Assembly (NCBI GenBank): GCA_043802295.1
Contig: JAZDLF010000002.1
Span: forward strand, 1 to 35,133
Length of the DNA stretch: 35,133 nucleotides
Source of the DNA: Candidatus Woesearchaeota archaeon
GTDB lineage: Archaea > Nanobdellota > Nanobdellia > SCGC-AAA011-G17 > JAPLZO01
Reading direction: 5' to 3'
Part shown: one piece after another, positions 1-35,133 of the stretch
How the letters are laid out: each line of letters opens with the position of its first letter
Position numbering within the stretch: position 1 is the stretch's first letter
The notes under the pieces: generated by a model
What the model was told of the DNA's origin: nothing
Databases searched by the model: none
What the model saw: the letters and a program-made list of their open reading frames with translations, nothing else
Position numbers and translations under genes: made by a program

Positions 1-1032
1 CCAATTACTAGTTATATCCCAATCAACTTTTGTATTTGTTAAAGTTCTTCCTATAAAATCAGCATAAGTAGTTGGAGCAATTGCATTATCTTGATTTTCT
101 GCTGAAATTTTTGTGTATACTGCAGTTCCTGTTCCTGGTGATACAGAATAAGATACAAAAATAATATGTGCATTTTTAATAACTGCTCCTTGTGGAATAC
201 TTATATTTGTAAATCTAAAAGATTGATGATAAAGTTGAGAAATAGTAGAATAAATTCCAGTAGCATAATATGCAGTATTTAAATAAAAAGTTGCTGTTCT
301 TATATCTATACCACAATCATCACTTCTTGCGCTAACTTGTCTAATTAAAGAGTTAGAAGGACAATTACCACAATTTATAGTTCCATTACAACCATCACTC
401 CATGACCCACAAGTTTTACCTAAATCAGAACATGTCTTAAGAGTACATGAGCTTATACAGTTTCCATTAGAACATATTTGTCCTTGATTGCAATTAACAA
501 TATTCCAATCTAAACATGCATCAGTATCATATTGGCCACATATTTGATAAGATGTATTAGTATAACATTGTTTTAATCCATTTGTGGTACAATCATCTGT
601 ACAAGAAATATCACTTGCAACTTTACCTTCCCACATATATATTCTAAATACCTTAGGATTTATTAATCCTGATTCTTGTGATATAAAAACATTTTTAGAA
701 TAAATTGATTTATCTATTGGTAATGTTATACCCAATTTTTGCAAACAACTAGTTGAAGTATCACACATTTCAAATTGATAATTGTAACCAGATGGAGTAT
801 TTTTTTTAACTAAAGTTTCAACACAAGGTCTATCATCCTTAACAATACAATCTCTATAAGTTGAGTTATACAAAACTTGAGTTACTATAAATTCTTCTGA
901 GCTTTCAACGTTTTGTGGAGTTGTTTCTTCTGGTAAATGATTTTTAGGTGTGATTACATATATAAAACCCAATATTATTAATATTGCAATAACTGCTTCT
1001 ATTGTTTTTAAATAACCTTTTTTATTTACCAT
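1..1032 (-). CDS. Cys-rich secreted or pilus-associated protein, partial (3' end lies beyond the window edge)
   Basis: Absent from the ORF track because it runs off the window. Hand translation of the minus strand from ATG 1032..1030 (MVNKKGYLKTIEAVIAILIILGFIYV...) stays open for all 344 codons down to position 1. It has a basic N-terminus and a hydrophobic helix, followed by a Cys-dense segment (CTDDCTTNGLKQC...CNQGQICSNGNCISSC...CGNC). Its start overlaps the stop of the upstream gene (ATGGTAA). Confidence 0.6.
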   Translation of the reverse strand, partial: MVNKKGYLKTIEAVIAILIILGFIYVITPKNHLPEETTPQNVESSEEFIVTQVLYNSTYRDCIVKDDRPCVETLVKKNTPSGYNYQFEMCDTSTSCLQKLGITLPIDKSIYSKNVFISQESGLINPKVFRIYMWEGKVASDISCTDDCTTNGLKQCYTNTSYQICGQYDTDACLDWNIVNCNQGQICSNGNCISSCTLKTCSDLGKTCGSWSDGCNGTINCGNCPSNSLIRQVSARSDDCGIDIRTATFYLNTAYYATGIYSTISQLYHQSFRFTNISIPQGAVIKNAHIIFVSYSVSPGTGTAVYTKISAENQDNAIAPTTYADFIGRTLTNTKVDWDITSNW

Positions 1033-1754
1033 ACTTCTAAATGTATTATTACTGTTTTTAAAATACCATATTCATCTAAAATAAAATCTCTCCATCTTTT
1101 AACAAAAACACTTGCTCCCTCATCTTGTTGTCCAGTACTATAATCAGGTTGTATATCTTGTAAATTATAATTCATGTCATCTCTATTTAACTTATAAATT
1201 CTAAAATCTTTACCTAAAGGATAGCTCCAATTAATTTTTAAATTATTTTTGATTAGATCTAAAAATCTATTTTCTGATATTCCAATAACACTTTCAGTAG
1301 CACCAAAATCAGCATAACAATTAAATAATTCCAAATTTAATGTATATTTTTCCAAAGGAAATTTAGTAGGATAATATATTAATGATATATTATCACAAAC
1401 ATTACTACCTCCCATACAACTAGGTAAGATTTTATATTCTTTTTTAAACTCATTAGATCCATCACTAAACTCCCAAAAACTACTTAAACTTACTTTTACA
1501 CTAGGATATTCATCTTGTTTTAAGCCTATTGTTGTACAATTATAAATTAAAAGAGGTGTTCTTTTAACAACCCAATAAGCGCCTTCACTAAAATCATTTG
1601 TATCTTTAAAATTGTTTTCTACAATATAAGCCAAATTTTCAGCTTTATGTATTGGTTTTATTCCTGGTTTTATTAATAAAAATAATATTATTAAATAAAC
1701 TATAAATAATCCCATACTAAACACCCAATCAACATGTAAAGCCCCTTTTTTCAT
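1026..1754 (-). CDS. Pilin-like or pilus-associated protein with an N-terminal class III-like signal/anchor
   Basis: ORF track entry. N-terminus is MKKGALHVDWVFSMGLFIVYLIILFLLI (basic residues, Gly, then a long hydrophobic helix). GGAGG lies upstream and the start shares one base with the upstream stop (TAATG) inside the pilus operon. Confidence 0.55.
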   Translation of the reverse strand: MKKGALHVDWVFSMGLFIVYLIILFLLIKPGIKPIHKAENLAYIVENNFKDTNDFSEGAYWVVKRTPLLIYNCTTIGLKQDEYPSVKVSLSSFWEFSDGSNEFKKEYKILPSCMGGSNVCDNISLIYYPTKFPLEKYTLNLELFNCYADFGATESVIGISENRFLDLIKNNLKINWSYPLGKDFRIYKLNRDDMNYNLQDIQPDYSTGQQDEGASVFVKRWRDFILDEYGILKTVIIHLEVW

Positions 1755-2605
1755 TATATTCCTCCTTTAGCTGTAGTTATTATTAATGTTCCAATAGTCA
1801 TCAATATTAATGAATGTAATAAACCTTGCTTAATTGTGCCTTCAGAAAATTTACCAACCATTAATCCTGTAAAAAAACCTTGTATTAAAACCAAACTAAA
1901 AAATATTCTATCTAAATCTTTTTGTGCCATCTTATCCCCACCACTAGTTATAGCACTAAATCCACCTAAACCTCCCTGCAAAGAACCACTTATCTCACCA
2001 AATTTTGGAAATAACCATAATTGTAATAATAACATAATAGCTATAAAAACAAAAAATACAATATAACCTTGTACTATTTGAGAAAATGCACTTGATCTCC
2101 TTTCCTCTTTCATCTTTTTAACATTAACAACAGAATTTGTTACAGAATCCAAAACATCACCAATATCACCACCACTTTCTTCTGCTTCAATTACAATAGC
2201 AACAGATCTCTTTATTACACCGTTTTCTGTATCATTAGCAAAAATATTTAATGCTTTATGTATTGGTATTCCCCATTCTATTTGATTAGACAATTTTTTA
2301 ATATAAGGACTTAAAGCTCCATAATCTTCATTAGAAACATGTAATATAGACTTTGGTATTGAAATTCCAGATTTAACACTTTCTACTAAATTTCTCACAA
2401 ATTCTAAAAATTTTAATTCAATTTCTTTTTGTCTTTTTGTTTCTTTAAGATAATCTAACCAAAATTGTAGCCATGCAATACTTATACATACAACAATTCC
2501 TGGCCAAAACCATCTTTCACCAAAAAATAATAAATAATCTATACCAAAAAGTACTAAAGCTACTAAAATTCCAATTAAATATTTTACTTTAAATCTTAAT
2601 TTCAT
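1754..2605 (-). CDS. Type II secretion F-domain membrane platform protein (TadB/FlaJ-like, single domain)
   Basis: A 283-aa polytopic membrane protein with a cytoplasmic helical domain (IPIHKALNIFANDTENGVIKRSVAIVIEAEESGGDIGDVLDSV), as seen in GspF/TadB/FlaJ platform proteins. It lies directly downstream of a second such gene and the secretion ATPase. Confidence 0.7.
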   Translation of the reverse strand: MKLRFKVKYLIGILVALVLFGIDYLLFFGERWFWPGIVVCISIAWLQFWLDYLKETKRQKEIELKFLEFVRNLVESVKSGISIPKSILHVSNEDYGALSPYIKKLSNQIEWGIPIHKALNIFANDTENGVIKRSVAIVIEAEESGGDIGDVLDSVTNSVVNVKKMKEERRSSAFSQIVQGYIVFFVFIAIMLLLQLWLFPKFGEISGSLQGGLGGFSAITSGGDKMAQKDLDRIFFSLVLIQGFFTGLMVGKFSEGTIKQGLLHSLILMTIGTLIITTAKGGI

Positions 2606-2606
2606 T

Positions 2607-3884
2607 TTATGTTTTAGGTTGGATTATATTTAAAAATAATATAAAAGCAACATTCAAAAATGGTATTATCAAATATGTTCCAAATACTGATAAGGTTTGA
2701 ACAGTTAAACCTCCAATTTTACCTCCCAAACTGTTTATTATTGCTAAAGTTACCATAAATAATAATGGTGCTGCAATTAAAACTCCTGTATAAATATCTG
2801 AATACGTAGATAGCATCTCAACATATTTTTGTCTTTCTAATTTATATGTTAACATTGCATCCTCTGCTTTTTCTTTTAAATAAGATTTTAAATTACCACC
2901 ACTTTCTATACAGGCAACTATTCCATTTAATAATTCACCAAATTCTTTTAATGGTGTTGTAATAGCTATTGTTTTTAATGCAGTAGATAAATCATAACCA
3001 AACAAATTTACATAATTAACAATTTTTTTAACTTCACTTTCTATGCCTTTATACTCACCAGAAGTTAATATTAAATTAAACATAACAATGGGTTGTGCTC
3101 CTGAACCTGCAACAGCTGACATATGAATTATCATAAATGGTAAATCGTCATTTATTGCTTTTCTTCTAGAACTAACGACTGTTGAAGGATATAAATAAAT
3201 TCCAGCAAATATCAAAGCTCCTATCAAAAGACCTAAACCAATAGATCTAATTAAAACAGTTATTAATGATAATTTCATTAAAAAAAATACTACCAATAAA
3301 ATTAAAAATGATCCAATTGTTCCTAATAATGTACTCATAAATATCATACTAACATAAGTTTTAGACAAAACTTTAATATCAGAAGATCTTAAAGAAGTAT
3401 AAACACTTTCAAAAAATTCAGGATATTTTTTGGTTATTTTTAAAGTAAAATTTTCAAAGAAAAAATTTGATATTTTACCATATTTACTAGCTTCATAAAT
3501 CGTATAGTCTGGTAATTTTACTTCTTGTATTTTTTTTAATTTAGTTATTTTTCTTAGATAGTCTTTCTCTATTTTTAACTCTTTCATATAACTTTCTTTT
3601 TCTGATTTTTTTTCTTTTTTAGTTGTAGCAATTTTTTTAATATCTAAAGAATCAATTATTCCTTGATTTAAACTTTCGATTTGATTTAATAATTGATAAA
3701 TATAATTATCATAAAAATCAATTTGTTCTTTTTCAGTTTTACCTTTTAAAATATTTTTTAATAAAACTTTATTACCCTTAGCTTTTTTCACAGCGTCTAA
3801 AAAATTAGTTTTATAATTTTTATAAATCTCGATTTCTTCTAATAAAGATAATATTTTCTTTGCGTTTTCTTTTAGCTCACTCAT
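2607..3884 (-). CDS. Type II secretion F-domain membrane platform protein (TadC/FlaJ-like) with a long N-terminal coiled-coil extension
   Basis: 425 aa. The first ~190 aa are Lys/Glu-rich coiled coil, followed by TM helices and a T2SSF-like cytoplasmic domain (LSTALKTIAITTPLKEFGELLNGIVACIESGGNLKSYLKEKAED). ATGA overlap with the upstream small ORF. Confidence 0.7.
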   Translation of the reverse strand: MSELKENAKKILSLLEEIEIYKNYKTNFLDAVKKAKGNKVLLKNILKGKTEKEQIDFYDNYIYQLLNQIESLNQGIIDSLDIKKIATTKKEKKSEKESYMKELKIEKDYLRKITKLKKIQEVKLPDYTIYEASKYGKISNFFFENFTLKITKKYPEFFESVYTSLRSSDIKVLSKTYVSMIFMSTLLGTIGSFLILLVVFFLMKLSLITVLIRSIGLGLLIGALIFAGIYLYPSTVVSSRRKAINDDLPFMIIHMSAVAGSGAQPIVMFNLILTSGEYKGIESEVKKIVNYVNLFGYDLSTALKTIAITTPLKEFGELLNGIVACIESGGNLKSYLKEKAEDAMLTYKLERQKYVEMLSTYSDIYTGVLIAAPLLFMVTLAIINSLGGKIGGLTVQTLSVFGTYLIIPFLNVAFILFLNIIQPKT

Positions 3885-4051
3885 TTTTTAGATTTTTCTT
3901 CTAAAATTAGATTTTTAATATTATTACATAATTTTATAATTTGATTTTTTATATCATTTGATTTTTTATCTTTTTTTAATGCTAACTCATCATATTTATC
4001 TGTTAATTCAAGAATTGTGCTTATATTTTGTTTTATTAGTTCAATAGTCAT
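3881..4051 (-). CDS. Small coiled-coil protein (56 aa), untracked ORF inside the pilus operon
   Basis: Hand translation, checked codon by codon: MTIELIKQNISTILELTDKYDELALKKDKKSNDIKNQIIKLCNNIKNLILEEKSKK. It has ATGA overlaps at both ends, with the ATPase stop (4048-4051) and the platform gene start (3881-3884). It is below the apparent 60-aa cutoff of the ORF track. Confidence 0.5.
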   Translation of the reverse strand: MTIELIKQNISTILELTDKYDELALKKDKKSNDIKNQIIKLCNNIKNLILEEKSKK

Positions 4052-5628
4052 TGTATAATACCAAATCTTTTTAAGACAGTATGAGGCATTTTATAATATT
4101 CATTTATTATATCGTGAACTTCTTTATAACCAAATATACCTCTTCTGTACATTCTCATTAAAAGTTCAGATCTAATTTTAAATTCTCTATACAAATCTTG
4201 TTTCATTATACCATGTTGCAACACAATTTTATCAAAAACTCTAGAATCTGGTTTAAAGAAAAATTTGTCTTTTTTAGGATCCCATATAAATGGCTTGTTC
4301 TCAATTGCTTCACCAATATTTTCTTCCACTTTTAAAATTTCAACAATTTCTTTAACTCTTCTAACCATCTTATCTCCTAATTTTGCTGTAATCATAACAC
4401 AAACAACATCTAATGAATCAACTAAAGCTGGTGACAAGTTTATTGGTGGTGTTTCCAATCTCCTAACCATTGTTGGTACATCTTCTGCATGCATAGTCCC
4501 TAAACTAGGATGACCAGAAGCCATTCCTTGAAATAAAACAAATGCTTCTACACCTCTAACTTCTCCAACAATTACATAGTCTGGTCTTTGTCTAAAACTT
4601 TCTTTTAATAATGTAAATAAATCAATCTCTCCTCTTTTACCTTCTGCACCCATTCCAATGCCACTTCTAGTAACAGATGGCAACCAATTTTCATGTAATA
4701 TATTAAGTTCTCTAGTATCTTCTATACTAACCACTCTTGATGAAGGTGGTATAAAAAATGCAAACGTATTAAGCAAAGTTGTCTTTCCACTGCCAGTCCC
4801 ACCAATAACCATTATATTACATTCATGTTCTATTAACAACCATATATAAGCCAACAATTCAGGACTCACTGTTCTAAATTCCATTAACTTAATAGGACTC
4901 CAAGGTTCTTTAGTGAATTTTCTGATTGTAAAAGTTGGTCCTCTTGAACTTATGTCTTGAGTATAAGTTGCATTTACTCTGCTTCCATCAGGCAAAGCAG
5001 CATCTAACAAAGGATTAGCATATGATATATATTGACCTGATTTTTGAGCCAATTTTTCTACAAAGTTTGTTAGTTCTTTAATATCATTATAGATTATATT
5101 TGTTCTCAGATTTTTATATCTTCTATGTACAATATAAATTGGAGTATTAGCACCATTACATTCTATATCTTCTATAAAATAATCTCTTAATAAAGGTTCA
5201 ATTTCATTTAATCCAACAAAATCTCTATAAATATAATACATTATTTTTATTAAAGTATCGTCACTTATTTTAATTTGTAGTTCATTTAATAAAACTCTAA
5301 TATTTTTTTCTAAATATTCAATTATAATATTAGGATCTTTAACACTAATAAAACTTATATTAATAAGTTCTCTAATACCATCTTCTAAAACACTCAATAG
5401 TTTTTTTTCTTTCTCATCTAAAACAGGCTCTTCTATATTGTATACTAATTCATTATTTGTGCTATCCCAAAAAACATGAGCGTAAACATAAGGACTTATT
5501 AATGGATATTTAACATCCAATTTTGTTTTATCAATTATATCTGGTATGTTTGGTATAATTGGTTGTTCAAATTTAAAAATTGACTTTTTTTCTTGAGAAA
5601 TTTCTAATTTTTTGCTAAATAAACCCAT
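4048..5628 (-). CDS. FlaI/PilB/VirB11-family type IV filament assembly ATPase
   Basis: Walker A (VIGGTGSGKTTLLN), Walker B (PDYVIVGEVRG) and His-box region (GHPSLGTMHA). Its 526-aa length and N-terminal domain are typical of archaeal FlaI/PilB-like secretion ATPases. Confidence 0.9.
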   Translation of the reverse strand: MGLFSKKLEISQEKKSIFKFEQPIIPNIPDIIDKTKLDVKYPLISPYVYAHVFWDSTNNELVYNIEEPVLDEKEKKLLSVLEDGIRELINISFISVKDPNIIIEYLEKNIRVLLNELQIKISDDTLIKIMYYIYRDFVGLNEIEPLLRDYFIEDIECNGANTPIYIVHRRYKNLRTNIIYNDIKELTNFVEKLAQKSGQYISYANPLLDAALPDGSRVNATYTQDISSRGPTFTIRKFTKEPWSPIKLMEFRTVSPELLAYIWLLIEHECNIMVIGGTGSGKTTLLNTFAFFIPPSSRVVSIEDTRELNILHENWLPSVTRSGIGMGAEGKRGEIDLFTLLKESFRQRPDYVIVGEVRGVEAFVLFQGMASGHPSLGTMHAEDVPTMVRRLETPPINLSPALVDSLDVVCVMITAKLGDKMVRRVKEIVEILKVEENIGEAIENKPFIWDPKKDKFFFKPDSRVFDKIVLQHGIMKQDLYREFKIRSELLMRMYRRGIFGYKEVHDIINEYYKMPHTVLKRFGIIQ

Positions 5629-5648
5629 AATACAACCTCTTTTTCAAA

Positions 5649-5666
5649 AAGTGTAACTAAACACTT
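5649..5666 (-). terminator. Hairpin plus U-tract between the pilin genes and the ATPase (possible attenuating terminator)
   Basis: On the minus strand the sequence reads AAGTGT-TTAGTT-ACACTT (6-bp stem) followed by TTTTTG. It sits 26 nt downstream of the stop of the pilin-like gene at 5692. An internal TATA-like ATTATATAAG and an AAGAGG Shine-Dalgarno (SD) ribosome-binding motif lie on either side of it, the TATA-like box just upstream and the SD further downstream, just before the ATPase ATG. Confidence 0.35.
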
Positions 5667-5691
5667 ATATAATTTTTGTATTACTTTTTAG

Positions 5692-6210
5692 TTACATTAG
5701 ACTTAATACAACAATAGGATTATTATCATCATATCTTCCACTATGTGTTATAGTTAAAGTATATTTTCCAGAAAAAGGGCCAACACTATTAGACTGTAGC
5801 TCTAATTTAGTTATATCATTGTAATTTAAATTTAAATTTATTATATATTTATCAACCTGTTTAGTTGGTTTTAAAATCATTTTTAAAATACCTTCAGTTA
5901 TTACTATATTAGGTTCCATCATTTTATCACTTGTTTCCATTTCCCAGCTTACATCAGTTTCATTAATATATAAGCTACCTTCATCTATTGTAAATGGACT
6001 TAAAACTCTTCTTGAGTTAGGGCCCTCATTAATAACTGTTCTTATATTTTTATCAAGAATAAACATAATATCTTTAGTTTGAGAAACAATATTCCTTTGA
6101 GTCATTTTTTTAATTAAAGGGACGCCAGCATTTAGAATTATAATTAAAACAATTACTCCTAAAGCTAAATACAATACAGCAGATATCCAAATATCACCTT
6201 TCTTTTTCAT
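5692..6210 (-). CDS. Pilin-like protein with a class III signal peptide
   Basis: N-terminus is MKKKGDIWISAVLYLALGVIVLIIILNAG (KKG followed by a hydrophobic helix). It lies in the pilin gene row upstream of the ATPase. Confidence 0.6.
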   Translation of the reverse strand: MKKKGDIWISAVLYLALGVIVLIIILNAGVPLIKKMTQRNIVSQTKDIMFILDKNIRTVINEGPNSRRVLSPFTIDEGSLYINETDVSWEMETSDKMMEPNIVITEGILKMILKPTKQVDKYIINLNLNYNDITKLELQSNSVGPFSGKYTLTITHSGRYDDNNPIVVLSLM

Positions 6211-6229
6211 TTTAAAAAAATAAAAAAAA

Positions 6230-6673
6230 TTAACAAGGGGTTGTTTCTTCTGCTACATAAGCACTACATGGAATACTTTCATTACTACCACCAGCTACAC
6301 TAGCTATTGCTTCAACTTTCTGTGATCCTGCTGGTATTGTGAATACATAATTTTTAACCATTTGGATTGGTAAATAATAATTTGTACTAGGTACTGGTGT
6401 TGTTACACTTCCAGAACTATCATATACTCTAAACACAAATGATTTTATATCAACACTACCTTTATTTTCTATAGTTAATCCAGTACAACCTGCTTTTGTT
6501 ATTTTAAAGTCTAATTGTGTACATTTTAATGCAGATTGTGTATTTTGTTCTGTAGATGTTGTCATATCTCTAACAAATCCACCGCCCCATGTCATTATAA
6601 CAGCAGCTAAAGCAACAGTAAATCCTATTAGCAATACAGTTGCTATTAATGGTGAAATTCCTTTTTTATTCAT
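6230..6673 (-). CDS. Archaeal type IV pilin (Pilin_N / DUF1628-type N-terminus)
   Basis: N-terminus is MNKKGISPLIATVLLIGFTVALAAVIMTW, the canonical archaeal class III signal (KG|ISPLIATVLLI). A strong SD motif (AAAGGAGGT) lies 8 nt upstream. Confidence 0.85.
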   Translation of the reverse strand: MNKKGISPLIATVLLIGFTVALAAVIMTWGGGFVRDMTTSTEQNTQSALKCTQLDFKITKAGCTGLTIENKGSVDIKSFVFRVYDSSGSVTTPVPSTNYYLPIQMVKNYVFTIPAGSQKVEAIASVAGGSNESIPCSAYVAEETTPC

Positions 6674-6688
6674 TTTAATTAACCTCCT

Positions 6689-7141
6689 TTATATTATACT
6701 TAGATCATAAATAACATGTTGAGCTGAACAAGGCTCATAAATATTTTTTCCAATTTTTAATTTTGGTATAACATCAACCTGTTTAGTTGTACTCAAGCAT
6801 GCAATTAAAAATTTATTATTTGAATAGGCATCTAAACTACTATCTAAATTTACAATTTTTATGTTTCCACTTTCTTCAGTGCATCTAAATGTAAAAGCAT
6901 CAATTTTTTCTCTTTGATTTTCTATAGAAATGTCTAAATTATTACCAATCACATTTATACCAGTAATATCTATTGCTATATCTGTTGCGCAGCTTAATTT
7001 TTGTTCAGCAACAGTACCCTCTTTTTGTTTAATCTCTTCTATATAACCTCTACCCCATAACATAACAATAACTAATAAAGCAACAACAAAACCAACTAAT
7101 AGAACAGTAGCAATTAATGGACTTACCCCTCTTTTTTTCAT
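6689..7141 (-). CDS. Archaeal type IV pilin (Pilin_N / DUF1628-type N-terminus)
   Basis: N-terminus is MKKRGVSPLIATVLLVGFVVALLVIVMLW. ATGA overlap with the upstream pilin gene. Confidence 0.85.
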   Translation of the reverse strand: MKKRGVSPLIATVLLVGFVVALLVIVMLWGRGYIEEIKQKEGTVAEQKLSCATDIAIDITGINVIGNNLDISIENQREKIDAFTFRCTEESGNIKIVNLDSSLDAYSNNKFLIACLSTTKQVDVIPKLKIGKNIYEPCSAQHVIYDLSII

Positions 7142-7557
7142 GGTTTACATATACCTCTTCTTGTTTTATCTGAACAACCAACTTTTTTGTTATTAACTTC
7201 TATAAATGGAATCATATCAAAACCAGTGTCATAATAACTTGGTGGTATTCCTAAGTTCACAGTACTAGTCGGAATAACCGCTGTATCTAATGTACTAGAG
7301 CTTATATTAGTTCTAATTATAAATTTTACTATTGTAAAAGAACCTCTATTATTAACTGATGTTGTTTTAGTAGTACAATTAGCATTTACAGTATAAATCA
7401 CATCTCTGCAGTTTATATCATTCTCCACCATTTCTGTTAATTCATCAGTATATTTTTCAGTTTGTTGTTTACTCCACATTATAACAGTAGTTCCTAATAG
7501 CACAGAAAATCCTAATAATAAAACCCAAGAAATAACTTCACTTACACCTCTTTTCAT
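7138..7557 (-). CDS. Archaeal type IV pilin-like protein, first gene of the operon
   Basis: N-terminus is MKRGVSEVISWVLLLGFSVLLGTTVIMW, a class III signal-like sequence. Confidence 0.75.
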   Translation of the reverse strand: MKRGVSEVISWVLLLGFSVLLGTTVIMWSKQQTEKYTDELTEMVENDINCRDVIYTVNANCTTKTTSVNNRGSFTIVKFIIRTNISSSTLDTAVIPTSTVNLGIPPSYYDTGFDMIPFIEVNNKKVGCSDKTRRGICKP

Positions 7558-7641
7558 TATAAATATTAATGTTAATTGATTTAAAAAGTTTTTGATGTTT
7601 GAGAGAAACCTTTATATATTTTCTTAGAACTAATATCATTT
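7558..7641. promoter_or_regulatory. Divergent promoter region (pilus operon to the left, aspS operon to the right)
   Basis: GAAACCTTTATATATT at 7605-7620 places a TATA box about 24 nt upstream of the aspS ATG, which suggests a leaderless mRNA. On the other strand, CTTTTTAAAT (7580-7589) lies about 23 nt upstream of the pilin ATG at 7557. Confidence 0.5.
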
Positions 7642-9012
7642 ATGAAAAGAACTCATACATGTGGGGAGTTAAGTAAAAAAGATATAGGAAAAAAAGTAAT
7701 ATTATGCGGTTGGGCATCTTCTATAAGATCCCATGGAAAAATTACTTTTATAGATCTTAGAGATAGGTATGGTATTACTCAAATAGTTTTAAAAGAAAAC
7801 ATCGAAATAAAACCAGAATATGTTTTAAAAATACAAGGTACAGTTAAAAATAGACCATCACAAACAATAAATGAAAAAATTTCAACAGGTGAAATTGAAG
7901 TAGAATCTAATTCTATAGAAATAATAAATCCTTCTAAAACTTTACCTATAGAAATAGATGATAAAAAATCATTTTCTGATGAAATAAGATTAAAATATAG
8001 ATATTTAGATTTAAGAAGAAATAATATGCAACATAATATTATAACAAGACATAAAGTAACTCAAGCAACTAGAGAATACTTAAACAATCAAAACTTCTTA
8101 GAAATAGAAACACCATTATTAATGAAATCAACACCAGAAGGAGCTCGTGATTACCTTGTTCCATCTCGTGTTAATCCAGGTAAATTTTACTCATTACCTC
8201 AATCACCACAATTATACAAACAAATTTTAATGATTTCAGGTTTTGATAGATATTATCAAATTGCTCGTTGTCTAAGAGATGAAGACTTAAGACAAGATCG
8301 TCAACCAGAATTTACTCAAATTGATATAGAAATGGCTTTTATAGATGAAGATGATATTCATAATTTAATAGAAGGTATGTTAAAACATATTTTTAAAAAA
8401 GTTTTAAATATTGACATTAAAACACCATTTCCAAAAATAAAATATGAAGAAGCTATGAAAAAATATAATTCAGATAAACCTGATTTAAGAAAAGACAAAA
8501 ATAATCCAAAAGAATTTGCATTTTGCTGGGTTATAGATTTTCCATTATTTGAATATAGTAAGGAAGAAAAAAGACTTGTTGCAATGCATCATCCATTTAC
8601 TTCTCCAAAAGAAGAAGATTTAAAATTACTTGATAAAAATCCAGAAAAAGTTCGTGCAAAGGCCTATGATATTGTTTTAAATGGTATAGAACTTGGCGGG
8701 GGTTCTATAAGAATTCATAAAGAAGAAATTCAAAAGAAAATTTTTGATAATTTAAGCATTGATAAAAAAACAGCAGAAAAAAGATTTGGTTTTTTATTAG
8801 AAGCTTTATCTTATGGTGGTCCTATTCACGGCGGTATTGCTCTTGGTTTAGATAGATTAGTTGCTTTAATAACTGGAACAAATGATATTAGAGAAGTAAT
8901 AGCCTTCCCAAAAAATAAAGCAGCTCAATGTCCAATGGATGGTTGCCCTTCTGAAATTTCTGAAAAACAATTAAAAGAACTTAATATTAAATTAGATCTA
9001 AAGAAAAAATGA
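7642..9012 (+). CDS. aspS: Aspartyl-tRNA synthetase with a bacterial-type catalytic core but no GAD insertion domain
   Basis: N-terminal OB region (THTCGELSKKDIGKKVILCGWASSIRSHGKITFIDLRDRYG), motif 2 region (FYSLPQSPQLYKQILMISGFDRYYQIARCLRDEDLRQDRQPEFTQIDIEMAF), HHPFTSP and GGGSIRIH. Only about 12 aa separate SDKPDLR from WVIDFPLFE. Confidence 0.9.
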   Translation: MKRTHTCGELSKKDIGKKVILCGWASSIRSHGKITFIDLRDRYGITQIVLKENIEIKPEYVLKIQGTVKNRPSQTINEKISTGEIEVESNSIEIINPSKTLPIEIDDKKSFSDEIRLKYRYLDLRRNNMQHNIITRHKVTQATREYLNNQNFLEIETPLLMKSTPEGARDYLVPSRVNPGKFYSLPQSPQLYKQILMISGFDRYYQIARCLRDEDLRQDRQPEFTQIDIEMAFIDEDDIHNLIEGMLKHIFKKVLNIDIKTPFPKIKYEEAMKKYNSDKPDLRKDKNNPKEFAFCWVIDFPLFEYSKEEKRLVAMHHPFTSPKEEDLKLLDKNPEKVRAKAYDIVLNGIELGGGSIRIHKEEIQKKIFDNLSIDKKTAEKRFGFLLEALSYGGPIHGGIALGLDRLVALITGTNDIREVIAFPKNKAAQCPMDGCPSEISEKQLKELNIKLDLKKK

Positions 9013-9548
9013 AAATTACTATTCTTGGTGCAGGAGATATTTCTAAAATTCATAGACATTCTAAATTATCTGAATTAGAAGTTAAAACTTTAATTGAAGA
9101 TTTAGGTAAATTTCTTGCTGAAAAAAAAGTAGATTTAGTTATAGTACCTGCTCGTGGTATTCCCTATGAAGTAGCCAAAATTTATAAAGCAAATAGTGGT
9201 CCAAAAGTTATTGGTGTTATTCCTAAAGAAGATAAAGAATTTGGTATAATGCATATTCAAGAGTATATGCACATAAGTGATGAAGAAATAAATATTGGTG
9301 ATTGGTATGATTTAAATGGAAGAATTGCTTCTTTAAGTGATTATGCAATTTGTATTGGAATGTCTGGTGGCGCTATTTGTGATGTAGCAATGTTAAAATA
9401 TCATTACAAATATAAAGGTTCTAAAACCAAACTAATAATATTTAAAAACACAATTTCAAAAAAACTTCCTAAAGAAATAGAAGAGGATTTAGGAAATAAC
9501 TTAAAATATATAAATAAAGTATCACAACTAAAAAGGATATTAAAATGA
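9009..9548 (+). CDS. Rossmann-fold protein, LOG/TIGR00725 (DprA/Smf-related)-like
   Basis: The residue pattern is ITILGAGD ... LVIVPARGIPYEVAK ... VIGVIPKED ... LNGRIASLSDYAICIGMSGGAICDVAM. This is a weak family-level resemblance only. ATGA overlaps with aspS upstream and gatC downstream. Confidence 0.4.
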   Translation: MKITILGAGDISKIHRHSKLSELEVKTLIEDLGKFLAEKKVDLVIVPARGIPYEVAKIYKANSGPKVIGVIPKEDKEFGIMHIQEYMHISDEEINIGDWYDLNGRIASLSDYAICIGMSGGAICDVAMLKYHYKYKGSKTKLIIFKNTISKKLPKEIEEDLGNNLKYINKVSQLKRILK

Positions 9549-9829
9549 ACATTGATAAAGATCTAATTAAAAAAGTTGCTAAAAATGCACGTTTAAATTT
9601 AACAGAATCTGAAATAAAAGAATTTTTACCACAGTTAAAAGAAATTCTAAATAGTTTTTCTGTAATAAATGATGTTAATACAGATAATATTAAACCATCA
9701 TTTCAACCAATAGAAATAAAAAATGTTTATCGTGAGGATAAAGTTGAGAAATCATTAACTCAACGAGAAGCTTTAGCTAATACTAAACATAAAAAAGATG
9801 GTTTCTTTAAAGGACCAAAAGCAATATGA
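9545..9829 (+). CDS. gatC: Asp/Glu-tRNA amidotransferase subunit C
   Basis: 94 aa, directly upstream of gatA with an ATGA overlap. Its size and the sequence LTESEIKEFLPQLKEILNSFSVINDVNT...REDK are typical of GatC. Confidence 0.8.
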   Translation: MNIDKDLIKKVAKNARLNLTESEIKEFLPQLKEILNSFSVINDVNTDNIKPSFQPIEIKNVYREDKVEKSLTQREALANTKHKKDGFFKGPKAI

Positions 9830-11178
9830 AAGCTAATGAATTTGTACAAAAAGTAAAAAATCAAGAAATTAATATAATTGAACACACAAATAAAGTTCTA
9901 GATGAAGCTAAAAAAATAAATAAAAAATATAATTATTTTAATATTGTTTCAGAAGATTTAGCAATACAACAAGCAAAAAATATATCTAAAAATCCAAAAG
10001 GTAAATTAGCAGGATTACCAATTTCAATTAAAGATTGTATTTGTGTTAAAGATGTTGAATCAACAGCTGGTTCTAAAATTTTAAAGGATTATAAACCAGT
10101 TTTTAATGCAACAATAGTTCAAAATTTAATCAATGAAGGTGCTATAATAATTGGTAAAACTTCTCAAGATGAATTTGGTTTTGGTTCATTTTCAGTTAAT
10201 GTTGGTTTAGACAAAAAAATTCCAAAAAATCCTTATGATATTAATCGTGTTACTGGTGGTTCTTCAGGAGGAAGTGCTGGTTACACAGCAATAACAAAAT
10301 ATCCACATATTTCAATAGCAGAATCAACAGGAGGTTCTATTGTAAACCCAGCATCTTTTTGTGGTGTTGTTGGTTTATGTCCAACTTATGGTTTAGTTTC
10401 AAGATATGGACTTATTGATTATTCAAACTCTTTAGATAAAATAGGTCCAATGTCAAAATATGTTCATGATATAGATTTAGTATTACCCATAATAGCTCAA
10501 CATGATTTAAAAGATTCAACATCATTAAAAGAAAAAATAAATTCAGATTCTAAAATAAAAAAAATAGCAGTTATAAAAGAAACTTTAAACGTAGATGAAA
10601 AAATAAAAGATCTTATTTTAGACAAATTAGATAATTATGATACAATTTCTTTACCTTTAGTAGAAAAATATTCTTTAGCATGTTATTATATTATAGCAAT
10701 GTCAGAATCGTCAACAAATTTAGCAAAATATTGTGGTATTAGATATGGTTTATATCAAGAATTAAAAGGATCATTTGATGAATATTTTACTTCAGTAAGA
10801 TCTAAAGGATTTTCAAAAGAAGCAAAAAGAAGAATTATTTTAGGAACATTCGCAAGAATGGCTGGTTTTAGAGATGCTTATTATCTAAAAGCCATGAAAT
10901 TAAGAACTTTAATAATAAATGAATATAAAAAAGCATTTAAAAAATATGATTTGCTAGTTTCACCAACAATGCCAATCATAGCTCCAAAATTTACAGAGAT
11001 TAAAAAATTAACACCATTACAAAATTACATGATGGATGTTTTAACAGTTGGTCCTAATCTAGCTGGTTTGCCTCACATAACAAATAATGTGGGTTTAGTT
11101 AATAAAATGCCTGCTGGTATTATGTATATTGCAGATCATTTAAATGAAAATAAATTAATAGAAATAAATAAAAAATAA
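9826..11178 (+). CDS. gatA: Asp/Glu-tRNA amidotransferase subunit A (amidase signature family)
   Basis: Amidase signature sequence GGSSGGSAG, plus ISIKD and GKTSQDEFGFG. Confidence 0.9.
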   Translation: MKANEFVQKVKNQEINIIEHTNKVLDEAKKINKKYNYFNIVSEDLAIQQAKNISKNPKGKLAGLPISIKDCICVKDVESTAGSKILKDYKPVFNATIVQNLINEGAIIIGKTSQDEFGFGSFSVNVGLDKKIPKNPYDINRVTGGSSGGSAGYTAITKYPHISIAESTGGSIVNPASFCGVVGLCPTYGLVSRYGLIDYSNSLDKIGPMSKYVHDIDLVLPIIAQHDLKDSTSLKEKINSDSKIKKIAVIKETLNVDEKIKDLILDKLDNYDTISLPLVEKYSLACYYIIAMSESSTNLAKYCGIRYGLYQELKGSFDEYFTSVRSKGFSKEAKRRIILGTFARMAGFRDAYYLKAMKLRTLIINEYKKAFKKYDLLVSPTMPIIAPKFTEIKKLTPLQNYMMDVLTVGPNLAGLPHITNNVGLVNKMPAGIMYIADHLNENKLIEINKK

Positions 11179-11190
11179 GGCTATAATATT

Positions 11191-11643
11191 ATGAAAAGAA
11201 AAAAAGCAGATTTTTTCATTAAAAGATACCAATTAGAACATTTAGTTCCTTTAGCATTAACAACTCTTTCAATTTATTTCTGGTTTGTTTATTTTGAGCA
11301 GATATTAATAAAATTTATTGGTTTAATTGTAAACATAACTGGTTTGATTGTGTGGTGGTCTGCAAAAATAACAATTGGTGAAAATTGGAATGCTGGATAT
11401 GGACAACCAAAACTTAAAAAATTAGTAACTTATGGAATATACTCAAAAATCTGCCATCCGATGTACTGGGGGATAAATTTAACATTAATAGGACTATCAT
11501 TGATACACCAAAAAATTTGGTTAATATTAATAACCTTAATTATTATAGTTTATTTTTTCAGAAGAATGTATGTTGAAGATATTTACTTAAATAAAATATT
11601 AGGAAATAAATATCAAGAATACAAAAGAAAAACTTGGTTTTAA
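11191..11643 (+). CDS. Membrane methyltransferase of the ICMT/PEMT (isoprenylcysteine carboxyl / phospholipid methyltransferase) family
   Basis: Multi-TM 150-aa protein with the family motif LVTYGIYSKICHPMYWG. Confidence 0.6.
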   Translation: MKRKKADFFIKRYQLEHLVPLALTTLSIYFWFVYFEQILIKFIGLIVNITGLIVWWSAKITIGENWNAGYGQPKLKKLVTYGIYSKICHPMYWGINLTLIGLSLIHQKIWLILITLIIIVYFFRRMYVEDIYLNKILGNKYQEYKRKTWF

Positions 11644-11667
11644 GAAGTAAAAAATAAAAAGAAAAAA

Positions 11668-11871
11668 TTAGCCAGTTTTTATTCCTTGTCCAACATTACT
11701 TAAGCTATTATCACCAATAGTACTCTTAATTTCACTAGCTAGTTTTTTACTTATATCTAATGTATGTTTTCCTACTACATTCATAAAGTCTTTAGTTTCA
11801 TTATTATAATAATATAATCCTACCACTAATAAGATTAGTACAATTATGAGTAATGTTTTTAATAATCCCAT
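11668..11871 (-). CDS. Small single-TM membrane protein
   Basis: N-terminus is MGLLKTLLIIVLILLVVGLYYY. Its ATG lies 1 nt after the stop of the upstream untracked Zn-ribbon ORF. Confidence 0.45.
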   Translation of the reverse strand: MGLLKTLLIIVLILLVVGLYYYNNETKDFMNVVGKHTLDISKKLASEIKSTIGDNSLSNVGQGIKTG

Positions 11872-11872
11872 T

Positions 11873-12019
11873 TTATTTTTTGCCTAAGATTCTAAAAACT
11901 TTAGTCCCACAATTTGGGCAAACACCTTGCATGGCTTTTAAGCCTCTTTTCATCTCTATTTCTTTACCATCTTTAATCTCTACTTGCTTTTTACATTTCA
12001 TACATCTTCCTTCTACCAT
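11873..12019 (-). CDS. Small zinc-ribbon protein (48 aa), untracked ORF
   Basis: Hand translation gives MVEGRCMKCKKQVEIKDGKEIEMKRGLKAMQGVCPNCGTKVFRILGKK. The two CxxC pairs have the layout of a small, widely conserved Zn-ribbon family (I recall DUF5679, unverified). Confidence 0.6.
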   Translation of the reverse strand: MVEGRCMKCKKQVEIKDGKEIEMKRGLKAMQGVCPNCGTKVFRILGKK

Positions 12020-12131
12020 GTAAACACCTCCATTTAAATAATCATTAAATTTTACTTACTTTTATAACAAATTAGGGTATATAAATATTATTCAAAAGCT
12101 ATATAAATAATAAAAAACACAAATCTTAAAA

Positions 12132-13490
12132 ATGACTAAAATTGGCCTTGAGATTCATGTTCAATTAAACACGAAAAGTAAGATATTTTGTTCCTGTTCT
12201 ACAACTGGTAATGATATTCCTAATTCCCGAACATGTGTTTCATGTTTAGGTATGCCTGGCTCAAAACCTTCTTTAAACAAAGAAGTTATCATGCAAGCAT
12301 TAAAAATTGCTTTAGCTTTAAATTGTAAAATCTCAAATGAGATGTTTTTCTCACGTAAATCTTATTTTTATCCAGATTTACCTAAAAATTTTCAAATTAC
12401 ACAATATGAAATTCCTTTAGCAACAAGTGGTATTTTAGATGATATAAGAATTAGAAGAATTCATATTGAAGAAGACCCTGGTAAACTAGTTCATGTTGAT
12501 AGCACAACTCTAATAGACTATAATAGATCTGGTATTCCTTTAGTAGAAATAGTCACAGAACCAGATTTTAAAACGTCAAATGAAGTTAGGATTTTCTTAA
12601 ATAAATTAATAACAATCTTAGAATACTTAGATGTTTATTCACGAATTTCTGAAGCAAGTTTAAGAGCAGATGTTAATGTTTCTATTCCAGATGGTTCTCG
12701 TATAGAAATAAAAAATGTTAATGGAATAAAAGAAGTAGAAAAAGCAATTGAATATGAAATTCAAAGACAAAAAAAAGATATACCAAAAGAACAAGAAACA
12801 AGATCTTGGGATACAATAAAACAAAAAACATTTTTATTAAGAACAAAAGAAACAGAAGAAGACTATGGTTATATTTTCGAACCAGATTTAACAAAAATAG
12901 AATTATCTAAAGAATTAATAGAAAAAATAAAATCTGAATTACCAGAACTTGCTTTTGATAAATTAGAAAGATTTACAAAATATCTTAAAATTAAAGAAGG
13001 TGATGCAAAAGCATTAACTGCTGATATTTTATTAGCAGATTTATTTGAAAAGGTTTCTAAAAAAGTTAATCCAGAATTAGCAGCAAAATGGATAAGACGT
13101 GAATTACCTAGAGTATTACATTATAATAAAAAAACAATGAAAGACATACAAATTGATGAAACACATATGATAGAACTATTAAATTTATTAGAAACAGGAC
13201 AAATAACAAACACAACAGCTCAAAGAATAATAGAAAAACTAATAGAAAAACCATTCTCAGTAAAAGATTATGTTAAAAAAGAGGGTTTACTTATACTAAA
13301 TAAAGAAGATGAATTAAGAAAAGTTTGTTCAGAAATTTTAAAAGATAATCCAAAAGCTCTTAATGATTACAAATTAGGTGAGCAAAAAGCTTTAGACTTT
13401 ATAATAGGTAAAGTCATGGCTAAAACAAAAGGAACCTCAGATCCTAATTTGGTTAGAAAAATATTATTAGAATTAATTAAACAATTTTAA
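12132..13490 (+). CDS. gatB: Asp/Glu-tRNA amidotransferase subunit B
   Basis: N-terminus IGLEIHVQLNTKSKIFCSCS..., internal HIEEDPGK, and a C-terminal YqeY-like tail (ALDFIIGKVMAKTKGTSDPNLVRKILLELI). A TATA box (CTATATAAAT, 12099-12108) lies 24 nt upstream of the ATG. Confidence 0.9.
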   Translation: MTKIGLEIHVQLNTKSKIFCSCSTTGNDIPNSRTCVSCLGMPGSKPSLNKEVIMQALKIALALNCKISNEMFFSRKSYFYPDLPKNFQITQYEIPLATSGILDDIRIRRIHIEEDPGKLVHVDSTTLIDYNRSGIPLVEIVTEPDFKTSNEVRIFLNKLITILEYLDVYSRISEASLRADVNVSIPDGSRIEIKNVNGIKEVEKAIEYEIQRQKKDIPKEQETRSWDTIKQKTFLLRTKETEEDYGYIFEPDLTKIELSKELIEKIKSELPELAFDKLERFTKYLKIKEGDAKALTADILLADLFEKVSKKVNPELAAKWIRRELPRVLHYNKKTMKDIQIDETHMIELLNLLETGQITNTTAQRIIEKLIEKPFSVKDYVKKEGLLILNKEDELRKVCSEILKDNPKALNDYKLGEQKALDFIIGKVMAKTKGTSDPNLVRKILLELIKQF

Positions 13491-13919
13491 TTGATTTTCA
13501 TAGATTTTTTCTTTTGGGATTCCAAAAATACTTTGAAGATATAACATTAATTTAGATTCTTCCAAATATAATCTATTAACCTCTTTTTCAATTAATTCCT
13601 CAAATCCTCCAAAGCCATAGTAAAATTGGTGATATCCTCCTCCTATATTATAAACAAGGTGGTAAATTTCATGAGCTACAGATTTAATATCTTCTTGCGG
13701 TGTTATTGGTTTTATTTGGACAATCCTGCGTTCCATGTCAATTTTTGCTTTGCTAAAAATTTCTTTATTGTAAACAAATTTGAAGAGTTTGGATATCTTA
13801 TCAATATATAATTCACATAAAGGATATTTTTGAATATAATGTTTTAGTCCTAATAAATTCCATCTCTCCCAACTTCCTTCACGACTCCTAAAAGCCCATA
13901 ATTCTTCAGGTTGCAACAT
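13473..13919 (-). CDS. Small HExxH-motif protein (putative zinc metallopeptidase)
   Basis: 148 aa with the motif VAHEIYHLVYN. It is divergent from tldD and its 3' end overlaps the gatB 3' end by 18 nt. Confidence 0.4.
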   Translation of the reverse strand: MLQPEELWAFRSREGSWERWNLLGLKHYIQKYPLCELYIDKISKLFKFVYNKEIFSKAKIDMERRIVQIKPITPQEDIKSVAHEIYHLVYNIGGGYHQFYYGFGGFEELIEKEVNRLYLEESKLMLYLQSIFGIPKEKIYENQLKLFN

Positions 13920-14035
13920 AATTCAAGAAAATTTAAATATATTAATAAATTTTTTGGTTTTTATTTAGTAAAATTAATACAAAAAAATTTTGATCTCACA
14001 AACTTTATAAATAAATAAAATTAGACTAATATAAG

Positions 14036-15448
14036 ATGGATAAAGAATTAGCAGATTTTGCAATAGAATATCTACAAAAATTGGGTGCATCTTATGTAGA
14101 AGCTAGATTAGATGAATATTCTGGAAATTCTTTTGTTATGAAAAATGGTATACCTCAAATCTCAAGCTTTGATAATGTTTCAGGTTTAGGAATTAGATTT
14201 ATAATTAATAAAGCTCTTGGTTTTTTATCAACAAATGAATTAGAAAAAGAAAAAATAAAATTATTAATAGAAAAATCAATTAAAACAACTAAATCTGCTT
14301 CTAAATTAAATGAAAATATATCTTTTTCATCAGAACCAATTTACAAAGAAAATTATGAGGTAAAACAAAAAATAAATATTTTAGATTTAAGTCCAGAAGA
14401 AAAATTAAAAATATTGTTTGAAACACATAAGTTATTAAAAGATTCTAAAATAAAAATTCCAGGAAGTTTTTTTTCATTAGGTGATAATATAACAACAGAA
14501 TATATAACAACGTCAGAAGGAACAAGAATAACAGCGACAATTCCAAGAGTAAATTTTTTCTATTATATAACAATACAAGAGGGTAATAAAACATCACAAC
14601 GTTATTGGGATTATGGTGCATCAGGTGGTTTTGAGTTTATTCACTCATGGAATATTCCTCAATTATTATTAAATGAAGCAAAAGCTTGCCAAAATAATTT
14701 AAAAAAAGGAAAAAAATGTCCTTCAGGAAATTTAGATTTTGTAGTTGCCCCACAAGTTACAGCAATAATGGTTCATGAATCAGTTGGTCATCCATATGAA
14801 GCAGATCGTATTCTTGGCCGTGAAGCAGCACAAGCTGGTGAATCTTTTGTTAATGATAAAATGTTAAATACAAAAATAGGCTCTGAAATTGTAAATGTTG
14901 TTGATGATCCTACAATAGAAAATGGATATGGTTTTTATAAATATGATAATGAAGGTGTTAAATCCCGTAGAAAATATTTAATGAAAAATGGGATAATAAA
15001 CGAATTTTTGCACAATAGACAAACTGCTTTTCAAATGAACACAAATAGTAATGGTTCATCAAGAGCAGTTGACTATGATAAAGAACCAATAGTTAGAATG
15101 TCTAATACTATTTTATTAAATGGAGATTATAAAGAAGAAGAATTATTTGAAGATGTTAAATTGGGAATTTACATAAAAAATTTTATGGAATGGAATATTG
15201 ATGATAAAAGATTTAATCAAAAATATGTTGGTGCAGAATCTTTCTTAATTAAAAACGGTAAAATTCAAAATCCAATTATAAATCCAGTTATTGAAATAAC
15301 AACCCCAAAATTATGGTCATCAATAGATGCAATTGCAAATAATACAGAATATCATGCTGGTAATTGTGGAAAAGGAGAACCTATGCAAGCAATTCCAGTT
15401 TGGTTTGGTGGTCCATCAATGAGATTAAGAAATATAAAGGTGTTATAA
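14036..15448 (+). CDS. tldD: TldD-family metalloprotease
   Basis: HExxxH motif in MVHESVGHPYEADR. Length and C-terminus (GGPSMRLRNIKV) are typical of the family. TATA box CTTTATAAAT (14003-14012) lies 24 nt upstream. Confidence 0.85.
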   Translation: MDKELADFAIEYLQKLGASYVEARLDEYSGNSFVMKNGIPQISSFDNVSGLGIRFIINKALGFLSTNELEKEKIKLLIEKSIKTTKSASKLNENISFSSEPIYKENYEVKQKINILDLSPEEKLKILFETHKLLKDSKIKIPGSFFSLGDNITTEYITTSEGTRITATIPRVNFFYYITIQEGNKTSQRYWDYGASGGFEFIHSWNIPQLLLNEAKACQNNLKKGKKCPSGNLDFVVAPQVTAIMVHESVGHPYEADRILGREAAQAGESFVNDKMLNTKIGSEIVNVVDDPTIENGYGFYKYDNEGVKSRRKYLMKNGIINEFLHNRQTAFQMNTNSNGSSRAVDYDKEPIVRMSNTILLNGDYKEEELFEDVKLGIYIKNFMEWNIDDKRFNQKYVGAESFLIKNGKIQNPIINPVIEITTPKLWSSIDAIANNTEYHAGNCGKGEPMQAIPVWFGGPSMRLRNIKVL

Positions 15449-16764
15449 TGTCACAAGAACTTGCTAAATATTTACTAGAAAAATTAAAAAAAGAAAATGT
15501 AGATGATATAGTTATATCATTATCTTCAATAAATAATACCTTAATTAAATTCTATAATAATAAAATAGCTACAACAAAAATTTGGAATTCAAAAGATTTA
15601 GGAATATTTGTAGCTATTAAAAAAAGGTTAATATCAACATCATTAAAAACATTTACAAAAGAAGCAGCTGATTCAACAGTCAAAAAAATTTTAGCCTTCA
15701 GTAGAACTATCCTTCCAAATGAAGAATATCAAGGTATAGCTAAAGGTCCTTTTAAATATAGAAATATAAATGAAACTTATGATAAAAAAGTTATTGATAT
15801 TGATCCTGTTGATTATGTACAAAAAGGAATTAATATAGCTTTAGAAAATGGAGCAAAAAGAACAGCAGGTTTGTTTGAAACATCAGTTGCAGACATTTAT
15901 TTATTAACATCTAATAATATACAAGCACAAGAAAAAGGCACAGACCTATATTTTTCAATAAGAGCTTTATGCAATAAAGAAGAGTCTGGGCATTATGTTG
16001 CTAATTCTCGTGTTTTAAACAAATTAAATTTTGAAAAATCAGCTCAAAAAGCAGCACACATAGCCAATCTTGCTAAAAATCCACAACAGGGTTTACCTGG
16101 AAAATATGATGTTGTTTTTGATAATTTATCATTTGCAAATATAATTGATAATCTTGGTTATCATTTCTCAATTTATAATGTTGAGTCTAGGTTATCATGC
16201 TTAAACAATAAATTAAATAAAAAGATAGCAAATACCAAATTAAATTTATATGATGATGCAACTTTACCAAATGGAATTAATTCAATAAGTTTTGATTCAG
16301 AAGGAGTTCCAACACAAAAAAATACTTTAATAAAAAATGGTATTCTAAAAACTTATCTATATAATACATCTACTGCTAAAAAATATAAAACAAAAACAAC
16401 AGCAAATGCAGGTTTAATTAGTCCACATCCATTTAATTTAGTAATAGATCCTGGTAATTCTAAAGATTTAATTTCAGAGGTTAAAAAAGGTATTTACATA
16501 ACAAATGTTTGGTATACAAGATTTCAAAATCATGATACAGGTCAATTTTCAACAATTCCTCGTGATGGTATATTTTATATTAAAAATGGTAAAATTGATC
16601 ATCCAATAAAAGATATAAGAATCTCAGATAATATATTAAATTTAATGAAGAACATAAAATCATTAAGCAAAGACCAAGAACAAATTAGAAGTTGGGAAGT
16701 TGAAACACCTTGTATATTACCACAAGCGCTAATAAAAAATGTTAATATAACAAAATCACAATAA
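15448..16764 (+). CDS. pmbA: PmbA/TldE-family protein, partner of TldD
   Basis: I place the start at ATG 15448 (MSQELAKYLLEKL...), which overlaps the tldD stop as TAATG. The track start at 15364 is a TTG inside tldD. It is paralogous to TldD but lacks the HExxxH motif. Confidence 0.8.
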   Translation: MSQELAKYLLEKLKKENVDDIVISLSSINNTLIKFYNNKIATTKIWNSKDLGIFVAIKKRLISTSLKTFTKEAADSTVKKILAFSRTILPNEEYQGIAKGPFKYRNINETYDKKVIDIDPVDYVQKGINIALENGAKRTAGLFETSVADIYLLTSNNIQAQEKGTDLYFSIRALCNKEESGHYVANSRVLNKLNFEKSAQKAAHIANLAKNPQQGLPGKYDVVFDNLSFANIIDNLGYHFSIYNVESRLSCLNNKLNKKIANTKLNLYDDATLPNGINSISFDSEGVPTQKNTLIKNGILKTYLYNTSTAKKYKTKTTANAGLISPHPFNLVIDPGNSKDLISEVKKGIYITNVWYTRFQNHDTGQFSTIPRDGIFYIKNGKIDHPIKDIRISDNILNLMKNIKSLSKDQEQIRSWEVETPCILPQALIKNVNITKSQ

Positions 16765-18030
16765 ATCAACAGCTCTTTTTATTTCAAAAAAACAAGGAAT
16801 ATTATTTTCTTCTAAAATTTCTTTAGCTTCTTGTATAGCATCATAACCCATAAAACATGTTACAACAGTCTTTCTAGATTCATTTTTAAATCTTAAGATT
16901 TCTTTAGCTATTTCTTTAACATCAGTCATTTTTTGAGGGGTTACAATAACTAAAACAGAATCATAAAAATTTTTATCTTTTAAAAAATCAAATATCTTTT
17001 TAAATTTATCAGATTTAGCATCTCCAATTAAGTCTATTGGATTTCTTTTGTTCCATAAAAAATCAAATTTAACTTTTGGCAAATCAACTAAATCTAAATT
17101 TTTTTCAGAGCAATAATCAGTAGCTAAACTAGCAGGTCCACCAGCATTACTTATTATAACGACTCTTTTTCCTTTAATATCTTGATTAATATAAAATTTA
17201 GCTAAATCAAAAGCATTTGTAATATCATTAGCCAAAATAACATTACTTTGTTTAAAAGCAGCCTTATAAATTTCATATTCTCCTGCTAAAGATCCTGTAT
17301 GACTTAGAGTTGCTTCTTTACCTTTTTCAGAAATTCCTGATTTTACAGCAATTATTCTTTTATTACTATTTTTGCAAGATTCCATAAATTTTTTACCATT
17401 TTTTAAAGTTTCAATATACAAAACAATAACTTTCGTATTAACATCATCATTAAAATATTCAATAAAATCACTAAATTCCAAATCAGCCATGTTTCCTAAA
17501 CTAACAAATCCACTAAATCCAAAATTCTCTTTTAAACTATAATCAGCTATTCCACTCCATATAGCACCACTTTGACTTATAAAAGCAACACTACCTTTGT
17601 AAGGAGTTGATTTTGCAAATGTTGTATCTAAATTCAAATAAGGATTAACAACACCAAAACAATTTGGTCCTAATATTCTAATTTTGTATTTTTTTGCTAT
17701 ATTCAATAATTTATCTTCATCTTTTTTATTTCCTATTTCAGAAAAACCTGCACTAATTATTATAACATCTTTTATTTTTTTCTTGCCACATTCTTCTAAA
17801 ACTTTAGCAACATTCTTAGCTGGTATTGCAATTATTGCTAAATCAATGTTTTCTTTTATCTCTTTAACATTTTTATAACATTTAAAACCTAAAATTTCAG
17901 TTTCATCTAAGTTTATTGGAAAAACTTTCCCATTAAATTTTTTTAAATTTTCAATTAAAGAAAAACCAACTTTATCTCTATTATTACTTGCTCCTATTAC
18001 AGCTATTGAACTTGGATTTAAAATTTTCAT
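16756..18030 (-). CDS. acdA: ADP-forming acetyl-CoA synthetase (ACD/NDP-forming acyl-CoA synthetase), alpha subunit
   Basis: N-terminal CoA-binding Rossmann fold (SIAVIGASNNRDKVGF) and a phosphohistidine loop (TLSHTGSLAG). ATGA overlap with the upstream permease gene. Confidence 0.8.
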   Translation of the reverse strand: MKILNPSSIAVIGASNNRDKVGFSLIENLKKFNGKVFPINLDETEILGFKCYKNVKEIKENIDLAIIAIPAKNVAKVLEECGKKKIKDVIIISAGFSEIGNKKDEDKLLNIAKKYKIRILGPNCFGVVNPYLNLDTTFAKSTPYKGSVAFISQSGAIWSGIADYSLKENFGFSGFVSLGNMADLEFSDFIEYFNDDVNTKVIVLYIETLKNGKKFMESCKNSNKRIIAVKSGISEKGKEATLSHTGSLAGEYEIYKAAFKQSNVILANDITNAFDLAKFYINQDIKGKRVVIISNAGGPASLATDYCSEKNLDLVDLPKVKFDFLWNKRNPIDLIGDAKSDKFKKIFDFLKDKNFYDSVLVIVTPQKMTDVKEIAKEILRFKNESRKTVVTCFMGYDAIQEAKEILEENNIPCFFEIKRAVDLL

Positions 18031-19145
18031 TTTATAAACTGATAAACTATTCCAAATAAAAACATGCTTATCAACAATAAACTAAGTATCAAATGTCCTT
18101 TTATATTATATTCTGGTTTTCTATCACCCATTTTTTTAGCTCTATGAAACATTATAACTATTAAAGTACCTTCTATACCAAAAGTTATTGCTCCTGTAAA
18201 ACTTATAATCTTAATGAAATCAGCCATTCCACTTATACCAATCAAAAATGGAATTAAACATACCATCCAAAATGAATATCCTTTACTAATCTTATAATCA
18301 TATTGAAAAACCCATTTTAAACCTAAAGATAAAACTAAAAACGAAGAACCCATAGCAAAAACAGCAAAAAAATTACTAAGTATAATCATATATTGACCTA
18401 TAACTTCCCCCAATCCTAGAGTCCCAATCTCAGTTGTAGTAATTCCAGTAACACCAACAACAGCAATCGCAAATAATAAATATATTGCTAATGGTATGCA
18501 TGTACCAATTACAATTGCTTTTTTTAATTTTTTTCTATCTTTTATTAAAATTTCTTTTATTTCTGGGATTGCAGTAGTACCAATAAATGCAAATAATATA
18601 ACCCCATATGGCACTAATAATTTAGAAACATCAAATGCTGTGAAGTTTATAGATTTAATATTAAAGAATGATATCACACATATACTTAGAATTAATAAAA
18701 TTATAAAGAAATCAAAAAATATCTCACTTTTTTCAACAGCTCTTAAATCCATATAAACTAGTATACTTATTAAACCAAAAAATATGATACTATACAATAA
18801 TGCACTACCACCAAAAATAGCTTGCAAAGCTAAACCTTCACCAATAGTATAAGCACTTAATGCTCCATAAATTCCTAATATCATTGCTAGAGTCATTATT
18901 AATTTACCATATTTTCCTAAATATTTACTAGCATATCCCGTTAATTCATGTCTACCATTAGTCCTTAAAGAAATTTCACCAACATATAAATGTAAAATAA
19001 GTAAAATAATTCCTATAAATACAATATCAAAAATACCTGTCCAAAAACCAGCTTTTGCAATAACATATGGTATTCCTAAGATACCAGCTCCAATAATTCC
19101 GCCTACTAAAGTAGCAATCGCTTCATAGAACTTATAATCACCCAT
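18027..19145 (-). CDS. Amino-acid permease (about 11-12 TM)
   Basis: I place the start at ATG 19145 (MGDYKFYEAIATLVGGIIGAGILGIPYV...). The longer track ORF starts at a TTG and runs across the tRNA gene. The GAGILGIP motif resembles aromatic/neutral amino-acid permease families. Confidence 0.7.
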   Translation of the reverse strand: MGDYKFYEAIATLVGGIIGAGILGIPYVIAKAGFWTGIFDIVFIGIILLILHLYVGEISLRTNGRHELTGYASKYLGKYGKLIMTLAMILGIYGALSAYTIGEGLALQAIFGGSALLYSIIFFGLISILVYMDLRAVEKSEIFFDFFIILLILSICVISFFNIKSINFTAFDVSKLLVPYGVILFAFIGTTAIPEIKEILIKDRKKLKKAIVIGTCIPLAIYLLFAIAVVGVTGITTTEIGTLGLGEVIGQYMIILSNFFAVFAMGSSFLVLSLGLKWVFQYDYKISKGYSFWMVCLIPFLIGISGMADFIKIISFTGAITFGIEGTLIVIMFHRAKKMGDRKPEYNIKGHLILSLLLISMFLFGIVYQFIK

Positions 19146-19164
19146 TTTTATTAAAAGTAACAAA

Positions 19165-19177
19165 GGATATATAAATA
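19165..19177 (+). promoter_or_regulatory. TATA box of the tRNA gene
   Basis: GGATATATAAATA ends about 23 nt upstream of tRNA position 1 (19200). Confidence 0.5.
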
Positions 19178-19199
19178 CATTTTGTTTTATTTTCTTAAA

Positions 19200-19288
19200 G
19201 GGCCTGTAGCATAACCCGGACAGTGCGGTCGGCTTCAAAGAAATTAGCTAAGGACCGATTGATTCAGGTTCAAATCCTGGCAGGCCCA
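19200..19288 (+). tRNA. tRNA-Arg(UCG) with a 15-nt intron (19237-19251); CCA not encoded
   Basis: Hand-folded cloverleaf. Acceptor stem GGGCCTG/CAGGCCC with discriminator A73. D stem GCAT/GTGC with A14, G18, G19 and A20. Anticodon stem GTCGG/CCGAT. 4-nt variable loop. T arm TCAGG-TTCAAAT-CCTGG. A strict bulge-helix-bulge (BHB) motif sets the splice sites and gives the loop CUUCGGA. C35, A20 and G37 all fit Arg. Confidence 0.85.
19237..19251 (+). other. tRNA intron (AAAGAAATTAGCTAA) at the non-canonical position 35/36
   Basis: BHB components: outer helix 19226-19230/19253-19257 (5 bp); 3' bulge AAG (19250-19252); central helix GGCT/AGCT (19231-19234/19246-19249, 4 bp including one G-T); 5' bulge TCA (19235-19237); inner AA/TT stem closed by a GAAA tetraloop (19238-19245). 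Cleavage after the second nucleotide of each bulge. Confidence 0.7.
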
Positions 19289-19330
19289 TATTTAGAAATA
19301 TTTAAATAAATAAAGATAAAGTGTTTAGTT

Positions 19331-20773
19331 ATGGACAACAAAGATACAAAAGGTATTAGTATAAAGAAAAATGAAAACTTTTCTGATTGGTACACAGAAT
19401 TAATTCAAAAAGCAGAATTAGGTGATTACACTGATGTTTCTGGTTGCATTGTATTTAGACCAAGAGCTTATTCTATATGGGAAAAAATTATGGAAGAGGT
19501 TAATAAAAGAATAAAAAAATTAGGTGTTAAAAATGCTTATTTTCCGTTATTTATTCCAGAAAAATATTTAACAAAAGAATCCAATCATATTAAAGGCTTT
19601 AGCCCAGAAGTTGCATGGGTAACTCAAGCAGGTGATACTATCTTAAAAGAAAAACTTGCTATAAGGCCTACATCAGAAACAATAATGTATCCTTCCTTTT
19701 CAAAATGGATTCGTAGTTATAGAGATTTACCTTTAAAAATTAATCAATGGTCAAATGTTGTAAGATGGGAATTTAAGCATCCAGTTCCATTTTTTAGAAC
19801 CCGAGAATTTTTATTTAATGAAGGTCATACTGTTTTTGCAACTAAAAAAGAAGCAGAAGAAGAAGGACCAAAAATAATTGCTATGTATAAAGAAATATTA
19901 GAAGAATATATGGCAATACCTAGTTTCTTTGGTAAAAAAACTGAAAAAGAAAAATTTGCAGGAGCAGAATATACATTAACATTAGAAACTTATTTACCAA
20001 ATGGTCGTGCAATACAAGGTCCTGACTTTCATCATGATGGTCAAATTTTCTCTAAAGCTTTTGATATTAAATTTTTAGATGAAAATGGAAAAGAACAATA
20101 TGCCTATCAAAATACATGGGCTATCTCAACAAGAATGCTAGGTGTTATGTTTGCTTTGCATAGTGATAATAAAGGTTTAGTTTTACCACCAAAACTAGTA
20201 GATGAAAAAATCTGTATCGTTCCTATAATATTTGAAGATTCAAAGAAAAAAGTTTTAGCACAAGCACAAAAAATTAAAAGTATGTTAAATGGTTATGGAG
20301 CTTTTATTGATGATAGAGAAGATTATAGCCCGGGATGGAAATTTAGTGAAATTGAATTAAAAGGTACTCCTATAAGAATTGAGATAGGCCCAAAAGACCT
20401 AGTTAAAAAACAAGTAATTGTTGTAAAAAGGAATACTCTACAAAAAAAAGCAGTTAAAATTTCTCAATTAAAAAAAATCATTCCAAAATTATTAGATGAA
20501 ATACAAAGTGAATTATTCAAAACTGCTGAAAATTTAATGAAAAATAATATAGTTGATGCAAATAATTTCAAAGATATTTTAAAATTATTAGAGAACAAAA
20601 AAATTGTTTTGGCTCCAATATGCTCAAATGTAGATTGTGAAGACAATCTAAAAGAAAAAACAGGAGCTAAAGTTTTGAATATACCTTTAAAGCAACCTAA
20701 TCTTAAAGGAAAAAAATGTATTATTTGCAATAAAGATGCAAACTATGTTGCTTATATAGGTAAATCATATTAA
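19331..20773 (+). CDS. proS: Prolyl-tRNA synthetase, archaeal/eukaryotic type
   Basis: Class II core (RPTSET, FRTREFLFNEGHT, QNTWAISTRMLG) and a C-terminal Cys-rich domain ending in the conserved terminal Tyr (...YIGKSY). A TATA-like ATATTTAAATA lies 23 nt upstream. Confidence 0.9.
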   Translation: MDNKDTKGISIKKNENFSDWYTELIQKAELGDYTDVSGCIVFRPRAYSIWEKIMEEVNKRIKKLGVKNAYFPLFIPEKYLTKESNHIKGFSPEVAWVTQAGDTILKEKLAIRPTSETIMYPSFSKWIRSYRDLPLKINQWSNVVRWEFKHPVPFFRTREFLFNEGHTVFATKKEAEEEGPKIIAMYKEILEEYMAIPSFFGKKTEKEKFAGAEYTLTLETYLPNGRAIQGPDFHHDGQIFSKAFDIKFLDENGKEQYAYQNTWAISTRMLGVMFALHSDNKGLVLPPKLVDEKICIVPIIFEDSKKKVLAQAQKIKSMLNGYGAFIDDREDYSPGWKFSEIELKGTPIRIEIGPKDLVKKQVIVVKRNTLQKKAVKISQLKKIIPKLLDEIQSELFKTAENLMKNNIVDANNFKDILKLLENKKIVLAPICSNVDCEDNLKEKTGAKVLNIPLKQPNLKGKKCIICNKDANYVAYIGKSY

Positions 20774-22597
20774 ACTTAAAATTTTTTTATACCAAGGCAA
20801 GCCTAAGACTTTAATTTTAATTTCTTGTTTTTTATTATATGCTTTACCAGTTTCATCTTTATATGAAATATCAAAAATAATGCTATTAACTAATTCCTTA
20901 CCTTTTGTATTTAAGTGAATTTCTTGACTACCATCTAAGTAATCTAATTCAATGTTATCAATTTTACTATTTAATTTAATATCACTAATATAACTATCTG
21001 AATTTAAGATCATATACAAATCAACTTTATCTTTATAATTTATAATGCTTGGAGTTATATTAGATATATAAACCTCTGGAGTTTTGATAATTTTAACATT
21101 TAAATTGTAATTTTTTATCATTTTACTATTTTCAGCACTTATTTTTATAGGCTTATTATTTAATGGTGTAACATTGAAATTAACATATTCTTGTTGAGAA
21201 ATTCCTAAATCTATTTTTTTACAATCATTTTCTAGACAAACTCTAATGTCTTCTTGTTCTACATTACCTTCATTTTTAATACTACAATTAACAAAAGCAG
21301 TCTCATTCAAATAATATATTTTTTTATCACTTTCACAGTTTAGATTTAAATTAGTGAAAGTTATTTTAGAGTCTCTTTCACTAAATATATCAACAAAATT
21401 TTGTGCTTCTTCTAAATTATACATTTTATATTTCTTTGAATATTTTACTTCAGATTTTGCTTCATCGCCATATATACTTTTAACTTCTAAAACAGCATCA
21501 TAAATATAATCTTTATCCAAATTTTCTGGAATCTGTATAATCCAATATATTTGTTTAATTTCATTAGGTTTTAATAAAACTGTCTTAGAATTTTTTCCTA
21601 TCATGCCAGGGGCCTTTGTTAAAAATAAATTTAAACTTACATAATAATCTTTTAGATTTTCAATTGTAACCCTTAATGGAACATAACTTCCAAATCCAAC
21701 TTCTTTTTCAATAGGATCTATTTTCAAAGAAAATAATTTTTCAACTTGTTCTCCAGTTTGAATTATATTAGTACTAATCTTTAGTTTTTTAGCCTCAACT
21801 TGTAATCCATTAGATCTCCAACTATATTCAGCAGATGCTTCTCCTGAATCTTTAGAATCTTTTAATTTTATATGGGTAGCATCCAACCATCCATATTGAC
21901 CAAATGTAACATCAAAAGGCACCCATCCATAATTTGGAAAATAAACTTCAGCCCATCCATGATTTCCAAAACTATTATCTATATTAGAATAAACAACTCC
22001 AGAAACAAATCTGGCTGGTATGTTAACAGATCTGCACATTGAAATAAACAAATTTGTTATTTCATCACAAACGCCTTTCCTATTTCTCATAACCCAACTA
22101 CTTTCTTGAACAGCTTCTGCTGTTAATGTATTTAGATCATATTTTACATTTTCTCTTACCCATTCAGCTAATTTAAAAACAGCTTTAAATTCATCTGTTT
22201 CTCCTCTTGTTAATTCATTAGTTTTATCAGTTATTTCTTGATTCATATCTATAAATTTAGTTTCTTTTACATAATCATTATATTCATTACCTAAAACCGG
22301 AAAGTCAACTTTATATCCTATTTTTTTAAATGTATTATAACTTTTTATATTAGAATCCAAACTAAATTTTAATATTTTTTCACTAGGATCATTCCATTGA
22401 TATAACAATATTCCATCTTTAGTTATAATAGAATCAGGGTCAGATGTTGTTCTAAAATCTAATATTTTTTGTCTATAATCTTCCTTAGGAAATAAATAAA
22501 TACCAGCTTTAACATAACTTGTCTTAGGATTTGTAATAGTATACTTTAAATCTAGTTCTGAAGATAATTTAAATTTTAAATCAATATCTTTATACAA
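20765..22597 (-). CDS. Transglutaminase-like cysteine protease-fold protein with C-terminal beta-rich (CARDB/Ig-like) domains
   Basis: Transglutaminase core KGVCDEITNLFISMCRSVNIPARFVSG ... GNHGWAEVYFPNYGWVPFDVT (Cys-His-Asp). The track start is a TTG. An in-frame signal-peptide-like extension runs up to 22666 (see findings). Confidence 0.75.
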   Translation of the reverse strand: MYKDIDLKFKLSSELDLKYTITNPKTSYVKAGIYLFPKEDYRQKILDFRTTSDPDSIITKDGILLYQWNDPSEKILKFSLDSNIKSYNTFKKIGYKVDFPVLGNEYNDYVKETKFIDMNQEITDKTNELTRGETDEFKAVFKLAEWVRENVKYDLNTLTAEAVQESSWVMRNRKGVCDEITNLFISMCRSVNIPARFVSGVVYSNIDNSFGNHGWAEVYFPNYGWVPFDVTFGQYGWLDATHIKLKDSKDSGEASAEYSWRSNGLQVEAKKLKISTNIIQTGEQVEKLFSLKIDPIEKEVGFGSYVPLRVTIENLKDYYVSLNLFLTKAPGMIGKNSKTVLLKPNEIKQIYWIIQIPENLDKDYIYDAVLEVKSIYGDEAKSEVKYSKKYKMYNLEEAQNFVDIFSERDSKITFTNLNLNCESDKKIYYLNETAFVNCSIKNEGNVEQEDIRVCLENDCKKIDLGISQQEYVNFNVTPLNNKPIKISAENSKMIKNYNLNVKIIKTPEVYISNITPSIINYKDKVDLYMILNSDSYISDIKLNSKIDNIELDYLDGSQEIHLNTKGKELVNSIIFDISYKDETGKAYNKKQEIKIKVLGLPWYKKILSLI

Positions 22598-22653
22598 AAA
22601 ATATTCTTGATCAGCTACAACAATAGGAATTATGATAAGAAATATTAAAATAA

Positions 22654-23637
22654 TTAATTTCTTGATTTCTCCATCACCTCTAAATATTGATATAATTTTA
22701 CTCTTATTTGTTCCTTTAAATTATTATCTAATTTAAGTTCATCTATTTGTTTATCCCAATCTACATCTGGAATTTTTGTTAATGTACTTGTAAATACTCT
22801 ATTAGCTTCTTTAATCTTTCCTTCTATTATTTTCGCTTCACTAGAATTAAACATTTTAGTAGCAGGAAATTTTGTGATAGCATTTGCTCCAGCTTTTAGA
22901 ACTAAGTCAACTTCATTAACTCTTGTTGGAGAAGTACCAGCTATTATCTCTAATTTAGGAAATCTTATTCTTGTATTAGCAATCCAATACAAATAATCTT
23001 CAGTACTAGGTCCTTTAGTGTAAATTGTTTCAGCAATAGGTCTTAAAGCATAAAATGTTATTCTATCTAGTTTATTTTTGGCAATAAAATCATGTAATAA
23101 ACTAATGTCCTCTCTTTTTTCACCTAAACCTATAACAATAGTTATACTTTTCTTCAAATTTTTAGTATTTTGTAACATTTTAACATAAGGCTCAATTGGT
23201 TTGTTTGGGCAAACTTCATTATGCAATTCTTCATTCACAGTTTCGATAGAAGCAACAATACCTTTTATGTAGGGTCTAAATTTTTCTATATCTTCTTCTT
23301 CAAGAACTCCCAAATTTAACCATATCTTTTCTCCATAAACTTCACTAACTAGTTTAGTAATATTAACTAAATCATCTATAGGAAAAATTCTGTAACCTCC
23401 TGTCAAAAACTCAATTCTCCATCCTAGATTTTTACATATTAAAGCTTCTGTTAATACAGAAGACAAACTTCTTCTAGCATGTTCTGCGTATTTTATTCTA
23501 CTTTTTTGAGTACTTCTAAAACAAAATTTACAAGTCCCTACATCACAATACCAACTAAGAAAGATACATCTACCAAACCAAATTTCTGGTTTAAAATTAT
23601 CCAAATAAACATTATTAGCTTTTTCTATTATATCCAT
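22654..23637 (-). CDS. Radical-SAM-like TIM-barrel enzyme (BioB/ThiH/HydE-like) with an unusual Cys motif
   Basis: Cys cluster WYCDVGTCKFCF has CX4CX2C spacing. Also FLTGG and a BioB-like IVIGLGEKRED element. The specific function cannot be assigned from sequence. Confidence 0.55.
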   Translation of the reverse strand: MDIIEKANNVYLDNFKPEIWFGRCIFLSWYCDVGTCKFCFRSTQKSRIKYAEHARRSLSSVLTEALICKNLGWRIEFLTGGYRIFPIDDLVNITKLVSEVYGEKIWLNLGVLEEEDIEKFRPYIKGIVASIETVNEELHNEVCPNKPIEPYVKMLQNTKNLKKSITIVIGLGEKREDISLLHDFIAKNKLDRITFYALRPIAETIYTKGPSTEDYLYWIANTRIRFPKLEIIAGTSPTRVNEVDLVLKAGANAITKFPATKMFNSSEAKIIEGKIKEANRVFTSTLTKIPDVDWDKQIDELKLDNNLKEQIRVKLYQYLEVMEKSRN

Positions 23638-23689
23638 GTTCTTATTCTAAAAAAATAAAATTTAAATAGTTTTACATTTTAGTATTATC

Positions 23690-24319
23690 ATGCAAAAGAT
23701 ACTATCAGAAAAAGAAGCTGAGGATTTCCTTGAAAAAAATTCATTTCCAATTGCAAAAAGAAAACTTGCTAAAACTATGAATGAGGTTATAAAATTTTCA
23801 AAAGAGTTTGGTTATCCTATAGCTTTAAAAATATCATCTAAACAAGTATTACATAAAACAGACGTCGGCGGAGTAAAATTAAATTTACAAGAAAAAGATA
23901 TTGAAGATGCATATAATGAACTTATGAAGATTAAAGTTAAAAAACAAGGAATTTTAGTACAAAAATATAGTGAAGGAAAACAGATAATAATAGGTCTTAA
24001 AAAAGACCCAACTTTTGGTCATGTCTTAGCATTTGGTTTAGGAGGTATATTTACAGAGATATTAAAAGATGTTTCATTTAGAATATGTCCGATAACAGAA
24101 CAAGATACTGAATCTATGATTCAAGAGATTAAATCTTATCCTATCTTAAAAGGCTATTGTGATACTCCTGCAAATATAAAATTGATTAAGCAAGTTCTAT
24201 TTAAAACATCTGAATTAACTAAAAAGTATCCAAAAATAAAAGAACTTGATATAAATCCTTTAATAGTAACTGAAAAACAAGCAACAATAGTAGATGCAAG
24301 AATTATTTTTGATTCTTAA
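23690..24319 (+). CDS. acdB: ADP-forming acetyl-CoA synthetase, beta subunit (ATP-grasp domain)
   Basis: 209 aa with LSEKEAEDFLEKNSFPIAKRKL...GYPIALKISSKQVLHKTDVGGVKLNL, typical of ACD beta / ATP-grasp_5. A TATA-like AAATTTAAATA lies 23 nt upstream. Confidence 0.75.
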   Translation: MQKILSEKEAEDFLEKNSFPIAKRKLAKTMNEVIKFSKEFGYPIALKISSKQVLHKTDVGGVKLNLQEKDIEDAYNELMKIKVKKQGILVQKYSEGKQIIIGLKKDPTFGHVLAFGLGGIFTEILKDVSFRICPITEQDTESMIQEIKSYPILKGYCDTPANIKLIKQVLFKTSELTKKYPKIKELDINPLIVTEKQATIVDARIIFDS

Positions 24320-25334
24320 TTTGTTCTTTAATTGAATCTATAAACTTAATAAAATCTTTTTTAGCAACATTTCCACCACAAGCATGTTCATGCCCACCAC
24401 CATAACCATCTATACCATATAAAGCTTTTTCAATTAACTTTGGTAATAAATGTGTTTGTGATCTTAAACTTAGTCTTACATTATCATCTTTTTCTCTAGC
24501 AACTATAACTAAAACATCTGGAAAATTGTATATTAACTCATTAGATAAAAAATTAGATAAACTATATTCTTTAGCAGAATAAGTAAATAATAAAACATTA
24601 TCTTTTATCTCAGTATTCATTGCTTTTTCTAAAAGAATTTTATAATGTTTATTAACTTGTTCAAATCTATCATAAATAAATTTTCCTCTATTAGTGGTCT
24701 TATTCAAAATTTCATAAGGGCTTTCAATTTCTTCTAAAAACTCTAAACATTTTCTAATATCTAAAGATTTACCCTTTAAAATAAAATTAAATATTTTGCA
24801 TAATTCTCCAACTTTACTTTTGAATAGAGCATTACCAGGATCTTTTATAAACACTGGTAACAAATCACCATATTTTTTAGAAAAATCTTTACTAAATTCT
24901 GGTAAATACCAATCTCCTATACATCCAACAGTAGCAATCCATAAATCTTTTTTAACTATTTTATAACACCAATAAGATACAGGTCTTCTATCATCAGGAT
25001 CTTTAATTCTAGGATTATAACACTTTATATTATCCAATTTTATTGGTGTATGATGATCTATCCATATTATATGAGCTTTTATATCATCTATAAATTCTTG
25101 AGTTACAACAGGTTTATCCAAAATAAATACATAATCAGGCCCGTAACTTTCAGCTTTTTTTGAATAGTTTACATATAAATTTCCTTTAACAAAAACACCT
25201 TCACCTTTACCAAAATGCCTTTTTAGTAATAAATAACTACATAACCCATCTTCATCATCATCAAAGAAAAATAAAGGTTTTCTTACCTTATCTAAAATTT
25301 TTTTAATATCACTTAATTCTTTATTAGAGATCAT
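24303..25334 (-). CDS. DHH-family phosphoesterase (RecJ/NrnA-like, DHH + DHHA1)
   Basis: DHH motif in IWIDHHTP, DHHA1 motif GGGHEHACGG, and an N-terminal FFFDDDEDG acidic motif. Confidence 0.8.
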   Translation of the reverse strand: MISNKELSDIKKILDKVRKPLFFFDDDEDGLCSYLLLKRHFGKGEGVFVKGNLYVNYSKKAESYGPDYVFILDKPVVTQEFIDDIKAHIIWIDHHTPIKLDNIKCYNPRIKDPDDRRPVSYWCYKIVKKDLWIATVGCIGDWYLPEFSKDFSKKYGDLLPVFIKDPGNALFKSKVGELCKIFNFILKGKSLDIRKCLEFLEEIESPYEILNKTTNRGKFIYDRFEQVNKHYKILLEKAMNTEIKDNVLLFTYSAKEYSLSNFLSNELIYNFPDVLVIVAREKDDNVRLSLRSQTHLLPKLIEKALYGIDGYGGGHEHACGGNVAKKDFIKFIDSIKEQIKNQK

Positions 25335-25339
25335 ATAAC

Positions 25340-27037
25340 TTAAATCCTCTTAAACATATCTTTTGATTCTTCTTTTATAGGTATTATTGATGTTTTGTCT
25401 TCAATTTTTTTAGGAGTATATATTCTATCATGTTTTATTTTAGGCATAAAGTTATTTGATCTTTTTGCAATAATTAACTTTATTATTAAAAATATAATTA
25501 TTAATAATATTATTCCTCCACCAATTATAAATGGTGTTTTCCATTTAACTATAAAATCTTTTACTTTAACAAAATTTCCAGTTATCTTATTTTTAAAACC
25601 AGCAACACCACCAGTTATTTTTTCACCACTTGCAGCTAAAAAAGTTTTGTTCTCGATATTTTGAGTCTCTAATATTATATTATTTCCTGCTAAATATTCA
25701 ACATCCCATGTCTCACTTGTAGAATCTTTGCCATCATTTACAGTTATTTTTAATTTATGTGTGCCATTGCTTAAAGTACTAGGATCTAATACATATTCCT
25801 TTCTTGTTGCATCTTCTATTTTATTATCATCCAAATACCAACTAATAGTCAATGGATCTTCTTCTTGATCAGATACACTTACTCTAAATACTTGTTCTTC
25901 AGACAAAGTCAAATTATTAGTATTATCAGGTAAAATATTTTCTATATCAGGTGGAAAATTTTCTTCTGCAATAATATTACTAGAATCACTTTCATTAGAG
26001 CTACCTTCACTTATTACTTCTTCTAAAATAGAGAGAGTAACCTCTTGACTTGCACTTAAACCAGATGTATCTTTAACAGTAATTGTTATTGCATCATTTC
26101 CAACTTCATCTTCTTTAGGTGTAAATTTTATATTTTTATCAACATTATTAACTATAGCTTCTAATAAACTAGTATCCAAACTAGAAATGCTCCAAGTCAA
26201 TTGATCTTTATTATCTTTATCATCAGTTGCATAATCTAACAAATCTAATGTCCAAGATCCACCATTTTTATATTTAGTTTGATTTGGAATTACATCAGTA
26301 AATTGCGGTTTTTGATTAGAAGAACTTTGATTTTGCTGTTGATTTCCACCACTATCAAAAACAGTTAAAGTAACTTCATTAGAACTTGTACTAGATTTAC
26401 CATCATTTGCAATAAATCTTATCTTTTCGATACCAAACCAATTATTTGGTTGTGAAAAGCTAACCAAATGAGTTATAGGATCAATACTAACCTGAATATT
26501 TAAATTACCACTAACACTATAACTTAATAAATCATTATCAGGATCATAAAAATAATAATCCAAGCTAAAAACATTACTTTTAACAGTATTTTTATCCCAA
26601 CTTACATTTTGAATATATGCATTAGAATTTCTTGGATAAACAGGAAGATTATTTGTTTTAGATAATGTTAAAGTATAATCATTACTTGCTAAAAAACTCT
26701 GATTTAGATTATTTTTAGCAAGACAATTCCATTTATAAATGCCATTTGCCGGGATTTCGTAAGTAAAACTAACTTCTTGTAAATCGCTTGCAGGTTTAGT
26801 ATCCATATTATACCAAACATCACCGCTTTTAAACCTTAAAGTTAAACTATTTAAAGTTTCACCAGCTATTTGTACACCTATACATTTAAATACAATTTTA
26901 TTAGAAGTAGTATTAATAATATTATCTTGAGGTTCTCTTAATCTTACCTCAACAGCACTGACACTTAAACTAAATAATAACAACGCTACAATAACAAAAA
27001 ATAACCTCTTTTGCATAATACTCTTTAATAATAACAT
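25340..27037 (-). CDS. Large surface protein with repeated cadherin/Ig-like domains and a C-terminal TM anchor
   Basis: Signal peptide (RLFFVIVALLLFSLSVSA). Repeated beta-rich modules with acidic motifs (DPDNDLLSYSVSG, DDKDNKDQLTWSI, DQEEDPLTISWYLDD). C-terminal TM segment FIIGGGIILLIIIFLIIKLII followed by a basic tail. Confidence 0.65.
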   Translation of the reverse strand: MLLLKSIMQKRLFFVIVALLLFSLSVSAVEVRLREPQDNIINTTSNKIVFKCIGVQIAGETLNSLTLRFKSGDVWYNMDTKPASDLQEVSFTYEIPANGIYKWNCLAKNNLNQSFLASNDYTLTLSKTNNLPVYPRNSNAYIQNVSWDKNTVKSNVFSLDYYFYDPDNDLLSYSVSGNLNIQVSIDPITHLVSFSQPNNWFGIEKIRFIANDGKSSTSSNEVTLTVFDSGGNQQQNQSSSNQKPQFTDVIPNQTKYKNGGSWTLDLLDYATDDKDNKDQLTWSISSLDTSLLEAIVNNVDKNIKFTPKEDEVGNDAITITVKDTSGLSASQEVTLSILEEVISEGSSNESDSSNIIAEENFPPDIENILPDNTNNLTLSEEQVFRVSVSDQEEDPLTISWYLDDNKIEDATRKEYVLDPSTLSNGTHKLKITVNDGKDSTSETWDVEYLAGNNIILETQNIENKTFLAASGEKITGGVAGFKNKITGNFVKVKDFIVKWKTPFIIGGGIILLIIIFLIIKLIIAKRSNNFMPKIKHDRIYTPKKIEDKTSIIPIKEESKDMFKRI

Positions 27038-27077
27038 ATTTAAATACTTTTGTGTAAATCAAAATATATTCAATAAA

Positions 27078-27335
27078 ATGATACAAATAAGTTTAAGTTT
27101 ATTAGAAAAAATATTAATCTATATATTTATTTTAATAACTTTATTTATTTTTGTTAAATTATCTAATATTAAAATCTTTGGTCATAAAGTTATAAATTTA
27201 AAATATAGGATAATAATTGCAGTATTATTTCCTTTAATTTTAGCTATATTATTAGCACTTGGTTTTTTAATAGTAGTAATTATCCTAGTAATAATTTTTG
27301 TTGTGTTTATACTATCCTTTTTTAGAAAGAAATAA
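27078..27335 (+). CDS. Small hydrophobic membrane protein
   Basis: 85 aa with about 3 TM segments. Hydrophobic ORFs of this kind arise easily in T-rich sequence, so support is weak. Confidence 0.3.
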   Translation: MIQISLSLLEKILIYIFILITLFIFVKLSNIKIFGHKVINLKYRIIIAVLFPLILAILLALGFLIVVIILVIIFVVFILSFFRKK

Positions 27336-28139
27336 TTATGGTGCAACTTCTAAATCAACCATAATATCTTTTCCTGAATACAATCCAGCACCATGATAAC
27401 CAATTGCATCATTAAAAGCATGTAATCCACCATTAACATCTAGTATATAATATCCTTTTCCTGTTGGAGTAACTTCTATATGTTTAGCAATACTTTTTTC
27501 GCTTAATAAGCTTCCATAATCAATAGTATCTCCAAATGAATAAACACGACCATCTTTATCTAATATATAATATCCTTTTCCAACCATTGTAACAGCCATA
27601 CTAACAGCTTTTTTATTAATATCTAAACTTCCATAATCTTTTGCATCACCATACGCATAAACTTCTCCATTTTCATCCAAAATATAATAACCTTTTTCAG
27701 TTCTTGTTAATTCTAAATCAACAAATTTTTTATTAATATCTAAACTTCCATAATCTTTTGCATCACCAAATGTATATACATTACCTTGTTCTGTTAATAA
27801 GTAATAACCTTTATTACTTAACTCCATATCAATAAATTTTTCACCATTTTTAATATTACCATAATCTAATGCATCTCCAAATCCACTAATCTCACCATTA
27901 TTTCTTAAGATGTAATAACCTTCTTCAACTAATTCTAAGTCAACAGCATCGCCTTCTTGTAAACTTAAATTCCCATAATTAACAGTGCTACCAACATTAT
28001 AGACATTACCATATTTATCTAATGCATATAATCCACTATAACTTTTAGCTAAATTACCACTAATATCATTATTTTTTACAACAAAAAATAATGTTAACAA
28101 AAAAATCAAGAAAATAATTATATAACTCTCTTTATCCAT
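27336..28139 (-). CDS. Secreted six-repeat beta-propeller-like protein
   Basis: N-terminal TM/signal segment (IIIFLIFLLTLFFVV) followed by six units of about 38 aa, each of the form GYYILDxxGxVYxFGDAxDYGSL. The DNA of adjacent units is partly identical (for example CCATAATCTTTTGCATCACC occurs at about 27631 and about 27748). Confidence 0.65.
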   Translation of the reverse strand: MDKESYIIIFLIFLLTLFFVVKNNDISGNLAKSYSGLYALDKYGNVYNVGSTVNYGNLSLQEGDAVDLELVEEGYYILRNNGEISGFGDALDYGNIKNGEKFIDMELSNKGYYLLTEQGNVYTFGDAKDYGSLDINKKFVDLELTRTEKGYYILDENGEVYAYGDAKDYGSLDINKKAVSMAVTMVGKGYYILDKDGRVYSFGDTIDYGSLLSEKSIAKHIEVTPTGKGYYILDVNGGLHAFNDAIGYHGAGLYSGKDIMVDLEVAP

Positions 28140-28199
28140 AAATAATATAAAGATTATTTCATTTTAAATATTTTTCTATTTAATAAAAAAAGAAAAAAA

Positions 28200-28760
28200 T
28201 TAGCTAGATTTTCTATTATGAGCTCTTAAGCTTGGTCTTATTTTCTCATAGCCTTTACCTTTTCCATGTAATCCTCTTGATCTTCTTCCTGCACTTGTTT
28301 TTCCTCTGAATGCTCTTCCTTTATCTTCACTAATCCATCTTAAATCTTTATCAGCTTTTATTACAGGACTATCTCTATCAACTAAGATTACTTCAAACCA
28401 ATAATATCTTCCATCTTCAAGAACATAATATGAATTTAAAACTTCACAATTAACATATTTTCTAGCAACTCTTTCCTCAGCAACCCATTGATAATTTTTA
28501 CTAACTATCTTCATTCTTCTACTAGTTTTAGATCTTCTTCCAGCTTTTTGTAATTGTCTTTTTCTGCCACCACGTTTAATCTTAACTCTAACTATGATTA
28601 TACCTTGTTTTGCGCGATATCCCAAAGAACGAGCTCTATCCAATCTAGTTGGTCTTTCTAATCTTACTATAGAAGGTTCTCTTCTCCATTTGATCAGTCT
28701 TTCTCTTGTTAATTCTTCATTAGGGTTTCTAAAAGATTCTCTAATATATTTATATAACAT
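28200..28760 (-). CDS. rpl15e: 50S ribosomal protein L15e
   Basis: [13 protein letters not shown]...[31 protein letters not shown]...RGGRKR matches archaeal L15e. I prefer ATG 28760, which has GGAGG 5 nt upstream, over the track start at 28772. Confidence 0.9.
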
Positions 28761-28849
28761 TTTGGCCTCCATTAATAATATTTAAGGTTCAAGTAAGCCA
28801 TTACTCACATTCCTTAATAATCCTGTAAAATTAGTCTTTTTAAATATTT

Positions 28850-28857
28850 CTAAAACG
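28850..28857. repeat. Left copy of the 8-bp target-site duplication CTAAAACG
   Basis: Identical to 33503-33510 and directly abuts the left terminal inverted repeat. Confidence 0.8.
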
Positions 28858-28885
28858 GGCTCTGTCACAAACTCGTTTGATAATT
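28858..28885 (+). repeat. Left terminal inverted repeat (IRL)
   Basis: GGCTCTGTCACAAACTCGTTTGATAATT. This resembles published IS6-family ends as I recall them (IS26 GGCACTGTTGCAAA; IS257-type GGTTCTGTTGCAAAGTT). A related subterminal copy, GTGTCAAATTCGGTTGATAG, lies at 28889-28908. Confidence 0.75.
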
Positions 28886-29008
28886 TAGGTGTCAAATTCG
28901 GTTGATAGTTTTAATAGAATTTTACTATAAATAAGTTTAAAAATACTTAAGATATAATCATTTTAGACGAGATATAAAAGAGGCATTATAATTAAGTGGG
29001 GGATATCT

Positions 29009-29191
29009 ATGGGTGAACGTTACTATAATAAAGTAATTTGTGATGTATGTGGTAGAAATGTTAATGTAGCAGATATTTTAGGAAAATGTGTAACTTGTGG
29101 AAAGACTGTTTGTAAATCTTTTTTGCGTGGATGTGGAAAGAAAAGACTTTTTGGTAGTGTTTATTGTAAAGAATGTTTTTATAAAAAATAA
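29009..29191 (+). CDS. Cys-rich zinc-binding mini-protein (60 aa), cargo gene 1
   Basis: The 10 cysteines include three CxxC pairs (CDVC, CVTC, CKEC). A GTGGGGGA ribosome-binding-like sequence lies upstream. TATA-like GATATAAAAG is at 28971-28980. Confidence 0.6.
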   Translation: MGERYYNKVICDVCGRNVNVADILGKCVTCGKTVCKSFLRGCGKKRLFGSVYCKECFYKK

Positions 29192-29241
29192 AAGGTAACA
29201 TTTAAATTCTTAAATTTCTTGTTTCTTATAGAGGATGTGTT

Positions 29242-29481
29242 ATGGGAGATTTAGGAGAAGATTTATTTAAAATGGGTGTAGCCTATAAAATGGCTAAAAG
29301 ATTAACATCTAATTCTTTAACTTGTGATAATTGTGGTAGAACTTATCCTAAAAATAAAGGTGGTGTTTGTAGAAAAGGTGGTTGGGGATGTGGTAGAGAA
29401 TTATGCCAAAAATGTGCTAAAATATGTAAAAGATGCAAAAAAGTTTTTTGCCCAAAACATATAGATAGTCATGGATGTTAG
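29242..29481 (+). CDS. Cys-rich zinc-binding mini-protein (79 aa), cargo gene 2, paralogous to cargo gene 1
   Basis: The sequence has 12 Cys and 2 His. It shares the CDxCGR...GxC...CG(K/R)x(V/L)C pattern with the 60-aa protein. A GAGGA motif lies upstream. Confidence 0.6.
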   Translation: MGDLGEDLFKMGVAYKMAKRLTSNSLTCDNCGRTYPKNKGGVCRKGGWGCGRELCQKCAKICKRCKKVFCPKHIDSHGC

Positions 29482-29918
29482 AGGTAAAAATGGGATATTA
29501 TGAAGAAAAAGAACAGTATGAATCACAAAAAGAATTAGCTGAAGGTTCTAGAGTATTTCATTTTAATAAAGTATTAGATATTCATCCAAAAAGAATAGAA
29601 GAAGTTTTCGATTTCTTTGTTAAAGATAATAAAGATTTAGAACATAAATATGAAATTGAAAAAGTTTTAGAATACAAAAGACCTAATTATTATGAATCAA
29701 TATGGAAAGAAAAACGTTTGTTCGGAATAAAATCAAAATTTACTTTTGAACTACAAGGGTGGAGAACTAAAATAAGATTAATCATAACAATTAGTGTAGA
29801 ATCTTGGAACAAAAATAAGATATGGACAAAAAATACTCTTAAACTATGGAAAGAAGAATGGGAAACTCGTATCCAGCAATTATATGATAATTTTGGTATT
29901 ATAGAAACAAAAAAATAA
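29475..29918 (+). CDS. Hypothetical protein, cargo gene 3
   Basis: ORF track entry; no motif recognised. An alternative start at ATG 29490 (MGYYEEK...) has a GAGGT motif 4 nt upstream and may be the real start. Confidence 0.5.
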   Translation: MLEVKMGYYEEKEQYESQKELAEGSRVFHFNKVLDIHPKRIEEVFDFFVKDNKDLEHKYEIEKVLEYKRPNYYESIWKEKRLFGIKSKFTFELQGWRTKIRLIITISVESWNKNKIWTKNTLKLWKEEWETRIQQLYDNFGIIETKK

Positions 29919-30020
29919 ATCTTGTTCCGTTTGATGGAATAATAACACCACTTTCAAAGAAACCAAAATGTTTAAATATAATAGAAATTTCAAAAATTAT
30001 AAGTTTATAAATAATGTATT

Positions 30021-30183
30021 GAGAGTGGTGACCTCAGTACAATAAGAAAGAGTGGGAGGGCTTATTCTTGAAAACCGATTGAATAAACCCCTCCTTACAC
30101 CAATTTATAATTTCTAGTATGGTAAAATTTATATAGTAGAATAATTATTATGTATATATTCAATCGGGTTTAGTAATTTTTTG
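30021..30183 (+). ncRNA. Candidate structured non-coding RNA or regulatory leader inside the element
   Basis: A local GC-rich island within AT-rich spacer. An imperfect hairpin spans 30052-30100 (GTGGGAGGGCTTATTC ... GAATAAACCCCTCCTTACAC). A competing inverted repeat pairs AAACCGATTGAATA (30072-30085) with TATTCAATCGGGTTT (30157-30171), followed by a T6 run (30177-30182). TATA-like TTTATAAAT is at 30007-30015. The boundaries are guesses. Confidence 0.25.
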
Positions 30184-30298
30184 TTACAATCAAAAGAGTA
30201 GATAATAAAGGGGATGATAATATTAAACTCATTCTTATAAGTTATATACTTTTATAAAATCCAGTCGTACGGACTTAAAGCGTAAGGAAAAAATAAAA

Positions 30299-31297
30299 AT
30301 GGCAGGCAATAAACCAAACATAAATAAGATAAATTTGTCTATAACTAAGACAATAAAGAAATATAAAAATACATTAGGCATTGATAAAAATAAAGGATTT
30401 AAAAGTTCTACATATGAGATAATTAAACTAATAAATTTTGATGCTCTTGAAGACCAAGAGTATTTTGAACAATTAAGGGAAGACATAGCTTCAGAATACA
30501 ACGATAATTTGGGGCATGATGAATATTTTTTTTATGGTGTAATATCTAAAGAAACAAATCTCAATAAAATACAAGTTAAAAGATTGTTTGAACTACAACA
30601 AAAAGTTGGGTTGCCTAGATGTCATATATTTTTAACTAATGGAATTAGAAATAATGAAATTTTACCATTATTACAAGAATGCCTTAATTTAAAAAATGAA
30701 AATCAAAAGATAACATTAACTTCAGATATGAACCTAAATAAAGATTTATTTGAATTTATTGAAGTAGAATTTAAGGATTATGGGCATACATATATTTATA
30801 GGGAAAGAACTAACAAAAATAAAGAAAATTATGATTATATAAATAGTTTAAAGAATGATAAAAAGATTAGGCACATAACAAATATTACTTGGATGTTTTA
30901 TTCTGATAGTTTACCAGTAGTTTTTGAATTATCCTTTAATGGATTTAATTCACAAACTTTAATTAAACATGGTGGTGGAAGTAGTAACAAAAAGAAAAAT
31001 AAACATCCATATAAGATATCTAATGTGGATACAGCTCTTATGTTTGAACAAGAATTAGCTTTAATTAAACCATTGGGATTACATGAAAATAAATCATGTG
31101 ATTGTATACTGCATAATGATGGACTTATTCTAAATCCAGATATTATTAAATTTTTAGAAAAATCTGAATATGGAAAGATGTGGTTAGAAATGCATAATTT
31201 ACAAAAAATCTTGGATTTATTGAATGAACCTGAAAGTGAACTACTTGAAATAACCTCGATTAGTCAAAGGGTTAAAGAATTGGGGATAATCTCTTAA
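30299..31297 (+). CDS. Hypothetical 332-aa protein, cargo gene 4; its N-terminus and translation-initiation region resemble those of the transposase
   Basis: ORF track entry. It begins MAGNKPNINKIN, against MAGNHINPKNNKIN in the transposase. The DNA shares AGGAAAAA..ATGGCAGG and AATAAGATAAAT. No catalytic motif recognised. Confidence 0.6.
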   Translation: MAGNKPNINKINLSITKTIKKYKNTLGIDKNKGFKSSTYEIIKLINFDALEDQEYFEQLREDIASEYNDNLGHDEYFFYGVISKETNLNKIQVKRLFELQQKVGLPRCHIFLTNGIRNNEILPLLQECLNLKNENQKITLTSDMNLNKDLFEFIEVEFKDYGHTYIYRERTNKNKENYDYINSLKNDKKIRHITNITWMFYSDSLPVVFELSFNGFNSQTLIKHGGGSSNKKKNKHPYKISNVDTALMFEQELALIKPLGLHENKSCDCILHNDGLILNPDIIKFLEKSEYGKMWLEMHNLQKILDLLNEPESELLEITSISQRVKELGIIS

Positions 31298-31543
31298 TAT
31301 CTCCATTTTTTTTATTATTCTATTTAAATCCTTTATACTCTTTTCTTTTTTAGCAAATTTTTTACTAGCTTCTTTTGAAGAATGTTCACAAATTAAATAG
31401 TTATATTGATTAATATTATCTAAATTTGAACAACACTCACATTTATTATTCTTATTCCACTCTATAAAAAAATCTTTTTTTAATTTATATAATTCTTCAT
31501 ATTTAAATTTTAATAAAGCTTGAAGACAAAATAAAGAGGTCAT
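31241..31543 (-). CDS. Hypothetical 100-aa protein, cargo gene 5
   Basis: ORF track entry, coupled by an ATGA overlap to the untracked 57-aa ORF upstream. It contains CECC...CEH. The 3' end overlaps the convergent gene at 30299-31297 by 57 nt. Confidence 0.45.
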   Translation of the reverse strand: MTSLFCLQALLKFKYEELYKLKKDFFIEWNKNNKCECCSNLDNINQYNYLICEHSSKEASKKFAKKEKSIKDLNRIIKKMEILRDYPQFFNPLTNRGYFK

Positions 31544-31713
31544 TTTTTCTTTACCTCTTTTAGAACAAAGACTATAACTTCTCTATCTATAAACTCCTTT
31601 TCACAATTTATTTTTCCAGAATTACCACCATTAGATTTTACAACTTCAGAATATACTTTATCATAACTCAATTTAATAATCAATTTCTTTGCTGTCGTTG
31701 AATTGATATCCAT
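31540..31713 (-). CDS. Hypothetical 57-aa protein, untracked ORF, cargo gene 6
   Basis: Hand translation gives MDINSTTAKKLIIKLSYDKVYSEVVKSNGGNSGKINCEKEFIDREVIVFVLKEVKKK. Its ATG is the innermost of three ATGs within the palindromic repeat. The stop overlaps the next start as ATGA. Confidence 0.45.
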   Translation of the reverse strand: MDINSTTAKKLIIKLSYDKVYSEVVKSNGGNSGKINCEKEFIDREVIVFVLKEVKKK

Positions 31714-31730
31714 GGATATCCATGGATATC
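31705..31730. promoter_or_regulatory. 26-bp perfect palindrome built from 10-bp tandem units (candidate operator)
   Basis: GATATCCATGGATATCCATGGATATC equals its own reverse complement. It sits between the divergent 57-aa ORF and the ribbon-helix-helix ORF. Confidence 0.6.
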
Positions 31731-31777
31731 CATTATTTAAATAGATTATTGTAATAAAAGATATATTTTATTTAATA

Positions 31778-31793
31778 GAAACCTTTATATATT
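31778..31793 (+). promoter_or_regulatory. BRE/TATA promoter of the ribbon-helix-helix gene
   Basis: GAAACCTTTATATATT is identical to the 16-mer upstream of aspS (7605-7620). It lies 22 nt upstream of ATG 31815, which suggests a leaderless mRNA. Confidence 0.5.
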
Positions 31794-31814
31794 AGTATGT
31801 ATTATACATATTAT

Positions 31815-31931
31815 ATGGAATACATAAAAAAGACTATAACAATAACAAAAGAACAAGAAAAATGGATTGATGATAATAGCATTAATTTAAGTCGTTTTGT
31901 TCAAAAGGCATTAGATAAAATAAGAAAATAA
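31815..31931 (+). CDS. Ribbon-helix-helix (CopG/Arc-like) DNA-binding protein, 38 aa, untracked ORF
   Basis: Hand translation gives MEYIKKTITITKEQEKWIDDNSINLSRFVQKALDKIRK. It shows a beta-strand (TITIT) followed by two short helices, the classic ribbon-helix-helix layout. Confidence 0.6.
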   Translation: MEYIKKTITITKEQEKWIDDNSINLSRFVQKALDKIRK

Positions 31932-31972
31932 AACCTATCTCAAAGCCGTGAGGCTTTGGACAGGAGGAAAAA

Positions 31973-33193
31973 ATGGCAGGAAACCATATTAACCCAAAAA
32001 ATAATAAGATAAATAAGTATAAAAAGTTTACTGAACTAAAATTCAATTTTGAAAAGCAACAACAAGATAGGAGTATCAGAGCCTATTCTCTTTTAGCTAA
32101 AGGAGATATACCACTAATTTTGAATAAAAATGAGTATTATGTTCCTTCTCAATCTGATATAAATAAAAAATACAAAGTAATTCATACAGATAAGTGGGAA
32201 TGTGAATGTTTAGATTTTAAGCATAAATGTGAAGATAATGGTTTGGTATGTAAACACATACAAGCAATCCAATTCTATCTAAAATTAAAAAATAAAGTAG
32301 AAATAGATGATTTAAACTTAAAAGATGAAACTAATAAAAAATTATGTCCTTATTGTAATTCTGAAAATGTAGTTAAGTTTGGTATAAGAAAGAATAAATT
32401 TGGAAATAAACAAAAATATTCTTGTAAAGAATGTAATAAAAAATTTGTTTTAGAACCAATTAAATATATTAAAGGTAATGCCAAATTAATAACTTTAACT
32501 ATGGACTTATATTATAAAGGATTATCATTAAGAGATATTAAAGATACATTCAAGCAATTCTATAATTTTGATGTAACCCATGAGACTATTAGAAGATGGA
32601 TAAGAAAATTTACTAAATTAATGAATGAATATACAGAAAAATTCAAACCACAATTAAGTGAAAAATGGCATATAGATGAACAAAATATTAAAGTAGGAAG
32701 AGAATGGTTATGGTCTTGGAATGTTTTGGATGAAGATACAAGATTTTTGGTAGCAAATAATGTAACTAAATCAAGATATATAAATGATGTAAAAGTTTTA
32801 TTAGATAAAACTAAAGATTTAAGCAAACCAAAACAAATAGTGACAGACGGCTTACAAGGTTATAAGAAAACAATTAAAAAATATTATGGATATAATCAAA
32901 AATTATGTAAACATAATGTAGAGCATATAAGAATAAATACAATAAAAGATAATATACATAATAATCTAATTGAAAGATATAATAATGAATTTAGGGAGTT
33001 CGATAAAGTAAGGCGTGGATTTGGTAATAAAGAAACAGCACAAGAATGGACTGAAGGTTTTGCTTTATTTCATAATTTTATCAAAAAAGGTATTGATGGT
33101 TTAACACCTTCAGAAAGAGCTAAAATACCAATAATATTAAATAATAATAGATGGTTAGATTTATTGAAGATAAGTCTAGAAGATGTCAAATGA
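31973..33193 (+). CDS. IS6/IS240-type DDE transposase with N-terminal SWIM zinc finger and zinc ribbon
   Basis: SWIM CxCx14CxH (CECLDFKHKCEDNGLVCKH). Zn ribbon (CPYCNSEN...CKECNKKF). DDE region WHIDEQNIKV ... IVTDGLQGYKK ... HNNLIERYNNEFREFDKVRRGF aligns with the IS26 WHVDETYVKV ... TDKAPAY ... NNVIECDHGKLKR. An AGGAGG motif lies 5 nt upstream. Confidence 0.85.
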   Translation: MAGNHINPKNNKINKYKKFTELKFNFEKQQQDRSIRAYSLLAKGDIPLILNKNEYYVPSQSDINKKYKVIHTDKWECECLDFKHKCEDNGLVCKHIQAIQFYLKLKNKVEIDDLNLKDETNKKLCPYCNSENVVKFGIRKNKFGNKQKYSCKECNKKFVLEPIKYIKGNAKLITLTMDLYYKGLSLRDIKDTFKQFYNFDVTHETIRRWIRKFTKLMNEYTEKFKPQLSEKWHIDEQNIKVGREWLWSWNVLDEDTRFLVANNVTKSRYINDVKVLLDKTKDLSKPKQIVTDGLQGYKKTIKKYYGYNQKLCKHNVEHIRINTIKDNIHNNLIERYNNEFREFDKVRRGFGNKETAQEWTEGFALFHNFIKKGIDGLTPSERAKIPIILNNNRWLDLLKISLEDVK

Positions 33194-33464
33194 TGATATA
33201 TTAGATAAAATATTTTTTATATTTATAGCTATAACAATTATTATCATTCTTATTTATCTAACGATTGATTTAATTTATAAACCAATTACAGAAGTAGATA
33301 TGACATTTTTTGGTTCAAGTTTACACATAAAAACAAGTAATCCTGATATAATTTATTTTACTATAACAATTTTTTGTCTTGCTATCGTTTTCATATTTTG
33401 GATAATTTATCATTATAGACTAGAATTAAAGAAACTTAAGCATCAATCGAATGTGACAAAATAG
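33183..33464 (+). CDS. Small 2-TM membrane protein at the right end of the element
   Basis: ORF track entry. It overlaps the transposase 3' end by 11 nt, and its 3' end covers the right subterminal repeat. Confidence 0.4.
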   Translation: MSNDDILDKIFFIFIAITIIIILIYLTIDLIYKPITEVDMTFFGSSLHIKTSNPDIIYFTITIFCLAIVFIFWIIYHYRLELKKLKHQSNVTK

Positions 33465-33474
33465 GGATTATATC

Positions 33475-33502
33475 AAATTTCAACCTAATTTAAGACAGAG
33501 CC
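33475..33502 (-). repeat. Right terminal inverted repeat (IRR)
   Basis: The reverse complement reads GGCTCTGTCTTAAATTAGGTTGAAATTT. A subterminal related copy (reverse complement TTGTCACATTCGATTGATG) lies at 33441-33459. Confidence 0.75.
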
Positions 33503-33510
33503 CTAAAACG
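33503..33510. repeat. Right copy of the 8-bp target-site duplication CTAAAACG
   Basis: Identical to 28850-28857. It contains the stop codon (CTA on the plus strand, TAG on the minus strand) of the MFS gene. Confidence 0.8.
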
Positions 33511-34633
33511 TCAAATGCAATAAAGTGCCTATAGCACTAAACACAAATCCAGAAGATAAATCATCAAAGATTAATACCAAACTTAATAATAATATCCTAC
33601 CACAACTCAAACATATTTCTCTAAAAACTAAATATTCAATAGCGCTTTTATTTTTATTAGCTTTATCATATGTTAAAGCACTAAATGGAACATCTATCAT
33701 TGTATAACTAATTCCAGCTAATGTTGCTATAATAAATAATTGCCATAAATTCTTAGCAAATAACAATATTATCCAAGACAATGCTGCTAAGAAACTGCCT
33801 AATCTTATTAATTTTCTTTTGTCTTGTATATCAGAAGTTCTACCTATAACAAACGCAAATAGAGCTGTAAAAAAGCCAACACCACTACTAATAAAACCCA
33901 ATTGAAGATATTTCTTTAAAAGAAAAAACGCAAATAAAGGTAATAAAACAGTTTGAGAATCACCTCTAGCACCATATCCAATAAAACCAGGAACATCTGC
34001 TAAATTATTTTTTTTAAAAATATTTTTAATATGATATTCTTGTTTTTCATGTTTAACTTTAATCATAAAAATAGGTATCACAGATAATATTAATGTTATT
34101 GTAACTAAGATAAATAAAATTCTATAATCTAAAAAGGTTAATATTATTCCACCTATTAAAGGCCCTAATAAACCTATAAAAATTGCTATAGAATACCATA
34201 TCCCGATTTGCTCTCCAATATGATCATGATCACTATATTTAGCAAATGTACTATGAAAAGAAATCCAGTAAAAAGAATTTGCTAATCCTCCTATTATAGC
34301 TATATAATATAAATTTATATTAATTTGAGTTAAATAATACAATAAAATATAAAATAATAAATATATTGGGGCACTAATTAAAATACAATATTTAAAACCA
34401 ATTTTATTGAAAATCTTAGCTGAAAATGGTGTTAATATTCCGAATGTAACCGAAAAAATAATATAAAACCATAAAACATTTTGTAAACTGTAATTAACTT
34501 CTCTTATCAAATATATTGGTATAAATATACCAATCATACTAATTGCTAGTGCTCTAATAAAAATAGAAATATAAATTTCTTTTAATCTTATATCTGGTTT
34601 AAAATGTAATAAATGCAAACTATGAATATGCAT
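33503..34633 (-). CDS. MFS-type transporter (about 12 TM)
   Basis: Polytopic membrane protein. The track start at 34648 is a TTG. The first ATG is at 34633 (MHIHSLHLLHF...). Confidence 0.65.
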   Translation of the reverse strand: MHIHSLHLLHFKPDIRLKEIYISIFIRALAISMIGIFIPIYLIREVNYSLQNVLWFYIIFSVTFGILTPFSAKIFNKIGFKYCILISAPIYLLFYILLYYLTQININLYYIAIIGGLANSFYWISFHSTFAKYSDHDHIGEQIGIWYSIAIFIGLLGPLIGGIILTFLDYRILFILVTITLILSVIPIFMIKVKHEKQEYHIKNIFKKNNLADVPGFIGYGARGDSQTVLLPLFAFFLLKKYLQLGFISSGVGFFTALFAFVIGRTSDIQDKRKLIRLGSFLAALSWIILLFAKNLWQLFIIATLAGISYTMIDVPFSALTYDKANKNKSAIEYLVFREICLSCGRILLLSLVLIFDDLSSGFVFSAIGTLLHLTF

Positions 34634-34716
34634 AATATTAATATCCAATAATTAGTATATAAAATATTCTTTTTAGGCTAATAATCTATTTATATTAACA
34701 ATAACATGATATTTAT

Positions 34717-34905
34717 ATGAAAGCATTTATAGAAATAATAATTGGTTTACTAATAATATTAGCTATTGTTTATTTTACAATATACTATCCAACATTCCAT
34801 ATTTGGGAATCTTTTAAAACTTTATTTAAAGGTTCTATTTTTGTTATACTAATTTTTATTGGGTTAATTATGGTAATAATTGGATTTAATGAAATTCGTG
34901 AATGA
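34717..34905 (+). CDS. Small 2-TM membrane protein
   Basis: ORF track entry, hydrophobic; weak support. Confidence 0.3.
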   Translation: MKAFIEIIIGLLIILAIVYFTIYYPTFHIWESFKTLFKGSIFVILIFIGLIMVIIGFNEIRE

Positions 34906-34945
34906 TAACAAAATCTTTATATATGACTAAAGTTTTCTTATTTAT

Positions 34946-35133
34946 ATGCATTTCATAATAATGTTGTGGGCATTATTAGTAATAGTATATTCAATTTTAC
35001 ATTTAACTTCTGAAAAACAAGCAAAATCATTTACAAAAAAATTTGCTAGTCTTACTTTAAACCAAAGAGTTATATTTAGTTTAGTCAGTTTCTTTATTGG
35101 CTTAATAACATTTTATTTATTTTACATAATAGA
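34946..35133 (+). CDS. Membrane protein, partial (runs off the window end)
   Basis: Hand translation from ATG 34946 (MHFIIMLWALLVIVYSILHLTSEKQAKSF...) stays open to the window edge. Confidence 0.3.
   Translation, partial: MHFIIMLWALLVIVYSILHLTSEKQAKSFTKKFASLTLNQRVIFSLVSFFIGLITFYLFYII

Follow-up and report, generated by a model that had tools for sequence, protein, structure and literature searches.

In the small, AT-rich genome (25% GC) of a DPANN/Woesearchaeota-like archaeon, a segment of 4,645 bp bordered by short inverted repeats (IRs) and a direct repeat encodes one transposase and eight other plausible open reading frames (ORFs). The question raised by this locus, which we studied within a stretch of 35,133 nucleotides here called the window, is whether the segment was inserted as a single gene-carrying transposon or has another origin. 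The sequence CTAAAACG was found at positions 28850 to 28857 and 33503 to 33510, directly abutting the IR tips, and these were the only 2 occurrences in the whole window, where 0.30 would be expected. Immediately inside were the 9-nt tip GGCTCTGTC (28858 to 28866) and its reverse complement GACAGAGCC (33494 to 33502), which had no other match in the window even when 1 mismatch was allowed. Both observations agreed with the initial annotation, whereas the match between the arms, given there as 20 of 28 positions, was off by one: the left repeat (IRL, 28858 to 28885, plus strand) and the right repeat (IRR, 33475 to 33502, minus strand) were identical at 21 of 28 positions by our count, and at 22 of 29 in a repeat search that included an extra G:C pair at 28857/33503. 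The arms were perfect over 9 bp and imperfect farther in. The tips start with GG, have a G at position 7 and contain a CTGTC motif, and are thereby of the type defined for the IS6 family (GG start, G at position 7, cTGTt motif; PMC7986276, PMC6807381).

Further inside, 2 subterminal GKTTGAWA motifs (28875 to 28882 and 28900 to 28907, plus strand) were located near the left end, and a GGTTGAAA motif was located in the IRR at 33478 to 33485. The GKTTGAWA motif had 7 matches in the window, and 3 of these, all facing inward, were no more than 50 nt away from an element tip. Analogous subterminal repeats were present in related elements, and we propose that the motifs serve as additional transposase-binding sites.

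An ordinary short insertion sequence (IS) of about 1.5 to 1.8 kb, consisting of a gene for a ribbon-helix-helix (RHH) protein, the transposase gene and the IRR, could also lie beside unrelated host DNA, in which case the IRL and the 8-bp repeat would be coincidental. The perfect match of the arms extends for 9 bp only, short repeats are common in this AT-rich genome (680 inverted pairs were listed), and a hairpin 5' of the transposase gene contains the sequence GGCTTTG, which resembles the IR tip at 6 of 9 positions. However, GGCTCTGTC was confined to the element ends, no internal IR copy was found within the element, where the best tip-like sites matched at no more than 6 of 9 positions, and no third IR-like site was found anywhere in the window. 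The hairpin (CAAAGCC-GTGA-GGCTTTG, 31941 to 31958, plus strand), located between the RHH stop codon and the GGAGG/ATG of the transposase gene, was kept in the related elements L001 and L018 with unrelated stem sequences, and is therefore structural rather than a copy of the IR.

The coincidence was also weighed against a survey of 161 archaeal genome and metagenome loci that encode homologous transposases, which were scanned for an exact 6-nt tip, at least 12 of 16 matching IR positions and a target site duplication (TSD) identical at 8 of 8 positions, with the transposase enclosed. Among these loci, 47 distinct elements were identified that had IRs of the GG(T/C)TCTGT type and a perfect duplication of 8 bp. 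Identical scans of block-shuffled loci (5 x 161) gave 8 pairs, or 1.6 per replicate, versus 53 pairs in the real loci; for GG-tipped pairs the numbers were 45 in the real loci and 0 in the controls, and the IR and TSD pair in the window is therefore far beyond chance. The sister elements ranged from 2.57 to 10.4 kb with a median of about 4.5 kb, close to the length of the window element. The smallest complete element was 2,569 bp, and none of about 1.5 kb was identified among the 161 loci. We therefore consider it scarcely credible that the left end is accidental.

Because the tips are of the IS6 type, the 8-bp TSD is perfect, the single transposase is intact and there is no internal IR, we are confident that positions 28858 to 33502 represent a single transposon of the broadly defined IS6 family, and that it was inserted whole together with its cargo. 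This supports the view in the initial annotation that the segment moved as a single unit of 4,645 bp with at least 8 additional ORFs, and the presence of 8 non-transposase ORFs within one IR pair supports its classification as a cargo-carrying (transporter) IS. Searches for an internal IR that would delimit a 1.5-kb IS, and for the cargo genes at this locus without IRs in related genomes, found neither. A second copy of the exact 4.6-kb unit was not recovered in the searches for copies and relatives, nor was the empty site in related sequences. The whole unit was not seen at 2 different sites among the sampled loci, and its movement as a unit is therefore indicated by the IRs and the TSD, not by an observed re-insertion.

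The transposase of 406 amino acids (31973 to 33193, plus strand) was the only one between the repeats and, as annotated initially, carried the IS6/IS240 DDE signature: the match to the Pfam domain PF13610 (DDE_Tnp_IS240) had an E-value of 1.7e-16 and a score of 61 bits, with a gathering cut-off of 27. The helix-turn-helix (HTH) and DDE domains were preceded by a SWIM-type CxCx13CxH motif (C77, C79, C93, H95) and an IS1-type zinc ribbon (C125, C128, C151, C154). All catalytic and zinc residues were intact, and D235, D292 and E334 were invariant in an alignment of 20 sequences. The best NCBIfam model was NF033587, "IS6 family transposase", with 122.1 bits, 3 bits under the equivalog cut-off of 125, while the IS1 model scored 67 bits; an IS1/IS1595 zinc domain was present. 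Relatives are labelled "IS1/IS6 family transposase" at NCBI, and the nearest transposases found, on short Logan contigs, were 70% identical. Harmer and Hall doubt that archaeal "IS6" elements belong to the family (PMC6807381); the best scores obtained here were to IS6 models. The protein belongs to an archaeal clade of transposases of about 400 amino acids, in which a SWIM motif and an IS1-type zinc ribbon are joined to the IS6/IS240 HTH-DDE core.

With the IS6 (IS6/IS26) family, which includes IS26, IS257 and IS240 as well as the archaeal ISH14, ISC774 and ISPfu1, the element shares the IS240/IS6-type DDE transposase, the GG tips, the G at position 7, the CTGT motif and the 8-bp TSD (PMC7986276, PMC6807381). 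It differs in containing 9 ORFs instead of one, in the SWIM and zinc-ribbon domains of its transposase, and in ends that exceed 15 to 20 bp and carry subterminal repeats. The element had been described as several times larger than a typical IS6 element, which holds against the curated ISfinder set (0.7 to 0.9 kb, up to about 1.7 kb) but not within its own transposase clade (2.57 to 10.4 kb, with a median of about 4.6 kb). The long clostridial IS6 elements (clades h/i of Varani et al.; VII/VIII of Harmer and Hall) resemble it in having transposases that exceed that of IS26 in length, with a zinc-finger extension N-terminal to the IS6-type DDE domain. They are, however, described as single-gene IS elements of 1.2 to 1.8 kb in Clostridia, which sets them apart, and neither a SWIM domain nor cargo has been reported for them (PMC7986276, PMC6807381). 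Transporter IS elements such as ISDsp3 share the arrangement of one transposase, one IR pair and internal passengers with no resolvase. ISDsp3 is the only IS6 member named with a passenger gene (PMC7986276) and is a lone bacterial case with one hypothetical gene, in contrast to the multi-gene cargo across the archaeal clade.

For the purposes of this study, we defined a grouping, which is not a curated family, of archaeal SWIM/zinc-ribbon IS6-like cargo transposons: elements of at least 2.5 kb with GG-tipped IRs, an 8-bp TSD, and a transposase, about 370 to 450 amino acids long, that combines CxCxnCxH and CxxC..CxxC motifs with a DDE domain of the IS240 type and whose gene is preceded by a small gene of the AbrB, RHH or zinc-ribbon type. 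All of these features were found in the window element, a member of a widespread archaeal group of gene-carrying transposons. The tips of the sister elements were GGTTCTGT or GGCTCTGT, and the cargo varied among elements with identical IRs: elements with CTCTCTGTCGCAATAA were 6.5, 7.7 and 9.7 kb long, with a near-identical tip in an element of 3.5 kb, and those with GGTTCTGTTAACTCTT were 3.6, 3.8, 5.4 and 6.6 kb. Most of the sister cargo consisted of restriction-modification, PIN, GmrSD and ParB-like genes (Eco57I/MmeI-like, N6_N4 methylase, ResIII, PIN, GmrSD-HNH and ParB-DUF488 types). The transposase gene was located at the right end and read outward in 4 Woesearchaeota relatives (L009, L012, L013 and L023), as in the window, and the right end itself was the same in L001 and L002. 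Passenger carriage is the rule for the whole archaeal clade, with multi-gene and often defence-type cargo. Almost no such elements are reported in the IS6 review (PMC7986276) or in a 2019 survey of the archaeal mobilome, and a description of a widespread archaeal group of gene-carrying transposons was not found in the literature searchable here.

The right 3.2 kb of the window element was syntenic with the Woesearchaeota element L018, in the order ORF332, ORF100, AbrB-like gene, RHH gene, hairpin and transposase gene, and the trio of ORF332, ORF100 and the AbrB-like gene recurred in L169. We infer that this part represents a conserved core, and that the left 1.4 kb, which differs from the cargo of L018, is variable cargo. 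The left part encodes a Cys-rich zinc-ribbon-like protein of 60 amino acids (29009 to 29191), with sub-threshold zinc-finger matches only and a weak tblastn match in L015, a Cys-rich zinc-binding-like protein of 79 amino acids (29242 to 29481), also with sub-threshold matches only, and ORF147 of 147 amino acids (29475 to 29918), for which no family was detectable; all 3 are on the plus strand. A non-coding gap of 380 nt (29919 to 30298) follows, with a GC-rich hairpin (GGGAGGG..CCCCTCC) of weak fold (z = -2.2) and no Rfam match.

Divergently from the transposase gene, the core encodes an AbrB/SpoVT-like, DUF2080-like protein of 57 amino acids (31540 to 31713, minus strand), which matched PF09853 with an E-value of 2.6e-4 and 21.1 bits, below the cut-off of 21.5, and had positional equivalents in L018, L169, L004 and other elements. 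Its gene overlaps by 4 bp with that for ORF100 (31241 to 31543, minus strand), which was 35% identical to an 86-amino acid ORF of L018 and, in a three-way alignment with L018 and L169, displayed the motifs MTS..FK..WN.N..CxCC..CxH. The gene order and the single sub-threshold DUF2080 match suggest an arrangement like that of a toxin-antitoxin pair, with the AbrB-like protein as candidate regulator or antitoxin and ORF100 as candidate toxin or partner protein. The AbrB-like start codon is spanned by 3 tandem units of 10 bp (31704 to 31733), each with the palindrome GGATATCC; they are a candidate operator, with analogous 10-bp repeats at the equivalent position in L018. The BRE/TATA-like 15-mer GAAACCTTTATATAT (31778 to 31792, plus strand), identical in L018, is probably an archaeal promoter that drives the RHH-transposase unit, the first gene of which encodes an RHH-like protein of 44 amino acids (31797 to 31931, plus strand) immediately 5' of the transposase gene; RHH-like ORFs occupied the same position in L001 and L018.

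The initial annotation had also raised the alternative of a small plasmid or virus-like module with captured IS6 ends. On this view, a replicon that gained IS6 ends or a transposase would now be integrated, with the ORFans as replication or structural genes. Archaeal plasmids and viruses frequently encode small proteins of the zinc-finger, RHH and AbrB types, and most of the cargo proteins are ORFans with no assigned family, which leaves room for a novel Rep or capsid protein. Yet signatures of Rep, integrase, capsid or packaging proteins were not identified in the element ORFs, which had no PADLOC matches and no PHROG matches except for the transposase, and IMG/VR contained no ORF332 relatives and only 4 distant transposase relatives. 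The GC content of the element equals that of the host. Moreover, the block from ORF332 to the transposase gene is shared with L018, which is chromosomal and carries a restriction-modification enzyme as its other cargo, and the cargo of the 47 sister elements is mostly of the defence type rather than replicon cores. The replicon origin was thus left without support, and we regard it as improbable.

ORF332 (30299 to 31297, plus strand) is part of a very small family (P0122-P0124) in which the motifs CxCxxH, NxENY and LxFxGF are invariant and whose members adjoin IS6-type transposases in L018 and L169. Searches with the single sequence gave no homologue, and the structure models were poor. ORF332 starts with MAGNKPNINKIN and is similar over its first ~50 nt to the 5' end of the transposase gene, the start of which is MAGNHINPKNNKIN (repeat D6), and the N-terminus differs in the relatives of ORF332. 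This hints at past recombination with the 5' end of a second transposase gene, as might be expected if the segment were what remains of an IS26-like pseudo-compound transposon or cointegrate in which the left of 2 direct IS copies has lost its transposase, a structure that corresponds to the classic mode of DNA mobilization by IS6-family elements (PMC7986276). Such a remnant would, however, have direct outer ends and no TSD across the whole unit, whereas the only 2 IR tips in the window are inverted relative to each other, are flanked by a perfect TSD and enclose one transposase gene, and the same arrangement with a single transposase was seen in 47 independent elements. We consider this history very improbable, and prefer insertion as a single cargo-carrying transposon.

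Such a transposon may move in the manner of characterized IS6 members. Binding of the transposase to the GGCTCTGTC tips, and probably also to subterminal repeats of the GGTTGA type, would be mediated by its N-terminal zinc and HTH domains, and all DNA between the tips would be moved together with the transposase. By analogy with the cointegrate mechanism of bacterial IS26/IS6 elements (PMC7986276), the donor and target replicons would be fused replicatively, and host homologous recombination between the 2 copies would then leave a simple insertion with a duplication; an insertion of this simple kind, with its TSD, is consistent with a cointegrate that was formed and then resolved (PMC6807381). 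We propose that the small DNA-binding proteins regulate transposase expression, and the AbrB-like protein and ORF100 may also stabilize the element. Cargo within one IR pair, replicative (cointegrate) logic and a possible toxin-antitoxin-like pair with small regulators beside the transposase gene are reminiscent of Tn3-family unit transposons with toxin-antitoxin and passenger genes. Unlike these, the element lacks a Tn3-type transposase of about 1000 amino acids, which is of an unrelated family, a resolvase/res site, 38-bp IRs and a 5-bp TSD; Tn3-type transposase or resolvase domains were found in none of its ORFs, and its TSD is 8 bp.

An ORF of 93 amino acids (33183 to 33464, plus strand) is located between the transposase stop codon and the IRR, and its translation, judged by eye, contains 2 hydrophobic stretches resembling transmembrane helices. 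This ORF is missing in the 70% identical relative L001, in which the transposase ORF reaches the IRR. The insertion site is intergenic, with the stop codon of a gene for an MFS transporter (33503 to 34648, minus strand) on one side and the promoter side of the gene for ribosomal protein L15e on the other. The TAG stop of the MFS gene falls within the right TSD copy, and the insertion, with its duplication of 8 bp, left both flanking genes intact.

The target site duplication (TSD) and the tips of the inverted repeats (IRs) reported in the initial annotation were borne out when the sequence was read from position 28700 to 33700. The 8-bp TSD, CTAAAACG, was located at positions 28850-28857 and 33503-33510, and these were its only two occurrences in the 35-kb window. 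The left IR tip, GGCTCTGTC (28858-28866), and the right IR tip, GACAGAGCC (33494-33502), enclosed an element of 4,645 bp, and a search for GGCTCTGTC with at most one mismatch identified two sites only in the window, both at the ends of the element. By our own count, the IR arms were identical at 21 of 28 positions, one more than the 20 previously given, and a repeat search yielded 22 of 29, which included an extra G:C pair at positions 28857/33503. It was also noted that 3 of the 7 sites in the window that matched the motif GKTTGAWA were located within 50 nt of the element tips. The pair was retrieved by a scan that demanded an exact 6-nt tip, at least 12 of 16 matching IR positions, a flanking repeat identical at 8 of 8 positions and an enclosed transposase gene. 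When 161 loci were block-shuffled, the same scan produced 8 matches in 805 trials, none of which had a GG tip. The IR and TSD feature in the window is real.

The GC content was 25% across the window, including the element. The flanking gene on the left side encodes the ribosomal protein L15e (PF00827, E-value 3.6e-66), an archaeal and eukaryotic protein with 59% identity to the L15e protein of a Woesearchaeota MAG, and the flanking gene on the right side encodes an MFS transporter. The left copy of the TSD was located 78 bp upstream of the L15e start codon, and the MFS gene ends within the right copy, which contains its TAG stop codon, so the insertion is intergenic and both genes are intact. 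The element is an otherwise ordinary, apparently recent and neutral intergenic insertion. Adjoining the L15e gene, at positions 27336-28139, we noted a gene for a 267-amino acid protein of RCC1-like repeats (GYYIL..G.VY.FGDA..YG), the translation of which displayed, by eye, an N-terminal hydrophobic stretch resembling a membrane anchor. A tRNA gene at positions 19200-19288 was identified with Rfam (51.7 bits) and was absent from an ARAGORN scan of the window.

The transposase gene (31973-33193) encodes a protein of 406 amino acids, which matched the DDE_Tnp_IS240 model with 61 bits (cut-off 27). The best NCBIfam model was "IS6 family transposase", which scored 122.1 bits (cut-off 125), and the match to the IS1 model was weaker, at 67 bits. 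The N-terminal zinc-binding domain of the IS1/IS1595 type scored above its cut-off. In an alignment of the window protein with 19 homologs of 46% to 70% identity, the SWIM-type signature (C77, C79, C93, H95), the four-cysteine ribbon (C125, C128, C151, C154) and the residues D235, D292, and E334 were all invariant. The gene appears to be functional. Homologs numbered more than 300, and the closest named ones were in Woesearchaeota and other DPANN archaea. Between the transposase stop codon and the right IR, an ORF for 93 amino acids (33183-33464) contained two hydrophobic, transmembrane-like stretches. In the 70% identical homolog at locus L001, on a Logan contig, the transposase ORF extends to the right IR, and its C-terminal residues QPNMTK match the QSNVTK that end the 93-amino acid ORF, which suggests that approximately 270 bp were inserted into the 3' end of the transposase gene.

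To place the element among its relatives, the loci of homologs with 33% to 57% identity, 79 from genomes and 80 from metagenomes, were all scanned for IRs and TSDs. A total of 53 IR pairs with a perfect 8-bp TSD were recovered, 45 of which were GG-tipped, as compared with 1.6 and 0, respectively, per replicate of the shuffled controls. Identical element pairs represented one locus sampled in two data sets, and after removal of duplicates there were 46 distinct elements of 2,659 to 10,430 bp, with a median of approximately 4.5 kb. The tips of these sister elements were GGTTCTGT, GGCTCTGT, and GGTATTGT, and in one group of Woesearchaeota CTCTCTGTCG; paired subterminal repeats were observed at many of the ends. 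The clade, here defined as the archaeal elements with a SWIM/zinc-ribbon IS6-like transposase, was found in Woese-, Aenigm-, Micr- and Iainarchaeota, Bathyarchaeia, Thermoplasmatota, Methanomicrobia, Archaeoglobaceae, and Nitrosopumilales. Since elements with identical IRs differed greatly in length, cargo has been exchanged. The window element had been described as several times larger than typical IS6 elements; this holds against the curated IS6 set only, and with its 4,645 bp it is typical of its own clade.

An internal IR that defines an ordinary insertion sequence of about 1.5 kb had been put forward as an observation that would overturn the large unit. Such a core was rejected: inside the element, no site agreed with the IR tip at more than 6 of 9 positions, and a relaxed scan of the sampled loci yielded one further element, of 2,569 bp, and none of about 1.5 kb. 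One of the 6/9 matches, GGCTTTG at position 31952, forms the 3' arm of a hairpin located between the transposase start and the gene for RHH44, a 44-amino acid ribbon-helix-helix (RHH)-like protein (31797-31931, + strand). The hairpin was retained at the same spot in L001 and in L018, a locus encoding a 50% identical transposase, with different but self-complementary stems (AGAGCC/GGCTCT and GCGGGG/CCCCGC), and we therefore consider it a structural or regulatory feature and not an IR; a role as an abutted-IR or IR-like site was rejected because the stem in L018 is unrelated in sequence. The order RHH gene, hairpin, AGGAG, and ATG of the transposase was the same in all three elements (window 31941-31958; L001 171-185; L018 9932-9948), with compensatory and unrelated stems, and the hairpin may be an attenuator or a processing signal that controls transposase expression.

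Further upstream, three 10-bp tandem units with the palindrome GGATATCC (31704-31733) overlap the start codon of the gene for the 57-amino acid AbrB-like protein AbrB57 (31540-31713, - strand), and operator-like 10-bp repeats, CTGATTTAAT, were found at the same position in L018 (9684-9708), at the AbrB start. A BRE/TATA-like 15-mer, GAAACCTTTATATAT, was identical in the window (31778-31792) and L018 (9733-9747). By sequence, the repeats and the box look like an operator and a divergent archaeal promoter; a promoter scan with a bacterial sigma-70 model was uninformative for an archaeal host. In the clade as a whole, the position directly upstream of the transposase gene was almost always occupied by a small gene, usually in divergent orientation, the product of which was an AbrB-like, RHH or zinc-ribbon protein.

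The right-hand block of the element, in the order ORF332 (30299-31297, + strand), ORF100 (31241-31543, - strand), AbrB57 (-), RHH44 (+), hairpin, and transposase, had a syntenic counterpart in the Woesearchaeota element L018 (6,874 bp). The left cargo in L018 was a 923-amino acid type IIG restriction-modification enzyme, and in the window two zinc-finger proteins and a 147-amino acid ORF (29475-29918, + strand). The genes ORF332, ORF100, and AbrB were also found together at locus L169, beside a different and shorter IS6-type transposase. Among the sister elements, the recurring cargo included restriction-modification enzymes of the Eco57I/MmeI type, N6_N4 methylases, ResIII helicases, PIN toxins, a GmrSD-HNH enzyme, a ParB-DUF488 protein, and proteasome-like proteins. 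Modification-type cargo would also seem to be present in the closest relatives: in L003, the second Logan locus, a DNA methyltransferase-like ORF (1416-1874) overlapped the end of the transposase gene, with a DPPF motif recognized by eye in the translation.

None of the window cargo proteins belonged to a Pfam, NCBIfam, PHROG or PADLOC family, with the exception of a near-threshold match of AbrB57 to DUF2080 (AbrB-like). The genes for AbrB57 and ORF100 have a 4-bp overlap and follow the usual order, antitoxin before toxin, and DUF2080 proteins are validated antitoxins (PMC10440598); we infer that the two are a putative toxin-antitoxin pair. No homologs of ORF332 emerged when its sequence alone was searched against 5.8 and 1.8 billion proteins, and a profile search recovered three relatives only (P0122-P0124). 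A profile search of the PDB gave nothing meaningful, AlphaFold models were poor (pLDDT 45-46), and the impression of a TGT-like CxCxxH zinc motif was supported by no tool. Both ORF332 and the transposase begin with MAGN..N..NKIN, and over the first ~50 nt the two genes were approximately 77% alike (30299-30345 versus 31973-32025, repeat D6). Since the N-terminus of the three relatives is different and longer, recombination may have supplied ORF332 in the window with a copy of the 5' end of the transposase gene. The 380-nt non-coding gap at positions 29919-30298 contained a GC-rich hairpin, GGGAGGG..CCCCTCC (~30053-30092), which is unusual at 25% GC; a non-coding RNA was considered and rejected, as the fold z-score was just -2.2 and there was no Rfam match.

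With IS6-type ends, an 8-bp TSD and one intact IS6-type DDE transposase, the element is very probably a cargo-carrying IS6-type unit, as initially proposed. The alternative of a plasmid or virus module that captured IS6 ends was unsupported, the cargo having no PHROG or PADLOC family. By analogy with characterized IS6 members (PMC7986276, PMC6807381), transposition would proceed by replicative cointegrate formation, and resolution by host recombination would yield a simple insertion such as the one in the window. The N-terminal zinc and HTH domains of the transposase are predicted to bind the tips and the subterminal repeats (GGTTGA), and the RHH and AbrB proteins are putative regulators of its expression.

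The IS6/IS26 elements are textbook minimal insertion sequences that move other genes only when these are bracketed by two copies. In the window element and the 46 sister elements, a single IR pair routinely encloses 1 to 9 kb of cargo, much of it of the restriction-modification, PIN, GmrSD, and ParB types. A review of the family describes IRs of 15 to 20 bp, short archaeal members and one member with a single passenger gene, ISDsp3 (PMC7986276). Harmer and Hall doubted the membership of archaeal "IS6" elements in this family (PMC6807381), and Krupovic et al. (2019) listed passenger-carrying transposons among the classes undetected in archaea (PMC6563490). In the passages that a term search retrieved from a 2026 survey of archaeal insertion sequences (PMC13343696), "passenger" was absent, "cargo" appeared only in the title of a cited bacterial reference, and no discussion of cargo-bearing IS6 elements was found. 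No description of SWIM-IS6 cargo transposons was found in the searchable literature, which excludes ISfinder and subscription journals, and the lineage of archaeal IS6-like unit transposons with obligatory cargo appears to be undescribed.

This lineage is the more interesting result, and the window element is an ordinary member of it. Tentatively, we suggest a large class with a SWIM/zinc-ribbon transposase, always with a regulator module and with exchangeable cargo, mostly for restriction-modification, toxin and other defense functions, across DPANN, Bathyarchaeia, Thermoplasmatota, and methanogens. If so, widespread passenger-carrying DNA transposons would be recognized in Archaea for the first time, and they would provide a route for the movement of defense genes in genomes without conjugative elements and a concrete vehicle for their horizontal transfer in uncultured archaea, the DPANN among them. 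ORF332, ORF100, and AbrB would together form a new mobile system of three genes, possibly for defense or addiction. The range of architectures known for the IS6 family would be widened, and the natural sets of ends plus transposase would be candidate tools for the delivery of cargo in archaea.

Exact-protein look-ups of the window transposase, L15e, and MFS proteins returned no record of any of them. The best transposase identity in the genome, metagenome, and viral collections was 53% to 57%, and 70% was reached only on two short Logan contigs. Two of the checks proposed in the initial annotation were negative in the same three collections, with neither a second copy of the 4.6-kb unit nor an empty site, which would read TTTAAATATTTCTAAAACGTCAAATGCAAT, found, and re-insertion of a whole unit at two sites was not observed among the sampled elements. 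The nearest orthologous locus, L011 in a Woesearchaeota MAG, was rejected as an empty site: homologs of L15e and MFS are present, but a different element of the clade and extra genes are located between them. This element (5134-11171) lies about 38 bp upstream of the L15e ortholog and is oriented like the window element. It has the TSD CCATTTTC, a right IR beginning with CTCTCTGTCG, and a 1,505-amino acid helicase-nuclease as cargo; the first ~30 nt of the expected left IR are missing. Its location near L15e could be a coincidence or reflect a preferred target region. Finally, loci L058, L071, and L074 in different Bathyarchaeia genomes had a common duplication, TGATAAAG/CTTTATCA, and similar flanks, and L071 contained two nested candidate left IRs with the same 8-mer before each; the shared duplication could represent an old orthologous insertion or a site-specific hotspot.
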